DNA of 64,000 bases from an uncultured Porphyromonadaceae bacterium. Lineage in GTDB: Bacteria > Bacteroidota > Bacteroidia > Bacteroidales > Muribaculaceae. Numbering within the stretch: the first letter of the stretch is position 1; every line of letters starts with the position of its first letter. Positions 1 to 64,000 of this stretch are shown piece after piece. The stretch covers positions 70,444-134,443 of the forward strand of contig CABUWI010000006.1 in the NCBI GenBank assembly GCA_902495245.1, read 5' to 3'. Both the position numbers and the translations under genes were made by a program. A model generated the notes under the pieces. That model made no database searches. It had not been told where the DNA came from and was given only the letters and a program-made list of their open reading frames with translations.

Positions 1-691
1 ACTCCACGACGTCAAGGTGCTCTTGCGCGCCCATGGCGAACCGCCGTCAACCTACGAGCTGGCCCGCCGCAACAACATCGAGATTATCGATGCCACATGC
101 CCCGTGGTGCTCAAGCTGCAGCAGCGCATAAAGGCCGCCTACGACTCGCCCGAGCGTCCGCAGATTGTCATCTACGGCAAACACGGCCATGCCGAGGTTC
201 TCGGGCTGATGGGCCAGACCGAAGGCGAAGCCAAGGTGGTTGAAAACGAGTCTGAACTCGACGCCGTCGACCCGTCGCGGCCGACGCTGCTCTATTCTCA
301 GACAACAAAGAGCCTCGACGGACTGCGCCGAATCGGCGAGAAACTGGCCGCCCGCATGCAGCCGGGGGTGTCGTTCCGCTCGTTCGACACGATTTGCCGC
401 TCGGTGGCCCACCGCGTTGAAAAACTCCGCGAGTTTGCGCGCCGCCACGACGCCGTCATCTTCGTGGCCGGCCGAAAGAGCTCAAACGGACGTTTTCTCT
501 ACGAAGAGTGTCGGGCCGAAAACCCGCACACTCACTTCATCTCGGCCGCCGGCGAACTTGACCTCGGCCTGATTGACGGCGCCGAAAGCGTCGGCATCTG
601 TGGCGCCACGTCCACCCCGCGCTGGCTCATGGAGCAGGTCAAAGAACGCCTTGAAAGCGCCGAGTCCTCCCCTTCAATTGAAAAACACTGA
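1..691 (+). CDS. ispH: 4-hydroxy-3-methylbut-2-enyl diphosphate reductase IspH/LytB, C-terminal ~225 aa (5' end lies outside the window)
   Basis: The frame is open from the window edge to the TGA at 689-691. The translation (IEIIDATCPVVLKLQ, LLYSQTTKS, VAGRKSSNG, GICGATSTPRWLMEQV) carries recognisable IspH motifs, including a cluster-ligand Cys context. Confidence 0.9.
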   Translation, partial: LHDVKVLLRAHGEPPSTYELARRNNIEIIDATCPVVLKLQQRIKAAYDSPERPQIVIYGKHGHAEVLGLMGQTEGEAKVVENESELDAVDPSRPTLLYSQTTKSLDGLRRIGEKLAARMQPGVSFRSFDTICRSVAHRVEKLREFARRHDAVIFVAGRKSSNGRFLYEECRAENPHTHFISAAGELDLGLIDGAESVGICGATSTPRWLMEQVKERLESAESSPSIEKH

Positions 692-718
692 AAATCACCC
701 TTTAGCGAAACAGATAAT

Positions 719-1024
719 ATGAGGCGATTTATAATATACCTGCTGACGGCGGTCGCCGTATGTGTTGCGGCCTGTTCAGACAAAGAAGAGACGCTGCCCG
801 CATCGGCCGTCGAGGCCGACAAGCGCGGACGCGAAGACGCAAAAGCGCTCTGCGCCGCCAACTACACGGCCGAGCGCGACCTCCACGCGGCCTTGCTGGC
901 CGTAAAGTCGCGCGAATGGAAACTGCGCCAGCAGGGCGACACCATAGCTGCCGGCGCCTACATAACCGGCTTCCGCAGTCAGCTCACAGAAACCGACCGC
1001 GCGCTGGCCGAAAAAATTTTCTGA
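719..1024 (+). CDS. small hypothetical lipoprotein
   Basis: 101-aa ORF. The N-terminus MRRFIIYLLTAVAVCVAAC is a signal peptide with a lipobox Cys. It is tightly packed between ispH and mutS2. I recognise no family. Confidence 0.55.
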   Translation: MRRFIIYLLTAVAVCVAACSDKEETLPASAVEADKRGREDAKALCAANYTAERDLHAALLAVKSREWKLRQQGDTIAAGAYITGFRSQLTETDRALAEKIF

Positions 1025-1027
1025 GAC

Positions 1028-3469
1028 ATGATATATCCCGAAAGTTTCGAGTCTAAAATCGGCTTCGGAGCCGTGCGGGCAGCCGTCGCGGCCAACTGTC
1101 TCACACCCGCGGGCAAAGACTTTGCGGCAGAGTCAATTGCATTTTCGGCCGATTTCGACGCCGTTTCGGCCGAACTCGAAGCTACGGCCGAGATGGCCGA
1201 CCTTGTCAACGCCGCAGCCGACGACCTGCCCCTTGGCCGCGTGGCCGACATCAGGCGAGAGCTTGAAGCCGTGCGCATCGAAGGCACCTTCCTGCCGGCC
1301 GACGAACTCTCGGCCGTGCGCAACACCCTCGAGGCCTTCGGCGCCATTGCCCGTTTCGTGGCCAAATCGACGGCCGACGGCGTCTACCCGCGCCTGTGTG
1401 CCGTCGCTTCGCCCATTGGCGACTTCCCCGACCTTGTCAGGCAGATTGACAAGATTGTTGACCGCTATGGCAACGTGCTCGACTCCGCCTCGCCCGAATT
1501 GGCCGACATTCGCCGTTCGCTCGCGCGCGCTCAGGGCTCGATTGCCTCGGCCGTGCGCCGCGTGCTCTCCGAGGCCGTAGCTGCCGGGCTGGTCGACGCA
1601 GACGCCGCCCCCGCCGTGCGCGACGGCCGCATGGTCATTCCTGTCAGCCCGATGCACAAGCGCAAAATCTCAGGCATCGTCCACGACGAATCGGCCTCGG
1701 GCAAGACCGTCTTTATCGAGCCGGCCGAGGTGGTGCAGATCAACAACCGCCTGCGCGAGCTGCAGATGGACGAGCGCCGCGAAATTGCCCGCATACTCAC
1801 CGGACTCACCTCCATGTTGCGCCCGCACATTCCCGAGATTCTCGACTCGTGCCGCATAGCCGCCCGTCTCGACTTTATCCACGCCAAGGCGCTCTATGCC
1901 CGCGAAATCGGCGCCTCGTTGCCTAAACTGTCGCGCTCGCCCGAGATGGAATGGTATCATGCCTGCCACCCCGGCCTGCTCGCATCGCTCCGCGCCCAGG
2001 GCAAGGAAATTGTGCCGCTCGACATTCATCTCTCGCCCGAACGTCGCCTGCTCATCGTCTCCGGTCCCAATGCCGGCGGCAAGTCGGTTACGCTCAAAAC
2101 CGTCGGCATCGTGCAATACATGATGCAGTGCGGATTGCTCCCCCCGCTCTACGAAAACAGCCACATGGGCTTCTTCGAAGACATCTTCATTGACATCGGC
2201 GATGACCAGAGCCTCGAGAACGACCTCTCGACCTACTCGTCTCATCTGACCCACATGAAGCACTTCATGTCTCACGGCATGCCCTCCACCCTTGTGCTCG
2301 TCGACGAGTTCGGCGGGGGCACCGAGCCTCTGATCGGCGGCGCCATAGCCCAGGCAATCCTGTCGCGTTTCGCCGTCATCGGTCTGTGGGGAGTCATCAC
2401 CACCCACTATCAGAACCTCAAGCAGCTGGCCGAAGAGACCCCGGGACTGGTCAACGGTTCGATGCTCTACGACCGTCAGCGCATGGAGCCGATGTTCCGC
2501 CTGGTTGTCGGCACGGCGGGCTCGTCGTTTGCCGTCGAGATTGCCCGCAAAATCGGGCTGCCCGACGACATCATCGCTCAGGCAAAGGAGATTGTCGGCA
2601 CCGACTACGTGAACATGGACAAATATCTGCTCGACATTGCCCGCGACCGCCGCTACTGGGAAAACAAGCGCCTTGCAATCCGTCAGAAAGAGAAAAAACT
2701 CGAAAATACGCTCAACGAATATCAGGCTCAGGCCGACGACCTGCGCGCACGCCGGCGCGAAATTCTTGCCGACGCCAAAGAAGAGGCGCGCAAAATAGTC
2801 GAAGGCTCAAACGCCGCCATTGAACGCACAATCCACGAAATACGCAAAGTGCAGGCCGACAAGGAGCATACGCGCAAACTGCGCCTCGACCTGCGCGCCG
2901 AACAGGCCCGCGCCCAAAGCGCCGAAACCGATCACCCCCTGCTGCGCAAGGCGCCGAAATCGAAAAAACAACAGCCGGCTGCCGAACGCCAACGCGCCGA
3001 CAAGCGCCCGATTGAAGTTGGCGATTATGTCAAGCTCGACGGACAGGAAACGCCCGGTCAGGTGCTTGAAATCAAAGGCAACAACGCTACCGTCAGCTTC
3101 GGAATGCTCAAGACCACGGTCAAACTTGACCGCCTGCGCCACACGCTTCAAAAACCCGCCACCGGCTCAAAGCCGACGGCGGTCGCCGTCATAACCGGCG
3201 AGCAGCACCGCGCGGCCCGTCTCGACTTCAAGCAGGAAATCGACGTGCGCGGCATGCGCGCCGACGAGGCGCTGCAGGCGGTTACCTACTTCATTGACGA
3301 CGCCATTCGATTCAGCTGCAGCCGTGTGCGCATTCTTCACGGCACGGGCACCGGCGCCCTCCGCCAGGCCATTCGCCAATACCTCTCGACCCAGCCCGGC
3401 GTAGCCCGCTATGCCGACGAAGACGTCCGCCTCGGCGGCGCGGGCATCACCGTTGTCGACCTCGCCTGA
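1028..3469 (+). CDS. mutS2: endonuclease MutS2 (MutS-family ATPase with C-terminal Smr domain)
   Basis: 813 aa. It has a Walker A motif (GPNAGGKS), a MutS ATPase core (LVLVDEFGGGTEP), a Lys/Arg/Glu-rich coiled-coil linker, and a C-terminal Smr motif (IDVRGMRADEAL ... RILHGTGTGALR). Confidence 0.92.
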   Translation: MIYPESFESKIGFGAVRAAVAANCLTPAGKDFAAESIAFSADFDAVSAELEATAEMADLVNAAADDLPLGRVADIRRELEAVRIEGTFLPADELSAVRNTLEAFGAIARFVAKSTADGVYPRLCAVASPIGDFPDLVRQIDKIVDRYGNVLDSASPELADIRRSLARAQGSIASAVRRVLSEAVAAGLVDADAAPAVRDGRMVIPVSPMHKRKISGIVHDESASGKTVFIEPAEVVQINNRLRELQMDERREIARILTGLTSMLRPHIPEILDSCRIAARLDFIHAKALYAREIGASLPKLSRSPEMEWYHACHPGLLASLRAQGKEIVPLDIHLSPERRLLIVSGPNAGGKSVTLKTVGIVQYMMQCGLLPPLYENSHMGFFEDIFIDIGDDQSLENDLSTYSSHLTHMKHFMSHGMPSTLVLVDEFGGGTEPLIGGAIAQAILSRFAVIGLWGVITTHYQNLKQLAEETPGLVNGSMLYDRQRMEPMFRLVVGTAGSSFAVEIARKIGLPDDIIAQAKEIVGTDYVNMDKYLLDIARDRRYWENKRLAIRQKEKKLENTLNEYQAQADDLRARRREILADAKEEARKIVEGSNAAIERTIHEIRKVQADKEHTRKLRLDLRAEQARAQSAETDHPLLRKAPKSKKQQPAAERQRADKRPIEVGDYVKLDGQETPGQVLEIKGNNATVSFGMLKTTVKLDRLRHTLQKPATGSKPTAVAVITGEQHRAARLDFKQEIDVRGMRADEALQAVTYFIDDAIRFSCSRVRILHGTGTGALRQAIRQYLSTQPGVARYADEDVRLGGAGITVVDLA

Positions 3470-3505
3470 CAGCCCCCGGCACTGACACATCTAAAGACAT
3501 CAGAC

Positions 3506-4123
3506 ATGAACAAGATTAAAATTGCGGTTTTTGTAAGCGGAAGCGGCACCAACTGCGAAAATATCATCAGATATTTCCAAAACAGCCCGACTGTAGATGT
3601 GGCCATGGTTGTCAGCAGCAATCCGCAGGCCGGAGCTATCGATAAGGCACGCCGGCTCAACGTGCCGACGGCAATAATCACACGCGCGCAATTACTCGAC
3701 AACCCGCAGGCGGCCATAGAAACAGTCGGCGACTGCGACCTTATTGTTCTGGCCGGATTTTTGCCCCGCGTGCCCGATTGCCTGATTGAAAAGTTTCCGC
3801 ATCGCATTGTCAACATTCACCCCTCTCTGCTTCCGAAGTTCGGAGGCAAGGGCATGTGGGGGCGCCACGTCCACGAAGCGGTCAAGGCGGCCGGCGAGAC
3901 GCGCACCGGCATAACCGTTCATTATGTCAGCCCCGAGCTTGACGGCGGCGAACTCATCGCACAATACTCGGCGGCCATATCGCCCGACGTTGACACGGTT
4001 GACGATATAGCCGCAAAGGTTCATGAACTCGAAATGAAATATTTTCCCGCCGTCATCGAGAAAGTCGCGGAGCAAGTCGCGCTCGAACGCGGAAAAATAT
4101 TGCGCGAACAGGCCGGTTTATGA
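3506..4123 (+). CDS. purN: phosphoribosylglycinamide formyltransferase
   Basis: 205 aa. Motifs are [12 protein letters not shown] at the N-terminus, DLIVLAGFL, and [14 protein letters not shown] ... [19 protein letters not shown], the formyltransferase catalytic N/H/D context. Confidence 0.9.
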
Positions 4124-4279
4124 CTCGACCTCGAACAGATCTTTGCCTACGCCGCATTCGGGGCAGGTCCAGTCATCAGGCAGGTCGGCAAAGGGAGTGC
4201 CGGGGTTGATGCCGTGGTCAGGGTCTCCGACGGCGGGGTCATAAACCCAGCCGCAAACTGTGCAAACGTATTTCTCCAT
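4118..4279 (-). CDS. rubredoxin (53 aa; below the ORF-track length cutoff)
   Basis: My hand translation of the minus strand gives [53 protein letters not shown] followed by a stop. It has both CxxCG knuckles (CTVCG, CPECG) and the WxYDP and PDDW motifs. ATG is at 4279-4277 and the stop at 4120-4118. It overlaps the purN 3' end by 6 nt, convergently. Confidence 0.88.
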
Positions 4280-4351
4280 AGCTTTATCTTTCGTGAATTT
4301 TGATTAAGTAATCTTTATCCGATTTGATAACGCAACGGCCGCGGCATTGGT

Positions 4352-4855
4352 TCACTCCAGAAGCATATGATACAGCGCGTCGGCATGATATGCGCCGAAC
4401 TTGAAGCCCGCTTCGGGCAACACTCCGGCCAGTTTGAAGCCTTGGCGCTCAAACATTCGCTCGCTCGGGGCGTTGCCTGCGGTTACGCATGCAATCAGCG
4501 CATGCGCCCCGTTTCGGCGACAGGCCTCGATTGTCGCTCCGAGCGACATGCGCCCGATGCCCCGGCCGCAAGCGTCAGGCGCCAGATAGATGGTCAGTTC
4601 GTGCGTGCGACCGTAAACAGGGTCGGACTGATATGCGTGGGCATACGCGTATCCGGCAACGGCTCCGGTTTCCGCTTCGGCAACAAAAAACGGATAATGC
4701 GACCCGACGTCAAGACGACGGAGCTTTTCGGCCATATCGGCGGCCGAAAGCTCCGTGTCTGAAAATATCACTGTCGACGTGCGCACGTAGTGGTTGAAGA
4801 TGTCAGCCATGGCTGCGGCGTCGTCTTCAATCCTGCCCGGGCGAATCTTCACCAT
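4352..4855 (-). CDS. GNAT family N-acetyltransferase (phosphinothricin-acetyltransferase-like)
   Basis: 167 aa. The N-terminal IRPGRIEDDAAAMADIFNHYVRTSTVIFS pattern and an acetyl-CoA-binding motif of the RGxGxG type (CGRGIGRMSL) are typical of PAT-like GNATs. Confidence 0.85.
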   Translation of the reverse strand: MVKIRPGRIEDDAAAMADIFNHYVRTSTVIFSDTELSAADMAEKLRRLDVGSHYPFFVAEAETGAVAGYAYAHAYQSDPVYGRTHELTIYLAPDACGRGIGRMSLGATIEACRRNGAHALIACVTAGNAPSERMFERQGFKLAGVLPEAGFKFGAYHADALYHMLLE

Positions 4856-4861
4856 GATGTG

Positions 4862-7504
4862 TCAGCCCAGCGAGGCAAGCGATGACTCGAGCGCCGCGAT
4901 GCGGCTCTTGGCGTCGGCCTGTTTGCGGCGTTCGGCGTCGACCACTGCGGCCGGCGCGCCGCTCACAAAGCGTTCGTTGCTCAGTTTCTTCTCGACCGAT
5001 GCCAGGAAGCCGCGCTCGTAGTCAAGCTCTTTGAGCAGTTTGGCGCGCTCGGCCTCAAGGTCTACGCCGGCTGCCGTCATCGGAATGGCGAACTCGCGGT
5101 TGCCGACCATGAACACCGCTGCACCGCCGCTCTTGGCGTCGACAACCTCGACGGCCTCCAGATTGGCCAGTTTGCTAACAACGGCAGCCTCGGCCTCATC
5201 GGGTTTGGCGCCGACCTGCAGCGTCAGAGGGGTCTTGGGCGATATCTGCTTCGACGCACGCACGCCGCGCACGCCGTTAACAATCTCCTTGGCGTTCTCC
5301 ATTGTCTGCAACAGCGTCTCGTCGGCGGCGCCGGCCTCGGGCAGCGATGCGTACATGATGCTCTCGCCCTCGGCACGCTCGGCCAGATGCTGCCACAGTT
5401 CTTCGGTAATGAACGGCATGAAAGGGTGAAGCAGGCGCAGCAGGCGGTCAAAATAGTCAAGCGTGGCGCGATATGTGCGGCCGTCAACCGGAGTGCCGTA
5501 AGCGGGCTTGACCAGTTCGAGATACCACGACGAGAACTCGTCCCAGAAGAGTTTGTAAATGGCCATCAGGGCTTCCGAAATGCGGAACTTACCCAGAAGG
5601 TCGGCCACCTCGGCAGCCGTCTGACGCACCTTCGAGTCGAACCACTCGACGGCAACGCGCGCGGCGTCTGACTGCGCGGCATTTTCGTCTACCTCCCAGC
5701 CCTTCACAAGACGGAAGGCATTCCATATCTTATTGCAGAAATTACGGCCCTGTTCGCAGAGTTTCTCGTCAAACATGATGTCGTTGCCGGCCGGGGCGGC
5801 GAGCATCATGCCCATGCGCACGCCGTCGGCGCCATAGGTGGCGATGAGCTCCAGCGGGTCGGGCGAATTGCCGAGACTCTTCGACATCTTGCGGCCGATT
5901 TTATCGCGCACGATGCCGGTGAAATATACGTTCTTGAAAGGCATCTCGCCGACATATTCATAGCCGGCCATAATCATGCGCGCAACCCAGAAGAATATAA
6001 TGTCCGGACCGGTAACAAGTGTCGAGGTCGGATAGTAATAATTCATCTCCTTGTTGCCCGGGTCGAGAATGCCGTTGAACAGCGTGATGGGCCAGAGCCA
6101 CGACGAGAACCACGTGTCGAGCGCGTCTTCGTCCTGGGTCAGGTCTGAGGCCTCGAGCGGGCGGCCGGCAACCTTGCGCGCTTTCTCCAGCGCTTCGGCG
6201 GCCGTAGGAGCGACGACAATCTGCGTCTCGCCGGCGGCGTCGGTGAAATAGTAGGCCGGTATGCGGTGGCCCCACCAGAGCTGACGCGAGATGCACCAGT
6301 CCTGAATGTTTTCGAGCCAGAGGCGATAGGTCGTCTTGTATTTTTCGGGCACGAAGCGGATAAGGTCGTCCATGACGGGCTGCAACGAAATTTCGGCAAA
6401 GTGCTTCATGTTGATGAACCACTGCTGCGACAGCCTCGGCTCGATGACGACCTTGGTGCGCTCGCTGTAGCCCACCTTGTTGTTATAGTCTTCGACTTTT
6501 TCCAGCAGATTGGCTTCGGCCAGGTCGGCAGCAATCTGCTTGCGGCAGTCAAAGCGGTCCATGCCGGCATACTTGCCGCCGTTTTCGTTCAGAGTGGCGT
6601 CTTCGTTGAAAATGTCGATGGTTTCGAGGTTGTGCGTCTTGCCGAGCATGTAGTCGTTCTTGTCGTGGGCGGGCGTAACCTTCAGACAGCCCGTGCCGAA
6701 GTCGATTTCCACATAACGGTCTTCGATGACCGGAATCTCGCGACCGACCAGCGGCACGATTACGCGCTTGCCCTTGAGCCACTCGTTTTTCGGGTCCTTG
6801 GGGTTGATGCACATCGCCGTGTCGCCCATGATGGTCTCGGGGCGCGTGGTGGCCACTACTGCATAGCGGCCTTCGGGGTCGCCGGCAACGTAATAGCGCA
6901 GGTAATAGAGCTTCGAATGCTCGTCAACATAGTTCACCTCGTCGTCCGAAATGGCGGTGCGGTTCTTGGGGTCCCAGTTGACCATGCGCAGGCCGCGGTA
7001 AATCAAGCCTTTGTCATAGAGGTCGCAAAACACCTTAGTAACCGACTCCGAACGCTGCTCGTCCATGGTGAAAGCCGTACGGCTCCAGTCGCAGCTGGCG
7101 CCGAGCTTGCGCAGCTGCTGCAAGATGATGCCGCCGTGAGTGCGCGTCCAGTCCCATGCATGCTCCAGAAACTGCTCGCGCGTCAGGTCGGTCTTCTTTA
7201 TGCCCTCGGCAGCCAGCTTGGCAATAACCTTGGTCTCCGTAGCGATGGAGGCGTGGTCGGTGCCGGGCACCCACAGTGCGTTCTTGCCCTCCATGCGTGC
7301 GCGGCGCACCAGAATGTCCTGAATCGTATTGTTGAGCATGTGGCCCATGTGGAGCACGCCGGTAACGTTTGGCGGCGGAATCACTATGGTGTACGGCTCA
7401 CGTGCGTCAGGCACGGAGCGGAACAGGTCATGCTCGACCCAGAAACTATACAGTCGGTCTTCAACCTCTGCGGGCGAATATTTGGTTGGCAGTTCGTTAG
7501 TCAT
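4862..7504 (-). CDS. valS: valine--tRNA ligase
   Basis: 880 aa. It has the class I HIGH motif ([14 protein letters not shown]), the KMSKS motif ([12 protein letters not shown]), and a C-terminal coiled coil. Confidence 0.96.
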
Positions 7505-7541
7505 TGTTGTGTTATGATGATAATGCTTGGTTTCTAAAGTG

Positions 7542-7549
7542 CAAATTTA
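7542..7549 (-). promoter_or_regulatory. -7 box TAAATTTG (Bacteroidota TAnnTTTG promoter consensus) upstream of valS
   Basis: The reverse complement of caaattta at 7542-7549 is TAAATTTG. It lies 38 nt upstream of the valS ATG and has an A/T-rich flank. Confidence 0.5.
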
Positions 7550-7566
7550 CGCAATTTTTTGCAAAG

Positions 7567-9573
7567 TCAGGCTTTTTCGGAGTTCTCTGAGTTCTCTGAG
7601 CTCTCCGAGTTCTCCGAGCCCTTGAACGGCGGCGGTGTGGCCGACTCGCGCGCGCTCAGAATCTCGTCGGTACGCGACGCCCATTGGCGCTTGCCGAAAA
7701 TCTTTTCAACATCTTCGGTGAAAATCACCTCGCGGCTCACCAGCACGTCGGCCAGCTGGCCGTGGCCCTCGGTGTGGTGGCGCAGCAGCTCCTTGGCGCG
7801 CTCATATTGCTCGGTGATGATGCGCGACACCTCGCGGTCAATCTTCTCGGCGCGCTCCTCGCTATAGGGCTTCGTGAAGCCGTAGCTCTGGCCCGTCGAG
7901 TCGTAATAGCTCACGTTGGGCAGGTCGGCGCTCATGCCGTAGTAGACCACCATGGCATATGCCTGCTTCGTTACGCGCTCAAGGTCATTCGCCGCGCCGG
8001 TCGATATGTGGCCCAGAAACAGCTCCTCGGCTGCGCGGCCGCCAAGCGTCGCGCAGATTTCGTCGAGCAGGGCCTGCTGGGGCACAATCTGACGCTCTTC
8101 GGGCAGATACCACGCCGCGCCGAGCGCCTTGCCGCGCGGCACGATGGTTACCTTGATGAGCGGATTGGCATACTGCAGGTGCCACGAAACAGTGGCGTGG
8201 CCGGCCTCATGCACGGCTATGGCGCGCTTTTCTTCGTCAGTCAGAATCTTCGAGCGCTTCTCCAGACCGCCGATAATACGGTCAACGGCATCGATGAAGT
8301 CCTGACGCTCGATGACCTTCTTGTTGTGGCGCGCGGCAATCAGCGCCGCCTCGTTGCACACGTTGGCTATGTCGGCGCCCGAGAATCCCGGAGTCTGACG
8401 CGCCAGCAGGTCCACGTCGAGACCCGGCTCTACCTTCTTGTTGCGCAGATGCACGTTGAAAATGGCCACACGGTCGTTCAAATCGGGCAGGTCGACATAA
8501 ATCTGCCGGTCAAAGCGGCCCGCACGCAGCAGCGCCTTGTCGAGAATGTCGGCGCGGTTCGTCGCGGCCAGGATAATCACGCCGCTGTTCGAGCCGAAGC
8601 CGTCCATCTCGGTCAGCAGCTGGTTCAGCGTGTTCTCGCGCTCGTCGTTCGAGCCCATGTTGGCGTTCTTGCCGCGGGCGCGGCCAACGGCGTCAATCTC
8701 GTCGATGAACACGATGCAGGGGCTCTTCTCCTTGGCCTGACGGAAAAGGTCGCGCACACGGCTGGCGCCCACGCCCACGAACATCTCGACGAAGTCAGAG
8801 CCGCTCATCGAAAAGAACGGCACGTTGGCCTCGCCGGCCACGGCCTTGGCCAGCATCGTCTTGCCCGTTCCGGGAGGGCCCACGAGCAGCGCGCCCTTCG
8901 GAATCTTGCCGCCCAGATCGGTGTAGCGGCCGGGATTCTTCAGAAACTCTACAATCTCTTCTATCTCTGTCTTGGCCTCGTTGAGGCCGGCAACGTCCTT
9001 GAACGTTACCTTCTGGTCATTGTCCTTATCGAAGATGCGGGCCTTGCTTTTGCCGACGGAGAAGACACCGCCTTCGCCGCCGCGCCCCATGCGCCGCATG
9101 AAGTAAATCCACACGAAAATCAGCAGCAGCATCGGGCCGAATGTCCAGAGCAGATGGCTATAGTCAGACGCGTCCTCATAGCTCACCGTGCCCTTGAACT
9201 TGCCCTGTTCTTTCCATTTGTCAATGTCTTTTTCAAATGTCTGCGTGTCGCCGAACTTCACAAGCACTTTGCCCTGAGCGCCCTGCGCGTTCTGGCGCTC
9301 GGCGGCCGTAAACTCGGTCTCCGTCGCGGCCTTCGACAGCGTGGCCTCCGCCTCGTGCTTGTTGCGGAAAATAGTAATCTTCTCCACGCCGCCGCTCTCG
9401 ACGAGTTTCACAAACTCGTCCATCGTGTCGACATTGTGGCTCAGTCCCTTCTGGTCGAAATAGAAAATGCCGAGCAGGCACCCGAAAATCAGCAGATACA
9501 TCCACCAGATGCTCATCTTGGGCATCTTCGGCATGCCCGGCAATCCGTTCTTAACAGGTTTCTTGTCAGCCAT
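7567..9573 (-). CDS. ftsH: ATP-dependent zinc metalloprotease FtsH
   Basis: 668 aa. It has two N-terminal TM segments, AAA+ Walker A (GPPGTGKT) and Walker B (IVFIDEIDA), SRH, and the zinc motif HEAGHA. The C-terminal tail [17 protein letters not shown] is encoded by a 9-nt tandem repeat. Confidence 0.96.
7580..7615. repeat. 4 x 9-nt tandem repeat (gagttctct-like) forming the 3' end of ftsH
   Basis: The units are gagttctct, gagttctct, gagctctcc and gagttctcc. The tract is in frame and encodes the (S/E/N)-rich FtsH tail. Confidence 0.85.
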
Positions 9574-9607
9574 AAATCAGTCCGTTCTAATAGGTTTTTA
9601 CATTCTT

Positions 9608-9973
9608 TCAGTCAAGGTCGGGAATCTCGGTCAGCTTGCCGTCGCTCCACAGTTCCTCGAGGTTATAGCGCACTCGCTCGTCGGGCAAGAAAATGTGGAC
9701 AAGCGCCTCGCCATAGTCGAGCACAATCCACTGCGAATTGCCGTAGCCGTCATAGTTATAAGGCTTGATGCGGCCGTGTTCAAGCAGATAATCGCGCACC
9801 GAATCGGCAATCGACGCCACATGGGTGGCCGAGGTGCCTTCGCACACAAAAAAGTCCGAGGCCGGACTCGACTCTATTTCCGAAAGGTCTATGTGAGTGA
9901 TTTTGCGACCTTTACGCTCCTGAATGCCGGCCACAATCAGCTCGGCTATCGATGATTTTTTCTCTTGTTTCAA
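9608..9973 (-). CDS. rsfS: ribosome silencing factor RsfS
   Basis: 121 aa. The ALVHIFLPDERVRYNLEELW motif and the protein size are typical of RsfS/YbeB. It sits immediately upstream of ftsH with a 34-nt gap. Confidence 0.9.
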   Translation of the reverse strand: MKQEKKSSIAELIVAGIQERKGRKITHIDLSEIESSPASDFFVCEGTSATHVASIADSVRDYLLEHGRIKPYNYDGYGNSQWIVLDYGEALVHIFLPDERVRYNLEELWSDGKLTEIPDLD

Positions 9974-10002
9974 AGTTCCTTATAAATAGTTGATATTTGG
10001 TG

Positions 10003-10010
10003 CAAAAATA
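10003..10010 (-). promoter_or_regulatory. -7 box TATTTTTG upstream of rsfS-ftsH
   Basis: The reverse complement of caaaaata is TATTTTTG. It lies 30 nt upstream of the rsfS ATG. Confidence 0.45.
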
Positions 10011-10116
10011 CGAAATTTTTCCGACTCTCACAACTACAACGTCCCCACCCTCCCCCGGGTTTAACCCAAACCACAACTATTCAGCCCTATTCATTCCAAT
10101 TCAAACTCACTCCCCC

Positions 10117-10443
10117 GTAGGGACGTGCCTTTGGCATATTGCTGATTGTCAAAGCGTTATGAAACATGCCAAAGGCATGTCCTAATGCTATTAACTTAAG
10201 AGTGTGGTGCAAAATACCGGTTTCGTAAATTCTGTAGGGACGCACGGCCCGTGCGTCCGCGATAACGGCCAATAGTGCAGTATTTTATGCACTCCGCAAA
10301 GCGGACGCACGAGCCGTGCGTCCCTACCCTTTGGCATAATGCAATCGGTGAGGATTCCACCGATAATTTCTTTAAGTTAATAGCATTGAGGCATGTTTCA
10401 TAACGCTTTGACAATAAGCAACGTGCCAAAGGAACGTCCCTAC
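10117..10443. repeat. 327-bp imperfect nested palindrome (REP/MITE-like element) between mfd and rsfS
   Basis: The outer arms 10117-10200 and 10372-10443 are reverse complements; the left arm carries ~10 extra nt. Inner hairpins GGACGCAC-ggccc-GTGCGTCC (10238-10258) and GGACGCAC-gagcc-GTGCGTCC (10303-10323) are mirror copies. The central hairpin is agtgca...tgcact (10274-10293). The left arm also folds on itself (10121-10137 against 10166-10182, 16 of 17 bp). Confidence 0.85.
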
Positions 10444-10481
10444 GAATTGTCCGTATGCCGCATTTTGCAACAGCCTCTTTC

Positions 10482-13400
10482 TTATCCGAGGATTGTGGCG
10501 AGAATGCCGGTGGCGTGCTCGACCGATTCGACACCGGAAATGACGATGGAGCGCTTGCTCTCGGTCTGGCGTATGCGGCACTGCTTGGGGTTGTTGGCCA
10601 CGTAGGCAAGAATGCGCCCGAACATGTCGCTCTGATAGTAGGCAATGTTTTCTTCGCCAACGAAGTAGAGGTACATGCTCTCCTGCTTGAGCGCCACCTT
10701 CTCGATGCCGAGACGGCGGGCAAGACGGCGCAGACGGGGCACGCGCAGCAACTCGGCGGCCTGGCGCGGAATGCGGCCGAAACGGTCTTCAAGCCGCTCG
10801 GCAAAGGCGCGCAGATCGAGCTCTCGCTCAATGCCGTCAAGCTCGCGATAGAGGGCGATGCGCTCGCTGTCTTGCGGCACATAGTCGGCCGGCAGCAAAA
10901 GCTCCATATCCGATTCTATCGTGCAGTCCGACACGTAGTTTTCCTCCTTAGCGTCGGCAAATTCATCGGCAAACTCTTCGGTGCGCAGCTCGGTTACGGC
11001 CTCCTGCAAGATGCGCTGGTAGGTCTCATAGCCGAGGTCGGCGATGAAGCCGCTCTGTTCGGCGCCGAGAAGGTTGCCGGCGCCGCGAATGTCGAGGTCC
11101 TGCATGGCTATGTGTATGCCGCTGCCCAGGTCCGAGAAGCTTTCGATGGCCTGCAACCTGCGCCGCGCAACGGGCGAGACGTGAGCCCCCGACGGAACGG
11201 CAAGATAGCAGAACGCCTTGCGAGCCGAGCGCCCAACCCTGCCGCGCAGCTGATGCAACTCGCTCAGGCCGAAGTTCTGCGCGTTGTAGATTATCATCGT
11301 ATTCACGTTGGGCATGTCGATGCCGCTCTCGACGATGGTTGTCGACAACAGCACGTCATAGTCTCGCGCCGCAAAGTCAATCACCGTTTTTTCAAGCTTT
11401 TCGGGCGGCATCTGGCCGTGGCCCACGGCAGTGCGCGCGTCGGGCACCAGTCGTTTCACCGTGTTCTCCAGGTCATACAGGCCCTCGATGCGGTTGTTGA
11501 TGATGAACACCTGACCGCCGCGGCTCAGCTCGAAGTTGATGGCCTCGGCCAGCAATTCGTCGGTCATGTTGCAGACAGTGGTGGCTATGGGGTGGCGGTT
11601 GGGCGGCGGCGTGGTGATGGCGCTGAGGTCGCGCGCCCCCATCAGCGAGAACTGCAGCGTGCGCGGAATCGGCGTGGCGCTCATGGTCAGCGTGTCGACG
11701 TTGACCTTCATCTCTTTAAGTTTCTCTTTTACGGCCACGCCGAATTTCTGCTCCTCGTCGACCACGAGCAGCCCCAGGTCGTGAAACTTGACGCTCTTGC
11801 CTATGAGTTTGTGCGTGCCGATAATGACGTCGATCTTGCCGTCGGCCAGATTGGCCAGTATCTCCTTGACCTGCTTGGGTGTGCGCGCACGGCTCAGATA
11901 GTCCACCCTGACGGGAAAGTCTTTGTAGCGCTCGCTGAACGTGCGGAAGTGCTGATAGGCCAGCACGGTCGTCGGCACCAGCACTGCGGTCTGCTTGCCG
12001 GCCGTGGCCGCCTTGAAGGCCGCGCGCATGGCAATCTCCGTCTTGCCGAAACCGACGTCGCCGCAGATAAGGCGGTCCATCGGTCGCGGCGACTCCATGT
12101 CGGCCTTGACGGCCTGAGTGGCCGCCAGCTGGTCAGGCGTATCCTCATAGATGAAGCTCGCCTCCAGCTCGTGCTGCATGTAGTCGTCGGGCGGAAATTC
12201 GAATCCCTGCTCCTGGCGGCGGCGCGAATAGAGGCTGATTAGGTCGCGGGCAATATCCTTGAGCTTCGACTTGGTGCGCTCCTTGAGCTTGTTCCATGCT
12301 CCGGAGCCGAGCTTGTTGATTCGCGGTTCCACACCCTCCTTGCCGCGATATTTGCTGAGTTTGTGGAGCGAATGCAGCGAAACGAAGATGGTGTCGCCGT
12401 TCAGATAGGTGAGCTTGATCATCTCCTGCATGCGCCCGTTGATGCCGGCCGAGCGTACCAGACCCGCAAACCTGCCAACGCCGTGGTCGGAGTGCACGAT
12501 GTAGTCGCCCGGCTCGATGCTGCCAAGCTCTTTAAGACTGAGCGCCAGCTTGCCCGAACGGGCGCGCTCGCTCTTGAGCGAATATTTGTGAAAACGGTCA
12601 AAAATCTGATGGTCGGTGAAGATGCAGGCGCGCGTCAAGTGGTCGACATAACCGGCATGCAGCGTGCCGTCAACCGGCGTGAACTCGATTTTGTCGCCGC
12701 GCTCGGCAAAGATGTCGCGCAGACGCTCGTGCTGCTTGGGCGAGTCTGACAGAATGTAGATTTTATATCCCTCGCCGAGCATACGTTTCAGTTCCGAACT
12801 GATCAGCTCGAAATTTTTGTGGTAGATGCCCTGAGGCGAACAGCGGAAGTCGAGCGACGCGCCGGCTGCCGTGGCATGGTCGGCATCGGTGTAGATGAGC
12901 GTGCGCATGCGCCTGACGGTCTTTTCAAACATGTCGGGGTCGACAACCTGCTCCATGGCCCGCGAGTCGCCCTCGTCGGCATAGGCCGCCGACATCGAGA
13001 ACTGCTCGCCCGCCACGGCGCGCACCCGGTCAATGAGAAAATCCGCACCGTCGCGAACGGCCAGCACCGTCGAAGGGTCGACGTAGGCAAGCAGTGAGTC
13101 GCCTGCCGATTGCTGTTCGACGTTGGCGGCTATATCAACGGCATCGAGCTGTTTTTCCGACAGCTGAGTCTCGACGTTGAAAAGTCTAATCGACTCGACG
13201 TCCTCGCCGAAAAGGTCAATGCGGAAGGGCTGCTCGTTGCTGTAGCCGTAGATGTCGACAATCGAGCCGCGCACGGCAAAGTGGCCCGGCTCATAAACGT
13301 AGTCTTCTTGCTGAAAACCGTTGTCGCGAAGCCACTTCTCTGTCTCCGTAAGGTTGAGCCGGCCACCTTTGGCAATGTGAAGCGTGTGGACGGCCACGGC

Positions 13401-13787
13401 GTCGGGCGATGCCACGCGCTCGGCCAGCGCTTCGGGATAGGTTACGATGAAACGCAGCTGCGCGTCGCCGGCATAGAGGCGCGACGTGGCCTCGTTGCGC
13501 AGAATCTGCGACGGCGCGTCGGCCTGGCCATATTTGATGTGGCGCCGATAGCCCGACGGCAGCATGGCAACGGCCTCCTCGCCGCAGAGGCGCGCAAGGT
13601 CGTGATACATATATCCGGCGTCGTCAAGCGAGTCGGCCACGACTACCATCGGCTTCTTGCGGCCGGTGGCCGCGAGCATCACGGCGGCCGACGAGCCCGC
13701 CAGCCCGTAGACGGTCATCACGCGACCGGCCCCGAGCGCCTCGCGCAGGGCCTGTTGGCGCGCTTTTTTTTGCGGAATGTCTATCAC
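10482..13787 (-). CDS. mfd: transcription-repair coupling factor Mfd
   Basis: 1101 aa. It has a UvrB-like N-terminus, a CarD-like RNAP-interaction region (GDYIVHSDHGVGRF), and SF2 helicase motifs (GDVGFGKTE, DEEQKFG, QLRGRVGRS). Confidence 0.96.
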   Translation of the reverse strand: MIDIPQKKARQQALREALGAGRVMTVYGLAGSSAAVMLAATGRKKPMVVVADSLDDAGYMYHDLARLCGEEAVAMLPSGYRRHIKYGQADAPSQILRNEATSRLYAGDAQLRFIVTYPEALAERVASPDAVAVHTLHIAKGGRLNLTETEKWLRDNGFQQEDYVYEPGHFAVRGSIVDIYGYSNEQPFRIDLFGEDVESIRLFNVETQLSEKQLDAVDIAANVEQQSAGDSLLAYVDPSTVLAVRDGADFLIDRVRAVAGEQFSMSAAYADEGDSRAMEQVVDPDMFEKTVRRMRTLIYTDADHATAAGASLDFRCSPQGIYHKNFELISSELKRMLGEGYKIYILSDSPKQHERLRDIFAERGDKIEFTPVDGTLHAGYVDHLTRACIFTDHQIFDRFHKYSLKSERARSGKLALSLKELGSIEPGDYIVHSDHGVGRFAGLVRSAGINGRMQEMIKLTYLNGDTIFVSLHSLHKLSKYRGKEGVEPRINKLGSGAWNKLKERTKSKLKDIARDLISLYSRRRQEQGFEFPPDDYMQHELEASFIYEDTPDQLAATQAVKADMESPRPMDRLICGDVGFGKTEIAMRAAFKAATAGKQTAVLVPTTVLAYQHFRTFSERYKDFPVRVDYLSRARTPKQVKEILANLADGKIDVIIGTHKLIGKSVKFHDLGLLVVDEEQKFGVAVKEKLKEMKVNVDTLTMSATPIPRTLQFSLMGARDLSAITTPPPNRHPIATTVCNMTDELLAEAINFELSRGGQVFIINNRIEGLYDLENTVKRLVPDARTAVGHGQMPPEKLEKTVIDFAARDYDVLLSTTIVESGIDMPNVNTMIIYNAQNFGLSELHQLRGRVGRSARKAFCYLAVPSGAHVSPVARRRLQAIESFSDLGSGIHIAMQDLDIRGAGNLLGAEQSGFIADLGYETYQRILQEAVTELRTEEFADEFADAKEENYVSDCTIESDMELLLPADYVPQDSERIALYRELDGIERELDLRAFAERLEDRFGRIPRQAAELLRVPRLRRLARRLGIEKVALKQESMYLYFVGEENIAYYQSDMFGRILAYVANNPKQCRIRQTESKRSIVISGVESVEHATGILATILG

Positions 13788-15454
13788 TTTGATTTCGACG
13801 GGCTTAAAATCTGTTTATAGCGCTCAGGGTCGTTGAGAATGGCAATAGCCTCCTGAACCGGCGGATTATAGGGCATGGCCGCCGCGATTGCCGCACGCCT
13901 GAAACCATAGCGCGGCACGATGGCGTCAATCAGAATATATTCAACGGCCTTGCGGTTTCGGTCGAGGTCCTGGCCGAGATTGCGTTTGAGCGCACGGTCA
14001 AGCGCATCCATATGCACCATGACCGAATCGGTCAGATAGCCTTCCGACTTCAGATTGTCGCGAAACGCCTTCATGGCCGCTTCATAACTCTTGTCATATT
14101 TGATTGCGCCCGAGTCGAGATATGCCTTGAAATCCTCGTATATTTCATCGGTTATCACGAATTTGGCCGGGTCGCCTATCGAGTCATGCCCGGCGGCAAA
14201 CTTGTTGGCATAGTCAATGTCCCAACCTTCGGCTCTGATGGTATAGAGCAGGCTGTTGCTTTTCAGCGGCTCTACCTTCACGTCGGGAGTGATGCCACCG
14301 CCGTCGCGCACCTCGCGCCCGTGAATAGTGCGGAACACGTGGGTCAGACTGTCGGGCGTGCGGGCCACCGACCCGTCGGCGTTGCGGCGCGAGTAGTCAA
14401 TGGCCTGTATCAGGCGCCCCGACGGTATGTAATATTTTGCCGTGGTTATCTTCAGGGCGGCGTCATAGGGAAGCGGACGGCTGGACTGGACAAGTCCCTT
14501 GCCGAATGAACGCTGGCCGACAATGACGGCGCGGTCAAGGTCTTGCAGCGAGCCGGCCACGATTTCGGCCGAGCTGGCCGAGGCGCCGTCGGTCAGCACC
14601 GCCAGAGGCAGCTCCTTGGCCAGGGGCTTGCGCGAAGTCTTGTACACGCGGTTGTGCATCGGCTCGCGACCCTTTGTGCGCACAACCTCCGTGCCCTTGT
14701 CGACAAACAGCCCCACAATCTCGACGGCGCTCTCGAGCAGACCGCCCGGATTGCCCTGCAGGTCGAGAATCAGCGACGTGATGCCGCGCCCCTGCAGGTC
14801 GGTCAGCGCGTCGGCAACGGCCTCGTGGGCCTTGTCGGTAAACGAGTTGAGAGTGATGTAGCCCACCTTGCCTTCGGCATCGACCGTGCCGTAGAAAGGC
14901 ACTTCGGGGTTATGAATCTTTTCGCGTTCGATTGTCAGAGTCTTTACCGAATCGGCTGCATAGGGGCGCATCACCTTGACGGTGAGTGTAGTGCCGGCCG
15001 TGCCGCGCAGGCGTTCGCTGACCTGGGCCACGCTGAACGCCGGCGTAATCTCGGTGGTGTCAATCTGCAGAATGACATCGCCCGCGCGGACGCCGGCCTT
15101 CCACGACGGCGTCCCCTCATAGGGCTCGGAAAAGCGCACGCGCCCGTCGCGACCCTTGTTGATGACGGAGCCGACGCCGCCATATTCGCCCGTCGAGAGC
15201 TGGGCAAGGTCTTCGGTGTCATCGCTCGAATAATACTCGGTATAGGGGTCAATCTCGTCGAGCATGTACACGATGGCGGTGTTGATGGCCTTCTTGGCGT
15301 CGAGGGTGTCGACATAGTTCAGCTGAACCTCGCGAAACAGCGAGTTGAATATGTCGAGACTCTGCGAGATATCTGTTTTCGAGCTGCGAGTCTCGGCCGT
15401 CGCCGCGCCGACGAGCATGGCCGATACTGCAAGGGGTATGAGTGTTCGTTTCAT
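13784..15454 (-). CDS. S41 family C-terminal processing peptidase
   Basis: 556 aa with a signal peptide. It has a PDZ region (GGVGSV ... GDVILQID) and an S41 core (LILDLQGNPGGLL ... ASASSAEIVAGSLQD). It overlaps the mfd start by 4 nt. Confidence 0.88.
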   Translation of the reverse strand: MKRTLIPLAVSAMLVGAATAETRSSKTDISQSLDIFNSLFREVQLNYVDTLDAKKAINTAIVYMLDEIDPYTEYYSSDDTEDLAQLSTGEYGGVGSVINKGRDGRVRFSEPYEGTPSWKAGVRAGDVILQIDTTEITPAFSVAQVSERLRGTAGTTLTVKVMRPYAADSVKTLTIEREKIHNPEVPFYGTVDAEGKVGYITLNSFTDKAHEAVADALTDLQGRGITSLILDLQGNPGGLLESAVEIVGLFVDKGTEVVRTKGREPMHNRVYKTSRKPLAKELPLAVLTDGASASSAEIVAGSLQDLDRAVIVGQRSFGKGLVQSSRPLPYDAALKITTAKYYIPSGRLIQAIDYSRRNADGSVARTPDSLTHVFRTIHGREVRDGGGITPDVKVEPLKSNSLLYTIRAEGWDIDYANKFAAGHDSIGDPAKFVITDEIYEDFKAYLDSGAIKYDKSYEAAMKAFRDNLKSEGYLTDSVMVHMDALDRALKRNLGQDLDRNRKAVEYILIDAIVPRYGFRRAAIAAAMPYNPPVQEAIAILNDPERYKQILSPSKSK

Positions 15455-15457
15455 TAG

Positions 15458-16858
15458 CTATAGCTTGATTTTCAATGATGATGAAGGCGCCGACTCGCCG
15501 TTGGCATGGTCAAGGGCGGTAACCACGTAGACTCCGCCGCGCGTCGGGCGATAGGCCGGCTTATATGTAACGGCGCATATCGCCGCAGGGTTCTCGATGT
15601 CTATGTGTTTATCGGAGTCGAAACGATAAACCACCCACTTACGGGCGTCCTGACTGCGATGCCACGTCAGTTCGCCGCCGCGAAACTTGAGATGCCCCGG
15701 TCTTGAGGCCGGCTCGGCGTGCTTCCAGATATATTCGGGCACGAGCGCCGGCGCGGCATAGCGCTTGCGCTTCAACTGCGGGGCCAGCTTGTCGAGCGTG
15801 GCCGCATACCACCAGCAGTTGCCGTCGGCAGCTTCGGCCATGGCCATTTTTTGCTCCAGTTCGCCGAGGTCGGCGGTCTTCTCCACGTCCTGACCGATAT
15901 AGACGTGGCGTCCGCGCCCGTTCTTCACCCACCAGGGTGCCAGTTCGCGATATGGCGCCGACTTATGGTCGAGCGGCCAGTAGAGTTGCGGAATCTGATA
16001 GTCAATCAGACCCTTCTCGGCCCAGGCGGGCACGTCGGCATAGAGGTCATCGTAGTTTTGCAGACCGCGGGTCTTGCTGCCGCGCGGGTCGCTCGACGAG
16101 TTGCGCCATATGCCGAAGGGCGAGATGCCGAAGCGCACCCACGGCTTCACGTCGGTTATGGTGCGGCTCACCTGCTCTATGAGCAGTTCGACATTGTGGC
16201 GGCGCCAGTCGGCAAGCGACAGTCGCGTCTTTGCGGCCGCATAGGCCTTGGCGTCGGGAAACTTCGCGCCTGCCACGGGATAGGGATAGAAATAGTCGTC
16301 GAAGTGAATGCCGTCGACGTCATAGCGCGACACGATGTCGCGCACCACGCGGCATATGTGGTCGCGGTTGGCCTGTTGCGACGGGTCGAAGTAGTAGCCT
16401 TTGCCATACCTGACAAACCGCTTCGGCGACGTCTTGAGCAGATGGCCGGCAGGCAGCGAGGCGGCTTCGGCCACGGTGGGTGCCCTGTACGGATTGAGCC
16501 ACGCGTGCAGCTCCATGCCCCGCTCGTGGGCCTCGCGCACCATGAATTCCAGAGGGTCCCATGCCGGCGAGGGCGCTTTGCCCGTCTTGCCGGTCAGGAA
16601 CGAACTCCACGGCTCGATGTCGCTGTCATAGAAGGCATCGGCGCGAGGCCTGACCTGAAAGATGACGGCGTTGATGCCGGCATCTTTCAGGTGGTCGAGC
16701 AAATCGGTGAGATATGCCTTGTTCTCGGCCGTCGAGCGCTTTTCGTAGCCCTGATAGATGGTCTGTATCCATGCACCGCGAAACTCGCTCTTCGGGGCGG
16801 CCACCGCCATGGCGACGCCCAAGGCAAGCAGGCAATATGTCAGCAGTCTGCGCAGCAA
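15458..16858 (-). CDS. glycoside hydrolase-like family 10 protein (GHL10/DUF187, YngK-like)
   Basis: 466 aa with a signal peptide. The block EFRGAWIQTIY ... AGINAVIFQVRPRADAFY ... EAHERGMELHAWLNPYRA is the characteristic GHL10 TIM-barrel N-terminal pattern. Confidence 0.8.
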   Translation of the reverse strand: MLRRLLTYCLLALGVAMAVAAPKSEFRGAWIQTIYQGYEKRSTAENKAYLTDLLDHLKDAGINAVIFQVRPRADAFYDSDIEPWSSFLTGKTGKAPSPAWDPLEFMVREAHERGMELHAWLNPYRAPTVAEAASLPAGHLLKTSPKRFVRYGKGYYFDPSQQANRDHICRVVRDIVSRYDVDGIHFDDYFYPYPVAGAKFPDAKAYAAAKTRLSLADWRRHNVELLIEQVSRTITDVKPWVRFGISPFGIWRNSSSDPRGSKTRGLQNYDDLYADVPAWAEKGLIDYQIPQLYWPLDHKSAPYRELAPWWVKNGRGRHVYIGQDVEKTADLGELEQKMAMAEAADGNCWWYAATLDKLAPQLKRKRYAAPALVPEYIWKHAEPASRPGHLKFRGGELTWHRSQDARKWVVYRFDSDKHIDIENPAAICAVTYKPAYRPTRGGVYVVTALDHANGESAPSSSLKIKL

Positions 16859-16866
16859 AGTCTGAA

Positions 16867-18462
16867 TCAGAAAAGCGATTTATAGGTTTCCATCAGCGTC
16901 TTGAAGCGCGCCGTGTCGCGCAGCGGGCCGACGTTGATGCGGCCGTCGTTGTTGGCCGTCCAGTCGTGATAGTTGGCATAGCCGGCCTTCAGCGAGGCCT
17001 CCATGCAGTCGAGCGCCTTGTCGGGTTTGCCTGCCCAGGCATAGAAGCACGCGCCGTAATAATGGTTCTTGCCGTCATAGTCGGGCTCGGCGAGTATGGC
17101 GTCAATCCACGCCACGGCCTGCGCCGTCTTGCCGTCGAACAGTCGGGCGAAGCCCAACAGCGACCCTACGCGCTCGGAGTGGTCAAGCTCAAGGTCGATT
17201 ACTCGCCCGTAGAGGCCCTTGGCGGCTTTCTGCTGATTGAGAAAGTCGTTGAGCACCCATGCGCGCAACATGTAGTTCATCGGCTCGTAGGGGCGGCTCA
17301 TAATCACCTCGCCTAAAATGGTCGATGCCTCTTTGGCCTGTTTTTTGTCGGTAAGAATCAGCGCTTTCTCGACCATGGCCTCGGGGTTCTCGGGCGAGAA
17401 GTCGAGCGCGCGGGCAGCCGAGGCAAGCGCCTTGTCGGTGTCGCCCATGGCGCGCTGAATCTGCGCACGCACGACGAAATAGCGGCACACGTCGTCCTGC
17501 TCGTCATAACGGCTCAGCGCCGTGTCTATGTTGTCGAGCGCGGTCTGATAACGCCCCAGGGCATAGTAGCACTCGGCGAGCGAGCAATACAGGCCCGAAT
17601 AGTCATACAGGCCTTCGGTTATGATGTAGTTGAAGTCGTCGATGGCGGCCTTGTAGTGGAAGTGGGCGGCGGCAATCGATGCACGCAGATAGTAGAACAG
17701 CGGCTGTCGGGGCGCCTTGCGTATCGCCCCCGACAGTCCGGCCATGACCGCCGAGTAGTTGCCGTCGGCCAGAGCCACGAGGGCCGGCAGCGCCTGCGGG
17801 TCGTTGCCGTCGGTAGCGATGGCCAGCAGCAGGTCGTCGACAGCGCCGTTATAGTCGCCCATCTGCTCTTTCACTTCGGCGCGACGCACGTAGACGTCGC
17901 TCTTGCCCGGCGTCAGCGCCACGGCTTTGTCCATATATTCCGACGCCAGGCCGTGGTTGCTCTCTTTGGCAGCCACGAGCGCCAGCCCGAAATATGCTTC
18001 CTGACTGCGCGGCTGTATGCGCAGCAGTTTGCTGAAGTCGGCCTTGGCCTCGGCATATTGCCCGAGGTCATATTCTATCTCGCCGCGCAGGTTGAGCATC
18101 GGAGCCGACATCGGGTCAATTGCCAGCGCCGCGTTGGCCTCGGGAAGCGCCTGCGAGTAGCGGTGAAGTTCGCGATAGCATTCGGCACGCAACGCATAGA
18201 TTGCAAATCGCGTGTCCGTATCGGTTTCGGGCGCATATTTCACGGCCGCATCCAGATCGTCGAGGGCCTTCAGATAGTCGCCGCTGTTATAGTAGGCATT
18301 CGCCCGGCGAAAAAGCGTCTCATAGTCCTTATAGTTCTCACGCAGAAGTTCTTCGTAGGCCTGCATCACAGCACGGTTGAAGTCGGCCTGAGTGGGCGCC
18401 GCGGCATAGGCGGCGCCTGCGGTCAGGGCGGCAAGAAGCCCGGTGATAATGATTTTCTTCAT
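16867..18462 (-). CDS. secreted tetratricopeptide (TPR) repeat protein
   Basis: 531 aa with a signal peptide. It has many repeats of the pattern A..Y..RA..Y...G.Y..A..D...AI, typical of TPR repeats. Confidence 0.8.
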   Translation of the reverse strand: MKKIIITGLLAALTAGAAYAAAPTQADFNRAVMQAYEELLRENYKDYETLFRRANAYYNSGDYLKALDDLDAAVKYAPETDTDTRFAIYALRAECYRELHRYSQALPEANAALAIDPMSAPMLNLRGEIEYDLGQYAEAKADFSKLLRIQPRSQEAYFGLALVAAKESNHGLASEYMDKAVALTPGKSDVYVRRAEVKEQMGDYNGAVDDLLLAIATDGNDPQALPALVALADGNYSAVMAGLSGAIRKAPRQPLFYYLRASIAAAHFHYKAAIDDFNYIITEGLYDYSGLYCSLAECYYALGRYQTALDNIDTALSRYDEQDDVCRYFVVRAQIQRAMGDTDKALASAARALDFSPENPEAMVEKALILTDKKQAKEASTILGEVIMSRPYEPMNYMLRAWVLNDFLNQQKAAKGLYGRVIDLELDHSERVGSLLGFARLFDGKTAQAVAWIDAILAEPDYDGKNHYYGACFYAWAGKPDKALDCMEASLKAGYANYHDWTANNDGRINVGPLRDTARFKTLMETYKSLF

Positions 18463-18478
18463 AAAAAAGTATCTTGGT

Positions 18479-19186
18479 TTATTCTGTTTCGTTGATTATG
18501 TGAACGGTCGAGACGCCGTAGAGAGCGGCCGTCTCCGTGCGCAGGCGGTTGTCGCCGAGCGTTACGGCCACAAAGCCGCGGCTCAGGGCATAGGCCACCT
18601 CGTCGGGGGTGAAATCGCCCTCCGGACCGATGAGCAGGCACACGTCGGCTCCCGGCTTGATTTCGCGGGCAAGCACGCGGCGCTCTACGGCAGGGTCGCA
18701 ATAGCAGATAAAGCGTTGCGCGGCCGTGCATTCGTCGACGATACGCTTCAGCGGTGTCAGCGGGTCGATTGTCGGCAACACGGCTTTCAGCGACTGCTTC
18801 ATGGCTGAGACGGCAATCTTTTCGAGCCGTTCGGTCTTGAGCTCGCGGCGCTCCGAGCGGTCGCAAAGCGCGGGTACAAAGCGGTTTATGCCTATCTCGG
18901 TCAGCTTTTCGACGAGCCATTCCATGCGGTCAAGGTGTTTTGTCGGCGCAACGGCCACGCTGATGTCATAGGCCCAGTGCAACGGCTGTTCGCGCCGGCT
19001 GTCGATGCGCAGCAGCGCGTGCTTGCGGTGGGCGTCAATCAGCGTGCACGTGTACGCGCCGCCGCGGCCGTCGATAACCTCCACCTGCCGCCCCGGCTCC
19101 ATGCGCAGAACCTTGACGCAATGAAGCGACTCGGCTTCGGGAAGCACGGGGTCAGACTCGATGTCGGGGGCATAGAACTGTATCAT
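18479..19186 (-). CDS. rsmE: 16S rRNA (uracil1498-N3)-methyltransferase RsmE
   Basis: 235 aa. It has a PUA-like N-terminus (HCVKVLRMEPG..VEVIDGRG) and a C-terminal SPOUT knot motif (LLIGPEGDFTPDEV ... LGDNRLRTETA). Confidence 0.88.
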   Translation of the reverse strand: MIQFYAPDIESDPVLPEAESLHCVKVLRMEPGRQVEVIDGRGGAYTCTLIDAHRKHALLRIDSRREQPLHWAYDISVAVAPTKHLDRMEWLVEKLTEIGINRFVPALCDRSERRELKTERLEKIAVSAMKQSLKAVLPTIDPLTPLKRIVDECTAAQRFICYCDPAVERRVLAREIKPGADVCLLIGPEGDFTPDEVAYALSRGFVAVTLGDNRLRTETAALYGVSTVHIINETE

Positions 19187-19190
19187 CTGC

Positions 19191-20537
19191 TCAGACGGTT
19201 TCGGTGTCGTTTTCAGCGGCTTTTATTTCAGTCGCGCTGATTTTCTCTTTTTTGGGCTCTTTGAAAATAAACATGAAGAGCACGGCTACTACCAGGGCGT
19301 AGGCTGCAAAGATGAGCCATGATTCGGTCCAGCCGGCGCTCTGCCGCTCAATGGTGTCGGTGTCGCGCACCAGACGGTTGACAATGCAGTTGCCGGCAAT
19401 GAAAGTGCCCAGTGAGGCGCCGATGCCGTTGGTCATCAGCATGAACAGGCCCTGAGCCGACGAGCGCTGGGCCGGCTCGGTCTGCGAGTCTACATAGATG
19501 CCGCCGCTGACGTTGAAGAAGTCAAAGGCCACGCCATAGACAATGCAGCTTAGAATCAGGAATATGACGCCGGGAAAGTTCGTATTGCCGACGCCAAAGA
19601 AGCCGAATCGCAAAACCCATGCGAACATGGCCATGAGCATGACGCCTTTGATGCCGAACTTCTTCAGGCAGAAGGGAATGAGCAGAATGCACAGGGCCTC
19701 GGCACACTGCGAAATCGAAATCAGGAATGTCGGGTTCTCGGCCCAGAAGCCTCCGGCAAACGCCGGCAGCGAGTTGAAGTGGTTGATGAAGCTCGAGCCG
19801 TAGGTGTTGGTAATCTGCAGCGAGACGCCTAACAGCATGCTGAAAATAAAGAAGATGGCCATCTCTTTGCGCTTGAACAGGCGGAAGGCCTTGAGCCCGA
19901 GGGCTTCGGCCAGACTCTTGCCCGCTCCTTTATTGACCGGGCAGGCGGGAAGCGTCAGGCAGTAGAGGGCGAGAATGATGCTCAGCGCGCCCGAAACATA
20001 GAACTGGTCATACGAGTGCTGAATCGTCGTGCCGCCGCCGAAGCTGACGAAGTTGACAAACAGTTCGGCGCAGATAAAGCCCACCGTGCCGAACACCCTG
20101 ATGGGCGGAAAGTCGGTTACGGTGCTCAGGCCATGCTTTTCAAGGGCGTTGAACGCCACTGAATTGGCCAGGCCGATTGTGGGCATGAAGAATGCTACCG
20201 AAAAGGTGTAGAGCGTAAACAGCAGACCGAACTGCAGCGGTCCGCCTGCCGCAAGCTGGGAAGCCGCCACCGCTCCGGCCGCAATCATGAATGCGCCGGC
20301 AAGGAAGTGGCAGATGCTCAGGGTTATCTGAGCCGGAATCCAACGGTCGGCCACTATGCCTATCAGTGCCGGCATGATGATGCTGACCAGACCCTGCACC
20401 GTGTAGAACCAGAACACTTGCGGCCCCAGACCGTTGGAGCCGAGAAACATGCCCATCGAAATCAGATAGGCGCCCCAGACTGCGAACTCCAGAAAGTTCA
20501 TTAGCGACAGTTTCGCTTTCAGACTGCTGTTTTTCAT
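19191..20537 (-). CDS. MFS nucleoside:H+ symporter family transporter (NupG/XapB-like)
   Basis: 448 aa with ~12 hydrophobic segments. The N-terminus LSLMNFLEFAVWGAYLISMG ... IGIVADRW resembles the Nuc_H_symport family. Confidence 0.78.
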   Translation of the reverse strand: MKNSSLKAKLSLMNFLEFAVWGAYLISMGMFLGSNGLGPQVFWFYTVQGLVSIIMPALIGIVADRWIPAQITLSICHFLAGAFMIAAGAVAASQLAAGGPLQFGLLFTLYTFSVAFFMPTIGLANSVAFNALEKHGLSTVTDFPPIRVFGTVGFICAELFVNFVSFGGGTTIQHSYDQFYVSGALSIILALYCLTLPACPVNKGAGKSLAEALGLKAFRLFKRKEMAIFFIFSMLLGVSLQITNTYGSSFINHFNSLPAFAGGFWAENPTFLISISQCAEALCILLIPFCLKKFGIKGVMLMAMFAWVLRFGFFGVGNTNFPGVIFLILSCIVYGVAFDFFNVSGGIYVDSQTEPAQRSSAQGLFMLMTNGIGASLGTFIAGNCIVNRLVRDTDTIERQSAGWTESWLIFAAYALVVAVLFMFIFKEPKKEKISATEIKAAENDTETV

Positions 20538-21100
20538 ATACTTTTCTTTTGGTTGATGATTTCTGTCAGACGTGATGCCTCTTCATAGTCTTCGCGCTCG
20601 ACGGCATCGGCGAGCTGCTGCTCGAGTTCTTCCACTGTCGGGTCGGCCGACTTGGCCGGTTCCGCACGGCCCGTGCTCTCTTCCATGACGAAGCCGCATT
20701 CGTGAAGAATTTCGAGGGTGGTATATATCGGTGCGCCCGTGCGCATCGCAATGGCTATGGCGTCAGAGGTGCGCGAGTCGAACGTTACGCGGCGCTCGCC
20801 GTCAGTAAAAGTGATTTCCGCGTAGAAAATGCCGTCTTCAAACTTGTGAATGAACACTTCCTGCATGGCGATGCCGAAGGCGTGGGCAAACGACGCGAAA
20901 AGGTCGTGAGTCAGAGGCCGCGGCAGCACAAGGTGCTCCATGCGCGCGGCTATTGACCGTGCCTCGGCCTCGGCTATGACCACGGGAATGCGCACGGGGC
21001 CGTCGGCCTGCGCCAGAATCAGCGCATAGGCTCCTTTTGAAATCTGGCCTGTGCTCAGGCCCAGAACCGTCAGGCGTACTCTTTGACTTTCCATTGGCAT
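20534..21100 (-). CDS. bifunctional nuclease family protein (DUF151/BFN) with C-terminal UVR motif
   Basis: 188 aa. It has a BFN core (IPVVIAEAEARSIA ... PLTHDL ... DSRTSDAIAIAMRTGAPIY) and a UvrB/C-like helical motif (ELEQQLADAVEREDYEEASRL). The stop overlaps the downstream transporter start by 4 nt. Confidence 0.8.
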   Translation of the reverse strand: MPMESQRVRLTVLGLSTGQISKGAYALILAQADGPVRIPVVIAEAEARSIAARMEHLVLPRPLTHDLFASFAHAFGIAMQEVFIHKFEDGIFYAEITFTDGERRVTFDSRTSDAIAIAMRTGAPIYTTLEILHECGFVMEESTGRAEPAKSADPTVEELEQQLADAVEREDYEEASRLTEIINQKKSI

Positions 21101-21119
21101 TTCTTTTATTTATAATCGT

Positions 21120-22172
21120 TCATAACGTTATGACGGCCGACCCGTGGCAAATGCGGTGCTCGCGGTCATAAATCACGGCAAACTGTCCGGGCGCTATGCC
21201 CTGAACTTTCTGCTGCGAGTCAATCCGGTAGCGCCCGTCGGGCAGACGGGTCAGGGTGCCGGGAATGAATTCGGGCATATGTCGGTTTTTGAACGTTATT
21301 TCGGTCAGCCCGGGGTCGCGCGTAATCCAGTGCATCTCGTCGAGCATGATTTCGCGCCCATACTGTTTCTCCGTGTCATAGCCGCGGCTCACGTAGATTA
21401 CGTTATCGTCTATATTCTTGCGCACCACGTACCACGGGCCGCCGCTCAGGCCCAGGCCCTTGCGCTGGCCGATGGTGTGGAACCAGAAACCGCGGTGCTC
21501 GCCGAGCTTGCGACCCGTTTCCAGCTCGACTATCGGCCCGGGGCGCTCGCCCAGGTGGCGGCGAATGAAGTCGTTATAGTTTATGTTGCCCAGAAAGCAG
21601 ATGCCCTGACTGTCGCGGCGCAACGCGTTGGGCAGGTTCAGCTCCACGGCCAGCTCGCGCACGCGGCTCTTCGGCATGTCGCCTATCGGAAACATGGCGT
21701 GGCTGAGCTGCGCATAGGTGATGCGCGCCAGGAAGTCGGTCTGGTCTTTCACCGGGTCGGGCGCCGTGCCGAGATAGGTCAGGCCGTCAGGGCCGACAAG
21801 GGTCGTGGCATAATGGCCCGTAGCGGTCTTGTCGAATTCGTGGCCCCAGCGTTCGTCGAAATATCCGAACTTGATTACGCGGTTACACATGATGTCGGGG
21901 TTCGGCGTCAGGCCGCGGCTCACGGTGTCGAGCGCGTAGGCCATGACGTTGTCCCAATATTCCTCATGAAGCGAAACAACGTCAAAAGGCAACCCGTAGC
22001 GCGAGGCTATGACCTGACACATCTCTATGTCCTCTTCGGCCGAGCAATCGCCCTCGCCGTTGTCCAGACCAATGCGAATGTAAAAAAGGTGCACGTCGTG
22101 GCCCTGCTCAACCAGGCGGTGAACGGCCACGGCGCTGTCAACGCCTCCCGAAATCAGTGCTGCTATCTTCAT
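21120..22172 (-). CDS. mnmA: tRNA 2-thiouridine(34) synthase MnmA
   Basis: It has the PP-loop ([16 protein letters not shown]), catalytic Cys contexts ([17 protein letters not shown]), and the QRKGLGL motif. I place the start at the ATG at 22172 (MKIAAL), an ATGA overlap with the upstream gene, rather than the longer track ORF starting at 22241. Confidence 0.92.
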
Positions 22173-23080
22173 TTGCTGCTGTTCTTTAATGCCCTGACAA
22201 GGTTTTCGCAATTGACAATCAAAGTAGACAGCGGCATCCACTCGCTGACCACGGTCATCGTCGGGTCCATCATGTAGACCGACGGGCTCACCCTCAGGTC
22301 AAACCGGCTTTCGGCATCGGCCAGGCGGCCGACGCTCCACTGCGCGGGCAGATTCTCGACCGACTTCCACCAGCCCTCATCGTCTTCGGCGGCGGCAAGC
22401 ACGAGTATAGGCTTGAGCAGACCGGCCTCTATCAGCTCGTTGGCGGCGCTGTTTGCCGTGAAGCGCACGCGCTCGAACCGCCCGTCGATGTCCGAGGGGC
22501 GCTCGATTATCAACACGTATGACTGCGCGCCGGCCGTGGTGTCGTTCAGCGCAAAGCGGCTGCCGTCGCGCCTCACGGCCTCGATGGCGGGCAAAACCGA
22601 GCCGGCAGTCGACGATTCCATCACCTGCACCTGGCGCGCATAGCGCTCGCGCAGACCGGCCGGAAACTTCTTATAGACGGCCGCCGCGCGGGCAAAGGGC
22701 AGATAAACCTCGGCCGAGAAGAGCAACGCCGTGTCCGAGCGGAACGTAGCCTCGGCCATCTGCATCAGCTTCTCGAAATTGGCCGGCTTTTTCGATGATT
22801 CCTTGATCAGCTTCTCTACCGACGCACGCACCGTGTCAGGCGCGGCCAGAGGCAGAAACGACGCGAAGTCGCGCAGCGACTGCTCCATACGTGCCGGAGC
22901 CGTGTAGGCCGTTTTCCACGCCACGCGGTCCCAGAAATGCTCAACCATATAGTTGGCGCGAGGACGCCCGATGGCAAGGCTCTCGGGCGGAGTCGGATAA
23001 GGGAAATAAGTCGCCGCAGACTGTGCCGACGCCATGGTCAGCGACATCAGTGTGATTATGAGGAAGATATATCGTTTCAT
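22169..23080 (-). CDS. DUF5106-like / thioredoxin-fold lipoprotein-type secreted protein
   Basis: 303 aa with a signal peptide. The N-terminal [26 protein letters not shown] pattern matches what I remember of DUF5106. The C-terminal half looks TlpA/thioredoxin-like but has no CxxC motif. Confidence 0.55.
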
Positions 23081-23103
23081 TAGAATTTACACTTTTCAAC
23101 CTA

Positions 23104-23111
23104 CAAAGTTA
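23104..23111 (-). promoter_or_regulatory. -7 box TAACTTTG upstream of the DUF5106-mnmA... minus-strand block
   Basis: The reverse complement of caaagtta is TAACTTTG. It lies 24 nt upstream of the ATG at 23080. Confidence 0.55.
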
Positions 23112-23174
23112 CAACAAATTCCCCGTCCAAAAAATTCAAATTTCCCAAAAAATCCTAAAAATTCATTTTTCTCA

Positions 23175-23228
23175 GACCTTAAGGTTCTTAAAGTCCTTAA
23201 TGACCTTAATGACCTTAAACTCCTAAAA
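23175..23228. repeat. 6 x 9-nt degenerate tandem repeat (gaccttaat-like)
   Basis: The units are gaccttaag, gttcttaaa, gtccttaat, gaccttaat, gaccttaaa and ctcctaaaa. The tract lies in the AT-rich divergent promoter region. Confidence 0.8.
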
Positions 23229-23270
23229 ATAAAATTTCTCCAAAAATTTTCAATTCTTAATTTTTTTTCC

Positions 23271-23278
23271 TAACTTTG
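23271..23278 (+). promoter_or_regulatory. -7 box TAACTTTG for tRNA-Thr
   Basis: An exact TAnnTTTG match lies 23 nt upstream of the mature tRNA 5' end. It is preceded by the ttcttaa-ttttttt tract that is also seen upstream of tRNA-Arg. Confidence 0.6.
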
Positions 23279-23301
23279 CACCCGATTTAAGACAAACCGA
23301 T

Positions 23302-23374
23302 GCCACAATAGCTCAGTCGGTAGAGCATTTCATTCGTAACGAAAAGGTCCGGGGTTCGAGCCCCCGTTGTGGCT
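23302..23374 (+). tRNA. tRNA-Thr (anticodon CGT)
   Basis: I folded the cloverleaf by hand. The acceptor stem is GCCACAA/TTGTGGC, the D arm is GCTC-AGTCGGTA-GAGC, the anticodon arm has loop TTCGTAA (anticodon CGT), and the T arm is CGGGG-TTCGAGC-CCCCG with discriminator T. Length is 73 nt with no encoded CCA. Confidence 0.9.
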
Positions 23375-23380
23375 CCCGAA

Positions 23381-23419
23381 GCGGTCGGCATCGAAAGATG
23401 ACGGCCGCTGACGTTTTTT
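23381..23419 (+). terminator. possible hairpin + T-run after tRNA-Thr (weak or attenuating)
   Basis: The stem is gcggtcg (23381-87) paired with cggccgc (23402-08), with one G-U pair and a 14-nt loop. TTTTTT follows at 23414-19. The ispD ATG comes only 5 nt later, so read-through is likely required. Confidence 0.3.
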
Positions 23420-23423
23420 GATT

Positions 23424-24071
23424 ATGAAGTATATCAACATCATAGCTGCCGGAGGCCGCGGTTCGCGCTTCGGCTCGCAGACGCCGAAACAGTTTCTGAA
23501 CCTTGGCGGCAAGCCGGTGCTTCACCATGCGGCCGACCGCCTGGCCCGGGCGCTGCCGGGCGCACTGACAGTGGTGGTCATCGACCCTGCCTGGGTCGAT
23601 ATGGCGCCCGCCGGCGCGATTCTTGCCGCGCCGGGGCGCTCGCGCTGGGAGTCGGTCAGGAACGCGCTCGACGCGTGCAGCGCCGAGCCGGCCGACGTGA
23701 TTCTGGTTCACGACGGCGCCAGGCCTCTGCCCGACGTCGCGATGATTCGCCGCGTGGCCGACGCTTGCCGTGAGCATCAGGGCGCAATTCCCGTCGTGCC
23801 CGTAACCGACTCGCTGCGCCGCGTCGACGGCACGCCGGCCGACCGCTCGCAGTTTCGCGCCGTGCAGACCCCGCAGGCATTCCGCGCCGACCTGCTGCGC
23901 CGAGCCTACGCCCTGCCCGAACGGAGCGACTTCACCGATGACGCATCGGTCATGTCGGCCGCCGGATTCACCGACATCGTCCTCGTCGACGGCGACCCGC
24001 GCAACTTGAAAATCACCCTGCCGTTCGACCTGAAAATTGCCGAACTCTATCTCGATGGAGCTGACAACTGA
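23424..24071 (+). CDS. ispD: 2-C-methyl-D-erythritol 4-phosphate cytidylyltransferase
   Basis: The N-terminus IIAAGGRGSRFGSQTPKQFL is the IspD signature, and VLVHDGARP and VPVTDSL are conserved blocks. I use the ATG at 23424; the track ORF starts at a TTG at 23418. Confidence 0.9.
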   Translation: MKYINIIAAGGRGSRFGSQTPKQFLNLGGKPVLHHAADRLARALPGALTVVVIDPAWVDMAPAGAILAAPGRSRWESVRNALDACSAEPADVILVHDGARPLPDVAMIRRVADACREHQGAIPVVPVTDSLRRVDGTPADRSQFRAVQTPQAFRADLLRRAYALPERSDFTDDASVMSAAGFTDIVLVDGDPRNLKITLPFDLKIAELYLDGADN

Positions 24072-26136
24072 CATAATGTACCTCAAGGGCATCGGCCCGA
24101 ACCGCGCGGCGCTGCTGCGCAAGGAGCTGAACATAGCCAACGTGGGCGACCTGCTGGCCCATTACCCCACTTCCTATCTCGACCGCTCGCAGATTTACAA
24201 GATTGCCGACCTGCGCGGAGCCGAGCTGCCCATGGTGCAGCTGCGCGGACGCTTTGTAAGCGCGTCGCTTCAGGGCGAGGGCGCGCGCACGCGCCTCGTC
24301 GCCGTGTTCACCGACGGCACGGGCGTGGTCGAAGTCGTGTGGTTCCGTCAGGCCAAGTCGATTCAGAAGTCGCTCAACCCCGACGCGACCTACGTGCTCT
24401 TCGGCAAGCCCTCGGAATATAATCACCACTGGCAACTCGTCCACCCCGAGCTTGACACGGAGGCCTCGGCAGAGAAGCATACCGGCCTGCGCGGCGTCTA
24501 TCCGCTCACCGAGGGGCTGCGCTCAAAGGGCGTAACCTCGCGCCAGATGCACACATGGGCCGTTACCGCCCTCGACGCCCGGCCGCCCGTCGCCGAAACG
24601 CTGCCCGACGAAATCGTGAGCAGTCTGAGGCTCATGAGCCGCGCCGAGGCCCTGCGCGCGATTCATCGCCCCGCCAACATGATTGAGCTCGAAAAGGCGC
24701 GCTATCGCCTCAAGTTCGAAGAACTGTTTTTCCTGGAGCTGAACATTCTGCGATACGGCCGCAACCGCAAGGCTGCGCTCAAGGGCCACAGTTTCAGCCG
24801 CGTGGGCGACTTTTTCAACCGCTTCTACAGCGAGTGCCTCCCCTTCGAGCTCACGGGCGCGCAGAAGCGCGTAATCAAGGAGATTCGCGGCGACATGAAC
24901 ACCGGACGCCAGATGAACCGCCTGCTGCAGGGCGACGTCGGCTCGGGCAAGACGCTCGTGGCGCTGCTCACCATGCTCATCGCCCTCGACAACGGCTGCC
25001 AGGCCTGCATGATGGCGCCGACCGAGATTTTGGCCACTCAGCATTTCGAGACCCTGTCGGCCATGGCAGGACAGATTGGCGTGAATATCCGCCTGCTCAC
25101 GGGCTCCACCCCCCGCCGCGAGCGCGAGGAGATTCACCGTCAGCTGCTCGACGGCTCGCTCCACATTCTCATCGGCACTCACGCCGTGATTGAAGACGCC
25201 GTGCAGTTCGCCAGACTGGGCTACGTGGTCATCGACGAGCAACACCGCTTCGGCGTAGCTCAGCGCGCCCGCCTGTGGCAAAAGGCCGAGGTGGCGCCCC
25301 ACGTGCTCGTCATGACCGCCACGCCGATTCCGCGCACGCTGGCCATGACCGTCTACGGCGACCTCGACGTCAGCATTATCGACGAGCTGCCCCCGGGCCG
25401 AAAGCCGATAACCACCCTGCTGCGCTACGACCGGGGGCGCCAGGGCGTCTACGACGGCCTACACCGCCAGCTCCTGGCCGGGCGCCAGGCCTACATCGTC
25501 TACCCGCTCATCGACGAGAACGAAAAATTAGACCTCAAATCGCTCGAAAACGGCTACGACTTCATTGCTCACCTGTTCAAGGACTTCAAGGTGGCCATGG
25601 TCCACGGCCGCATGAAGCCCGCCGACAAAGACCTGCAGATGAACCGTTTCGCCTCTGGCGAGGCGCAGATTCTCGTGGCCACCACGGTAATCGAGGTCGG
25701 CGTCAACGTGCCCAACGCCACGGTGATGATTATAGAAAACGCCGAACGCTTCGGCCTGAGCCAGCTCCATCAGCTGCGCGGCCGCGTGGGTCGCGGCGGC
25801 GAACGCAGCTACTGCATCTTGATGACCAAAGAGAACATAGGGCGCGACACGCGCCGACGACTCGAAATCATGACCGCCACCACCAACGGCTTCATCATTG
25901 CCGAAGAAGACATGAAACTGCGCGGCCCCGGCGACATCGAAGGCACCATGCAGAGCGGCCTGCCCATCGACCTGAAAATGGCCTCGCTGGTCAGCGATAC
26001 CCCCATTCTCGAACAGGCCCGTAAGGCCGCCGACGCCCTACTCACCGCCGACCCCGGCCTCGCCGCCCATCCGCGCGTTCGCATGCTGCTTTCGCAGCTC
26101 TTCGACCGCACCATGGACTGGGCACGCATCTCCTGA
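24055..26136 (+). CDS. recG: ATP-dependent DNA helicase RecG
   Basis: It has a wedge/OB N-terminus and SF2 motifs (QGDVGSGKT, VIDEQHRFGV, TATPIPRTL, QLRGRVGRG). The ATG at 24055 overlaps the ispD end by 17 nt; the track lists a TTG at 24037. Confidence 0.93.
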   Translation: MELTTDIMYLKGIGPNRAALLRKELNIANVGDLLAHYPTSYLDRSQIYKIADLRGAELPMVQLRGRFVSASLQGEGARTRLVAVFTDGTGVVEVVWFRQAKSIQKSLNPDATYVLFGKPSEYNHHWQLVHPELDTEASAEKHTGLRGVYPLTEGLRSKGVTSRQMHTWAVTALDARPPVAETLPDEIVSSLRLMSRAEALRAIHRPANMIELEKARYRLKFEELFFLELNILRYGRNRKAALKGHSFSRVGDFFNRFYSECLPFELTGAQKRVIKEIRGDMNTGRQMNRLLQGDVGSGKTLVALLTMLIALDNGCQACMMAPTEILATQHFETLSAMAGQIGVNIRLLTGSTPRREREEIHRQLLDGSLHILIGTHAVIEDAVQFARLGYVVIDEQHRFGVAQRARLWQKAEVAPHVLVMTATPIPRTLAMTVYGDLDVSIIDELPPGRKPITTLLRYDRGRQGVYDGLHRQLLAGRQAYIVYPLIDENEKLDLKSLENGYDFIAHLFKDFKVAMVHGRMKPADKDLQMNRFASGEAQILVATTVIEVGVNVPNATVMIIENAERFGLSQLHQLRGRVGRGGERSYCILMTKENIGRDTRRRLEIMTATTNGFIIAEEDMKLRGPGDIEGTMQSGLPIDLKMASLVSDTPILEQARKAADALLTADPGLAAHPRVRMLLSQLFDRTMDWARIS

Positions 26137-26151
26137 CGCGCCACCCAAAAA

Positions 26152-26193
26152 TTCTTAATTCTTAATTTTTAATTCCAAATTTTTAATTTTTTT
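26152..26193. repeat. 6 x 7-nt A/T-rich tandem tract (ttcttaa-like) upstream of the tRNA-Arg promoter
   Basis: The units are ttcttaa, ttcttaa, tttttaa, ttccaaa, tttttaa and ttttttt. Confidence 0.7.
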
Positions 26194-26195
26194 CG

Positions 26196-26203
26196 TAACT
26201 TTG
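26196..26203 (+). promoter_or_regulatory. -7 box TAACTTTG for tRNA-Arg
   Basis: An exact TAnnTTTG match lies 18 nt upstream of the tRNA 5' end. Confidence 0.6.
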
Positions 26204-26221
26204 CGGTCGAAAATACCGACT

Positions 26222-26296
26222 GCCTCCGTAGTTTAATGGATAAAATAGAAGATTCCGGTTCTTCAGTTTAGGGTTCGATTCCCTACGGGGGTACCA
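26222..26296 (+). tRNA. tRNA-Arg (anticodon CCG), CCA encoded
   Basis: I folded it by hand. The acceptor stem is GCCTCCG/CGGGGGT with two G-U pairs, the anticodon stem is GAAGA/TCTTC with loop TTCCGGT (anticodon CCG), and the T arm is TAGGG-TTCGATT-CCCTA. The discriminator is A26293, followed by CCA at 26294-26296. Confidence 0.88.
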
Positions 26297-26340
26297 CCGC
26301 ATCTAATAATCAACAGATTATCTGATTTGCGCACACATTT

Positions 26341-26370
26341 ACGCACAGAATTTTGGTTCTGTGCGTTTTT
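26341..26370 (+). terminator. intrinsic terminator after tRNA-Arg
   Basis: A 10-bp stem pairs acgcacagaa (26341-50) with ttctgtgcgt (26357-66). The loop is ttttgg and the stem runs into TTTTT (26366-70). Confidence 0.75.
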
Positions 26371-26375
26371 GTATG

Positions 26376-26615
26376 TCATTCAAAAAGAATACGAAAAAAG
26401 TCTTCTTTTGTCATGCCGAGATTACGAAGTGTGTTTCTGACAATAAATTCCGGCACCGGGTCGATATGAGTCTGCACGATTATCGGTCGCAACAATCCGG
26501 GTTTGGTCCACTTTTCGTGTCCGCCCTTTATGCTCTCGGACTTACAACCGGCCTTGGACAGAAAATCGCGAAAGTCTCTTAAAGAAACGTTCGATAATTT
26601 TTGTGCGGCAGCCAT
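26376..26615 (-). CDS. hicA: HicA-like toxin (YcfA/HicA mRNA interferase family)
   Basis: 79 aa. The pattern FRDFLSKAGCKSESIKGGHEKWTKPG...PIIVQTH resembles the HicA dsRBD-like fold with the G(S/G)H motif. Its start overlaps the upstream gene's stop (TGATG). Confidence 0.7.
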   Translation of the reverse strand: MAAAQKLSNVSLRDFRDFLSKAGCKSESIKGGHEKWTKPGLLRPIIVQTHIDPVPEFIVRNTLRNLGMTKEDFFRILFE

Positions 26616-26986
26616 CAGGCAATATCGGGAAAAGGTTCTGCAACTTTGCGATACTCTTTGTGCTCAAGAATATCCTTAAAAACATCATTGCTTCTAAGCA
26701 TCACGTCAAACGATGGAGCAGACATTTTACGCTGCTTGAGTGAGCGGACTTTCCATCCATGGGCGCGAAGGTCTTTAACCAAAGTCCGGCGGGAGAGGCC
26801 ATATGAAATATACTCGTCCATCACGATTGAGAACGACTGCTTGGCCTCATCTTCCGAATAGCCATAACCGCTCAGGTCAAGCGCAGGACTATAGGCAATA
26901 TATGAGTCGCCGTCCATGAAGACATAGACATCTAACGTTACGGATAAACTGCCGTTTCGGTTGACTATTTTATTAGGGCTTTCCAT
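26615..26986 (-). CDS. hicB: HicB-like antitoxin (UPF0150 fold)
   Basis: 123 aa. The N-terminal half DGDSYIAYSPALDLSGYGYSEDEAKQSFSIVMDEYI fits the HicB beta-alpha pattern (partner-strand + GxG.(T/S).EEA). It is translationally coupled to the HicA-like gene. Confidence 0.6.
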   Translation of the reverse strand: MESPNKIVNRNGSLSVTLDVYVFMDGDSYIAYSPALDLSGYGYSEDEAKQSFSIVMDEYISYGLSRRTLVKDLRAHGWKVRSLKQRKMSAPSFDVMLRSNDVFKDILEHKEYRKVAEPFPDIA

Positions 26987-27057
26987 GTTGCATCTATTGA
27001 AGTTTGCGGTTGCGACATTGCGAAGTTAGCAATTTTTTATCAGAATGCCAAATGTTG

Positions 27058-27103
27058 CGAAAAAGCGAGAGGCCGTCGCGCCATGCGGCGCGGCAGCCTC
27101 TCG
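27058..27103 (-). terminator. intrinsic terminator of pgk
   Basis: On the minus strand a GC-rich hairpin pairs cgagaggc (27066-73) with gcctctcg (27096-27103), with additional inner gcgcc/ggcgc pairing. It is followed on that strand by CTTTTT (27065-27060). It lies 23 nt downstream of the pgk stop. Confidence 0.75.
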
Positions 27104-27125
27104 GGTTATAGGTTCAAAGTGAGGA

Positions 27126-28373
27126 TTAGTCCTTGACTGCGGCGATGCCGGGGAGGATTTTGCCCTCGATTGCTTCGAGCAGGGCGCCGCCACCGGTCGA
27201 CACGTAGCTGACTTCGTCGGCCAGACCGAACTTGTTGACGCAGGCAACGGAGTCGCCGCCACCGACGAGCGAGAAGGCGCCGTCTTTGGTGGCCTTGACA
27301 ATGGCGTCGGCAATTGCACGCGAGCCGGCGGTGAAGTTCTCGAACTCAAACACGCCTGCAGGGCCGTTCCACAGAATGGTCTTGGCGGGCAGAATGGCGG
27401 CTTCGAAGGCCTTGCGGCTCTCGGGACCGGCGTCCATGCCTTCCCAGCCGTCGGGCACGTCCATTACGGAGCAGATCTGAGTGTGGGCGTCATTGCTGAA
27501 GGCGTCGCCGGCAACGCAGTCGGTGCCGAGCACGAGGTTCACACCCTTATCCTTGGCTTTCTTCATGATGTCGAGAGCCAGGTCGAGCTTGTCGTTCTCG
27601 CAGATGCTGTCGCCGATCTTGCCGCCCATGGCCTTGGCGAAGGTGTAGGTCATGCCGCCGCAGAGAATCAGGTTGTCAACCTTGTCCATCAGGTTCTCGA
27701 TGATGCCGATTTTGGTCGACACTTTCGAGCCGCCCATGATGGCGGTGAAGGGGCGCTTGATGTTGCTGAGAATGTTGTCAACGGCCTGCACTTCCTTCTC
27801 CATCAGGTAGCCGAGCATCTTGTCTTCGGGCTTGAAGTAGTCGGCGATGACGGCGGTCGAGGCGTGCTTGCGGTGAGCCGTGCCGAAGGCGTCGTTCACG
27901 TAAACATCGGCATAGCTTGCCAGCTTCTTGGCGAATTCTTTCTGAGCCACCTTCATGGCCTTCTTGGCTTCGTCATATGCGGGGTCTTCCTTGTCGATGC
28001 CTACGGGCTTGCCCTCTTCTTCGGGATAGAAGCGGAGGTTTTCGAGCAGCAGCACCTGGCCGGGCTTCAGCGCGGCGGCCATGTCGTCGGCCTTGGCGCA
28101 GTCGGGGGCGAACTCTACGGGAGCGCCCAGTGCGGTCGAAACCACGTCTTTAATCTGGCCCAGCGAGAGCTTGGGGTTAACCTTGCCTTTGGGTTTGCCC
28201 ATGTGGCTCATGACGATGAGCGAGCCGCCGTCGGCGAGGATTTTCTTGAGGGTGGGCAGGGCACCGCGAATGCGGGTGTCGTCGGTAACATGGCCGTTCT
28301 CATCGAGAGGCACATTGAAGTCAACGCGGACAATCGCCTTCTTGCCGGCGAAATTGTAATTGTCGATTTTCAT
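27126..28373 (-). CDS. pgk: phosphoglycerate kinase
   Basis: 415 aa. It has the N-terminal RVDFNVPL motif, [18 protein letters not shown], and the C-terminal STGGGALLE motif. Confidence 0.96.
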
Positions 28374-28416
28374 TTGGTTACGTATAATTTTTATGTGTTA
28401 CTTTGGTTCGCAGGCG

Positions 28417-28424
28417 CAAATTTA
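28417..28424 (-). promoter_or_regulatory. -7 box TAAATTTG for pgk
   Basis: The reverse complement of caaattta is TAAATTTG. It lies 44 nt upstream of the pgk ATG. Confidence 0.5.
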
Positions 28425-28437
28425 CTAATAATTTTCG

Positions 28438-28445
28438 TAACTTTG
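28438..28445 (+). promoter_or_regulatory. -7 box TAACTTTG for the GH84 gene
   Basis: An exact match lies 27 nt upstream of the ATG at 28473. It is back-to-back with the pgk box, 13 nt away. Confidence 0.55.
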
Positions 28446-28472
28446 CAGAAAGTGAACAATGAAAAATAGCTA

Positions 28473-30155
28473 ATGAACCTTAAATCTTTATCATCGTTGG
28501 TGCTGGCGCTCGCGCTGACTCTGCCTGCCGCCGCACAGTTCGACCTCTCGAGCCAGCGGTCGGAAGACCAGACCGTACGCTCGGCCGCCGCTGCCAAGAC
28601 TCAGTCAAGCCCGTTCGGAATCAACCCGCGCCCCCACAGCCTCACGCTCTCGGGCGGAGAGTATAAGCCTAAGAAGCAGAAGGTCAATATCAAGTCTGCC
28701 ATCGGCCTCGACGGCCCGTCGGGCGCCTACCGCCTCACCATCGGCAAAAAGGGCATTGAAATCCTCGCAGCCGACGCCCGCGGCGAGTTCTATGCGCGTC
28801 AGACACTGCGGCAACTCCTGGACTCGACCGACACGGCCGCCATTCCGCAGCTCGTCATCGACGACCGCCCCGACATCGAGCACCGCGGCGTCGTCGAGGG
28901 CTTCTACGGCACGCCGTGGAGCCACCAGGCACGCCTGAGCCTCATCGACTTCTACGGCCGCAACAAGCTCAACACATATATCTACGGTCCCAAGGACGAC
29001 CCCTATCACTCGTCGCCGAACTGGCGCAAGCCCTACCCCGCCGACCAGGCCCGCAATATCCACGAGCTCGTCGAGGCGTGCCGCCGCAACTACGTTGACT
29101 TCGTGTGGGCCATTCACCCCGGCAAGGACATTCGCTGGACCGACGCCGACCGCGACAGCCTGGCAATGAAGTTCGAGATGATGTATGACCTGGGCGTGCG
29201 CTCGTTCGCCATCTTCTTCGACGACATCGAGGGCGAGGGCACCAACCCCTACCGCCAGGTGGAGCTGCTGAACTGGCTGACCGACAATTTCGTGAAGCGC
29301 CACGACGACGTGGCCGACCTCATTGTCTGCCCCACCGACTATTCGCGCCTCTGGGCCAACCCCACCGAGCGCGGCGCCAACGCAATCTACGGCCGCGAGC
29401 TCCGGCCCGAAATCGACGTGATGTACACCGGCGACTTTGTCTGCTCCGACCTCACAAAGGACACCATGGACTTTTTCAACGCGCTCATCAAGCGCCCGGG
29501 TTACTACTGGTGGAACTGGCCCGTAACCGACTATGCGCGCAACTTCCTGCTCCAGGGCCCGGCCTACGGGCTCGACACGTCGCTCACCGCCGCAGACGTC
29601 GCCGCCCTTGTCAGCAACCCGATGGAACACGCCGAGGCGTCGAAAACGGCGCTCTACGGCGTGGCCGACTACGCATGGAACGTCGCGGCCTACAATCCGC
29701 TCGAAAACTGGGAGCGCGCCCTGCGCGAAATGATGCCCGAATGCCCCGAGGCCTACCGCGCTTTCGCCATTCACAGCTGCGACACGCAGACGGGCTATCG
29801 CCGCGACGAATCGTGGCAGACCGACTCGACTACCCTCGAGGCCGACCTGCGCGCACTCGCCTCGGCGCCCGCCGAAATCCGCGCCAAATGCGCGAACAAG
29901 GCGCTCGTGGCCGAACTTGACCCGTGGCTCACTCAGGCCGAAGCCATTGCCCGCCGCGGCCTCGCGCTGATTGAACTGCAACGGCAGGCCCCCGCTCTCA
30001 CCCCCGCCCAAATCGCCGAGCGCCTCAACGCACTCGAACCGACCGAAGCCGAAAACGAAGCCCTCAAGGCCCACACCCTCGGCACCCTCCGCCTCCAGCC
30101 CGCCCTCGACTCCATCGCCGCCCGCCTCCGCGCCCAAACCTCCCCCAACCCTTAA
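28473..30155 (+). CDS. secreted GH84 beta-N-acetylglucosaminidase (O-GlcNAcase-like)
   Basis: 560 aa with a signal peptide. The block HRGVVEGFYGTPWSHQARLSLIDFYGRNKLNTYIYGPKDDPYH ... FAIFFDDIEGEG contains the GH84 catalytic DD pair context. Confidence 0.85.
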   Translation: MNLKSLSSLVLALALTLPAAAQFDLSSQRSEDQTVRSAAAAKTQSSPFGINPRPHSLTLSGGEYKPKKQKVNIKSAIGLDGPSGAYRLTIGKKGIEILAADARGEFYARQTLRQLLDSTDTAAIPQLVIDDRPDIEHRGVVEGFYGTPWSHQARLSLIDFYGRNKLNTYIYGPKDDPYHSSPNWRKPYPADQARNIHELVEACRRNYVDFVWAIHPGKDIRWTDADRDSLAMKFEMMYDLGVRSFAIFFDDIEGEGTNPYRQVELLNWLTDNFVKRHDDVADLIVCPTDYSRLWANPTERGANAIYGRELRPEIDVMYTGDFVCSDLTKDTMDFFNALIKRPGYYWWNWPVTDYARNFLLQGPAYGLDTSLTAADVAALVSNPMEHAEASKTALYGVADYAWNVAAYNPLENWERALREMMPECPEAYRAFAIHSCDTQTGYRRDESWQTDSTTLEADLRALASAPAEIRAKCANKALVAELDPWLTQAEAIARRGLALIELQRQAPALTPAQIAERLNALEPTEAENEALKAHTLGTLRLQPALDSIAARLRAQTSPNP

Positions 30156-30199
30156 CCCTCAACCTTTAACCCTTAACTCTCAACTCTTAACCTTAACCC
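30152..30199. repeat. 7 x ~7-nt tandem tract (TYAACYC) between convergent genes
   Basis: The units are ttaaccc, tcaacct, ttaaccc, ttaactc, tcaactc, ttaacc and ttaaccc. The tract starts inside the GH84 stop codon and ends 3 nt before the next gene's stop. Confidence 0.75.
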
Positions 30200-30202
30200 T
30201 GC

Positions 30203-33200
30203 TCAATTGCTCTGCAGGACCTTGGGTGTGAAACTGAAGCGGTAGCCCACGGTGAGCATCGCATAACGCGGCAGCGAGTTGGTCCACGTTTCGGTGCGCC
30301 CCTGGGCGTTGACATAGTAGCTCACAACCGAGAGTTGCCCCAGAATGTCGACGGCCTCGAGCTTCACCGTCAGCGCCCCCTTGAGGAAGGCTTTCTGCAC
30401 CGAAGCGTTCCAGATCCACTCCGTCGTGTTTAGCGCCGCGTCTTCATAGCCGCTGCGAAAATCCGCCCGCATCGACGTCTCGCCCGAGATTTCCCACGGC
30501 AGATAGAATGCCACGGAGGCCGTGGCGTGCGACTTCCAGGCCGAAATAGTGTGGAAATCGGCGCGTGGAGAGCGAGAGTGCTGCCACGTCGTGCCGCCCG
30601 CAAGCGAGAAGCGGGTGCCGTTTTTCAGTTTGTAGGAAATGTGGGCCTGCGCGGCGACGTCGTCGGTGAGCACAAGCGAGCGCACCGGCGCGCCTCCGGC
30701 CGAGGTGTAGTCAACGCTGTTGTTGTGGCTGTAATTGACGTTGCCGCCCGCGCTCCAGCACTCGCCCGGCCCGAAGGGCGAACGATAGTTCGCGAAGATT
30801 GAAGCCTGCCAGTTGCCGTTGACGGCCACGGGGCGGTGGGTGGTGATGCCCGTTGCGGGATCGAACACCGCCGTCTGTGCCATGGCGTTGTCGCGGCGGA
30901 AGAAAGAGCCGTAAATGGTCGCGAAATCATGGCGCTTGTTGCCGTAATAATAGCCGTTGATGAAAACATTGTGTATACGTCCGCGCGGCAGCGTCATTCC
31001 CTCTGTCGGGCCGAGATAGACATTGAGCGGGTCGGAGGAATTGACCGTAGGCACGAACGTTAACAGGTCTTCGAGCGACTCGCGGTAGCTATAGCCGGCC
31101 TGCAGGTTGAAATAGCTGATTTTGTTGTTTGACGACACTCCGACGGTTGCCGACGCGGAGCTCACGCCGTCCGTGGCGTTCAGGCGATAGTCAAGCGGGT
31201 CGGTAAGGTGCGGCTTGCGATAGGCGAGATTGCGGAACTTCTCGCGGAAGCTGTATGACACGTTCACGCTGAAGGTCGGATTGAGCGCCGAGTCGGCCGG
31301 AGCTATGATTTCGCTCCTGTAGCTCACGGAGGCCCTCACCGCGGCGTCATTGTCGAGTTTGCGGTAGTTGAGCGTATTTTCGGCGTCGAGGAGCGGGCGC
31401 ACGTTCTCGGGCGCCGTTACCGACGGCAGCGGGCGCGACGCCGGGTCGACGGCCTCCATCAGCACGTCGTAGGCCAGAGCCTCGTTCTCCTTGTTGCGCT
31501 CCATGTCCCACGAAACCGACGGGTTGAACTCGACCGAGCGCATGCGCCGCTCGCCCATGAAACGCTTGGTGTGATTATAAGTCAGCGAGGCGTTGGCCTC
31601 GGTGCGGTGAGTGGTGTTGTCGCCCCACTGCGTGCGGCGCAACGGTTCGACAGCTGCGTCGGCAATATACGGCTGGTCATATAGCCGACCGTAGCGCGAA
31701 GAGAAGTGATGGTCATGGACATAGCCGCTGAGCGTCAGTGAGCCGCGCCACGTCGGCGGCCGCAACACGGCGTTGAGCCGCGCCGAAAGGCGCAGACGGT
31801 CGGGAAATCCTGACGGTGCACCCCGTTGCGACTGATAGACGCTCGACGTCAGCGACCGCATCAGCTCCTCCGAGATGTCGGGCGCCGCGGCTGAGAAGAG
31901 CGAGTCGATGGCGGCGCCTCGGCTCTGCTCGGGGGGATTGCTGTCGAAATTGGCCTGCATGACATATTGACGCATGTCGCCGCGGCCCCAGTCGAGCTGC
32001 GGGCTAAACCAAACGGACAGATTGTCGCCGAAATAGCGCATCGAGGCATTGGCCTCGAGATGGTTGCGCGTTTCCCTGCGGTCGCTCCGCGAGCGCCCGT
32101 AAACATTGCCGGTCTCATAGAAATTGGTGGTCGACGTCAGCGACTGCTTGTCGATGCGCTCGTCGGTATAGAGCATGTCGGCGCTCAGCTCCCACCTCTT
32201 CGTAGGATTCCAGAAGACGTCGAAACCGCCGATGGCCAGCTGCAGCTCGCCGTCGGGTGTCCAGCCGCGACCCCAGTTCTTGTTCGACGAATTGGCCTTC
32301 GAGGTATTGCTGATGTTGTTGGCGTTGCCGTAGGCGCTCCATCGGTAGGTCTTGCCGAACCCCACAACGAAGGCGCGCCCCAGATAGCGGTGGTCAAACC
32401 GCCGCGGGTCCTTGCCCGAATATATTCCCGGGCCGTAGCCGCCCTCCACGTTAAGAATCGTGGCCATCGAGAACTCCTTTTTCAGATGCACGTCCATGAC
32501 CAGGTTCTCCTCCTGAGGCGAGTCGGTGAGCTTTTGCGAGTCAAGGGTCAGATAATCGTCTTTGGCGGCCTTGTCATACACCTTGATTTTGTCGACGGTA
32601 TAAGCCGGCAGGTTTTTCAGCGCCACGTCGGGGTCGCCGTTGAAAAAGTCGTTGCCGTTGATTAGCAGCGAGTTCACCTTCTTTCCGTTGACCATGATGG
32701 AGCCGTCTTCGTCGAGCGTGGCGCCGGGCAGCTGGCGCACGAGGGCGTCGAGCGTCGAACCTTCGGCAAGCTTGAACGCACGCGAGTCGTAGACAATGGT
32801 GTCGCCTTTCATCACCATCTTGATGGCCGTGCCGACCACTTCGACCTCCTCAAGCGTGTTCTCGCGCCGCTTCTCCATGAAGAGGCCGCGAAGATAGACA
32901 ATGTCCTGCCCTTCGGAGGCCACCTTGAACTCGTGGCGAAGCGGCTCGTAGCCCGCACGGTTCAGAATCAGCGCATAGCGCCCCACTCCGCCCTGCACCA
33001 TCAGGCGCAGTTCGCCGTCGGGCGAGAATTTCATTTCGTCGTCGCCCTGCAGCATCTTGAAGTCAACCGGAATCGAATCGTTGAGCATCAGTGCCACATA
33101 GACACTGTCAACTTGATCGTGCCGCCACTGCGAGCGCGAGTAATCCTGTTTTTCCACAGTGCCGCGCACCACGAACTGCGACAGTTTGGCCGGTGCTGTC

Positions 33201-33244
33201 AGGCAAACGGTTGCCAGCACGAGTGCAAAAATTATTTTGCGCAT
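30203..33244 (-). CDS. outer membrane beta-barrel protein (OMP_b-brl_3 family) with N-terminal CarboxypepD_reg-like domain
   Basis: 1013 aa with a signal peptide. It has a plug-like block (VEVVGTAIKMVMKGDTIVYDSRAFKLAEGSTLDALVRQLPGATLDEDGSIMVNGKKVNSLLINGNDFF) and then a long region of alternating beta-strand sequence ending in an aromatic-rich C-terminus (YRFSFTPKVLQSN). Confidence 0.75.
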   Translation of the reverse strand: MRKIIFALVLATVCLTAPAKLSQFVVRGTVEKQDYSRSQWRHDQVDSVYVALMLNDSIPVDFKMLQGDDEMKFSPDGELRLMVQGGVGRYALILNRAGYEPLRHEFKVASEGQDIVYLRGLFMEKRRENTLEEVEVVGTAIKMVMKGDTIVYDSRAFKLAEGSTLDALVRQLPGATLDEDGSIMVNGKKVNSLLINGNDFFNGDPDVALKNLPAYTVDKIKVYDKAAKDDYLTLDSQKLTDSPQEENLVMDVHLKKEFSMATILNVEGGYGPGIYSGKDPRRFDHRYLGRAFVVGFGKTYRWSAYGNANNISNTSKANSSNKNWGRGWTPDGELQLAIGGFDVFWNPTKRWELSADMLYTDERIDKQSLTSTTNFYETGNVYGRSRSDRRETRNHLEANASMRYFGDNLSVWFSPQLDWGRGDMRQYVMQANFDSNPPEQSRGAAIDSLFSAAAPDISEELMRSLTSSVYQSQRGAPSGFPDRLRLSARLNAVLRPPTWRGSLTLSGYVHDHHFSSRYGRLYDQPYIADAAVEPLRRTQWGDNTTHRTEANASLTYNHTKRFMGERRMRSVEFNPSVSWDMERNKENEALAYDVLMEAVDPASRPLPSVTAPENVRPLLDAENTLNYRKLDNDAAVRASVSYRSEIIAPADSALNPTFSVNVSYSFREKFRNLAYRKPHLTDPLDYRLNATDGVSSASATVGVSSNNKISYFNLQAGYSYRESLEDLLTFVPTVNSSDPLNVYLGPTEGMTLPRGRIHNVFINGYYYGNKRHDFATIYGSFFRRDNAMAQTAVFDPATGITTHRPVAVNGNWQASIFANYRSPFGPGECWSAGGNVNYSHNNSVDYTSAGGAPVRSLVLTDDVAAQAHISYKLKNGTRFSLAGGTTWQHSRSPRADFHTISAWKSHATASVAFYLPWEISGETSMRADFRSGYEDAALNTTEWIWNASVQKAFLKGALTVKLEAVDILGQLSVVSYYVNAQGRTETWTNSLPRYAMLTVGYRFSFTPKVLQSN

Positions 33245-33273
33245 TCTTCCACTAACGATTGGTTAATAATGCG

Positions 33274-33281
33274 ACAAATAT
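33274..33281 (-). promoter_or_regulatory. -7 box TATATTTG upstream of the 1013-aa barrel gene
   Basis: The reverse complement of caaatata is TATATTTG. It lies 30 nt upstream of the ATG at 33244. Confidence 0.5.
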
Positions 33282-33409
33282 AGGCAAAAAGAACCAAACC
33301 GGCAAGCCCCTTCCACCCCCCCCTACAACCCACTGTATATCAACGATTTACCCTGTTAATTCATGTAAAATAATTCAAAACGGCATAGCGGCCGACCGAG
33401 AAGCGCTGC

Positions 33410-35500
33410 TCATCTGGCGGCGGGGGTGGAGTGAGTGGCGGTTGCGGAGGCGTCGATAAGCTTGTCGACGCCGCGCTTGCGCCGCCCCCAGTCGAGATTG
33501 TAGGAAATCGAGACGTAGGGAATGCGGAGGTTGACACGCATATGCTTTACGTTTGAGTTGTAGCGGTTGAGCTGCCGGGAGCCCTGGTCATATTTGCCGA
33601 AGGGCATCAGCATGCCGGCGCCGAATTGCCATTTGCCCCGATTGTATGACAAGTCAATCAGCGAGAAGTCTTCCTGCCACGTGATTCGTTCGCCGAAGAG
33701 GGTGCGCCGCGCGCGATTATATTGGGCGGAGAGGACAAAGCCGTAATGACTCAGCATCAGTTGCGCGTTGCCGCTCCAGCCGCTGTTGTGCGCATCATAG
33801 CCCGAGCCCCTCATGCGCTCCGCCCGATATTCTACCGAGCCGGCAATCGTCAGCCAGCCGGGAATGATTTCAACCTGCGGCGACAGGGTGAACTCAACGC
33901 GCTGCAGTCCGCGGCTGTTTTCAAACGAGGTGATGAGGCGGTCGCCTTGCCAGTAAAGGCGTGGCGCAATCGCGTCGGGCGACGTGTAAGCCCTGATGCC
34001 GAACGTGCCGTCAACGCGCGGCAGGCTGAAACTGTAGCGAAGCCTTAGCGTATAAGAGTTTGCGGTTTTCAGCGCGGGGTTGCCGATTTGCCACTGGAAG
34101 CCGTCAATCTGCAGCGGCGCGATGTTCGTTTCAGACAATGTAGGCTGAGTCTGCCATGATGAGAATCCGAGCAGCAGCTTGTGGTTGGAACTAATTGAGT
34201 ATGTAACCGTTGCCTGCGGGCGGAGGTTCCACGAGCCGTTGCCCCGGTCCGAGTCGAGAAAAAGAAATGCGGCATACTGCGCGCCGAATCCGGCCGTGAA
34301 CGTGAAGTTTTTGACTTTCTGATAATATTCCGCAAAGAAATAGAGGTTGTCGCGGCGCTGACGGAAGATTTGGCCGTCGAGATTCTCGTAGGCCGAACGG
34401 TTGCGGTGTGCCGAGAAGGAGACGCCGGCCGTGAGCCGCGAGTTTTTCCATCGTTTTATGTAGTTCGCCTCCAGCCCGTAAGCCTGATTGCGGTCTTTGA
34501 TGCGGGTGTGAATGTCGTTGAGAACCCCGGCGGCGTCAACACGACGTTCGACATAGTCGGAGTAAGACACCCCGGAATAGAACGAAGCGGAAAAATCGAC
34601 CACGAGCGACTGACGGTGCGCAAAATGCTGCTCAAGGTAGGCCGAGACTGTCGGCGCAGTGCCATACGAGCCGCTGCCGTTGTCGAGCCTGATGTCGCCT
34701 CCGCCGTCGCTGAGTTTGAGAATGCCTGAATATTTTTCGCCTGCCGAAAGGGTTCGGTAACCTTCTAACGACACGAAAACCACGGTCGTGTCGGGTCTCA
34801 CATAACTATAAGAGGCCCAAGCCGAGACTCGGCTGTCGCTGACAGAGCCGCCAAGCGGCTGCTCCGTGCGCGTGAGCGAATGGCCGTCGGGATAGGTGAA
34901 ACGCTCGTGGTAGTCGCGATGCGCCTTGATGTCATCGGTCATTTTATAGAAGGCGCCGACGTTCCACTGCGACCGGCCCGAATTAAGCTTCAAATCGGCC
35001 GAATAATTGCCGAAACGGGCCGTGAGCGCCGGCCGTGCATTGAGCATCAGCGAACCGCCGGCGGCGGGATTGGCAACAATGAAATTCAACACGCGGGCCG
35101 CGCCGTTATAGCGCAGGCCGGGATTGTCAATCCACTCCACGCGTTTGACCGATTCAGGTTGCAGATTGCGTACCTGTTCCGCAGTAGCCGTGCGTCCGTT
35201 GATGCGCAGCTCCACTGCCTGCCCGCTTGCCGTAACCGACCCCATCACGTCGTTGACGCTGAGCTCGGGAATCATCAGGTTATTCAGCAGCTGCATTCCG
35301 TTTTTAGAGTTCTCTACGGCACTTTTCGGGGGATAGAGCACGTCCATGTCGGCCTTGCGAACCACCTTCGGCGCCTCGATGACGATTTCGTCGAGCGCAC
35401 GTGGCGACACGGTGTCGGCGGTTTCTGCGGCGCGAACCTCGTCAACTGCCGAAACAGCGAGCAGCGCAAGAGTCAGTTTCTGAAAGATTGTCGTTTTCAT
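33410..35500 (-). CDS. outer membrane beta-barrel protein (OMP_b-brl_3 family / TonB-dependent-receptor-like)
   Basis: 696 aa with a signal peptide. It has a plug-like block (LDEIVIEAPKVV ... NGMQLLNNLMIPELSVN ... ELRINGRTA ... VKRVEWIDNPG) and a beta-barrel-type remainder. Confidence 0.72.
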   Translation of the reverse strand: MKTTIFQKLTLALLAVSAVDEVRAAETADTVSPRALDEIVIEAPKVVRKADMDVLYPPKSAVENSKNGMQLLNNLMIPELSVNDVMGSVTASGQAVELRINGRTATAEQVRNLQPESVKRVEWIDNPGLRYNGAARVLNFIVANPAAGGSLMLNARPALTARFGNYSADLKLNSGRSQWNVGAFYKMTDDIKAHRDYHERFTYPDGHSLTRTEQPLGGSVSDSRVSAWASYSYVRPDTTVVFVSLEGYRTLSAGEKYSGILKLSDGGGDIRLDNGSGSYGTAPTVSAYLEQHFAHRQSLVVDFSASFYSGVSYSDYVERRVDAAGVLNDIHTRIKDRNQAYGLEANYIKRWKNSRLTAGVSFSAHRNRSAYENLDGQIFRQRRDNLYFFAEYYQKVKNFTFTAGFGAQYAAFLFLDSDRGNGSWNLRPQATVTYSISSNHKLLLGFSSWQTQPTLSETNIAPLQIDGFQWQIGNPALKTANSYTLRLRYSFSLPRVDGTFGIRAYTSPDAIAPRLYWQGDRLITSFENSRGLQRVEFTLSPQVEIIPGWLTIAGSVEYRAERMRGSGYDAHNSGWSGNAQLMLSHYGFVLSAQYNRARRTLFGERITWQEDFSLIDLSYNRGKWQFGAGMLMPFGKYDQGSRQLNRYNSNVKHMRVNLRIPYVSISYNLDWGRRKRGVDKLIDASATATHSTPAAR

Positions 35501-35533
35501 TTTGCATTACGGTTTTATTGATTTTTCACGATG

Positions 35534-35541
35534 CAAAATTA
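35534..35541 (-). promoter_or_regulatory. -7 box TAATTTTG upstream of the 696-aa barrel gene
   Basis: The reverse complement of caaaatta is TAATTTTG. It lies 34 nt upstream of the ATG at 35500. A TTTG lies ~21 nt further upstream on the same strand, as a possible -33 element. Confidence 0.55.
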
Positions 35542-35569
35542 CGTCTGAATCAACCTTAACGCCAAAAAC

Positions 35570-35634
35570 AAAGTCTTAACCGCAAATGCGCAACACACTG
35601 ATAATCAGCGGCAGTTCAGCCTAAAAGTCTTAAC
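35570..35634 (-). promoter_or_regulatory. exact 11-nt direct repeat aaagtcttaac x2 (54-nt spacing), candidate operator
   Basis: The copies are at 35570-35580 and 35624-35634, each followed by (a)ccgc. They lie between the LuxR-type gene's stop and the barrel gene's -7 box. Confidence 0.4.
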
Positions 35635-35660
35635 ACCGCGACCGAACGTCCAAACCGCCG

Positions 35661-37301
35661 TTAAAGACCGCCCTCGCGGCGCAGAAAAGCGACTATATCC
35701 TCCTTTTCGGGCACTCCGAGCTTCTTCCTCACGGAAGATTTGCGCACGTAAATGGTGGCGACGGTCTGCCCCGTAATGACGCTGATTTCCTTCGTTGAAA
35801 ACCCGGCCACCATGAGCGCTATGATTTGCTCCTCTTTGGGCGAGAGGAGATTGCCATGACGTTCACGCAACCGCGAATAAAACCCGCCGTAGAGATTGTC
35901 TATCATGCCGTAGACGCTCTGCCAGTTGACAAGCGTCCCGTCAGTGTCGCCGTCAATCGATGAAATTTTGCGCAACATGTCGCGGTTCTGCTCGGTAGGA
36001 GTCTCGGCTACCATCTTGATGATGCCGAGCTGCTTTAGCATGGCCCGGCGCAGGGCTTCGCTTGCCGACGAATCGGCGCTGGGAGCTTTTGACTCGTCGA
36101 CCAGTTTCTGCAAGATTTCATTGCGCTCAAGCATCTCAAGGGCCTTGCGCTTGCGGTTGCGGGCATAGACCGCTAACGCGCCCGACACGAGTAGCGCCGC
36201 CAAAACGACAATGACAAGCAACGCCGTCTGGCGGTCGTTTTTGGCCTTGAGAAGCAGGCGTTGGTTCTCAATTTCCAGTGCGCGACGCCCCGCCTCCTGC
36301 CGCAGGCGCCGTGCGTCAAACAGATAATCCCTTTGTCTGTTATTTAATCTGGCCGAGGGTAGAAAGCTGACCTTACCCGTATCGTGGTAATTGAGCACGG
36401 TATGCAATACTATCGCAAAACTGTTGTAATATCCTCGTTCATCAGCGCCCATCGCTGTTGCCAGATTGTCGGCCGTTTTAAGTTCCCTAGCCGCCTCCTC
36501 AGGTTTTTGCATATTAAGGAGCGCCAGCGATTTCCAAATGAGAAAATAAGGCAACGCCGAATCGTCATCAAGCGCATTCATCAAACTGTCGGCCAAATTT
36601 ATGCTTTCCGCATATCGGCCCGATTCAATGAGGGCGCCAACCTTTTCGTATTTGTAACGAAAATGTTTTTCCTTATCGCCCTCGCGAACGGCCATGTCAA
36701 TAAAATCATCTATGACCACGAGAGCCGAATCATTCCGCTCACCGAAAAGGAAAGCAAAATAAAGCCAATATTTATACTGTGAACGCATGTTCTCATCGCG
36801 GTCAATGGCTATCAGCCGCCTTATCCGAGACTCGTTAGGCCCGTCATATGCTCCCAGCCGAACCCTGAAGCGCAATGGTTCTATCAGCAACGTTTCGGGA
36901 ACATTCGTCAGCGAAGATAGCGAGTCCAACATCTTGATAGCCTCTTCCCTTTCTCCGATGTGGTGTCTGTAGGCCGCCAATAACGACGTGCTGTTTATGC
37001 TTCGCCGCAAATCGCGGCCACGGTAAAAATCGCACGAAAAGCTCACCAGCGAATCGGCAAGAGACAGATGGCTGCGGCTGTCATGTGCGTAGGCCATGAC
37101 ATAATGATATTTGGCCTTTATCGAGTCGACGGTCAGCTCGTCTGGGTCGATGCCTCCGAGAAGCGCCAGAGCGCTGTCAGGGTCGGCCGACATCACCGAC
37201 TCGGCCCGGTCAATAATCTCGTTGCATTCGGATTGCGAACGCGAGCACGAGAGCAGAAAGATACAGGCAATTATGAAGAACGCCTGAAAATGTAGCCGCA
37301 C
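35661..37301 (-). CDS. membrane-anchored LuxR-family transcriptional regulator (exported TPR-like sensor region + 1 TM + C-terminal HTH)
   Basis: 546 aa with an apparent GTG start. It has a lipoprotein-like leader (FFIIACIFLLSCS), a ~340-aa helical TPR-like region, and a TM helix (TALLVIVVLAALLVSGALAVYA, about aa 359-380). The C-terminal LuxR HTH is LSPKEEQIIALMVAGFSTKEISVITGQTVATIYVRKSSVRKKLGV. The sensor part is visibly AT-richer than its neighbours. Confidence 0.8.
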   Translation of the reverse strand: MRLHFQAFFIIACIFLLSCSRSQSECNEIIDRAESVMSADPDSALALLGGIDPDELTVDSIKAKYHYVMAYAHDSRSHLSLADSLVSFSCDFYRGRDLRRSINSTSLLAAYRHHIGEREEAIKMLDSLSSLTNVPETLLIEPLRFRVRLGAYDGPNESRIRRLIAIDRDENMRSQYKYWLYFAFLFGERNDSALVVIDDFIDMAVREGDKEKHFRYKYEKVGALIESGRYAESINLADSLMNALDDDSALPYFLIWKSLALLNMQKPEEAARELKTADNLATAMGADERGYYNSFAIVLHTVLNYHDTGKVSFLPSARLNNRQRDYLFDARRLRQEAGRRALEIENQRLLLKAKNDRQTALLVIVVLAALLVSGALAVYARNRKRKALEMLERNEILQKLVDESKAPSADSSASEALRRAMLKQLGIIKMVAETPTEQNRDMLRKISSIDGDTDGTLVNWQSVYGMIDNLYGGFYSRLRERHGNLLSPKEEQIIALMVAGFSTKEISVITGQTVATIYVRKSSVRKKLGVPEKEDIVAFLRREGGL

Positions 37302-37308
37302 TGTTTGA

Positions 37309-38190
37309 TTAGTAGCTGGTGGGGAAGTCGGTGGGGACCACGATGTAGAAGTCGGCGCGGTCGCGGTTGTCGGGGTCGAGGGCGTCGATTTCGTCCTGCC
37401 GCACGGAGGTTACCGTGGCGATTCTGAGGCCGGGCTTGTATTGCTCGAGATAGGGAATGATTCCGCCGCGACAGTCGGAGTGGAACGAACCGTTGATGTG
37501 GAGAAAGGGCCCGGTGAGGTTGCGGGCTATGAACCAGGCCATGGTTGCGTCCTTGAGCGCCTGGGCCTCGGCCATGCGGCGCATCTGCTCGGGCGAGCGG
37601 CGCGACAGCATGGCCATTGCGCCGAACTTGCCGGCGGTTTCATCCTCGTCATAGCTGAAAGACACGGGCAACGGCGGCAGATAGCGCTTGGCCTCGGCCG
37701 AGAGCGAGTCGAGCACGGCGAGGCCGCCCTCGTTGACGGCGGCGGCATAGCGGCGCGGCACGTTGGTGGCCACGAACGGGAGGCCGTTGTCCTTGGCGTA
37801 ATAGACTACGGGATAATAATCGGTCGAGAAGTTATCCCACAGCCGCGCCTCGGCCTCAAAGCGGTCAAATGATATTTTGCGGCTGAGATACTCGTCGAGA
37901 ATCAGCTGATTGTCGGCCTCCATCATCTCCTCGCCCAGCACGAGGCGCGGGCCGTGAATCTTGTGGAGCGCACGGGTGATTTCCTGCTCGAACCAGTGGG
38001 ATATGGGGCAGTTGTGGTTTTCGCCGATGAAGACCACGTCGGCGCGGCCGAGCGAGTCGGCCATGGCGTCGAAATCGACCTCGCGGCCCGCATTGTCGAA
38101 GAGCCTATAGGCCACGGGAGAGGCGGCGAAAGCCGCCGGGAGCATGCAGGCTGCGGCCAGGGCCGCGAGAATGAATCGTTTCATTTCCAT
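37309..38190 (-). CDS. ChaN family lipoprotein-like protein (Cofac_haem_bdg / Tiki-TraB-EreA superfamily)
   Basis: 293 aa with a signal peptide. It has the ADVVFIGENHNCPISHWFEQEI block (GxxH motif) and LGEEMMEADNQ..LDEYL, typical of ChaN-like proteins. Confidence 0.7.
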   Translation of the reverse strand: MEMKRFILAALAAACMLPAAFAASPVAYRLFDNAGREVDFDAMADSLGRADVVFIGENHNCPISHWFEQEITRALHKIHGPRLVLGEEMMEADNQLILDEYLSRKISFDRFEAEARLWDNFSTDYYPVVYYAKDNGLPFVATNVPRRYAAAVNEGGLAVLDSLSAEAKRYLPPLPVSFSYDEDETAGKFGAMAMLSRRSPEQMRRMAEAQALKDATMAWFIARNLTGPFLHINGSFHSDCRGGIIPYLEQYKPGLRIATVTSVRQDEIDALDPDNRDRADFYIVVPTDFPTSY

Positions 38191-38194
38191 TCTA

Positions 38195-41074
38195 TCATTT
38201 AAGTTTTACATCTTCGGCGCTGAGGTAGAGAAGAACGTAGAGCGAGGGGTCGATGTGGGTGCGGAAAGCGTCGCGAACCTCCTCGGGCGTGATTGAGCGG
38301 ATAATCTCGTCGTAGTTCTCGAAATCTTCAAGCGCCTCGCCGTTTTTAATCAGGCCGGTGAGAGTTGTGCGCCACATAGCCGTGGCCGACTCGCTCAGAG
38401 CCTCGCGACGCGCCACGATACACGACTGCTTGATGGCGTCGAGTTCGGCCGGGGCGACCGCTTTGGTGCGCAATTGGTCTACAACAGACATCAGCGCCTC
38501 GTGCACGGCGGGCATGTTGCCGTTTTCGGCCGACGAGTTTATGTCGAAATAGAAATACTTGCGCGGATAGCCCTCATATTGCAGCATTACGTAAGGCGAA
38601 TAAACCAGTGCACGGTGCTCGCGCAGCTCGGCGATGGTGTGGTTGCGCAGCAAGTTCGACATCATTTTCAGCACCAGCGAGTTGCGCAGGCCGGGCGTGT
38701 AGCGTCCGAAAAAGAGATAGTCGAACGCCGTCTGCGAGTCGTTTTCATTGTTGAAGCGCTGGGTCATCACCTCCTTGGGCAAGTTCAGGGCGGAAGTGCC
38801 GGCATAGTTCGGCGCGGCCGATGCGGGCATGCGGCCGAACACCGAGGCGAACTCGCGCGCCACTGAATCGGGCTGCACGTCGCCGCAGACAATATAGGTG
38901 GTGCGGTCGGTGCGGCCATAGAGTTCCTTGAAGAACACGGCCATGCTGTCGAGGCTCATCGCCTTGAGAAAGTCGCGACGCGCGCGGTCGCGGTCTTCAA
39001 CGCCGGCATAGGCCGCCGCATAGTCGAGCGTGTTGCCCATGAGCTCGTCCATGCGGATAAGCAGCTGGCGGTCGGAGGCGCGGCTGAGCATCTTCGAGAG
39101 CACCGACTCGCGGCCGTCATCTTCGAGCATGTCGTTGCGGATTGCCTCGAACTCGCCATACAGCAGCTGGGGGTCGGTAATCTTTTCGTAGAGATAGTTG
39201 AAGGCCTCGTTGGTCGTTGACGGCGTGCAGGCGCCGAGATAGCCGTGCCAGTCGTTCTCGAGGGCCGTAGTCATCGAAATGCCCGACTGATAAAGATATT
39301 CGCCGATGTGCGGCGCCTTGGCAATGCCGCCCATGTCGATATAGCTGGCGGCGCCGCTGAGCAGCGGCAGTTTCTCGGTTGAAATCGCGCCGTAGCCGCC
39401 GGGGCTCACCGAGCCGAACAGCACGGAGCCTTCGTCGTCGGTGGGTCTGACAAGGAGCGTGATGCCGTTTGACAGTTTATATTCATAGAGGTCAAGACCC
39501 TCGTAGTGGCGCGGCGACGAAAGCGTCGACGGGTCAAAGGCGTGGCGCTCGGCAAGCACGGCAGGCGTCGCCACGGGTTCTGAAACCGCCTCGACCGGCT
39601 CGGTGAACACATACATCTGCGTCGGCTCGGCCAGGCCGCGGTTCCACCACCCTATCACGTCGTCAAGGCGGCAGCGGTCAACGTTGCGGTTAGACGTATG
39701 GGCGGCCACGAGCAGCGTGTCGTTATAGTTCGTGAGCCAGCCTGCAAGCACGTCGCGCACCTCGTCGGGCGAAATCGTCCCGACGCCCTGAATCAGCGCC
39801 GCAACCTGCGTGGAATCGGAAATATACCGGTCGCCCGAAATGATATAGTCCGCAAAATCATCACACCAGCCCGACGATGAATTGCCGTGGCCGGCAAGAT
39901 GGCGGAGATTGCGTGCGCGCAGGTCGCGCTGATAGCGGATTTCGTTCTCGTCAAAACCATGGACAAGGGCGCTCTGAACCTCGTTGGCAATGCGGGCCAC
40001 GCACGAGTCGAGCGGCATTTCGCGGCCGGCGCGGGCGCTGAATACCAGATGGTTCGTATTGCCCAGATACCAGGCGTCGCTGACGTCGCCGCGAATCTTG
40101 AGGTCTGACAGGCGACGCGAAAGCGCGTTGACGGCTATGCGCCCGATTTCCTTGCGGCGCGCGTCGTCGATGGTGCGCACCGTGAGCCCCTTGTGAGGAA
40201 TAATCAGCTCGACCGAATCGTGGGTGGTCAGCGAGTCGATGTCGAACATTATCTGACGTCCGGGGTCATACGTCAGCTCATATTTCGTGTAGTCGCTCAC
40301 ATCGCCGCGTTTGAGCGATGAGAACTGCTTGATTATCTGCTTCTCGACGGCCGCGGGGTCAACGTCGCCCACCACGACCACCGCGCCCAGTTGCGGGCGA
40401 TACCATTTGCGGTAATATTCTTTGAGCGTCTTGGCCGTCATGCGGCTCACCTCGTCGGGCGAACCCAGCGGCATGCGGCTCGCAAAGCGGCTCTGGCCTA
40501 TTTTCAGATTATAGAAGGGATCTTCCTGCACCGTGCTTCGCAGCTCTTCGAGAATGATGCCCTTTTCCGTCTCTACACGCTTGGGGTTGATGGTGAGCCG
40601 CTCGGTCCAGTCGCGGATAATCGACAGCGGCTTGGCATAGCCGTCGGCCTTGAGCGAATCGGTTGACGGCGTTGCGAAAAGATAGATTGTGCGGTCGTGG
40701 CCGGTGAAGGCATTGATGTCGATGCCGTAGCGCATGCCGAGCGATTCGAGATAGCTCACCGCCCCGCGGTTGGGAAAGTTGTCCGTGCCGCCGAAGGCGA
40801 TATGCTCCAGAAAGTGGGCGGCGCCCCCCTGGCGGTCATTCTGCTGCACCGACCCCACTTTCCACACAAGGCGGAATTCGGCGCGGCCGGCCGGATAGTC
40901 GTTCGGCAGAATCAGATAGTGGAGCCCGTTGGGCAAAAAGCCTTCCACAGTCCCCGCGGGCAGCGATATGGTGTCGGACAGCTCGGCCGCATCGGCCTGT
41001 CCGAAAGAAAGAAACAGAGCCGTCCCCATGGCGAGGACGGTCTGTTTCAAGAATCGGATAATCTGTATTTTCAC
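38195..41074 (-). CDS. M16 family (pitrilysin/insulinase-like) zinc peptidase, double-unit
   Basis: 959 aa with a signal peptide and an apparent GTG start. It has the inverted zinc motif HxxEH (AAHFLEHIAFGGT) and downstream Glu-containing blocks. The second half repeats the M16 fold without the motif. Confidence 0.88.
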   Translation of the reverse strand: MKIQIIRFLKQTVLAMGTALFLSFGQADAAELSDTISLPAGTVEGFLPNGLHYLILPNDYPAGRAEFRLVWKVGSVQQNDRQGGAAHFLEHIAFGGTDNFPNRGAVSYLESLGMRYGIDINAFTGHDRTIYLFATPSTDSLKADGYAKPLSIIRDWTERLTINPKRVETEKGIILEELRSTVQEDPFYNLKIGQSRFASRMPLGSPDEVSRMTAKTLKEYYRKWYRPQLGAVVVVGDVDPAAVEKQIIKQFSSLKRGDVSDYTKYELTYDPGRQIMFDIDSLTTHDSVELIIPHKGLTVRTIDDARRKEIGRIAVNALSRRLSDLKIRGDVSDAWYLGNTNHLVFSARAGREMPLDSCVARIANEVQSALVHGFDENEIRYQRDLRARNLRHLAGHGNSSSGWCDDFADYIISGDRYISDSTQVAALIQGVGTISPDEVRDVLAGWLTNYNDTLLVAAHTSNRNVDRCRLDDVIGWWNRGLAEPTQMYVFTEPVEAVSEPVATPAVLAERHAFDPSTLSSPRHYEGLDLYEYKLSNGITLLVRPTDDEGSVLFGSVSPGGYGAISTEKLPLLSGAASYIDMGGIAKAPHIGEYLYQSGISMTTALENDWHGYLGACTPSTTNEAFNYLYEKITDPQLLYGEFEAIRNDMLEDDGRESVLSKMLSRASDRQLLIRMDELMGNTLDYAAAYAGVEDRDRARRDFLKAMSLDSMAVFFKELYGRTDRTTYIVCGDVQPDSVAREFASVFGRMPASAAPNYAGTSALNLPKEVMTQRFNNENDSQTAFDYLFFGRYTPGLRNSLVLKMMSNLLRNHTIAELREHRALVYSPYVMLQYEGYPRKYFYFDINSSAENGNMPAVHEALMSVVDQLRTKAVAPAELDAIKQSCIVARREALSESATAMWRTTLTGLIKNGEALEDFENYDEIIRSITPEEVRDAFRTHIDPSLYVLLYLSAEDVKLK

Positions 41075-41111
41075 TTTGCGGTTTTATAGATTCGTGGTTG
41101 AAATTCGAGCT

Positions 41112-41119
41112 CAAATTTA
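41112..41119 (-). promoter_or_regulatory. possible internal -7 box TAAATTTG upstream of the M16 gene, inside a 2 x 11-nt tandem repeat
   Basis: agctcaaattt is duplicated in tandem at 41108-41129. The reverse complement of 41112-41119 is TAAATTTG, 38 nt upstream of the M16 start. The second copy reads GAAATTTG. Confidence 0.4.
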
Positions 41120-41131
41120 GCTCAAATTTCT

Positions 41132-42409
41132 TTATTTCGCAAGTGTGTAAGTAACTTTTACGCGCGAATAGCCATACTGGTCGGCGTGGTCGAAGGGGAA
41201 TTCAAAGGTCATGATGCCGTTGGCGAAGTCAATCTTGCCGGTCGGTGCGACATAGAGGTTGTTGTCTTCGACCTCCCAGTAGTCCTCGTTCACGCTGTTC
41301 ATGCCCAGATACGATTTCGGATTGGCCGTGATGCTGTAGGTCATCAGCTCGATTGCATCGGGGTCATTCGCGGCAATTTTGTCGAGATTGCGGTTCCATG
41401 CGCTGTAGTTGTAGGCAAAAGGAATCCACGACTCGTGGTCGATATACCAGTCATCTTCAATCAGCGAATTGTAAATATGGTTGCCGTTCTTGTCGAGAAC
41501 ATAGTCGTCGCCTTCGACAACGAACTCAAGGTCGGCGGTCTGTGTTGCGGCGTCGTAGTTGACAATCTTGATGTCGGGCAGCGAAACCTCGAACGTTTCG
41601 GCAGAGGTCGAGTTCCAGCCGAGCAGGCTCATCAGACGCAGGCTTTCGGGAGCAGCCTCGGGGTCTTCGTCATAAGCGAAATATTCCTTGTCGTCAACCG
41701 TGAGCTTGCGGAAGCTGTCATACAGATAGTCGCGCATGCCCATGGGGTTGGCGGCCATGGTCAGGGTCGGGGTCTCGACGGTTGCCTCGTCGCCAAGGGT
41801 GATGGCAGTCGTGCCGCCCAGCTGAATCGTGGCTGCTTCGATAAACGGAGCGCGGGCGCCCGAGCCGGGGAACTCGATGATGCCCTGCAGGGCGATGTTG
41901 CCAATCCATTGGCCCAGGTCGAAGCCTTTGGCCTCGTTGATGCTGCTGATGAGTGCGCGCTGCTCGGCGGTCAGTTCGGCCAGCGACGAGTGGGGCGTTA
42001 CGTTGAAAATGGCTGCCGAGGCCATTTCATAGCCTGTGGGCACCGATGCGAGGGCAACGGTGAGAGTAACGGGAGCCTCCAGCTCTACGTCGGTGGTCTT
42101 CACGCGGAAAGAGGCGGCGCGCGAGCCGGCGGTTACGGTTACGGGATTGTCGAGAATCTCCATCGCTTCGGCGTGGTCGCCGGTAACGGCAAAGGTAAAG
42201 GTCACGTCGGCCTTGGCATTCTGGCTCAGGTCGACGTTGATGGTGATTTCGTCGGCATAGTTGACGGGAATGTCGGTGGTGCCGTCAACGACTGTGAGGT
42301 AGATTTTGTTTTTTACTTCAGGGTCGCCGCCGTCATCGTCCTTACATGAAACGGCGCCAAGCGCGAGGGTCAGCACGGCGGCCGACGCGAGATACTTGAT
42401 TGCATTCAT
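41132..42409 (-). CDS. hypothetical surface lipoprotein in the SusE/F position of the locus
   Basis: 425 aa. It has a signal peptide with a lipobox (LALGAVSCKDDD) and a beta-rich sequence. It follows the SusD-like gene directly. I recognise no family. Confidence 0.6.
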   Translation of the reverse strand: MNAIKYLASAAVLTLALGAVSCKDDDGGDPEVKNKIYLTVVDGTTDIPVNYADEITINVDLSQNAKADVTFTFAVTGDHAEAMEILDNPVTVTAGSRAASFRVKTTDVELEAPVTLTVALASVPTGYEMASAAIFNVTPHSSLAELTAEQRALISSINEAKGFDLGQWIGNIALQGIIEFPGSGARAPFIEAATIQLGGTTAITLGDEATVETPTLTMAANPMGMRDYLYDSFRKLTVDDKEYFAYDEDPEAAPESLRLMSLLGWNSTSAETFEVSLPDIKIVNYDAATQTADLEFVVEGDDYVLDKNGNHIYNSLIEDDWYIDHESWIPFAYNYSAWNRNLDKIAANDPDAIELMTYSITANPKSYLGMNSVNEDYWEVEDNNLYVAPTGKIDFANGIMTFEFPFDHADQYGYSRVKVTYTLAK

Positions 42410-42458
42410 TGCGAAATGAAATTTGTAATGATTAAAATGTTGGTTTGTTAATTGTTTA

Positions 42459-43877
42459 TCAATCGTTGAAGGAGTTCTTGGGCCATACGGGGTTCTGGCT
42501 CATGTTCTCGTTATAAAGATATTCGTCGCGCGGAATCGGCCAGAGCCAGCGGTAGTCGTCGGCCGCGATTCGGCGTTCGGCGCTCTGACCCGACGTCCAG
42601 TCGGCAAGCACCGTGCGGCGATAGTGCTTCAGGTCAAACCAGCGCTCGCCCTCGCCGACGAATTCCTTGTGCTTCTCGGCGAGAATGGCCCGCAACAGCG
42701 GCGTGCCTCTCAGCCCGGGGTCGACCGTCGGGGCGCCGCGCTGCGTCAGATAGTCGTTGAGCACACCGACGGCCTTATCCTCGTTCTCGCCGTCGAGCGC
42801 ATAGGCCTGAGCCAGAATGAACACCGCGCCCGACAGGCGCATCTTCACAATCTGCGAAATCGTTTTCTGCTGCTTGCGCAAGGCGTTATACTTGCCCATA
42901 TAAGACTGGAATCCCAACGTGGGCGACGTCGTTTCAAACAGACACCAGGCGCGGCGGCAGTCGTCGGCGTCATATGAGCTGACAAGCGCCGGTGCCACCG
43001 AGAAATAATCGCCGGCATCGCGGTCATAGACGATGTCGAGATAGAAAGTCTCGGATTTGTCGACATTGCCGTAGGTCAGAATGCGTTCGGCGCAGTTGTC
43101 TTCGGTCCATAGATTGTTGTAGGCCGCAGGCGCCAGAACGTCGGTGCCGATTTCGTCGATAAGGGTCTTGGCCAGTTCGGCGGCGCGGCCGTAATTGCCG
43201 GCATAGAGCTCGACCTCGGCGGCAAGATAGCGCGTGGCGTTGAGCGAGAACCAGTGGGTCTCGGCCATGGTGCGCGTCTCGACCTGCAGCGCGTCGCCCA
43301 GCAGCGTGCGTATGGCCTCGACCGAGGCCTTGACCGACGAGCGGCTGAGGTTCTGCATCTTAACGGCATCTTTGAGCACTATGGCGTCGGCGTCGGGGCC
43401 GTCGGCATAATCCGGGCCGTAAATGCGCACCAACTGGAAGTAGCAATATGCCTTCAGCGCCTTGGCCTCGGCCGTGATTTCGGCAAGCAGGGCGCGCTCG
43501 CCGTCGTTCTGAGCCTTGATTGCGGGCATGCGCTCGAGCAGGGCGTTGATGGTGGAGATGACAGAATAATATTGCGGCCAGAGCGACGCCGAGATATCCT
43601 GAAACGACTGCGGTTGCCAGTTGTAGGCGTTGATTGACGACGGATTGTTGCGCGCCCACGCCGTCGGGGCGAAGTCATCGGCAAAGACCGACAGGTCATA
43701 TTCCGGGTTGGGCAGAGCGCTGTAGGCCGTGGCCAGCAGTTCGCGGGCAGTGCCGGGCGTAGAGATGGCGTCGGGGTCTGAGAACTGGTTCTCATAGGGC
43801 ACATCGAGCGAGCAGCCGCCGGCCAGTGCGCCGAAAACCGACAGAATTGCCGTATATAAAATTTCCTTTGTCTTCAT
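42459..43877 (-). CDS. RagB/SusD family nutrient-binding outer membrane lipoprotein
   Basis: 472 aa. It has a lipobox (GALAGGCS), a TPR-like helical SusD pattern (LRAYCYFQLVRIYG, RWFDLKHYRR), and sits 3 nt after the SusC-like gene. Confidence 0.88.
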   Translation of the reverse strand: MKTKEILYTAILSVFGALAGGCSLDVPYENQFSDPDAISTPGTARELLATAYSALPNPEYDLSVFADDFAPTAWARNNPSSINAYNWQPQSFQDISASLWPQYYSVISTINALLERMPAIKAQNDGERALLAEITAEAKALKAYCYFQLVRIYGPDYADGPDADAIVLKDAVKMQNLSRSSVKASVEAIRTLLGDALQVETRTMAETHWFSLNATRYLAAEVELYAGNYGRAAELAKTLIDEIGTDVLAPAAYNNLWTEDNCAERILTYGNVDKSETFYLDIVYDRDAGDYFSVAPALVSSYDADDCRRAWCLFETTSPTLGFQSYMGKYNALRKQQKTISQIVKMRLSGAVFILAQAYALDGENEDKAVGVLNDYLTQRGAPTVDPGLRGTPLLRAILAEKHKEFVGEGERWFDLKHYRRTVLADWTSGQSAERRIAADDYRWLWPIPRDEYLYNENMSQNPVWPKNSFND

Positions 43878-43880
43878 TTT

Positions 43881-46800
43881 TCAGAACGTAACACTGAGGT
43901 TGAGCGTAACGACGGGCTGAATGGCGGCGCCGAGTTGTCCGGTCTCGGGGTCAGACTCGTCGTAGGGGGTGATGGTGAAAAGGTTTGATGCCTGCAGGGC
44001 CACCGACGCATATTTAATCACGCCGTGAGTGCGGTCGAGAATGCGGCGGGGGAAGCGATAGCGGAACGAGAGCATCGACATGCGCAGATAGTCGCTGCGG
44101 CCGGTGTTGTGCGTGTTGGCATACGAGAGCGTCTCGATTGCCGACGACGAATAGAACGGCGAGGCATATTGCTTGTCCGTGTCGCCGCGGTGCAGCCACA
44201 TTGTCTGCGTCAGCCCGGCCAGGGCGTTCATGTTCACGTTGTCGCGGTCGCGCACATAGGTGTAGCTATACTGGCGCTTGCCGCCGGCCACCCAGTAGAA
44301 GTCGGCGTCAAGCTCGAACTCGCGCCATGCCAGGCTCAGGTTCACCGTGCCTGAATAAGGCGGCGTCAGGTGGCCGATTTCAACGAAGTCGTCGCGGGTC
44401 AGCTTAGTCTTGCCCGGCTCGATTTCGCGGCCGCCGGCACCGATGAACACGGGCAGGCCCGTAACGGCGTTGATGCCGCCCCACTGCAGCCCGTAAAGCA
44501 TGTCATAAGGTTTGCCGACCTCGAAGTCGGGAATCAGCGACGACTCTGAGGTGTAGATTTTGTCGGCATAATAGAGGTCGACAACTTCGTTGCGGTTGTA
44601 GGCCACCGAGGCGCCCAGACGGAAGCGGAAGTCGCGCACAATGTCGGGCAGCGTGTATGAGGCGCTGATTTCTATGCCGTCGTTGCGCAGGGTGCCCATG
44701 TTGCGCTTCATCATGTTGAAGCCGTTAGACGAGGCCACGGGCACGTCGAGCAGGGCGTCGGCCGTTTCGCGCCTGTACCACCCGAAGTCAATGTTGACGC
44801 TGCGGAAGAGGCCCAGCTGAACGCCGGCATCAATCGAGGTTGTGTGCTCAGGTTTGAGGTCGGTGTTGTAGAGCGCGAGCAGTTGCAGCAGGCGCTGGGT
44901 GCCGTAGGTGTCTTCGAGATAGGCGAACGTGCCGATGGTCTGCGCGGCGCTCACGCCCGCAAGGCTGGCCGTCTGGCCGTATGAGCCTTTGAAGTTGAGG
45001 CGCGACAGCACCGGATTGCCGTTCAGAAAGTTATACTGTGTCGGTGTCCACCCCAGGCCCGCGGCCCAGGCGCTGTTCCAGCGCTTTGACGACGGAAGCA
45101 CCGACGAGGCGTCGAGCTTGTAGGTGGCGAAGAGGTCATAGGTGTGATCGAACGTATAGCCGGCCACGGCGCCGACACCCAGCTGCACCACCTTCTCCTT
45201 CAGCGAGGCCACGGCCGGCTTGCGGCTGCCGGTAATCGACTGGTTGATGAGCGCGGCCGAGGCGTGGTTGCCGACGCCGTAGCCGGTGATGCCGAGGTTG
45301 TCAGTATCGGTCAGATAATAGTCGTGGTTGAGACTGAGCGTCAGGTCATGCTTGTCGTTGAACAGTTTGTTATAGAGCGCGCGTATGTTATACGAGAAGT
45401 TGAGCACGGTGTTCATGCTCTTGCTCAAGCGCCCCAGCTCGGCGGCGGGGAAGCCGCTCTGCTGTTCGGAATAAGACGACGCGGGCGTGAAGTGAACCAC
45501 CTCAGAAACCATGTAGTCCAGACCGGCGACGGCTGAAATCTCGCCGCCCTCGAAGGGCCGCAGGTTGATTGAGGCCGACGCGCCGCCGCGCTTGTCGTTG
45601 CTGTTGCTCTCGAACTGCTTCTGCAGGTCGTTGAACGTGCGGTTGGGATAGGACCAGAGTTTGCCGCCCGAGGGAGTCTCGTAGGGATTCAGATTATACA
45701 CGAGCGACGACGGCGAGAAGTCGCTGCCGTTGGGCGACTTGGTCTCGGTGTAGCCGCCGTCCATGTTGAACGAGAAGTAGCCTATCGAGCCGAGCTGCTG
45801 GTCAATGCCCAGGCGCAGGTTGCCGCGAAGGGTGTTGTTGCCCTTCACCTGGCCGCCCTGACTTGAAAAATTGCCCGACAGGAAGTAAGAGGTCTTTTCG
45901 TTGCCGCCGCGCACCGAAATGTTGTGGCTCTGATAGAGGGCCAGCCTCATCAGCTCGTCAAACCAGTCGGTGTTGATTGCGCGCAGCGAGTCGAGCGTGG
46001 CGGCGCCTTCGGCAATGAGCTGCTGCAGGCGCGGGTTGTTGCGCTCGTAGCGGTTATAGTAGTCGGGGCTGTAGCGATAGCCCGGCGCGGCCGGATTGCC
46101 CATCAGGCGCTCGAATTCAAGCTTTTCGGCGCTGTCCATGGTGTGGATTCCGCGGCGCCCCTTGAATGTTACGCCCATGTTGAGGCTATAAGTAACGTCG
46201 ATGCCGCCCGACTGAGTGCCGCGCTGCGAGGAGATTTCAATGACGCCGTTGGCGGCCTTGATGCCGTAGAGCGCGCATGCGGCGGCGTCTTTCAGCACCT
46301 TGATTTCGCGAATGTCCTGCGGATTGAGCGTGTTGAAGGCATCTGACGAAATGACCTTGCCGTCAAGAACGTATAGCGGCTCGTTGGCCGCATCGCCCGT
46401 GCGCAGCGACTGGTTGCCGCGAATGCGTATTTTCGGTTTCGAGCCGAGCTCGCCCGAGTTGGTTACTATCAGGCCGGGCACCGAACCCTGCAGCGCCAGG
46501 CCGAGGTCAACCATCGGCTTTTCGTTCAGGCGCTTCATGTCAACGGTCTGCACCACACCCGACCGGCTGCGAATGTCAATGGCGTTGATGTTGCTCTCGG
46601 CGCTCACAACCACCTCTTTGAGCATATTGTCGTCGCTCTCCATGGCGGCGTCCTGCTGCTCCTGGCCGTCATAGGTGAACTCAACCGGCTTCATGCCGAC
46701 GCAACTGAACTGTATTTTGGCGCCGCGCTTGAAGCGTCCGCGCAACAGATAGAAACCGTCGGCATCGGTCATGGTGCCATAGGGCGACGATTTGATTTTA

Positions 46801-46949
46801 ACCACAACTCCAGGAAGAGTCTCGCCGTGATGGTCGGTAACCACCCCGGTCAGCACGCGTTCGGGGGCGGTCTCTTCGGCCGCCGCTGAAATCGGCGACA
46901 TCAAAAGACCCGCAAACAGTGCCGTGAGCAAAAAGACATAACGTATCAT
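43881..46949 (-). CDS. SusC/RagA family TonB-linked outer membrane protein
   Basis: It has a signal peptide, a CarboxypepD_reg domain (LTGVVTDHHGETLPGVVVKIK), a plug (GSVPGLIVTNSGELGSKPKIRIRGNQSL) and a large barrel ending in LNLSVTF. I chose the ATG at 46949 (MIRYVFLL) because a -7 box lies at 46972-46979, inside the longer track ORF. Confidence 0.9.
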   Translation of the reverse strand: MIRYVFLLTALFAGLLMSPISAAAEETAPERVLTGVVTDHHGETLPGVVVKIKSSPYGTMTDADGFYLLRGRFKRGAKIQFSCVGMKPVEFTYDGQEQQDAAMESDDNMLKEVVVSAESNINAIDIRSRSGVVQTVDMKRLNEKPMVDLGLALQGSVPGLIVTNSGELGSKPKIRIRGNQSLRTGDAANEPLYVLDGKVISSDAFNTLNPQDIREIKVLKDAAACALYGIKAANGVIEISSQRGTQSGGIDVTYSLNMGVTFKGRRGIHTMDSAEKLEFERLMGNPAAPGYRYSPDYYNRYERNNPRLQQLIAEGAATLDSLRAINTDWFDELMRLALYQSHNISVRGGNEKTSYFLSGNFSSQGGQVKGNNTLRGNLRLGIDQQLGSIGYFSFNMDGGYTETKSPNGSDFSPSSLVYNLNPYETPSGGKLWSYPNRTFNDLQKQFESNSNDKRGGASASINLRPFEGGEISAVAGLDYMVSEVVHFTPASSYSEQQSGFPAAELGRLSKSMNTVLNFSYNIRALYNKLFNDKHDLTLSLNHDYYLTDTDNLGITGYGVGNHASAALINQSITGSRKPAVASLKEKVVQLGVGAVAGYTFDHTYDLFATYKLDASSVLPSSKRWNSAWAAGLGWTPTQYNFLNGNPVLSRLNFKGSYGQTASLAGVSAAQTIGTFAYLEDTYGTQRLLQLLALYNTDLKPEHTTSIDAGVQLGLFRSVNIDFGWYRRETADALLDVPVASSNGFNMMKRNMGTLRNDGIEISASYTLPDIVRDFRFRLGASVAYNRNEVVDLYYADKIYTSESSLIPDFEVGKPYDMLYGLQWGGINAVTGLPVFIGAGGREIEPGKTKLTRDDFVEIGHLTPPYSGTVNLSLAWREFELDADFYWVAGGKRQYSYTYVRDRDNVNMNALAGLTQTMWLHRGDTDKQYASPFYSSSAIETLSYANTHNTGRSDYLRMSMLSFRYRFPRRILDRTHGVIKYASVALQASNLFTITPYDESDPETGQLGAAIQPVVTLNLSVTF

Positions 46950-46971
46950 GCAATCCATTTGTAAAGTTTTG

Positions 46972-46979
46972 CAAAAGTA
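46972..46979 (-). promoter_or_regulatory. -7 box TACTTTTG upstream of the SusC-like gene
   Basis: The reverse complement of caaaagta is TACTTTTG. It lies 23 nt upstream of the ATG at 46949. Confidence 0.5.
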
Positions 46980-47099
46980 CATATAATTTCACAAATAGCC
47001 AACATTTTGCCACATTTTAACCCTAATTTTTAACATTTGGAAATTTGCATATGGCATTTTTACCCACAAAATACTATTGCGGATATTGGATATTTTTTG

Positions 47100-47107
47100 T
47101 AAATTTG
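47100..47107 (+). promoter_or_regulatory. -7 box TAAATTTG, candidate promoter of the CHASE2-caspase operon
   Basis: It is an exact TAnnTTTG match on the plus strand within the AT-rich divergent region. It lies ~150 nt upstream of the ATG at 47258, which implies a long leader. Confidence 0.4.
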
Positions 47108-47257
47108 CGGCGTACAACACCAATCTCATGCTCACACAACATCACAAACACACTGCAAATCAACGTTTTATTCGTTTCTCGCAACAGGTTTGCATGAGCG
47201 CGGAACACCCTGCGCCTCGCCGTTGTGCGCGCTTTAACATACCTTTACAATAGCAGC

Positions 47258-48412
47258 ATGGGCGCAAATAAATCGAAAATCGGCTCTAACATATTGACGG
47301 CAACGCTGATTACGCTGCTGGCATTCGGTCTGTCGTTGCTTTTTTCTCAGCCGCTTGCTTTTTCGGCAGGCGCGTTGCTGCAAAGCGCCGACAAGCAGGA
47401 TTTCAACATGACCGACTTCTATAATATAGCGGCCGACGCAAGGCCGGTCATGGCGCTCGACACCAACATAGTAGTCGTTGACATCGCAAACACGACGCGC
47501 GACGACGTAACCGACGTGCTCGAACTGCTTGGCGACATGAACCCGCGGGCGGTCGGCATAGACATCACATTCAACGAGCAGCGCGAAGACGACGAACGGC
47601 TGCTTGAGGCCATTGACCGCTGCCCGAATCCGGTCCTGGCCGTAGGCGTGAGCGCCAAACCGACCGAACGCGACACTTTCATGGTCGACGATTTCTCATA
47701 TTTCTATCCGTTCAGCCGCGACTCGCGCACATACGGTGTCATCAACCTGCCGACCAAGTTCGACGGCGCCACGGTGCGCAACTTCCGTGTGGACTATACC
47801 GAGGCGGGTGGCCGTGAACTGCCGTCGTTCGCCCTGGCCGTTGCCCGCGTCGCCGACCCGCAGGCCGCCAAACGCGTCGAGGCGCGCGCCAACACGGTGG
47901 AGACCATCGACTTTCCGAGCCGCAGATTCACCGTCATACCCTGGACCGAACTGCCCGACCGGCCTGACGAAATCGACGGCAAAATCGTGTTGGTCGGCGC
48001 AATCGGCGAGCTGGGCGACGTTCATCGCACCCCGGTGAACGACAAAATGGCCGGCGTGATTATTCACGCCCACGCGCTCAGCACGATTCTGCGCGACAGT
48101 TTCTACACGGTGGCTCCGAAATTCGTCAACATCTTGCTGGCGTTTCTGATTTGTTTCTCACTGTGCTTCACCAACTTGCAGTTCAAAAGCCCGGCGCGCG
48201 GACTGTGGTTCCGCATTTATCAGATTGCCATGCTTTACCTGATGATTCGTCTCGGCTACTGGCTGTTTGTCGACAACCGCACAATCGTTGACTTTTCTTA
48301 TTCGATGCTCATGCTCGCTTTCGGCTTCTTCGCGTTTGACCTCTGGAGCGGCCTCACCCACTATATCAAACTGGCCTACAACCGAATTTTCTTCAATCAA
48401 TCACATAAATAA
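47258..48412 (+). CDS. stand-alone CHASE2 domain membrane protein (no output domain)
   Basis: It has an N-terminal TM helix (ILTATLITLLAFGLSLLF). CHASE2 blocks are IVVVDIANTTRDDV..LGDMNPRAVGIDITF, GVINLPTKFDGATVRNF and GKIVLVGAIGELGDVHRTPV..MAGVIIHAHALSTIL. Three C-terminal TM helices follow, and the protein ends ~14 aa after the last one. I prefer the ATG at 47258; the track ORF begins at a GTG at 47225. Confidence 0.8.
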   Translation: MGANKSKIGSNILTATLITLLAFGLSLLFSQPLAFSAGALLQSADKQDFNMTDFYNIAADARPVMALDTNIVVVDIANTTRDDVTDVLELLGDMNPRAVGIDITFNEQREDDERLLEAIDRCPNPVLAVGVSAKPTERDTFMVDDFSYFYPFSRDSRTYGVINLPTKFDGATVRNFRVDYTEAGGRELPSFALAVARVADPQAAKRVEARANTVETIDFPSRRFTVIPWTELPDRPDEIDGKIVLVGAIGELGDVHRTPVNDKMAGVIIHAHALSTILRDSFYTVAPKFVNILLAFLICFSLCFTNLQFKSPARGLWFRIYQIAMLYLMIRLGYWLFVDNRTIVDFSYSMLMLAFGFFAFDLWSGLTHYIKLAYNRIFFNQSHK

Positions 48413-48420
48413 GACCACAC

Positions 48421-49263
48421 ATGACACGCTTTTTATCAACAATCTTATTGCTCATAACCGCAGTCGTCGCCGTCCGCGCCGACTATAGCGTCCGAAGCGT
48501 ATCGGGCAACGTTTTGATTCAGAAATCGGGCAAGCAGACCGCCGCCACGACCGGAGCGAAGCTCGGCTCTAACGACGTCTTGATTCTTGAACGCGGCGCA
48601 AAACTGGAGATATTCGACAGCAAAGACTCGCAAATCTACACGGCCGATGCTCCGGGACAATTCACCGTTACCCGCATCATTTTCGACGCCCGCAAAAAGG
48701 CGCGCTCAAACTCGAGCGCGGTCCACGGCAAACTGCGCGTTACCAAAGACAATAAGGCCGAAGGCGTGGTCTACATCGAAAAGGGCAAGGTTACACGCTC
48801 GCTGGCAATCTACGACCCCGAAGCCCAGAACATTCAGATTGACACCGACCGCCTGAGCCGCCGCCTCTACACCATGCTCCGCAACGATTCGGCCATGTGT
48901 GCGGCCTCCGACCCCGGCGCTATCGTGCTCAATCAGCGCATCGACCCTGACGGCCTGGCCTTCATGGTGCAGAATTCGACGGAACACCCCGTCTATTTCA
49001 ACGTGTTCAAAATCAATGCCGAAAACGGCTCGGTTACCATCTCGGAGCTCGGTCAGCCCGTTGGCTGCTATGCCATTTTGCCGACTCAGTTCCTTGCCCG
49101 CGAACAGGGCGCCGGCCTCAACCCCTCCGAGCTGCACATTCTGATAATGACCGACTTCTATTTCGACATCGACGAACTGCTCGGCAAGCTCAACGCGCTC
49201 ATCGACTCCAAGCCCGAAATAAACGAGCCTGAAAGCACGCCGCTCTATCTGCTGCCCCTCTGA
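48421..49263 (+). CDS. secreted protein, FecR-like N-terminal beta-sandwich + DUF4384-like C-terminal region
   Basis: 280 aa with a signal peptide (LLLITAVVAVRA). The segment VSGNVLIQKSGKQTAATTGAKLGSNDVLILERGAKLEIFDSKDSQIY resembles the FecR sensor fold. The segment LAFMVQNSTEHPVYFNVFKINAENGSVTISEL..LHILIMTD resembles DUF4384. Confidence 0.5.
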   Translation: MTRFLSTILLLITAVVAVRADYSVRSVSGNVLIQKSGKQTAATTGAKLGSNDVLILERGAKLEIFDSKDSQIYTADAPGQFTVTRIIFDARKKARSNSSAVHGKLRVTKDNKAEGVVYIEKGKVTRSLAIYDPEAQNIQIDTDRLSRRLYTMLRNDSAMCAASDPGAIVLNQRIDPDGLAFMVQNSTEHPVYFNVFKINAENGSVTISELGQPVGCYAILPTQFLAREQGAGLNPSELHILIMTDFYFDIDELLGKLNALIDSKPEINEPESTPLYLLPL

Positions 49264-49330
49264 GGCCGGCCCTCCCTACCCCCCTCGCGAACAAACTATT
49301 AAACCGTTATCACATTCATTTTTTCTTTCA

Positions 49331-51433
49331 ATGAAAACACTGCTTATCCGTGCTATTATTCCGCTGTGTGCCGTTTTGGGCACAGTGCAGACAGTCATGG
49401 GTCAGGACGAGACCTCGCCGCTCCCCGCAACCGCCCAAAGCCCTGACTATCATTTCAAGCTGACAACCAATCCGACGGGTCTGACTCGCTTTTTCTACGC
49501 AATCTACCCCAACGACCAACGCTCAATCCTGAACACTCGCGGCACGCGCATCGCCGAGTTCAACGCCGACATCGAATCGGTGGTCGTGAACCCCTCCGGA
49601 CTTAACTTCACCGTCATCACCTCGGGCAAGAAAGGCACCGCCTACGTTGCCAGCACCTACGAACAAGACGAAATCAAATTCAAGTTCAACCGCAAGAAGT
49701 TCGGCCAGCCCCGCTCGGCCGCCTATACGCCCGACGCCCTGAACCTGCTCATCGCCACCGACACCACCCTCTACGTTCTCGACGCTCGCAAGTTCAAGCC
49801 CAAAGGCACGATGAAGCTCAACCACCCCGCCCGCCTCATGAAGCTGAGCGGCAACGCCTACCATCTGGCCACGGCCAACGAGGGCGAAGTTACCGTCTAC
49901 AACTACGAAGACAAAACCGTGCGCCACCACTGGAACTTCGAGTCGCCAGTAACCGACCTGCAGTTCTCGCCCGACGACACCGAACTCGCAATCACCTGCG
50001 GCGACGGCTCGGTCAACATTTACGACACCCGCTCTTTCACAATCAAGAACTCGCTTGAAAACGTGGGCGACGCCCTTTCGTCGTCCTACAACCCCGACGG
50101 CAAATACATGGCCGTGGCCCAGTCGCCCCACAGCATTGTCGTGGTCAACCTGCTTGAGCCCGAAACCGACCGCGAGGCAATCAGCGTGCCGGCCGGCAAT
50201 GTCCGCGAAGTCGTCTTCCTGCCCAACGTCAAGAAGGAGACCCTTCTGGCCTACACCACACAGCGCGCCGTCGATATCCGCAACATGAAAGACCTCGCGC
50301 CCTACTATTCGAAGCTGGTCGACGACGAAGTGAACCGCCGACTCAACGAATGGCTGAAAATGATGCCCGACGAGACGCTTGAGGAGTATCAGGCCCGTGT
50401 CAACGACGAGAGCCGCGCGCGCCAGCGCCGAATGCTTGAAGACGAAATCGCAACCGGTTTCGCCCCCGACATGCTCACGATGGCCGAAATCACCCTCGGT
50501 CAGTATGACAAACGCCACGAACTGCTCGAGGTGAACTTCAACAACATGCCGTCAATCTACCTGCCCGTCAGCAACGAAGACATCGAGGCATTCCACAGTG
50601 CCGGCGACCTTCAGTTCACCAACGCGAAATATACCGTCGGCAACAACGACCGCTTCGAACTCATCTATGCCGAAGTCGTCAACTCGGCCGACGGCAAGAC
50701 ATATATCTACAACAACATTGACCGCGTGGCGCTCAACTTCATGGCCAACGAGCCCGAAGAGGAAGTGTCGATCGAGCTTATCAAACAGCAGCAGATGGAA
50801 GAAATCAAGCTGCGCGAGCTCCAGCAGCAGATTGTCGAAGAGGCAAAGAGCCGCAACGTCATCTCAGACCACACCGGCATCACGGTCAACACTGAGGTCG
50901 TGCCCGACTACGATGCCAACGGCAACCGCATTCTCAACTACAAGGTAAACTACACCTACGAGGTTGAACCCGAATTCACCGCCCGCGAAGACTTCGGCCC
51001 CGGCAAATATCACATCAACGAATCGGGCGCCGCCCAGTCAATGCTCGAAATCGTGCGCAAGTCGATTGACGGCGAACTGGCGCGCTATGTCAAAGAGGGC
51101 AAGAAGGTCAACGTGCGCATTTCGGGCACCGCCGACTCAAGCCCCATCGTGGGCCGCATCATCTACGACGGCAGCTACGGCACGTTTGAAGACGAGCCCG
51201 CCTACAACAACGGCGAACTCACAACCATCACCGTCATGCCCAAAGGCCGCATCACCGAGAACAAGCAGCTCGCCTTCCTGCGCGCCCAGGGTGTGAAGCA
51301 ATATCTCGAAGAGAATATCAAAGAACTGCAGCAAATGAAATCGAACTACCGCATTGACATCAATGTGGCCGAAGGCAAGGGCAGCCAGTTCCGCCGCATC
51401 ACGACGGAGCTCACGTTTGTCGACGCTTTCTAA
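49331..51433 (+). CDS. secreted WD40-like beta-propeller protein with coiled-coil linker and OmpA-like C-terminal domain
   Basis: 700 aa with a signal peptide. WD-like blades include VTDLQFSPDDTELAITCGDGSVNIYDTRSF and SSSYNPDGKYMAVAQSPHSIVVVNL. The middle is acidic and helical. The C-terminus VRISGTADSSPI ... NKQLAFLRAQGVKQYL resembles the OmpA/MotB peptidoglycan-binding motif. Confidence 0.6.
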   Translation: MKTLLIRAIIPLCAVLGTVQTVMGQDETSPLPATAQSPDYHFKLTTNPTGLTRFFYAIYPNDQRSILNTRGTRIAEFNADIESVVVNPSGLNFTVITSGKKGTAYVASTYEQDEIKFKFNRKKFGQPRSAAYTPDALNLLIATDTTLYVLDARKFKPKGTMKLNHPARLMKLSGNAYHLATANEGEVTVYNYEDKTVRHHWNFESPVTDLQFSPDDTELAITCGDGSVNIYDTRSFTIKNSLENVGDALSSSYNPDGKYMAVAQSPHSIVVVNLLEPETDREAISVPAGNVREVVFLPNVKKETLLAYTTQRAVDIRNMKDLAPYYSKLVDDEVNRRLNEWLKMMPDETLEEYQARVNDESRARQRRMLEDEIATGFAPDMLTMAEITLGQYDKRHELLEVNFNNMPSIYLPVSNEDIEAFHSAGDLQFTNAKYTVGNNDRFELIYAEVVNSADGKTYIYNNIDRVALNFMANEPEEEVSIELIKQQQMEEIKLRELQQQIVEEAKSRNVISDHTGITVNTEVVPDYDANGNRILNYKVNYTYEVEPEFTAREDFGPGKYHINESGAAQSMLEIVRKSIDGELARYVKEGKKVNVRISGTADSSPIVGRIIYDGSYGTFEDEPAYNNGELTTITVMPKGRITENKQLAFLRAQGVKQYLEENIKELQQMKSNYRIDINVAEGKGSQFRRITTELTFVDAF

Positions 51434-51450
51434 TTATTCGTCATAAGCCA

Positions 51451-54102
51451 ATGAAGTCCTCACATCTACTGACAATTGCAACCTTCAGCGTCATGGCCGC
51501 CGGCACGGCCATGGCGCTTTCATCGCACCTCGACCCCCTGCCCGGAGCCGACGCCCCCGAAATGCCGGAACTGACCTCCGGCATGCTGACCGGCGAAGGC
51601 GCCGAAGCCGCCGAAGATTCGGCTGTAGTCCTGTCGCCCGACTCGCTCGCCACTCTGGCCGGCGAGGCGTTCAAGGCCTACCGCGTCAGCAAATTCGACG
51701 GCGAGGAAGACGCCGTGCTCTATCCGCGCCTCTACGACCTCTACGAACAGGCTCTCGCCGCATTCGACGCTCAGCCGAACGCCACCCGCGGCTTCATGCA
51801 GTGTCGCGACATTCTCAAGCAAATCGACGACGAACTGCTGCGTGGCGCCTTCTTTTACTCGTCAAACAACCGCCGCGAAGAGCTCAACAAGTTTGCGCGC
51901 GCATATCTCGACATTCAGCAGCTGCCCCGCATGGAGGGCGAACGCTGGAAGCGCGACGAGCAGGTTTATCCCTTCATCTGCTACATCGCCGCCTCGTCGG
52001 CCTATAACGCCTCCGAGTGGGACAAGGCCATCGACTATTTCAAACTCTTCCTTTCGACCGGCGCGTCCGACCGCCGCGAGCAGGTCTACCAGTTCATGGG
52101 CCGCGCATGCCTCAGCGCCCGCAACTATCCGCTGGCAATCACCGTGATGCAGGAGGCCATGAAAGCCTATCCGCAAAACGAGATGTTGCCCATGATTGGC
52201 ATTCAGGCATGCGTTGACGGCGGCCACGGCCAGTTCCTGCAGGATTTCCTGACCCGGGCGCTCGAGCTCAAGCCCACCGACGTGCAGCTCATGACCCTTC
52301 AGGGTCAGCTCTATGAAGACCGCAACGACTATCGCGCTGCCATTGCCCTCTTCAACGACCTTGACCGTCTGAAGCCCAACTCGATGAGCATCACCAAGCA
52401 TCTGGGCACGAACTACTATAACATGGCCGTCAGCGCCTTCAACAACGCAATCAACGAGCCTAACGAAAAAGAGGCCAAACGCCTGCGCCGCCAGGCTCGC
52501 AACTATTTCGACGCCGCCGCCCTGAAGTTCCGCGCTATTCTCGAGTCGGACCCGACGGCCACAAAGTATATGCGCTCGCTCGGCGTCTGCTACCTCTGTC
52601 TTGAAGACAAGTCTTCGTTCTCTGAAATCAACGACAAACTCACGGCTATGGGCGAAGACCCGCTGGCCGACGTGTTCATGCCCCCGATGATGACCTATTC
52701 CGACTCGGGCAACAAGAACTTCGCCACTTCCTCGCTCGCCGACGACGGCAACGGCCTCGACGCGCCCTCCTATCGCGACTTCGCCACCCGTTACATCACC
52801 GAACGTCTCGACAAGTGGTCGAAACGCGGCGAGTTCGAACCGACCGACAAATATCAGCAGCGAGTCAACGAAACGACTCTCGCCGCCGAGGGCAAACGCC
52901 TGCAGCGAAGCGCCGCCGAGGAATATCTGAACCGCTACGGCGGCAATCTGCGCCTCGACGGACTGAAACTGATGCCCTACGACGCCACCAACGAAGTGTT
53001 CAAGATTGAATCGAGCTATGGCCCCATCATTCTGCCCGTGCCGCTGAAAAACGGCGAGGCCGAAAACTTCAAGGCCACGTTTGCCGGCGTGAACATTCGC
53101 ACTCCCCGCTACTTCATCGACGAAGAGGGCGTGAAAGTGGCCTCGGTTACTTTCGTAACTCCCGGCGGACGCAGCTACACCTACGACAACAGCAAGGCCC
53201 TGGCCTATAACGACGTGCCCGACATCGACATCGACTACAACTCGATTCTGCGCAATCCGGCCAAAAAGCAGACGCAGTCGTCAGGAAGCGAAACCGTTAC
53301 TATACGCCACAAAAGCGACGTCGACAAGGACATTCCGCAAAACCGCAATAAAGACGCCAACCGCCTGGCGCTCATCATTGCCAACGAACACTACCACGCA
53401 ACGGCCGACGTGGCCTCCGCAATCAACGACGGCGAGGCTATGGCCGAATACTGCAAACTGACGCTCGGCATTCCCGACAACAACGTCGAGCTGCTGACCG
53501 ACGCCACCCTGGGCCGCACACTCGGCGCAATCATCTCGCTCAAGGACAAGGTGAACGCACTCGGCGGCGAGGCAGACGTGCTGGTCTACTACGCCGGCCA
53601 CGGCCTACCCGACGAGCGCACCAAAGACGCCTACATTCTCCCCGTCGACGGCACCCCGACCTCTAACGCCACCTGCCTGTCGCTGGGCAAGCTTTACGAC
53701 GAGCTCTCAAACATGAAGGCAAAAACCGTTACCGTTCTGCTCGACGCCTGCTTCAGCGGTGCGCAGCGAAAGGGCGGCGGCGAAATGATCAGCGACGCCC
53801 GCTCGGTTGTCATCAAACCGAAAGAATCAGCGCCCAAGGGCAACATGCTGGTGCTCAGCGCTGCCTCGGGCAACGAAACGGCTCTGCCCTATGCCGAGAA
53901 GAACCACGGCCTCTTCACATACTACATTCTGAAACACCTCCAGGCCACCAAGGGCAACACAACGCTCAAGGAGCTGAGCGACTATGTTATCTCTAACGTG
54001 AAGAAGCAGAGCGTGTTCATCAATTCCAAACTCCAGACACCCACCGTTACCACCTCGGGCAACATGGGCGAACTCTGGCAAACCCGCAAGCTGAAGCCAT
54101 GA
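51451..54102 (+). CDS. secreted TPR-repeat protein with C-terminal caspase (peptidase C14) domain
   Basis: 883 aa with a signal peptide (FSVMAAGTAMALS). TPR-like repeats span about aa 100-400. The C14 p20 core is RLALIIANEHY...DVLVYYAGHG (catalytic His) ... VTVLLDACFSG (catalytic Cys). Confidence 0.82.
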   Translation: MKSSHLLTIATFSVMAAGTAMALSSHLDPLPGADAPEMPELTSGMLTGEGAEAAEDSAVVLSPDSLATLAGEAFKAYRVSKFDGEEDAVLYPRLYDLYEQALAAFDAQPNATRGFMQCRDILKQIDDELLRGAFFYSSNNRREELNKFARAYLDIQQLPRMEGERWKRDEQVYPFICYIAASSAYNASEWDKAIDYFKLFLSTGASDRREQVYQFMGRACLSARNYPLAITVMQEAMKAYPQNEMLPMIGIQACVDGGHGQFLQDFLTRALELKPTDVQLMTLQGQLYEDRNDYRAAIALFNDLDRLKPNSMSITKHLGTNYYNMAVSAFNNAINEPNEKEAKRLRRQARNYFDAAALKFRAILESDPTATKYMRSLGVCYLCLEDKSSFSEINDKLTAMGEDPLADVFMPPMMTYSDSGNKNFATSSLADDGNGLDAPSYRDFATRYITERLDKWSKRGEFEPTDKYQQRVNETTLAAEGKRLQRSAAEEYLNRYGGNLRLDGLKLMPYDATNEVFKIESSYGPIILPVPLKNGEAENFKATFAGVNIRTPRYFIDEEGVKVASVTFVTPGGRSYTYDNSKALAYNDVPDIDIDYNSILRNPAKKQTQSSGSETVTIRHKSDVDKDIPQNRNKDANRLALIIANEHYHATADVASAINDGEAMAEYCKLTLGIPDNNVELLTDATLGRTLGAIISLKDKVNALGGEADVLVYYAGHGLPDERTKDAYILPVDGTPTSNATCLSLGKLYDELSNMKAKTVTVLLDACFSGAQRKGGGEMISDARSVVIKPKESAPKGNMLVLSAASGNETALPYAEKNHGLFTYYILKHLQATKGNTTLKELSDYVISNVKKQSVFINSKLQTPTVTTSGNMGELWQTRKLKP

Positions 54103-54983
54103 CCCGCCGACACAAACTGATTGCGCTCGTTGCCGCCGGCCTCCTGTCGGCCGCCGCCCCGCTCACGACTGCCGCCAAAGGCGTGCAGACACTGACGGGC
54201 GAGGCCACATACTATGGCGACGCGACCGACTCGCCCGCCGAGGCCAAGCGCAAGGCCCTTGACCTGGCCCGAATCAACGCCCTGGCCCGCGAGTTCGGCA
54301 CCGTGCTCAGCCAGACAACGGTGAGCCGCGACGTGGCCGACAACGGCGCCGAGCGGCAGTTCTTCTCCTCGCTGTCCGCCTCCGAGGTCAAGGGCGAATG
54401 GATTGCCGACGAGGGCGAGCCGAAGTTCACCATCGAGCTTGACTCTGACGGCCACTACGTGGTTCATTGCCGCGTAACCATCAAGGCGAAAGAACTTTCA
54501 AACAAAGCCGCCGACTTCCACGCCACCGTTCTGCGCAACGGACTCACCGACAAACACGCCTCGACCGAGTTCAAGACGGGCGACGAGATGTTTCTGAGCT
54601 TCCGCTCGCCGGCCGACGGCTACGTGGCCGCCTATCTCGTGGCGGGCGACGACGTACTGACCCTGCTCCCCTACACATCGTCGGCCTCGGGCAAATGTCC
54701 CGTGCGCCACGACCGCGACTACATCTTCTTTTCCGCGCCCGACGGCGACAAAGAGTTCGGCACGGTTGACGAATATCTGATGCAGACCGACGGCGCTTTC
54801 GAGCACGACCGCCTCTACGTCCTCTTCTCGCCCAACGAGTTCTCGAAAGCGCTCGACCGCGCAAACGGCGACTCCATGCCGCGCGTGCAGCCCTACGAAG
54901 ACTTCGTCAGGTGGATTGCCAAACTGCGCCGCGCCGACGACGAGATGGGCATGAAAGTTTTCAACCTGACAATAAGCCAATAA
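54099..54983 (+). CDS. secreted LPP20-like + DUF4384-like protein
   Basis: 294 aa with a signal peptide. The N-terminus GEATYYGDATDSPAEAKRKALDLARINALAREFG is LPP20-like. The C-terminus FKTGDEMFLSFRSPADGYVAAYLVAGDDVLTLLP...DRLYVLFS is DUF4384-like. The start overlaps the caspase gene's stop by 4 nt. Confidence 0.5.
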   Translation: MTRRHKLIALVAAGLLSAAAPLTTAAKGVQTLTGEATYYGDATDSPAEAKRKALDLARINALAREFGTVLSQTTVSRDVADNGAERQFFSSLSASEVKGEWIADEGEPKFTIELDSDGHYVVHCRVTIKAKELSNKAADFHATVLRNGLTDKHASTEFKTGDEMFLSFRSPADGYVAAYLVAGDDVLTLLPYTSSASGKCPVRHDRDYIFFSAPDGDKEFGTVDEYLMQTDGAFEHDRLYVLFSPNEFSKALDRANGDSMPRVQPYEDFVRWIAKLRRADDEMGMKVFNLTISQ

Positions 54984-54988
54984 ACACC

Positions 54989-55024
54989 AATTAGTCCATT
55001 TAGTCCAATTAGTCCAATTAGTCC
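54989..55024. repeat. 4 x 9-nt tandem repeat (aattagtcc) inside the operon
   Basis: The units are aattagtcc, atttagtcc, aattagtcc and aattagtcc. The tract begins 6 nt after the preceding stop codon and ends 19 nt before the next ATG. Confidence 0.85.
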
Positions 55025-55043
55025 AATAAAATTTTTTAAGATT

Positions 55044-55685
55044 ATGAAAAAATTAGTCATGATGATGGCCGCACTCTGGCTCGCATTCGGAGCCATGGCC
55101 GCTGCACCCGAGCTCACCAAACAACAGCAGAAGCTCGTGAACAAAGAGGTCAAAGCAAAGATGAAAGACTACAAGAAAGAAGGCTGGAAAGTATTCGGCA
55201 GCACACGCACCCTCGAGGGCATGCTGACGCGCCACCTCAGCGAACTCGAAGCCGCAGGCGACGACGCCTTTGAAATCGTGGGCTACGCCAATAACTTCAA
55301 GAGCAAGAGCGTAGGCCACCAGCAGGCCGTCAACAACGCCTGCATCACCTACGCAGGTCAGGCCGGTTCGTCGCTGCGCGGCAACATCACCACCGACATC
55401 AAGGCCAACGGCTCGGACGAGGCCGACGAGTTCGAACACTTCTATGCCGCCTACCAGCGCCTCGTAGAGCGCGAAATCAAAGACGAGATGAAAGAGAGCA
55501 TCGCCCTGATTCGCGACATGGGCAACGGCGCATATGAAATGCAGGTCTACTTCATCGTCGGCCAGGATTCGGCCGCAAAGGCTCGCCAGCGCGCCGCCGA
55601 GGCTGCCATGAAAGACAGCGAAATCGCCCAGAAGCACTCTGCCACCATCTCCGACTACGTGCGCAAGGCGTTTGACCGTCAGTAA
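55044..55685 (+). CDS. hypothetical secreted protein (possibly LPP20-like fold)
   Basis: 213 aa with a signal peptide (AALWLAFGAMAAAP). It is Lys/Glu-rich and helical, with a central VGYANNFKSKSVGHQQAVNNACITYAGQAG segment. I have no confident family assignment. Confidence 0.5.
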   Translation: MKKLVMMMAALWLAFGAMAAAPELTKQQQKLVNKEVKAKMKDYKKEGWKVFGSTRTLEGMLTRHLSELEAAGDDAFEIVGYANNFKSKSVGHQQAVNNACITYAGQAGSSLRGNITTDIKANGSDEADEFEHFYAAYQRLVEREIKDEMKESIALIRDMGNGAYEMQVYFIVGQDSAAKARQRAAEAAMKDSEIAQKHSATISDYVRKAFDRQ

Positions 55686-55706
55686 TTTCCACTCCCCCGA
55701 AACCCT

Positions 55707-57155
55707 ATGCGATACGTTCCGGCTTTCATTCTTCTGTCATTGGTCGGCCTGACGGCATCGGCCCAGAGCGCCGTCGACGATTTCGAGAAGTTCCGCAGCG
55801 AGGTCATGGGCAGCTATGCCGGCTTCCGCAACGACATTCTCAGCGACTACGCCAAATTTCTTGACGGCATCTGGGAGGAACACGAGCGCTTTGCAGGCGA
55901 GAGCCGCAATGCGCGCCCCAAGCCCAAAGAGGCACCCGTGGCGCCCGCGCGCGAAACGCCGCCCGCGCCCGCGGCACTGCCCGCGCCCAAGCCTGAAGAA
56001 CGCAAGCCCGAACCCGCAGACAATACGCCCGCCCCGCTGCCGGACCTCAAACCGGCAGCCCGCGGGGGCGCGTCGGTCTCGTTCGATTTCTACGGTCTGC
56101 CGCTGCAAATCGACGAGCGCCGACTCATGCTCAACCGCCGCCTGGCCAACGGCTCTGACTTCGCCGCCCAGTGGCGACGACTGCTCAACGACCCCGCCGC
56201 GGCCGACATGACCGCACGTCTCGCCGACCTGGCCCGCCGACTGGGGCTGAACGACTATCTCACCTTCGAACTGGTGCGCCGCTACGTCAACGGCCGCTAT
56301 GCCGACTCCCACTCGACGACGCGCACCGCCCTTGCCCACTTCCTGCTCACGGCCATGGGCTTCGACGTGCGCCCCGCCCTGTCGGGCGACGACGGCGTAC
56401 TGCTCGTGCCGGTGAAACAGACCGTCTTCGGCCGCCCATACATGGTCATGAACGGCGAAAAATTCTATGTCTTCGCCGACTCTGACAACTTCGCGGCCTC
56501 AAACCGCATCTCAACCTGCAACATTCCGGAAAACACCGAGACCGGCCGCGCCATAGACATGCGCTTCACCCGCCCGCTGAATCTGCCCGAAAAGCCCTAC
56601 GAGTTCAACATCGAGGCCAACGGCCTGAAGCTCAGCGGCACCGTCAACGAAAACATCTATCCCCTGCTCTACCGCTATCCGCAGACCGACATGGCCGTCT
56701 ATGCCACATCGATCATTGACCCCGCGCTGCGCGCCCGTCTGGTCGAGCAGCTCAAGGCCCAGCTTGACGGCCGCCCCGGACTCGACGCCGTCAACACCCT
56801 GCTCGGGTTCACGCAAAACGCCTTCGACTATGCCTCCGACGAGGTTTCACACGGCTTTGAAAAGCCCTACTTCATCGAAGAATGGCTCTACTATCCCCAA
56901 AACGACTGCGAAGACCGCGCCGTGTTCTACACCTACATGCTCTGGAACGTGCTCGGCGTCGAAAACCAGCTGCTCACCTACCCCGGCCACGAAAGCTCGT
57001 CAGTCAGGCTCGACGAGCCGCTTAACGGCGACAATTATCAATTCGACGGCCGCACATTCTACATCTCCGACCCGACCTACATCGGCGCCACCACCGGCAT
57101 GTGCATGCCCGACTTCGTCTCCGAGTCCCCCGTAATCGAATTCCACTACAAATAA
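55707..57155 (+). CDS. secreted protein with Pro-rich linker and transglutaminase-like Cys-His-Asp core
   Basis: 482 aa with a signal peptide. It has a low-complexity segment PKPKEAPVAPARETPPAPAALPAPKPEERKPEP. The C-terminus NDCEDRAVFYTYMLWNVLGVENQLLTYPGHESSSV...FYISDPTY matches the C..RA..F....G.....V....GH....D transglutaminase-like protease pattern. Confidence 0.55.
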   Translation: MRYVPAFILLSLVGLTASAQSAVDDFEKFRSEVMGSYAGFRNDILSDYAKFLDGIWEEHERFAGESRNARPKPKEAPVAPARETPPAPAALPAPKPEERKPEPADNTPAPLPDLKPAARGGASVSFDFYGLPLQIDERRLMLNRRLANGSDFAAQWRRLLNDPAAADMTARLADLARRLGLNDYLTFELVRRYVNGRYADSHSTTRTALAHFLLTAMGFDVRPALSGDDGVLLVPVKQTVFGRPYMVMNGEKFYVFADSDNFAASNRISTCNIPENTETGRAIDMRFTRPLNLPEKPYEFNIEANGLKLSGTVNENIYPLLYRYPQTDMAVYATSIIDPALRARLVEQLKAQLDGRPGLDAVNTLLGFTQNAFDYASDEVSHGFEKPYFIEEWLYYPQNDCEDRAVFYTYMLWNVLGVENQLLTYPGHESSSVRLDEPLNGDNYQFDGRTFYISDPTYIGATTGMCMPDFVSESPVIEFHYK

Positions 57156-57171
57156 CGATATTTCATAATCA

Positions 57172-57200
57172 AGGCGGACGCACTGCTCGTGCGTCCGCCT
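57172..57200. terminator. bidirectional hairpin between convergent genes (GGACGCAC/GTGCGTCC family)
   Basis: A 12-bp stem pairs aggcggacgcac (57172-83) with gtgcgtccgcct (57189-57200), and the loop is tgctc. An A/T-rich sequence follows (gattatttatt). Confidence 0.65.
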
Positions 57201-57225
57201 GATTATTTATTCAACACCCCGGGGG

Positions 57226-58905
57226 TTATTTCACCGTGAGTTTGCGGCCGTTGTGAATATATATGCCGCGAACCGAGGGCTTTGAGACGAGGCGGCGGCC
57301 GTCGATTGTAAACCAGGCGCCATCAGCGGCGGCGGGTGCGGTTTCAATCGACTCTATGCCCGACTCTTCTTTTTCCTCTTCGGGGTCATATTTCGAGAAA
57401 GTGATTTTCTTGTCTGCCACGGTTGCCTTGAGCGCTCCCTCGCAGTTGAGCGGGGCCTCCATCTGGCGCCACTCCTTCTCGCCGGGCAGCATATACACGG
57501 GCGTAACCACATAGTTGCCGTCTTTCATGACGCCGGGCATGTTGACGTTGATAGTGCGATAACCGGCCGAGGCGGGAATGCTGCGGTTCTCGGTAAACGA
57601 CATGTGGCGCGTGGCGCCTGCGCCGCCGACAAAGGGCCTGATGCGCACGCCGATTTTGATGCCGCCGGGCATGTTTTCAAACGACTGGTTGATGAAACCG
57701 CCGCCAAACGTAACCTGCTCTCCGAAGCCTACAGTGGCGGGCGAAGCGGTGAACGACTCGGCGCATACCATCACATATTGTATCTGCGAGTCGGGCTGCA
57801 GTTTCTGAATGCCGATAATGGCGTCTTGTTCGTAGTTATAGCCGCCGTTGCCGCCGCCCACACCGGTTGCGGCGGGATTAAGAGCCGTCAGCGCGAAATA
57901 GCCGTCAGACACGCCGCTCCAGCCCCAGTTGAAGTGGAAGAAGCCGTCTTCGGCCCTGTAGCCGTCGCAAACGAACTCATGGCCGCCACCGGCTTTGGTC
58001 TTGCCGCTGTAAACCACCGGACGGCCCGCAGCCAGTTCGCCATAAATCAGGTCGGTCCAGTCGTCAAGGGTGTAGCGGTTGCGCTCGGCCATTCTCATAG
58101 CCTTGTCATATTTGAAATATCTCATCAGCGCCGTACCCACCGATGCGCTGGTCGCGCCGCTCTGGTTCGTATTATAGCCCATGTTGACGCTGACGCCTAT
58201 GGTGTACATCAGGGTGGCCACGGCGTCGATTTCGGCGTCGGTCGATGCCGACGAATATGTGTCGGTCATATTGGCCCAGTCGAACTCGGTTTTCGAGAAG
58301 TCGGCCGAGAGTTGCTGACCGCCGCGTTCCCAGTTATAGGAATACGAGCCTTCGCCGACATCGGGCCACTTGTGGAAGTTCATGACCTGAGCCATGGCCG
58401 TGGCCACGCAGCCGGTCATGCAGCGCTTGCCTGAAAGTTCGGGGCACTTGGCGTTATACGGAGCCATCTGGTTCCACTGCGACGTAATCATCGGCGCCAC
58501 GTCTACGCGCGACGCGGGCTCTTCGGCTTCGTCAGCCGCAGCCTCATCATAGGCCTGCGCGCCGGCATTGACGGCTGCCTCGATTTCGGCCGCGTAGAAT
58601 TCGAGCCACGCGGCCAGCGCGGGGTTGGCTTCGAGGTCAAAAGTGCCGCTCTCGGCATATCCGAGCAGCGGTGCGGCAACATCGTCTGAGGGCAGAATCA
58701 TATAGCCGCTCCCGGTCGAAAAGACGTAAAGATTCGGCAATTCGGCAATCGGTGTCAGCGCCTGACGCGTGCCGTCAACCGCCGCATGCTTGCGCAGTGC
58801 GCCTGACTTTCCGAGACGGGCAAGGGCCTCGGCCGGAGTGAGCTCGGCGGCATTGGCCGACGCGAGTCCGCACAGAGCCACGGCAAAGAGTGATAATTTT
58901 TTCAT
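57226..58905 (-). CDS. C10 family cysteine peptidase (streptopain-like) with Spi-inhibitor-like N-terminal region and T9SS C-terminal sorting domain
   Basis: 559 aa with a signal peptide. The prodomain pattern is LYVFSTGSGYMILPSDDVAAPLLGY. The catalytic Cys context is QWNQMAPYN..C..GCVATAMAQVMNFHKWP and the His context is GGHEFVCDGY..FHFNWGWSG. The C-terminus GAWFTIDGRRLVSKPSVRGIYIHNGRKLTVK is like a type A T9SS CTD. Confidence 0.85.
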   Translation of the reverse strand: MKKLSLFAVALCGLASANAAELTPAEALARLGKSGALRKHAAVDGTRQALTPIAELPNLYVFSTGSGYMILPSDDVAAPLLGYAESGTFDLEANPALAAWLEFYAAEIEAAVNAGAQAYDEAAADEAEEPASRVDVAPMITSQWNQMAPYNAKCPELSGKRCMTGCVATAMAQVMNFHKWPDVGEGSYSYNWERGGQQLSADFSKTEFDWANMTDTYSSASTDAEIDAVATLMYTIGVSVNMGYNTNQSGATSASVGTALMRYFKYDKAMRMAERNRYTLDDWTDLIYGELAAGRPVVYSGKTKAGGGHEFVCDGYRAEDGFFHFNWGWSGVSDGYFALTALNPAATGVGGGNGGYNYEQDAIIGIQKLQPDSQIQYVMVCAESFTASPATVGFGEQVTFGGGFINQSFENMPGGIKIGVRIRPFVGGAGATRHMSFTENRSIPASAGYRTINVNMPGVMKDGNYVVTPVYMLPGEKEWRQMEAPLNCEGALKATVADKKITFSKYDPEEEKEESGIESIETAPAAADGAWFTIDGRRLVSKPSVRGIYIHNGRKLTVK

Positions 58906-58952
58906 GGATTTTATGTAAAATTGGATTTTAATGTGAATCGATTTATAATCGG

Positions 58953-58960
58953 CAAAGTTA
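58953..58960 (-). promoter_or_regulatory. -7 box TAACTTTG upstream of the C10 peptidase gene
   Basis: The reverse complement of caaagtta is TAACTTTG. It lies 48 nt upstream of the ATG at 58905. Confidence 0.55.
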
Positions 58961-59020
58961 GCGAAAAAAACTTAAATTCACTTCCGACTCGCCGAGAAAA
59001 TTTCAAACAAAAGCTGAAAA

Positions 59021-59049
59021 AAGGGCGAACCCTCAGCGGATTCGCCCTT
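59021..59049 (-). terminator. intrinsic terminator of the 872-aa repeat-protein gene (bidirectional architecture)
   Basis: The stem pairs aagggcgaa (59021-29) with ttcgccctt (59041-49). It is flanked by an A-run on one side and a T-run on the other, so on the minus strand the hairpin is followed by TTTTTT. Confidence 0.75.
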
Positions 59050-59076
59050 CTTTTTATATCTGAATGCTGTCAGGAT

Positions 59077-61695
59077 TTATTTCACGACAACCTTTTTCGA
59101 GGTCTGTTTGCCGTTGACGCTGTAGGTTACGATATACATGCCTGCGGGAACGCTGATTGAGCGGCCGCTGCGAATCGAGCCCACGAGCTGGCCGGCGGCC
59201 GAGTAGACGGAGGCGCCGTCGCAGTCGCCGATCATCGAAATCGTGCCTGCATTGACAATGACGTCGGTGTCGCGCACCTCGGTAACCGACATCAGACCGC
59301 TGTTTTCATCGTAGCTGAAGGTGTACTTATGAATCGGCGTGGTCGGGCCTTCCTCCCAGCCCATGGCGATCAGATAATACTCCTGCTTCTTGCCTGCACG
59401 GGTGGCATCGAGCTCAGGCATCACGACGCGGGCGGCGTCAGTTACCAGAAGAGCTGTGTCATAGAACTGCTGGGTGATGAACTTATAAGTGTTCTCTTCA
59501 GGATTCTCCTCGTCGTTATACTGGTCGAGAATGATGGTGCGCATGTAGTTGAACATGTAGGGCGCCGAGTCGTCAGAGGGATAGATGTCAATCGTTGCGG
59601 TGTAGATTGTTCTGCCTCCCCATGCGGCCGAAGCTTCTTCGTCCTTCTCCATCGAAACAGGCTCGAACGTGAAGGTCAGGTCTTCGTTCGGCTCTGGTTT
59701 GGGCGTGGTGAAGCGCTGAACGGCAGTCTTCGTAACGACTTCGCCTTCGGTGTTGAAACCTACGGCATAGACCGTCCAGTCGCCGCCCCAGTAGAGATTG
59801 CTGATTTCACCCTTTTCAGCGAGGTCTTTAATCCAGACGTCCATCGACCCTTGTTCGCACTGCATCGGAATGAAGTCCTGCCATTTCGTACCATCAGTAA
59901 AGAGGCTCTCCAGGAATTTCCACCAGTCGATAATGCACTTTTCGGGAATAGCTTCGATGCCGCCTTTTTCTTCTATAATAGAGGTCGGGGTGATGTCGAC
60001 AAAGTAGTAGATGTCGTCGCTGGGCGGAGTAACTTTCAAGTGGGCGTTCATCGGCGAGATTTCGCTGATTTCGAGCTTGATTTCGGGCAGCGGTTCGGGA
60101 TATTGGCTCGTAACGAAATCGTAGCGGGTCAGTGTGGTGGTGGGTGCGCGGTCGGCGTCGAGACCCATCACGAAAATGCAATAGTCCGTATCGGCCACAA
60201 TCCGCTCGTAAGTGAACTCATGCTCGCCGCTCACGATCTCGTCGGCGCTCAGGCCATAAAGCAGCTCGCTGCTGATGAACTTCTTGTAGCTGTCCGACCC
60301 GGGAACGCTGAGGTCATATTTGTCGGCCACCGACTTGGCGACACACTGCGCAATGTAGGTGTCGTCGTTGGTCGTGCCTACCGTGGCCTTTACCACCACA
60401 CGCTCCGGACGGTTGGCCAAAGGCTCGACCGAATTCAGAGTTACCGTAAACGTGTTGGCCGACGGAACAGGGGCTGTCGTAGTGAACTCTTTGGTGGTAA
60501 CCGGAACGGTTACGTTGCCTTCGGCGTCGAGCGCGTAGGCGTAGACAACATATTTGGTGTCAGGCGAAAGAGGCTCATACATGAACTCGCGGGCCGAGAA
60601 TTCTTCAGCACCCTTTTTGCGATTTATCTCCATCATCTCCTGCCAGGTGGTATCGTCATACCATGCGGCAGCATTGGTCCATGCCTGAATCTGCTTCTCA
60701 ACAACGGCGTCTGCGCCGCCGTCAGCATCGAACGCAGCCTTGGTCTTCAGGTCATAGAAGTAGCCGAGCTCATCGTCAGAGGGCGTAATGCTGATGGTGG
60801 CGTCGGTCGTCTTGATGTCTTTTACTTCAAGGGCAATCGAGGCCGCAACCGGTGCGGGTGTTTCTTTCGCTACGAAATCATAGCGGGTCAAAGCGGTGGT
60901 TACGGCGCGGTCGGCGTCAAGGCCAAACACAAAGATGCAGTACTCGGTTTCGGGCACTTTGCGGTCAAAGACGAAGGTCTGCTCGCCGCTCACGATCTCG
61001 TCGGTGCTCAGGCCGTAAAGCAGTTTGTCGCTGATGAACTTCTTGTAGCTGTCCGAGCCGGGAACGCTGAGGTCATAGTCGTCGGCAACCGACTTGGCGA
61101 CGCACTGCACCGTATAATTATCCTCGTTGGTCGGCGTTACTTTGGCATTGACATTCAGGCGCCCGAACTTACCGGCCTCGATTGATGTGATGGTGATTGT
61201 GAACGTGTTGGCCGACGGAACCGGAGCAGCCGTAGTGAACTCTTTGGTGGTAACCGGAACGGTTACGTTGCCTTCGGCGTCGAGCGCATAGGCGTAGACA
61301 ACGTAGTCGGTAGCTGAAGAAAGAGGCTCATACAGGAACTCGCGGGCCGAGAATTCTTCAGCACCCTTTTTGCGATTCATTTCCATCATCTCCTGCCAGG
61401 TGGTATCGTCATACCATGCGGCAGCATTGGTCCATGCCTGAATCTGCTTTTCGACCACGGCGTCGGCACCGCCGGCGGCCTCAAACGCGGCTTTGGTCTT
61501 CATGTCATAAAAATAACCGAGGTCAGCGCTTGAAGGCGTGATGCTGATTGTGGCATCGGTCGTCTTGATGTCGCTTACCTCGATAGTGATTGAAGCGGCG
61601 TCCGGCGTGGTTTCCTGAGCCACAATCGGGGCGGTTGCTCCAACGAAAGCACATGCAAAGGCAACGGCTTTCACTGTGCGGTAAAATTTAACCAT
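59077..61695 (-). CDS. T9SS-sorted surface protein with three tandem ~250-aa repeat modules (function unknown)
   Basis: 872 aa with a signal peptide. Modules at aa ~34-284 and ~285-535 are near-identical in long stretches, and a third module (aa ~536-700) is diverged. The C-terminus ASVYSAAGQLVGSIRSGRSISVPAGMYIVTYSVNGKQTSKKVVVK looks like a T9SS CTD. Confidence 0.8.
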   Translation of the reverse strand: MVKFYRTVKAVAFACAFVGATAPIVAQETTPDAASITIEVSDIKTTDATISITPSSADLGYFYDMKTKAAFEAAGGADAVVEKQIQAWTNAAAWYDDTTWQEMMEMNRKKGAEEFSAREFLYEPLSSATDYVVYAYALDAEGNVTVPVTTKEFTTAAPVPSANTFTITITSIEAGKFGRLNVNAKVTPTNEDNYTVQCVAKSVADDYDLSVPGSDSYKKFISDKLLYGLSTDEIVSGEQTFVFDRKVPETEYCIFVFGLDADRAVTTALTRYDFVAKETPAPVAASIALEVKDIKTTDATISITPSDDELGYFYDLKTKAAFDADGGADAVVEKQIQAWTNAAAWYDDTTWQEMMEINRKKGAEEFSAREFMYEPLSPDTKYVVYAYALDAEGNVTVPVTTKEFTTTAPVPSANTFTVTLNSVEPLANRPERVVVKATVGTTNDDTYIAQCVAKSVADKYDLSVPGSDSYKKFISSELLYGLSADEIVSGEHEFTYERIVADTDYCIFVMGLDADRAPTTTLTRYDFVTSQYPEPLPEIKLEISEISPMNAHLKVTPPSDDIYYFVDITPTSIIEEKGGIEAIPEKCIIDWWKFLESLFTDGTKWQDFIPMQCEQGSMDVWIKDLAEKGEISNLYWGGDWTVYAVGFNTEGEVVTKTAVQRFTTPKPEPNEDLTFTFEPVSMEKDEEASAAWGGRTIYTATIDIYPSDDSAPYMFNYMRTIILDQYNDEENPEENTYKFITQQFYDTALLVTDAARVVMPELDATRAGKKQEYYLIAMGWEEGPTTPIHKYTFSYDENSGLMSVTEVRDTDVIVNAGTISMIGDCDGASVYSAAGQLVGSIRSGRSISVPAGMYIVTYSVNGKQTSKKVVVK
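60091..61596. repeat. intragenic tandem duplication, 2 x 753 nt
   Basis: The offset is exactly 753 nt. Identical runs are 60481-60534 = 61234-61287 (54 nt) and 60629-60696 = 61382-61449 (68 nt). The intervening segments are more diverged. Confidence 0.85.
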
Positions 61696-61957
61696 AGAAC
61701 TAAATTTTGGTTTATAAAAATGTGATTTGTGTCAAAAAACAATAGGCGTCTGTATTCGACCTGATTCTGTGGAAATTTGTCATCGCGACAGCCGCATATT
61801 CCGTCCGCATGCTATCGTTTAACCCGATTTCCCATCAAATTGCAAGTGAACTACGCGGCAAAGGTACGTATAATTTTTTACATTTTTTAGCCGTTATAGC
61901 CAAAAAAGAGAATTTTGACTCACTTTTTAACAATTCCTCTAATGTTTGCACACGAAT

Positions 61958-62025
61958 CGCCCGCTGTTTTCGCCTCATAATCAACTGATTTTTGGCGAAA
62001 ACGGCGGGCGGTCCATGAACCGCCC
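61958..62025 (-). terminator. two overlapping, mutually exclusive hairpins downstream of the 549-aa gene (probable terminator)
   Basis: The first hairpin pairs gggcggt (62006-12) with accgccc (62019-25). On the minus strand it is followed by gccgTTTTcgcc. It shares 62006-62010 with a 17-bp-stem hairpin that pairs cgcccgctgttttcgcc (61958-74) with ggcgaaaacggcgggcg (61994-62010), with one G-U pair. Confidence 0.5.
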
Positions 62026-62065
62026 CTACATCAGTGGACGGTAGATTCTATTGGCGCCGGAGCGT

Positions 62066-63715
62066 TTATTTCACGATAACCTTCTCGGCTTTTCCTCCGG
62101 TTACCTTTACGTAAACGCCGGGCACTGAAGGACGCCCTGACAGGCGCTCGCCCGAAAGATTATAGAATGTGGCGGCGGTGCCTGCGGCCGCAGCGACCTC
62201 ATTGATTGAACCCTCGTCCGCGCCGGGAAGCTTGATGTAGAATTTATGGTTGATGTTGCCGCGCGGCATGCCGAACTCAGGCATATAGAGGAAGATGGCG
62301 CCGCCGAGGAAGGTGATTTTACCCTCCTTGAGCGTGCCGAAACCTTCAAGCACAAACTCGTCGGTAAGGTCTGAGCCCATCTGCATGCTGAACCAGCCCT
62401 CGGAGAACATCATGACCTGACCATAGCCGAAGTCAGCGCCCAGCGGTGCGGCCTCGATATAGACCATATCGGGGTCGGTGGCGTCGACAACCGTGTAGTG
62501 GTGATGCTTGTGGCCGAGAACGTTCTCGTCTTTCACGAGATTGTCATAGTGGGTGTAGGCGGGACCGTAGAGGTCGACAAGGCGATAGCGGCCGGGAGTT
62601 GTGGTGCTTTCCTGAATGTCGACTTCATAGACGCACGGCGACACTTCGTCGTAATAGATGCTCGCCAGCACGTCTTCCGAATATTCGGCCTTGCCGATTG
62701 ATTTCCACTTATCGGCCTCGTCTTGCTGGCCGAAGCAGTAGAATGTGCCGGTGCCCATGATTTCGCCGTCGGCCGACATGGCGGCGAAAGCTACGGTGTT
62801 GATGCCGAATTCAGGCTCGACGCTGACCGAACCGTCTTTAGCCGGGGTGCCCTCGGCTTTGACTGTGTCATAAAGTGCGTCGTCCAGGCCTTCAAAATCG
62901 AGCATGCCCTTATAGACGGCATATTTCACTTCGGCGATGCCGGAGCCGGCTTTGTAGGTTATGGTAACCGGGCCGTCGGCACACATGTCGGTACCCTCGA
63001 CCTTGAAGGTGTAATCGGCGGCGCCGGGCAGTGCGACGCGGAACAGGCCTTCGAGATTCGATGCAAGGCACAGCCCCGTTTTCTGACCGTCGGTGTAAAG
63101 CGGGAAGTTGAGCATGAGGCTCTTTTTGGCAAATGTGATGCAGCCGCCGCGCATCTTGCCGCCGGCCATGCCCATCTCGATGGCGGTAGCCGTATCGAAG
63201 TAACCTTCGGCAATGTAGTAGCCGGCCATGTCGCCGGTATAAGCCGGGCAATATATCCCGTCGTCCATCAGGCCGAAGTTAACGCTTTTGATTTCGACAT
63301 ATTCCATCCACACCGCGGCCGGATTCTCGGCGTGGAGCAGAAAGTCGCAACATTCAAACGGCCCGTCAAAGTAGGGGCACTTGCCGTTGCCGTAGGGGTT
63401 TTCAACACGATAGAAACCCGGAGTCGACTTGCTTTCATATATCTCGACCTCCCAGGTCATAGAGGGCTCCCCGGCGTTGGTAATGATGTCGTCGGTATAT
63501 TTGCCCGTGCCCAGCAGGGTCCACTCTTCGTCTGTCGTGGCGTCTGAAGCAGAGTCGTCGCCCTCGGCGGCACGGCTTGCGGCGGCTTTCATGACTGAAT
63601 CTGCAATCTTCTTCTGCACGCGCAGGTCAAGCGGCATGCGGTGAGCGCTGCCTGCGGCAAAGGCCGACACTGTGGCGGCCGCGAAAAGGAGCAATAAGGT
63701 GTAAAATTTTTTCAT
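62066..63715 (-). CDS. T9SS-sorted surface protein with an internally duplicated beta-rich module (function unknown)
   Basis: 549 aa with a signal peptide. The duplicated motif is EEWTLLGTGKYTDD...WEVEIYESKSTPGFYRVENPYG (aa ~64-120) and DKWKSIGKAEYSED...YEVDIQESTTTPGRYRLVDLYG (aa ~337-395). The C-terminus ATFYNLSGERLSGRPSVPGVYVKVTGGKAEKVIVK is like a T9SS CTD. Confidence 0.75.
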   Translation of the reverse strand: MKKFYTLLLLFAAATVSAFAAGSAHRMPLDLRVQKKIADSVMKAAASRAAEGDDSASDATTDEEWTLLGTGKYTDDIITNAGEPSMTWEVEIYESKSTPGFYRVENPYGNGKCPYFDGPFECCDFLLHAENPAAVWMEYVEIKSVNFGLMDDGIYCPAYTGDMAGYYIAEGYFDTATAIEMGMAGGKMRGGCITFAKKSLMLNFPLYTDGQKTGLCLASNLEGLFRVALPGAADYTFKVEGTDMCADGPVTITYKAGSGIAEVKYAVYKGMLDFEGLDDALYDTVKAEGTPAKDGSVSVEPEFGINTVAFAAMSADGEIMGTGTFYCFGQQDEADKWKSIGKAEYSEDVLASIYYDEVSPCVYEVDIQESTTTPGRYRLVDLYGPAYTHYDNLVKDENVLGHKHHHYTVVDATDPDMVYIEAAPLGADFGYGQVMMFSEGWFSMQMGSDLTDEFVLEGFGTLKEGKITFLGGAIFLYMPEFGMPRGNINHKFYIKLPGADEGSINEVAAAAGTAATFYNLSGERLSGRPSVPGVYVKVTGGKAEKVIVK

Positions 63716-63743
63716 AAATAAACAGTTTGTTGGTTATTCGGCC

Positions 63744-63751
63744 ACAAAGTT
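63744..63751 (-). promoter_or_regulatory. -7 box TAACTTTG upstream of the 549-aa T9SS cargo gene
   Basis: The reverse complement of caaagtta is TAACTTTG. It lies 29 nt upstream of the ATG at 63715. Confidence 0.55.
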
Positions 63752-64000
63752 AGTGAAAATTCACGAATCAGGCCAATTTCATAGCAAAATTGTGTATCCG
63801 ACGCCGATTCGACGCCATTTTGCCGCCGCGACGCAATCTCATAAATGTTAAATTAGTTAATTCCGCGCACATTCCGGGCCGAACGAGTGTTATATGGTCA
63901 AACTGTGAAAATAACAGATGCCACAGGCTCTGTTGGCACACACAACTAATTTATTTATTAACCGACCCTTGCGGCGGATACGGGAATACTTCGAATTTTC

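Follow-up and report, generated by a model that had tools for sequence, protein, structure and literature searches.

The question raised by positions 47258-57155 of the window (the whole 64,000-nt stretch analysed) is whether the seven genes lying there, g1-g7, form one operon, and what a set of envelope proteins that includes a CHASE2 protein, an orthocaspase and a transglutaminase-fold enzyme may do together. The ORF list showed seven ORFs on the + strand with gaps of 8, 67, 17, -4, 60 and 21 nt, the start of g5 overlapping the g4 stop by 4 nt. Public gene calls place the g1 start at the ATG of position 47258, for a product of 384 aa. A single copy of TAnnTTTG, TAAATTTG, was found on the + strand between 47100 and 57200. 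It lies in an AT-rich stretch between divergent genes (46983-47257), with a GC trough of 0.46 versus about 0.60, and may act as the operon promoter. The hairpin after g7 is sited between g7 and the convergent C10 peptidase gene. The T-run 3' of its stem is weak (GATTATTTAT), and we regard it as a putative terminator. A sequence-only reading of this DNA had described the same seven co-directional ORFs, gaps, single box and terminal 12-bp hairpin, and all of these were reproduced. Because of the tight spacing, the single promoter-like box and the terminal hairpin, the seven genes are best explained as one self-contained operon (Table 1).

Table 1. Predicted features of the g1-g7 locus (positions are those of the window).
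Feature	Position (nt)	Strand	Description
Promoter-like box	47100-47107	+	TAAATTTG; matches Bacteroidetes -7 consensus TAnnTTTG
g1	47258-48412	+	inner-membrane CHASE2 protein, 384 aa; ORF span 47225/47258-48412
g1 TM1		+	residues 12-30
g1 periplasmic CHASE2	47492-48154	+	residues 79-299; Pfam E = 4.9e-26
g1 three further TM helices	48122-48337	+	residues 289-360
g2	48421-49263	+	secreted partner of g1, 280 aa; signal peptide
g2 small beta-sandwich	48484-48666	+	N-terminal, residues 22-82; helix next
g2 basic linker	48718-48816	+	residues 100-132, conserved, predicted disordered; ...VYIEKGKVTRSLAIYDP
g2 Ig-like beta-sandwich	48919-49257	+	C-terminal, residues 167-279
g3	49331-51433	+	secreted scaffold, 700 aa
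g3 WD40-type beta-propeller	49664-50263	+	about residues 112-311; several Pfam models, down to 2.4e-14
g3 central domain common with g4	50240-50725	+	residues 304-465; coiled-coil-like stretch after
g3 OmpA-like domain	50993-51316	+	C-terminal, about residues 555-662; ~35-residue insertion
g4	51451-54102	+	secreted TPR-orthocaspase, 883 aa
g4 TPR array	51982-52506	+	about residues 178-352; Pfam
g4 central domain common with g3	52684-53199	+	residues 412-583
g4 Peptidase_C14	53362-54054	+	residues 638-868; Pfam E = 4.8e-20
g4 His717 codon	53599-53601	+	dyad; checked in sequence
g4 Cys767 codon	53749-53751	+	dyad; checked in sequence
g5	54099-54983	+	secreted protein, 294 aa; alpha/beta N-terminal half
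g5 DUF4384 beta-sandwich	54570-54728	+	from about residue 158; position is that of the Pfam match
g6	55044-55685	+	secreted Lys/Glu-rich protein, 213 aa
g7	55707-57155	+	secreted transglutaminase-fold thiol enzyme, 482 aa; signal peptide, long helix, Pro-rich linker, middle alpha/beta domain, catalytic core
g7 Pro-rich linker	55884-56066	+	residues 60-120
g7 catalytic core	56724-57152	+	about residues 340-482
g7 Cys401 codon	56907-56909	+	triad; checked in sequence
g7 His428 codon	56988-56990	+	triad; checked in sequence
g7 Asp455 codon	57069-57071	+	triad; checked in sequence
Terminator-like hairpin	57172-57200	+	12-bp stem, 9 G-C pairs, 5-nt loop

The g1-g7 order is seen again in 15 or more distinct Muribaculaceae loci, whose flanking genes differ; identities are 39-75%. 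Housekeeping genes flank the operon, and seven different flank contexts were observed among these loci. Since the same order is kept in all of these contexts, the genes can be read as a single unit, and all seven proteins have similar evolutionary rates over the same loci. The neighbourhood check also showed that the operon, of which we found no published description, is widespread in Muribaculaceae, contrary to the earlier statement that none with this composition was known in Bacteroidales. In the window, the operon has the gene of a SusC-like TonB-dependent receptor on one side and that of a secreted C10 (streptopain-like) peptidase on the other; at locus L005, a C10 peptidase is also present about 4 kb downstream of the operon.

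All seven products have a basic-then-hydrophobic N-terminus, beyond which g2-g7 contain zero further hydrophobic 19-mers (both by hydropathy only). Together with the spacing and the conserved order, these profiles support the earlier view of a single operon whose products are all extracytoplasmic. Hydropathy of g1 showed four peaks (residues 12-30, 289-307, 320-338 and 342-360), followed by a basic tail of 24 residues, DLWSGLTHYIKLAYNRIFFNQSHK, without output domain. A C-terminal domain is absent from all g1 orthologues (379-408 aa). The Pfam match, the four TM helices and the short tail agree with the CHASE2 protein lacking an output that had been proposed.

The gene g2 lies directly after g1 in all loci whose contig reaches past g1. 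These include the remote loci L030-L040 and L027, the latter with only the g1-g2 pair visible and the contig ending 91 bases after g2. Fusions of g1 and g2 were found in six protein clusters (50% identity), and their topology fits, because the signal peptide of g2 would then be the fifth TM helix. A possible pair of output-less CHASE2 and g2-like proteins was also detected in Bernardetia (Cytophagales; hhalign E = 8.5e-5). These linkages support g2 as an obligate secreted partner of g1. A precedent exists in S. meliloti, where CHASE2 cyclases respond to a protein signal via an envelope partner (PMC13001267). The partner of CHASE2 had been called FecR-like. A dedicated secreted partner does exist, but it is not detectably FecR-like, with zero FecR matches in 33 family members, 53 remote relatives and 4 further partners. 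Its C-terminus had been likened to DUF4384, and hhalign against the g5 family aligned the signal peptides only.

The AlphaFold model of g2 had a pLDDT of 79.6 overall and above 90 in the domains. Foldseek matched its N-terminal domain to 5ix9 (TM 0.72, rmsd 1.7). The NCBIfam model retention_LapA matched g2 at 2.2e-4, with a score of 21 bits versus a cut-off of 50, and 15 of the 33 family members matched it. The domain thus shows a weak similarity to the LapA/MpIBP retention module. In the linker, K121, G122, V124 and R126 are invariant, and G122 and R126 are kept even in remote g2 relatives; it contains no LapG-type di-alanine site.

The WD40 propeller of g3 and the TPR array and C14 domain of g4 had been recognized correctly from the letters. 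Both YYAGHG and DACFSG are present in g4, and these motifs, with the His/Cys dyad, are invariant in 20 homologues. The nearest solved relative was Arabidopsis metacaspase-9 (E = 0.0023), and g4 has Asp at the position Cys-2, like metacaspase and MALT1. A domain of ~160 aa is common to g3 and g4 (hhalign probability 96.8%, E = 2.5e-10). A PDB profile search gave no match for g3. The proposed OmpA-like end of g3 was weakly but recurrently matched (11/14 family members, best 0.0021), D602 and R651 being invariant, and through this end g3 is probably tethered to peptidoglycan. For g5, the DUF4384 assignment held: the match was 0.053 in the window copy, but 12/15 family members matched, best 4.9e-07. 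The LPP20 assignment did not, as it was found in 1/15 members at E = 0.25. In Prevotella-type loci, too, g5 goes with g4-like caspases.

No domain matches to g6 were obtained in Pfam, NCBIfam or PDB. In the window, as in some further lineages, it lies 5' of g7, with pairs in L066, L079, L103 and L108; only the L079 pair is good (95 bits, versus 19 bits in the other three). A Pfam search with the window copy of g7 gave nothing above noise, and DUF553 matched weakly in 13 of 38 g7 family members. The residues Cys401, His428 and Asp455 are invariant, Cryptobacteroides included. The AlphaFold model (pLDDT 85, pTM 0.84) had best Foldseek matches that were all of transglutaminase fold: 3isr, LapG (4u65_E, 4fgo and 4fgq, probability 0.97-1.0), 3kd4, TglA and PNGase. 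For the Lap likenesses of g2 and g7, Foldseek E-values were above 0.01, and the target-normalised TM-score was about 0.45 for LapG. The invariant triad and the modelled fold, which matches cysteine proteases, confirm the predicted transglutaminase-like Cys-His-Asp enzyme.

The most widespread part is g7, which occurs in Alistipes, Bacteroides, Parabacteroides, Prevotella and Cryptobacteroides, and whose family forms very large clusters with more than 567 metagenome loci. In about 70 of 83 g7-anchored loci, g1-g2 is absent. g7 goes with CHASE2 and g2 without caspase, as in the Cryptobacteroides operon (L030-L040; c1-DUF5683-CRD/BACON-g7-CRD-CHASE2-g2), or with caspase and DUF4384 without CHASE2, as in Prevotella-type loci (g5-caspase-g7). 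Among the remaining partners of g7, all of envelope type, are CarboxypepD_reg, BACON and DUF5683 proteins and a lipoprotein. Parts are also missing or broken in some loci: L016 lacks g3 and g4, L002 and L007 lack g6 and g7, and L022 keeps g1 and g2 alone; g3 is frameshifted in L007, and in L024 g1 is truncated and g6 split. A second caspase gene, encoding an LRR-caspase, adjoins the operon in L024. The operon is best explained as a mosaic of three modules also found apart in other Bacteroidales: (i) the output-less CHASE2 protein g1 with g2; (ii) the WD40 scaffold g3, the TPR-orthocaspase g4 and a DUF4384 adaptor, g5; and (iii) g6 and g7, of which g7 links modules (i) and (ii). g7 had been cast as a side effector; it is instead the part common to both CHASE2-g2 and caspase-DUF4384 loci.

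The earlier proposal that CHASE2 gates the caspase was only partly supported. Its elements (output-less CHASE2, a partner and an exported caspase) are present, but gating by CHASE2 and its partner does not agree with the comparative data: CHASE2-g2 occurs without caspase (Cryptobacteroides L030-L040, L016 and L022) and caspase-DUF4384 without CHASE2. Our tentative reading, at somewhat less than even confidence, is that the operon encodes a thiol-protease machine of several subunits that lies entirely outside the cytoplasm, in the Muribaculaceae cell envelope, with CHASE2-g2 as membrane receptor or tether. The data show only which parts there are, where they are located and how they are linked genetically; the steps that follow are inferred from this. 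CHASE2 would be a membrane receptor or tether for the protein g2 and would not serve a signalling enzyme in the cytoplasm as its input. On an envelope cue, the g1-g2 pair would dock or release the periplasmic proteases, and the output would be periplasmic proteolysis. The conserved basic g2 linker (KGKVTR) is a candidate first substrate, and the g4 caspase would probably prefer Arg or Lys at P1. Such a machine would recall the LapD/LapG/LapA switch, with its membrane receptor, transglutaminase-fold protease and retention-module substrate, although the operon has neither c-di-GMP input nor giant adhesin. The similarities of g2 to LapA and of g7 to LapG, and the conserved G122 and R126 of the g2 linker, favour this analogy, but both similarities are weak. 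A dedicated enzyme-substrate relation of g7 and g2 is not required, because g7 is mostly found without g1-g2 and some g1-g2 loci have no g7 nearby (L002, L007 and L022).

A constitutive role in envelope biogenesis or maturation is rather unlikely. Here the thiol enzymes would serve to process surface, outer-membrane or peptidoglycan-associated proteins, or to cross-link them, as in gingipain-dependent type V pilin maturation or PorU/PorE-type periplasmic assemblies, and the CHASE2-g2, WD40/OmpA-like and TPR proteins would be anchors spanning inner membrane, peptidoglycan and outer membrane, without sensing. The vertically widespread g7 family in gut Bacteroidales genera, the envelope-type partners of g7, the housekeeping flanks and the similar rates of all seven proteins are consistent with this, and the set of TPR, propeller and OmpA-like domains recalls PorE and Tol-Pal. 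However, pilin or T9SS cargo substrate genes are not obvious in the operon, no T9SS C-terminal domain was detected, and CHASE2 is otherwise a sensory domain. The frequent loss or breakage of parts (L002, L007, L016, L022 and L024) argues against an essential role. Loss, pseudogenes and module shuffling between lineages are consistent with an envelope conflict or programmed-death module, in which CHASE2 and its partner sense phage attack or envelope damage, the released exported caspase destroys envelope proteins and g7, the transglutaminase-like enzyme, serves as a further effector. Caspase, TPR and WD40 domains belong to the vocabulary of prokaryotic conflict systems, a generic PADLOC caspase model matched g4 at 1.3e-10, and the LRR-caspase gene of L024 points the same way.

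We nevertheless consider this conflict role, which the sequence-only reading had entertained, improbable. PADLOC gave that generic model only and no system; NTPase, nuclease or other toxin and defence-island neighbours are absent; IMG/VR viral contigs yielded zero relatives; there are zero hypervariable components, and the neighbours are housekeeping genes in seven different contexts. The occurrence of CHASE2-g2 and caspase without each other also speaks against it. Far less probable still is proteolysis for nutrient acquisition, with the secreted peptidases degrading host or dietary proteins for uptake. The SusC-like receptor and C10 peptidase flanking the window operon, and the C10 gene near the L005 copy, would suit such a role, but these neighbours are not kept in other loci and the unit contains no SusC/SusD pair. 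The scaffold domains, the membrane CHASE2 protein and the domain that resembles peptidoglycan-binding ones speak for a periplasmic complex bound to the cell and against secreted digestive enzymes.

The studied operon consists of seven forward-strand genes (g1 to g7), whose ORFs and intergenic gaps of 8, 67, 17, -4, 60 and 21 nt were found as claimed by the sequence-only reading. A divergent region with a GC trough lies 5' of g1. The one promoter-like box proposed there (TAAATTTG) is the sole forward-strand TAnnTTTG between 47100 and 57200, and the proposed hairpin was recovered 3' of g7. A search of the whole window against Rfam gave no match in the leader or the operon. Every product starts with the claimed export signal, a basic-then-hydrophobic N-terminus, and by hydropathy g2 to g7 each have a single hydrophobic segment, at the N-terminus. 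Our data place all seven products outside the cytoplasm, with the signal peptides judged by hydropathy. Public collections contain the identical proteins, which come from a Muribaculaceae MAG and are labelled only "CHASE2 domain-containing", "caspase family" or "hypothetical".

Coordinates of the operon genes, of surrounding features in the window and of features on comparison contigs
Feature	Sequence	Position	Strand	Description
g1	window	47258-48412	+	384 aa, CHASE2 protein
g2	window	48421-49263	+	280 aa, secreted partner of g1
g3	window	49331-51433	+	700 aa, WD40 protein
g4	window	51451-54102	+	883 aa, TPR-caspase
g5	window	54099-54983	+	294 aa, DUF4384 protein
g6	window	55044-55685	+	213 aa, small secreted protein
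g7	window	55707-57155	+	482 aa, transglutaminase-fold thiol enzyme
Divergent region	window	46983-47257		5' of g1, GC trough
TAAATTTG box	window	47100-47107	+	promoter-like
Hairpin	window	57172-57200		12-bp stem, 3' of g7
SusC-like receptor	window	43881-46982	-	TonB-dependent; divergent, upstream of the operon
TACTTTTG box	window	46972-46979	-	promoter-like
Cysteine peptidase	window	57226-58905	-	secreted, streptopain-like; convergent with g7
872-aa protein	window	59077-61695	-	secreted
tRNA gene	window	23302-23374	+	stretch with upstream motif 23271-23374
tRNA gene	window	26222-26293	+	stretch with upstream motif 26196-26293
LRR-caspase gene	L024	11794-14304	-	second exported caspase, adjoins the operon
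OEP/TolC-family fragment	L030	11064-11711	+	215 aa, 3' of the g2-like gene
P0344	L029	846-2027		stretch with a remote g2 relative

Homologues of g4, g2 and g7 were looked up, species-representative genomes were scanned with the g1 alignment, and each of the seven proteins or its HMM was then run against all retrieved loci. The expected co-conservation was borne out: g1 to g7 recurred with their order kept, and with 39-75% identity, in 15 or more distinct loci of Muribaculaceae. The genome-contig scan used subfamily-specific patterns (DFN[ML]TDFY), so its 16 matches understate the distribution. The flanks vary from locus to locus (for example RecR...MIP/GH43, M16 peptidases, FtsX/DHFR, DUF3943/PRTase, GH97/FolB), and in the window the neighbours are a C10 peptidase gene and the gene of a SusC-like receptor. 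The composition varies as well. Two loci (L002 and L007) contain g1-g5 alone, L016 has g1, g2, g5, g6 and g7 without g3 and g4, L022 has g1 and g2 alone followed by a GH106 gene, and L023 carries a divergent g6-g7 pair 5' of g1. Frameshifted or truncated genes were seen in L007 and L024. The full operon is present in at least one isolate genome (L019, 'Barnesiella sp. WM24'), so genetics may be feasible.

In L024, from one Muribaculaceae MAG, the second caspase gene encodes BspA-type LRR_5 repeats and Peptidase_C14, together with the central region found in g3 and g4 (g4 HMM score 378). The g1 of this locus is truncated (306 aa) and its g6 is split.

The g1 protein was confirmed as CHASE2 (PF05226; E = 4.9e-26; score 92 bits, cut-off 26.3). 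Hydropathy peaks put its TM helices at residues 12-30, 289-307, 320-338 and 342-360, and the CHASE2 domain forms the periplasmic loop between TM1 and the C-terminal TM bundle. The lack of an output domain also held: the last TM helix is followed by a 24-residue basic tail, and none of the orthologues (379-408 aa) has an output domain. CHASE2 is likewise the sole domain in the Cryptobacteroides (390 aa) and Bernardetia (405 aa) copies. A hidden caspase fold in CHASE2, pairing with the caspase, was considered and rejected (hhalign of g1 against g4, probability 0.1%).

No Pfam domain was found in g2. It had been read as FecR-like, and PF04773 matched neither the window copy nor the 33 family members (E <= 10), the 53 remote relatives (E <= 0.01) or 4 further partners (E <= 1). 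FecR and PupR structures were also missing from the top 50 Foldseek matches of the g2 model, and the FecR assignment is rejected at the sequence level. A DUF4384-like C-terminus had been suggested too; hhalign against the g5 family aligned the signal peptides only, and in the AlphaFold model the C-domain is a generic Ig/PapD-like sandwich. In the model (mean pLDDT 79.6, each domain above 90), a helix and a linker connect a small beta-sandwich at the N-terminus (residues 22-82) with the Ig-like C-terminal sandwich. The linker (residues 100-132) is disordered in the model yet conserved, with K121, G122, V124 and R126 invariant. Residues 23-86 matched the NCBIfam LapA retention module (NF033682) at E = 2.2e-4, scoring 21 bits where the cut-off is 50; this is the best of the weak matches in 15 of the 33 family members. 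The N-domain superposes on 5ix9 (Foldseek, TM 0.72, rmsd 1.7 A), the domain that anchors the ice adhesin of Marinomonas.

A profile search of 1.84 billion representative proteins returned 528 relatives of g2, and six of them are CHASE2-g2 fusions of 650-690 aa. By the Rosetta-stone argument, these fusions indicate that g1 and g2 function together. In the fused proteins the former signal peptide of g2 would cross the membrane as a fifth TM helix, taking the chain back to the periplasm. Remote g2 relatives also lie directly 3' of an output-less CHASE2 gene in L027 and in Cryptobacteroides (L030-L032), and Bernardetia (Cytophagales) possibly has another such pair. Our results showed that the g1 protein is tied to g2 and cannot signal into the cytoplasm.

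Two single relatives of g2 have other surroundings. The gene of P0344 overlaps by 4 nt the next one, which encodes a TPR protein (TPR_12, 9.3e-14); the contig is short and has no CHASE2 gene before P0344, and the arrangement may be a further variant of the pairing. In P0078 (386 aa, on a 3963-nt contig) the g2 linker and the beginning of its C-domain (60% identity) lead directly into a caspase domain in which YYAGHG and DACFSG are both intact. This protein could be a genuine deletion fusion or an assembly chimera.

The middle of the operon encodes the caspase and scaffold proteins. For g3, Pfam supported the WD40-type propeller. The OmpA-like end stood only in part: PF00691 matched 11 of the 14 C-termini weakly (best E = 0.0021), but all matches are below the cut-off. 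D602 and R651 are invariant in this C-terminus. When it was compared with a genuine OmpA protein by hhalign, the N..L..RA..V..YL helix aligned alone, at 2% probability, and its profile was negative against PDB sequences. The TPR and C14 caspase domains of g4 were upheld together with the catalytic dyad (4.8e-20), both residues of which are invariant: H717 of YYAGHG and C767 of DACFSG. The closest solved relative is Arabidopsis metacaspase-9. Asp765 occupies the Cys-2 position as in Arg/Lys-specific relatives, and with R773, R784 and K791, invariant past the catalytic Cys, it gives the sole hints of orthocaspase-type behaviour, namely autoprocessing and Arg/Lys specificity. A central domain of about 160 aa is common to g3 and g4 (hhalign probability 96.8%, E = 2.5e-10); it is novel and had not been noticed before.

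DUF4384 (PF14326) in g5 proved clear at the family level, with 12 of 15 members matching (best 4.9e-07). LPP20, also claimed for g5, was reached by one of the 15 members at E = 0.25 and is not supported; FlgT_N was found in two. Searches of Pfam, NCBIfam and PDB profiles gave no recognisable domain for g6, and hhalign aligned it with g5 at 5% probability. Homology of g6 to the Cryptobacteroides lipoprotein c1 was rejected (hhalign probability 0.2%). The profiles of g2, g5, g6, g7 and the g3 C-terminus gave nothing useful against PDB sequences.

A transglutaminase-like Cys/His/Asp core had been proposed for g7. The fold and the triad were supported, but membership in the Transglut_core or LapG sequence profiles was not. 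The ordered triad C401/H428/D455 is invariant in 38 homologues and in Cryptobacteroides. In the AlphaFold model (pLDDT 85, pTM 0.84) the top PDB fold matches all have the transglutaminase fold: 3isr (a putative cysteine protease of Cytophaga), LapG (0.97-1.0), 3kd4, TglA and PNGase. The Foldseek probabilities reach 1.0, though the E-values are above 0.01. By sequence, the window protein had no significant Pfam match and no match in NCBIfam or the PDB; the transglutaminase-like DUF553 model was reached by 13 of the 38 members, at E >= 0.014. Our data show one conserved operon that encodes two thiol-peptidase folds with intact catalytic residues and several protein-binding scaffolds.

More than 567 loci were found in a metagenome scan anchored on g7. 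Family HMMs were used to type 83 g7 loci, of which 80 were kept from the scan and 3 came from Cryptobacteroides. Eleven are of the Cryptobacteroides type including CHASE2-g2, about 25 have the Cryptobacteroides-type upstream genes without CHASE2-g2, and 13 are g5-caspase(-caspase)-g7 loci without g1, g2 and g3. Further types are g6-g7 pairs and tandem g7 genes. The gene order in Cryptobacteroides is lipoprotein, DUF5683, CarboxypepD_reg/BACON, g7 homologue, CarboxypepD_reg, CHASE2 and g2-like. Its g7 homologue is full-length (E = 2.5e-73), the operon has no caspase, and the CHASE2 and g2-like pair stands at its end. By cluster name, the g7 loci belong to Alistipes, Bacteroides (muris, nordii), Parabacteroides johnsonii and Prevotella, and all clusters are "hypothetical" save one UniRef label, "Transglutaminase domain-containing protein". 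These locus types across Bacteroidales indicate that the Muribaculaceae operon is a mosaic of [g1 g2], [g3 g4 g5] and [g6 g7], and g7 is the common denominator. One member (DAG95609.1) of the Alistipes homologue cluster P0401 is labelled 'Herelleviridae sp.' in NCBI nr; this is probably a mis-binned bacterial contig.

The operon was compared with the Lap system of Pseudomonas fluorescens and Legionella. Like LapD, g1 sits in the inner membrane and has a receptor domain in the periplasm; g7 is a predicted periplasmic transglutaminase-fold Cys-His-Asp protease with LapG among its best fold matches; the small N-terminal beta-sandwich of g2 resembles a retention module, with a linker after it; and the whole activity is extracytoplasmic. 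In contrast, CHASE2 replaces the LapD periplasmic domain in g1, and the HAMP/GGDEF/EAL c-di-GMP receptor is missing. The g7 protein lies outside the LapG sequence family and has extra domains within its 482 aa. With 280 aa and no di-alanine site, g2 does not belong with the giant adhesins that type I systems secrete, and the operon adds caspase, WD40 and DUF4384 proteins. No c-di-GMP-binding LapD (HAMP-GGDEF-EAL), type I secretion or TolC-like LapE was found among the seven products when the operon and its flanks were examined. The features that define Lap are absent (c-di-GMP receptor, type I secretion, giant adhesin, di-alanine site), and we regard the operon as an analogue of Lap, not a member. 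LapA-type retention modules plug a TolC-like pore. In L030 an OEP/TolC-family fragment follows the g2-like gene, and it is absent from this place in L031 and L032.

With the CHASE2 cyclases (S. meliloti CyaD1/CyaD2/CyaK), kinases and GGDEF proteins, g1 shares the domain and the topology of TM1, periplasmic CHASE2 and three TM helices. Those receptors have a cytoplasmic output domain, whereas g1 and every orthologue have only a short tail. The secreted partner of g1 has two domains and, in some cases, is joined to the C-terminus as a fusion. The S. meliloti cyclases sense a plant protein, relayed by the outer-membrane partner NsrA (PMC13001267). This relay parallels the protein partner g2 and is the best functional precedent for CHASE2.

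The g4 protein has the C14 p20-type domain, His-Cys dyad and Asp at Cys-2 of prokaryotic caspases (orthocaspases, metacaspase-like C14). TPR, WD40 and DUF4384 are known companions of bacterial caspases, and in reviews CHASE2 and DUF4384 appear only as companions of some cyanobacterial orthocaspases (PMC7475262). It differs in its company, since the operon also encodes a transglutaminase-fold enzyme and the CHASE2 membrane protein, and in that TPR and WD40 are on separate proteins, g4 and g3, which have the central domain in common.

PorE (PG1058, type IX secretion) and Tol-Pal (TolB, CpoB, Pal) use a periplasmic vocabulary of TPR, beta-propeller and OmpA-like domains. Similar scaffold domains occur in the operon, with CarboxypepD_reg in the Cryptobacteroides variant. 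In the operon they are divided among separate proteins and accompanied by proteases and CHASE2. The neighbourhood of the operon has no T9SS or Tol genes, and the likeness is at the level of domain vocabulary. We rate the operon as related to known periplasmic regulated proteolysis and to prokaryotic caspase modules.

We tentatively favour an envelope protease machine with a CHASE2-g2 receptor or tether and Lap-like logic, a reading that we consider possible but short of probable. In it, CHASE2-g2 would act as the membrane receptor or tether, g3 would anchor the assembly to peptidoglycan and hold g4 via the common central domain, and the output would be proteolysis within the envelope, with the basic g2 linker as candidate first substrate. 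A logic like LapD/LapG/LapA is suggested because g2 has a retention-like N-domain, g7 has a LapG-like fold, and g1, g2 and g7 are linked in two Bacteroidales families; the Lap-type similarities of g2 and g7 are weak. The operon could instead encode a constitutive envelope-maturation machine, which seems to us not very likely, and digestive proteolysis is highly improbable.

The sequence-only reading, in which CHASE2 and a FecR-like partner gate the exported caspase, is distinctly unlikely in our view when taken as a conflict or programmed-death module. The caspases of NTPase-driven conflict systems come with STAND, NACHT or AAA NTPases in the cytoplasm, but g4 has a signal peptide and no NTPase partner, Pfam and NCBIfam detected no NTPase domain in the operon products, and there is no toxin in the operon. 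PADLOC-DB v2 yielded no defined system; its matches were a generic model for caspases (1.3e-10) and two stray ones that are weak. The flanks are housekeeping genes, no relatives were found when IMG/VR viral contigs were searched for g7 and g1, no component is hypervariable, and the caspase and CHASE2 modules each occur without the other.

The favoured envelope protease reading may be extended. CHASE2 would then be a membrane receptor for the protein ligand g2 rather than a small-molecule sensor with a cytoplasmic enzyme; with the transglutaminase-fold protease, the pair would form a nucleotide-free, LapD/LapG/LapA-like periplasmic switch across Bacteroidales, which in Muribaculaceae would also control an exported orthocaspase on peptidoglycan-tethered WD40/TPR scaffolds. 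We consider this extension unlikely as it stands, and the chance that the operon represents a distinct class of extracytoplasmic signalling is similarly modest, though real. If true, a signalling pathway would both start and end outside the cytoplasm. CHASE2, a domain with few known ligands, would gain a concrete protein partner (strict adjacency and six natural fusions) and would be able to work without cytoplasmic output. A bacterial caspase that is catalytically intact by its residues would reside in the periplasm, apart from the NTPase-driven cytoplasmic conflict systems with which caspases of this kind are commonly associated, with candidate substrates and scaffolds encoded beside it. The g7 family would be a very common unannotated family of transglutaminase-fold thiol enzymes and the hub of several envelope operon types, in the dominant gut genera Bacteroides, Prevotella, Alistipes and Parabacteroides and in Muribaculaceae. 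In the full-text literature we found no operon linking CHASE2 with FecR, CHAT or caspase proteins, and no paper on the system itself. Every domain family is known already; their assembly is not.

The surroundings of the operon in the window were also inspected. The cysteine peptidase that is convergent with g7 matches Peptidase_C10 (2.7e-75) and carries a Spi/I69 inhibitor prodomain at its N-terminus; a C10 peptidase is also found about 4 kb 3' of the operon in L005, and elsewhere it is not a conserved neighbour. The 872-aa protein has no Pfam match and contains an internal tandem duplication of about 270 aa. In its translation, '...DIKTTDATISITPS...GYFYD.KTKAAF...VVEKQIQAWTNAAAWYDDTTWQEMME.NRKKGAEEFSAREF.YEPLS...YVVYAYALDAEGNVTVPVTTKEFTT.APVPSANTFT' is present twice and is followed by a third, diverged copy. 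The SusC-like receptor has CarboxypepD_reg and Plug domains. The TACTTTTG box lies within the first codons of its longest ORF, so the real start is probably a downstream Met (MIRYVFLL...). Ahead of the two tRNA genes, TAACTTTG stands 18-23 nt upstream of each, a clear example from this genome of the Bacteroidetes -7 promoter motif.

Follow-up and report, generated by a model that had tools for sequence, protein, structure and literature searches.

A predicted exported TPR-caspase encoded within a conserved WD40–caspase–DUF4384 gene triad of gut Bacteroidales

The window analysed here, a stretch of 64,000 nucleotides from an uncultured Porphyromonadaceae bacterium, placed in the Muribaculaceae by GTDB (GenBank assembly GCA_902495245.1, contig CABUWI010000006.1, positions 70,444 to 134,443), carries seven genes on the forward strand that share one promoter-like box and one terminator (Table 1). 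The fourth gene encodes a caspase homologue with tetratricopeptide-type repeats, hereafter called the TPR-caspase, which lies between the genes for a WD40 protein and a DUF4384 protein. The operon is flanked by housekeeping genes, not by defence islands. A gene for a C10 protease of the T9SS type adjoins it, and a SusC/SusD locus lies upstream on the opposite strand and is not part of it.

Table 1. Genes, protein segments and signals of the seven-gene operon, with positions in the window
Feature	Position	Strand	Evidence
TAnnTTTG box, Bacteroidetes-type -7 element (putative function)	47100..47107	+	Pattern search; sole + strand box before the operon
First operon gene, membrane CHASE2 protein without output domain	47258..48412	+	Pfam CHASE2, E 5e-26; N- and C-terminal hydrophobic segments
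280-aa exported protein	48421..49263	+	Signal peptide
700-aa exported protein: WD40 propeller, middle domain, conserved C-terminal domain	49331..51433	+	Pfam beta-propeller families
TPR/middle-domain/C14 caspase gene, 883 aa	51451..54102	+	ORF and translation; Pfam C14 and TPR; 24 homologues, 45–99% identity
Predicted Sec signal peptide, residues 1–22, probable cut after A-M-A	51451..51516	+	n/h/c heuristic; hydrophobicity kept in homologues; no lipobox Cys
Disordered acidic Pro-rich linker, residues 23–62	51517..51636	+	pLDDT <50 (residues 1–60); length and sequence variable in homologue alignment
TPR-type helical solenoid, residues 63–399, 16 helices	51637..52647	+	AF2 pLDDT >90; Pfam TPR_16/14/8/2
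Middle alpha/beta domain, residues 441–600, ~160 aa	52771..53250	+	AF2 pLDDT ~85; without Pfam family; BLASTP to WD40 protein
Complete C14 caspase-fold domain, residues 620–883	53308..54099	+	Pfam, Foldseek, AtMC9 alignment, invariant residues
Catalytic dyad of the C14 domain, His717 and Cys767 codons	53599–53601, 53749–53751	+	
Disordered loop right behind the catalytic Cys, residues 770–794; candidate autoprocessing loop	53758..53832	+	pLDDT <50; R773, R784, K791 invariant
294-aa exported DUF4384 protein	54099..54983	+	Start overlaps caspase stop codon by 4 nt; AF2 pLDDT 88.9, two domains
213-aa exported protein	55044..55685	+	Signal peptide; conserved in most orthologous loci; no Pfam family
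482-aa exported protein, Pro/Ala/Lys-rich linker	55707..57155	+	Invariant Cys401/His428/Asp455 (homologue alignment)
12-bp G+C-rich hairpin, then T-rich tail, after the last operon gene	57172..57200	+	Terminator scan

The TPR-caspase is built of four parts, namely a signal-peptide-like N-terminus, a TPR solenoid, a middle domain and a C14 caspase fold, and a reading of its ORF found no in-frame start codon between the preceding stop and its start. The AF2 model of the whole protein has a pTM of 0.40 and is uninformative on the packing of the domains, and hence on the earlier suggestion that the TPR region could keep the protease inactive. In the preliminary description of this DNA, which was made from the letters alone, the TPR repeats led straight into the caspase domain. 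The repeats are recovered by AF2 and by Pfam, whose TPR families match residues ~180–320, and the Foldseek and phmmer matches of the solenoid are consensus TPR proteins and OGT, but the solenoid does not abut the caspase fold, since the middle domain intervenes. No Pfam family matches the middle domain at E up to 10. It is homologous to residues 323–469 of the adjacent WD40 protein (BLASTP E 2e-7), and the middle domains of the two proteins match each other in reciprocal HMM searches in all loci. In wider relatives the repeat heads attached to the module of middle domain and caspase are interchangeable, with LRR or WG repeats standing in for TPR, which indirectly favours the earlier idea that the TPR region may select substrates. 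Moreover, WD40, middle and C14 domains are fused into a single protein in some other genomes, as are the C-terminal domain and C14.

The last part belongs to the C14 caspases. Peptidase_C14 (PF00656) matches residues 638–868 with E 4.8e-20 and 72.7 bits against a cut-off of 21.4 bits; the profile score above the curated cut-off, the fold and the positions of the dyad together place the protein in this family. Foldseek on the AF2 model retrieved MALT1 (E 5.6e-8), caspase-8 and caspase-9 (target TM-scores 0.70–0.72, that of caspase-9 being 0.72) and the metacaspase AtMC9, as expected for the caspase fold first proposed from the motifs. The catalytic residues named there, His717 in YYAGHG and Cys767 in LDACFSG, are invariant in the 24 homologues and in 50 wider relatives, and they are in register with AtMC9, where YYAGHG pairs with HYSGHG and D-A-C with D-S-(mutated Cys). 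The tail behind the Cys is as short as described (116 aa to the C-terminus). The statement that no p10 follows holds in the sense of sequence families, but not in the sense of a truncated fold: the Pfam match covers model positions 2–225 of 233, and the two final strands (799–803 and 865–869) and two helices (821–858) are present in the AF2 model, so the caspase fold is modelled as complete, as in the p10-less orthocaspases. The 116 residues are these final strands and helices, with no additional Pfam match, which is the orthocaspase arrangement without a metacaspase-type p10. On the other hand, sequence and model contain no Ca-loop p10, no Pro-rich or zinc-finger prodomain and no long p20–p10 linker, the features of type I and type II metacaspases, and CHAT (PF12770) has no Pfam match in the protein at E up to 1, which sets it apart from the TPR-CHAT proteins. 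The domain is thus assigned to MEROPS family C14, orthocaspase type, without the metacaspase p10 and with the His717/Cys767 dyad intact.

Asp660 and Asp765 align with the S1 pocket aspartates of AtMC9 in the N-D and D-x-C motifs and are invariant in the 24 orthologues and the 50 wider relatives, so that an acidic S1 pocket like that of orthocaspases is predicted from the alignment, and with it cleavage after Arg or Lys. The disordered loop behind Cys767 contains three invariant alignment columns, R773, R784 and K791, and both Arg are at least 90% conserved in the 50 wider relatives. This makes the loop a candidate site of autoprocessing, where cleavage may take place, although the conserved Arg could instead be structural. 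A precedent is MaOC1 of Microcystis aeruginosa (Klemencic et al. 2015, reviewed in PMC5756287), which is Arg-specific and autoprocessed after Arg. Like the TPR-caspase, it is a bacterial C14 protein without p10 and with an acidic S1 pocket, and it is taken as the model for the mechanism suggested below, whereas it is cytoplasmic, has no signal peptide and belongs to no comparable operon. Furthermore, accessory domains of orthocaspases usually stand C-terminal to p20, while those of the TPR-caspase are N-terminal. AtMC9 (8a53) and MALT1 (7paw) share with it the fold, the dyad positions and the S1 Asp in the N-D and D-x-C motifs, but the metacaspases and the paracaspase are eukaryotic and cytosolic, and the TPR-caspase has neither their p10 with Ca-binding loop nor a prodomain, death or Ig domains.

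The N-terminus had been read as a cleavable signal peptide, and this reading is supported. It has a positive n-region (K2), an uncharged hydrophobic stretch of 18 residues as h-region and small residues at -3 and -1 (A-M-A at residues 20–22), as expected for Sec export and SPase I cleavage under a simple n/h/c heuristic of our own, which 28% of the ORFs of at least 250 aa in this genome pass. The h-region is the weakest among the seven operon proteins (2.06), and about 19 of the 24 homologues retain its hydrophobic character but not its sequence. Under the same heuristic, with its genome background of 28%, an export signal or transmembrane segment is seen in each of the seven operon products. 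Of the 147 wider relatives, 113 pass as well, and some relatives contain envelope-type domains such as OmpH. A protein whose true start is Met15 or Met21 would be cytoplasmic, and both internal Met codons exist; the retention of a hydrophobic N-terminus in orthologues despite complete divergence of the local sequence speaks against such a start. Equally, pseudo-orthocaspases exist (PMC6426788) and the protein could be a non-catalytic scaffold, but the dyad and the two S1 Asp do not vary among orthologues and wider relatives. Taken together, these two ways of denying an exported active protease seem to us extremely improbable.

The location proposed earlier, the periplasm or the surface as opposed to the cytoplasm, is supported in its extracytoplasmic part by the export signals of the operon products, homologues and relatives, whereas the surface is disfavoured. 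The protein has no lipobox Cys (no Cys occurs before residue 118), and no C-terminal sorting domain of the T9SS (TIGR04183 type) was found by NCBIfam at E up to 1, a search in which a neighbouring gene does match. For these two reasons the periplasm is preferred over the cell surface, and a periplasmic location of the TPR-caspase is supported by the sequence signals. Within the periplasm, the protease might hang from the inner membrane, with the hydrophobic N-terminus as an uncleaved signal anchor; the h-region is long, with its 18 uncharged residues, and only moderately hydrophobic, and a flexible linker of ~40 aa comes next, as in tethered periplasmic domains. However, the canonical A-x-A at residues 20–22, the small residues at -3/-1 in most homologues and the Ser, Thr and Gly within the hydrophobic stretch, which are typical of cleaved signals, make this tethered form improbable.

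Clan CD also includes the gingipains and further exported cysteine proteases of the Bacteroidales, with cleavage after Arg or Lys. These enzymes come from families C25 and C11, use the T9SS or a lipoprotein signal for export and act in digestion or virulence. The TPR-caspase resembles them in being an exported clan CD cysteine protease of the same bacterial order with a predicted Arg/Lys specificity, and it differs in family, export route and presumable role. One might nevertheless assume that it is released to digest proteins of the host or the diet, in the manner of the gingipains and the C10 and C11 proteases of this order, the more so as the C10 gene adjoins the operon and the SusC/SusD locus lies upstream. 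We regard this as very unlikely: a protease with neither T9SS domain nor lipobox would lack any known way to cross the outer membrane, the large TPR and middle domains, which are non-catalytic, and the obligatory non-enzymatic partners are not in keeping with a digestive enzyme, and the opposite strand separates the operon from the SusC/D unit. A literature search for C14 proteases in Bacteroides vesicle studies yielded nothing relevant.

The WD40 gene stands directly upstream of the caspase gene in 75 of 80 species-level genomes and the DUF4384 gene directly downstream in 79 of the 80; the WD40–caspase–DUF4384 triad is fixed, with stable inheritance across at least 80 species, and the synteny of the cassette holds across loci with different flanks and genomic contexts. 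The genes for the CHASE2 protein, which accompanies closer orthologues only, and for the 280-aa protein are absent from several orthologous loci (L016, L017 and L033), and thus they are not essential to the core. No Pfam match was found for the 280-aa protein in seven orthologues, and hhalign against the DUF4384 family aligned signal peptides only, so that its identification as FecR-like or DUF4384-like was dropped. Likewise, an OmpA-like nature of the C-terminus of the WD40 protein is unproven (Pfam OmpA at E 0.099 only; a profile of 10 sequences without PDB match). DUF4384 is the name that sources give to the family of the 294-aa partner, and it is known as a caspase/protease accessory domain (PMC8283722; bioRxiv 2022.08.17.504292). 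The protein in the window matches PF14326 below the cut-off (E 0.053), while 14 of the 21 family members reach E 0.01 or lower with this profile (lowest 9e-7). Foldseek gave it weak matches to a flagellar periplasmic scaffold chain (E 1.9e-3) and to the carbohydrate-binding domain of Wzt (E 1e-2), and PDB profile searches with it and with the 482-aa protein had no significant match. The 482-aa protein is weakly transglutaminase-like, with Transglut_core found in only 2 of 13 members (E 0.003).

The preliminary description implied that exported bacterial caspases are rare, which was overstated: the survey of prokaryotic caspase homologues by Asplund-Samuelsson et al. 2012 already lists 46 single-domain sequences with a probable signal peptide, a predicted 'extracellular' class and TPR among the commonest accessory domains, including TPR fusions (PMC3501461). 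These homologues share with the TPR-caspase the C14 His-Cys dyad, a signal peptide or TM helix at the N-terminus and TPR; on the other side, the survey is a catalogue only. It describes neither the middle domain nor accessory domains placed N-terminally, and fixed partners of the WD40 and DUF4384 kind do not appear in it (PMC3501461). The TPR-caspase is therefore a variant of the exported TPR-bearing prokaryotic caspases already catalogued, and its middle domain of ~160 aa is new. In architecture it resembles DdvA of Myxococcus xanthus (PDB 8rot/8rw5), a periplasmic TPR-CHAT protein that was proposed to sense a protein signal and then to cut (PMC11506125). Both have a periplasmic TPR solenoid followed by a clan CD caspase fold with a His-Cys dyad, and the Foldseek match to DdvA spans most of the TPR-caspase model (E ~1.5e-6), a likeness that is structural only. 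DdvA, however, carries CHAT instead of C14, is a dimeric transmembrane anti-sigma factor whose proteolysis is also unproven, and lacks the middle domain and the WD40 and DUF4384 partners. The craspase Csx29, a TPR-CHAT protein, is likewise a TPR-linked protease of caspase fold that is paired with a partner, Csx30, whose C-terminal end is a DUF4384 domain in some lineages (bioRxiv 2022.08.17.504292), but craspase is cytoplasmic, RNA-guided and of the CHAT type, and the link through DUF4384 is an analogy only.

Considering the export signals, the intact C14 domain and the gene order, we propose, with a probability of about 0.6, that the TPR-caspase is a Sec-exported, probably soluble periplasmic C14 protease and a subunit of an envelope assembly encoded by the seven-gene operon, with the WD40 and DUF4384 proteins as its fixed core. 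The TPR head would bind a periplasmic protein as ligand or substrate, and the caspase, after the model of MaOC1, would remain inactive until the basic loop behind Cys767 (R773/R784/K791) is processed. The active enzyme may then cleave its partners, with the DUF4384 protein and the transglutaminase-like protein, whose linker is rich in Lys/Arg, as candidates, and such cleavage might change the cell envelope or signal via the CHASE2 membrane protein. What the enzyme cuts, how it is activated and what the TPR head and the partners do are inferred in this proposal. Against the proposed assembly, many caspase paralogues of the Bacteroidales stand alone, without the triad partners.

The same periplasmic protease could also serve in biological conflict, where the head would recognise a foreign protein that enters the periplasm, be it of phage or host origin or a competitor's effector, and the activated caspase would trigger an envelope response or cell suicide. 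The swappable TPR, LRR and WG heads on a constant protease module would suit this role, as would the patchy distribution (53 of 151 genomes at the level of the family, 4 of 6 at that of the genus), the several caspase paralogues per genome, the occurrence of the cassette in different genomic contexts and the Foldseek match to DdvA, for whose periplasmic TPR-CHAT domain an envelope response or suicide was proposed (PMC11506125). Nevertheless, nothing recognisable as a toxic effector was found, the flanks are of housekeeping type, and the triad is stably inherited as described above. PADLOC had no match for any partner and matched the protease with its generic caspase model only; the model of the EACC1-associated defence caspase (NF047832) scored 73.1 bits against a cut-off of 140 bits, and no EACC1 partner is among the neighbours, so that membership in a known defence system was rejected. 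PMC12642450 treats cytoplasmic modules and mentions neither the periplasm nor DUF4384. A role in conflict is accordingly held to be unlikely. A more specific and bolder reading, which we rate as doubtful at best, is that the middle-domain and caspase module, with TPR, LRR or WG repeats as its exchangeable heads, acts as a pattern-recognition protease of the periplasm: a foreign or damaged protein there would be captured by the head, the caspase would activate itself, and cleavage of the DUF4384 and transglutaminase-like partners on the WD40 scaffold would remodel or sacrifice the envelope. If true, caspase-based immunity of the cytosol would have a counterpart outside the cytoplasm.

To our knowledge, the biochemically studied bacterial caspase homologues all act in the cytoplasm, and for the exported ones, predicted since 2012, we know of no functional test and of no substrate, trigger or role. 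The locus with its protease, WD40 scaffold and DUF4384 partner is a compact and strongly conserved test case in abundant gut bacteria, and it yields clear predictions: the enzyme should be specific for Arg/Lys, be processed in one particular loop and pair via the shared middle domain. Once the substrate is identified, DUF4384 and periplasmic caspases at large would have their first assigned function.

The caspase ORF (883 codons) begins at the first possible start after a stop and is gene 4 of seven co-directional genes (gaps of 8, 67, 17, -4, 60 and 21 nt, the 17-nt gap preceding the caspase). Computation identifies its product as a predicted exported C14 protease with intact catalytic residues and an Arg/Lys-type pocket, and shows that it stands in a fixed triad with a propeller protein sharing one of its domains and a DUF4384 protein. 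In Pfam, Peptidase_C14 matches residues 638-868 with 72.7 bits (E 4.8e-20; cut-off 21.4 bits), spanning positions 2-225 of the 233-position model, and several TPR families match at about residues 180-320, while the EACC1-type caspase model of NCBIfam gives 73 bits, under its 140-bit cut-off. The TPR repeats before C14 and the His and Cys motifs named in the preliminary description are thus borne out by Pfam and the alignment, but it overlooked the middle domain, for which Pfam gives no family at thresholds up to E 10. In the AlphaFold2 model (24 homologues as input; mean pLDDT 79, pTM 0.40), strands and helices follow the disordered loop directly C-terminal to the catalytic Cys, and therefore the caspase fold is complete; the earlier statement that p10 is absent holds only in the orthocaspase sense (PMC5756287).

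Positions of the operon features (window nucleotides) and of the parts of the caspase (residues)
Feature	Position	Strand	Basis
SusC/RagA-type transporter gene	43881-46982	-	
TAnnTTTG box, single	47100	+	pattern match
CHASE2 gene	47258-48412	+	
280-aa protein gene	48421-49263	+	
700-aa WD40 gene	49331-51433	+	
Caspase gene	51451-54102	+	
294-aa DUF4384 gene	54099-54983	+	
213-aa protein gene	55044-55685	+	
482-aa protein gene	55707-57155	+	
12-bp hairpin terminator	57172-57200		terminator scan
C10 cysteine protease gene	57226-58905	-	
Disordered N-terminus	residues 1-60		AlphaFold2
TPR-type solenoid, 16 helices	residues 63-399		AlphaFold2, pLDDT >90
Linker	residues 409-436		AlphaFold2
Middle alpha/beta domain	residues 441-600		AlphaFold2, pLDDT ~85
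Linker	residues 602-619		AlphaFold2
Caspase fold	residues 620-883		AlphaFold2
Disordered loop after catalytic Cys	residues 770-794		AlphaFold2
Strands C-terminal to loop	residues 799-803, 865-869		AlphaFold2
Helices C-terminal to loop	residues 821-858		AlphaFold2

The relation to metacaspases, for which a Foldseek comparison had been proposed, was recovered: among the PDB matches of the C-terminal domain are Arabidopsis metacaspase 9, MALT1 (E 5.6e-8) and caspase-9 and caspase-8 (target TM-scores 0.70-0.72). The N-terminal half matches consensus TPR proteins and OGT, and the DdvA anti-sigma factor matches across most of the model length. By location and build, DdvA is the closest studied analogue; signal-triggered cleavage by its periplasmic TPR-CHAT domain has been proposed (PMC11506125). 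In phmmer alignments, I-N-D-G-E-A-M and YYAGHG pair with I-N-D-V-L-A-M and HYSGHG of metacaspase 9, and L-D-A-C-F-S-G with D-S-x-H-S-G of its active-site mutant. All 24 orthologues (45-99% identity) keep His717, Cys767, Asp660 and Asp765, and the equivalent residues are likewise invariant in 50 more distant relatives, so that the dyad first read from YYAGHG and LDACFSG is intact and a pseudo-protease is not a realistic reading. Because Asp660 and Asp765 sit at the positions giving metacaspases (TbMCA2, AtMC9) an acidic S1 pocket, cleavage after Arg or Lys is predicted. These pocket positions are also treated in PMC5756287. R773, R784 and K791 of the disordered loop are invariant in the 24 orthologues, the two Arg being at least 90% conserved in the 50 relatives, and the loop is a plausible candidate for autoprocessing; by analogy with MaOC1, activation would proceed by cleavage within this basic loop.

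The caspase N-terminus carries Lys2 and an uncharged hydrophobic stretch of 18 residues, with A-M-A occupying residues 20-22, and contains no Cys. A simple n/h/c rule, passed by 28% of 1,360 ORFs of at least 250 aa in the genome, is passed by all seven operon products, the 280-aa and WD40 proteins included (about 1 in 7,000 by chance, were the seven independent), and by 113 of the best 147 relatives of the middle-domain-plus-caspase module. A hydrophobic N-terminus of non-conserved sequence is present in about 19 of 24 homologues; the starts of the others look mis-called. The predicted signal peptide and action outside the cytoplasm of the preliminary description agree with these results, and a cytoplasmic protein is not realistic. 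The NCBIfam search found no T9SS sorting domain in the caspase (a neighbouring gene has one). From these sequence features the periplasm is the most likely destination, and a released digestive protease is not a realistic reading. An uncleaved signal anchor is possible, and a membrane-tethered form is a realistic alternative to the free periplasmic protease.

Residues 323-469 of the WD40 protein are homologous to the caspase middle domain (BLASTP E 2e-7), and HMMs of the two copies each recover the other in all loci examined. A weak KTSC match (WD40 protein residues 391-426, E 0.0009, under the cut-off) is the sole hint of a known family for this shared domain. In other Bacteroidota, one ORF at locus L052 (8417-10651) joins WD40, middle and C14 domains and another at locus L047 (10251-12131) joins the C-terminal domain of the WD40 protein to C14, with a DUF4384 gene adjoining both; these fusions argue that the caspase and its partners cooperate physically. 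The shared middle domains would dock the protease onto the WD40 protein, the repeat head would pick out a periplasmic protein, and the operon partners would be substrates or regulators. The first candidate is the DUF4384 protein, since this domain is a common accessory of orthocaspases (in cyanobacteria 23 of 473, PMC8283722) and in some cases forms the end of Csx30, which the TPR-CHAT craspase takes as its substrate (bioRxiv 2022.08.17.504292). Its start codon overlaps the caspase stop. Although the window copy reaches only E 0.053 against the DUF4384 profile, the protein probably belongs to this family: 14 of 21 members match at E 0.01 or below and the sources use this name. Its model (pLDDT 88.9) combines a beta-sandwich with a helix/hairpin domain at the N-terminus; the PDB neighbours are weak only.

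The CHASE2 membrane protein stops soon after its last hydrophobic segment, without a cytoplasmic output domain, and its gene and the 280-aa gene occur in only part of the orthologous loci, being missing at several of them (L016, L017 and L033). The exported 482-aa protein has invariant Cys401 (in D-C-E-D-R), His428 and Asp455, some 55 aa of linker rich in Pro, Ala, Lys and Glu, and transglutaminase-core matches that are faint (E 0.003, in 2 of 13 members). Pfam and profile comparisons or searches did not confirm the 280-aa protein as 'FecR-like' or the WD40 C-terminus as 'OmpA-like'. The flanking SusC/RagA-type and C10 protease genes, the latter with a Spi-inhibitor-like prodomain, lie on the opposite strand, and their adjacency is not conserved in other genomes.

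Gene order is constant among orthologous loci in differing genomic surroundings. Among the best 80 full-length relatives in species-representative genomes, labelled nearly all Muribaculaceae, Duncaniella, Paramuribaculum, Muribaculum or Sangeribacter, 79 have a DUF4384 gene no more than 500 nt downstream and 75 have a WD40 gene upstream; one of these records bears the title of a cultured DSM strain. Matches were found in 53 of 151 sampled Muribaculaceae genomes (full architecture in roughly 25 of the 53), 65 of 301 sampled from the order and 19 of 401 from the phylum. A conflict or defence role is a realistic rival reading. Many genomes carry paralogues of the form X-middle-C14, TPR-C14 or C14 alone, and a DUF4384 homologue adjoins every one examined. 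An exhaustive library search with the middle-domain-plus-caspase query gave 2,103 clusters at E <1e-30, and the N-terminal heads among 50 sampled members included TPR (11), BspA-type LRR (10), WG repeats (9) and LRR_8 (5), with OmpH, thioredoxin-like, PEGA and Sel1 domains in one member each. A 2012 catalogue (PMC3501461) already lists prokaryotic caspase homologues that are exported and others fused to TPR repeats, so an exported TPR-caspase is not new; what we found to be undescribed so far is the middle domain, a head/middle/caspase layout in which the head can be exchanged, and the almost constant presence of WD40 and DUF4384 partners.

Some lineages show signs of decay: an in-frame TGA in one orthologue (G093:C2:172310-174802) and, in another genome, a WD40 gene broken into two ORFs (L016, 6531-8601). 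A group of three genes at locus L002 (G000 contig C2, 104-2322, minus strand) begins with a second, small C14 protein (311 aa, Pfam E 5.7e-16) with a signal-peptide-like N-terminus. After it, in the same orientation, come a protein of 187 aa whose Sigma70_r2 match is weak (E 0.006, under the cut-off) and one of 230 aa bearing a single hydrophobic segment at its centre; the three may form a sigma/anti-sigma/periplasmic caspase trio. Furthermore, locus L067 contains a full-length orthologue (45% identity); its record bears the name of a cultured strain, Odoribacter lunatus DSM 112344, that could be used for experiments.
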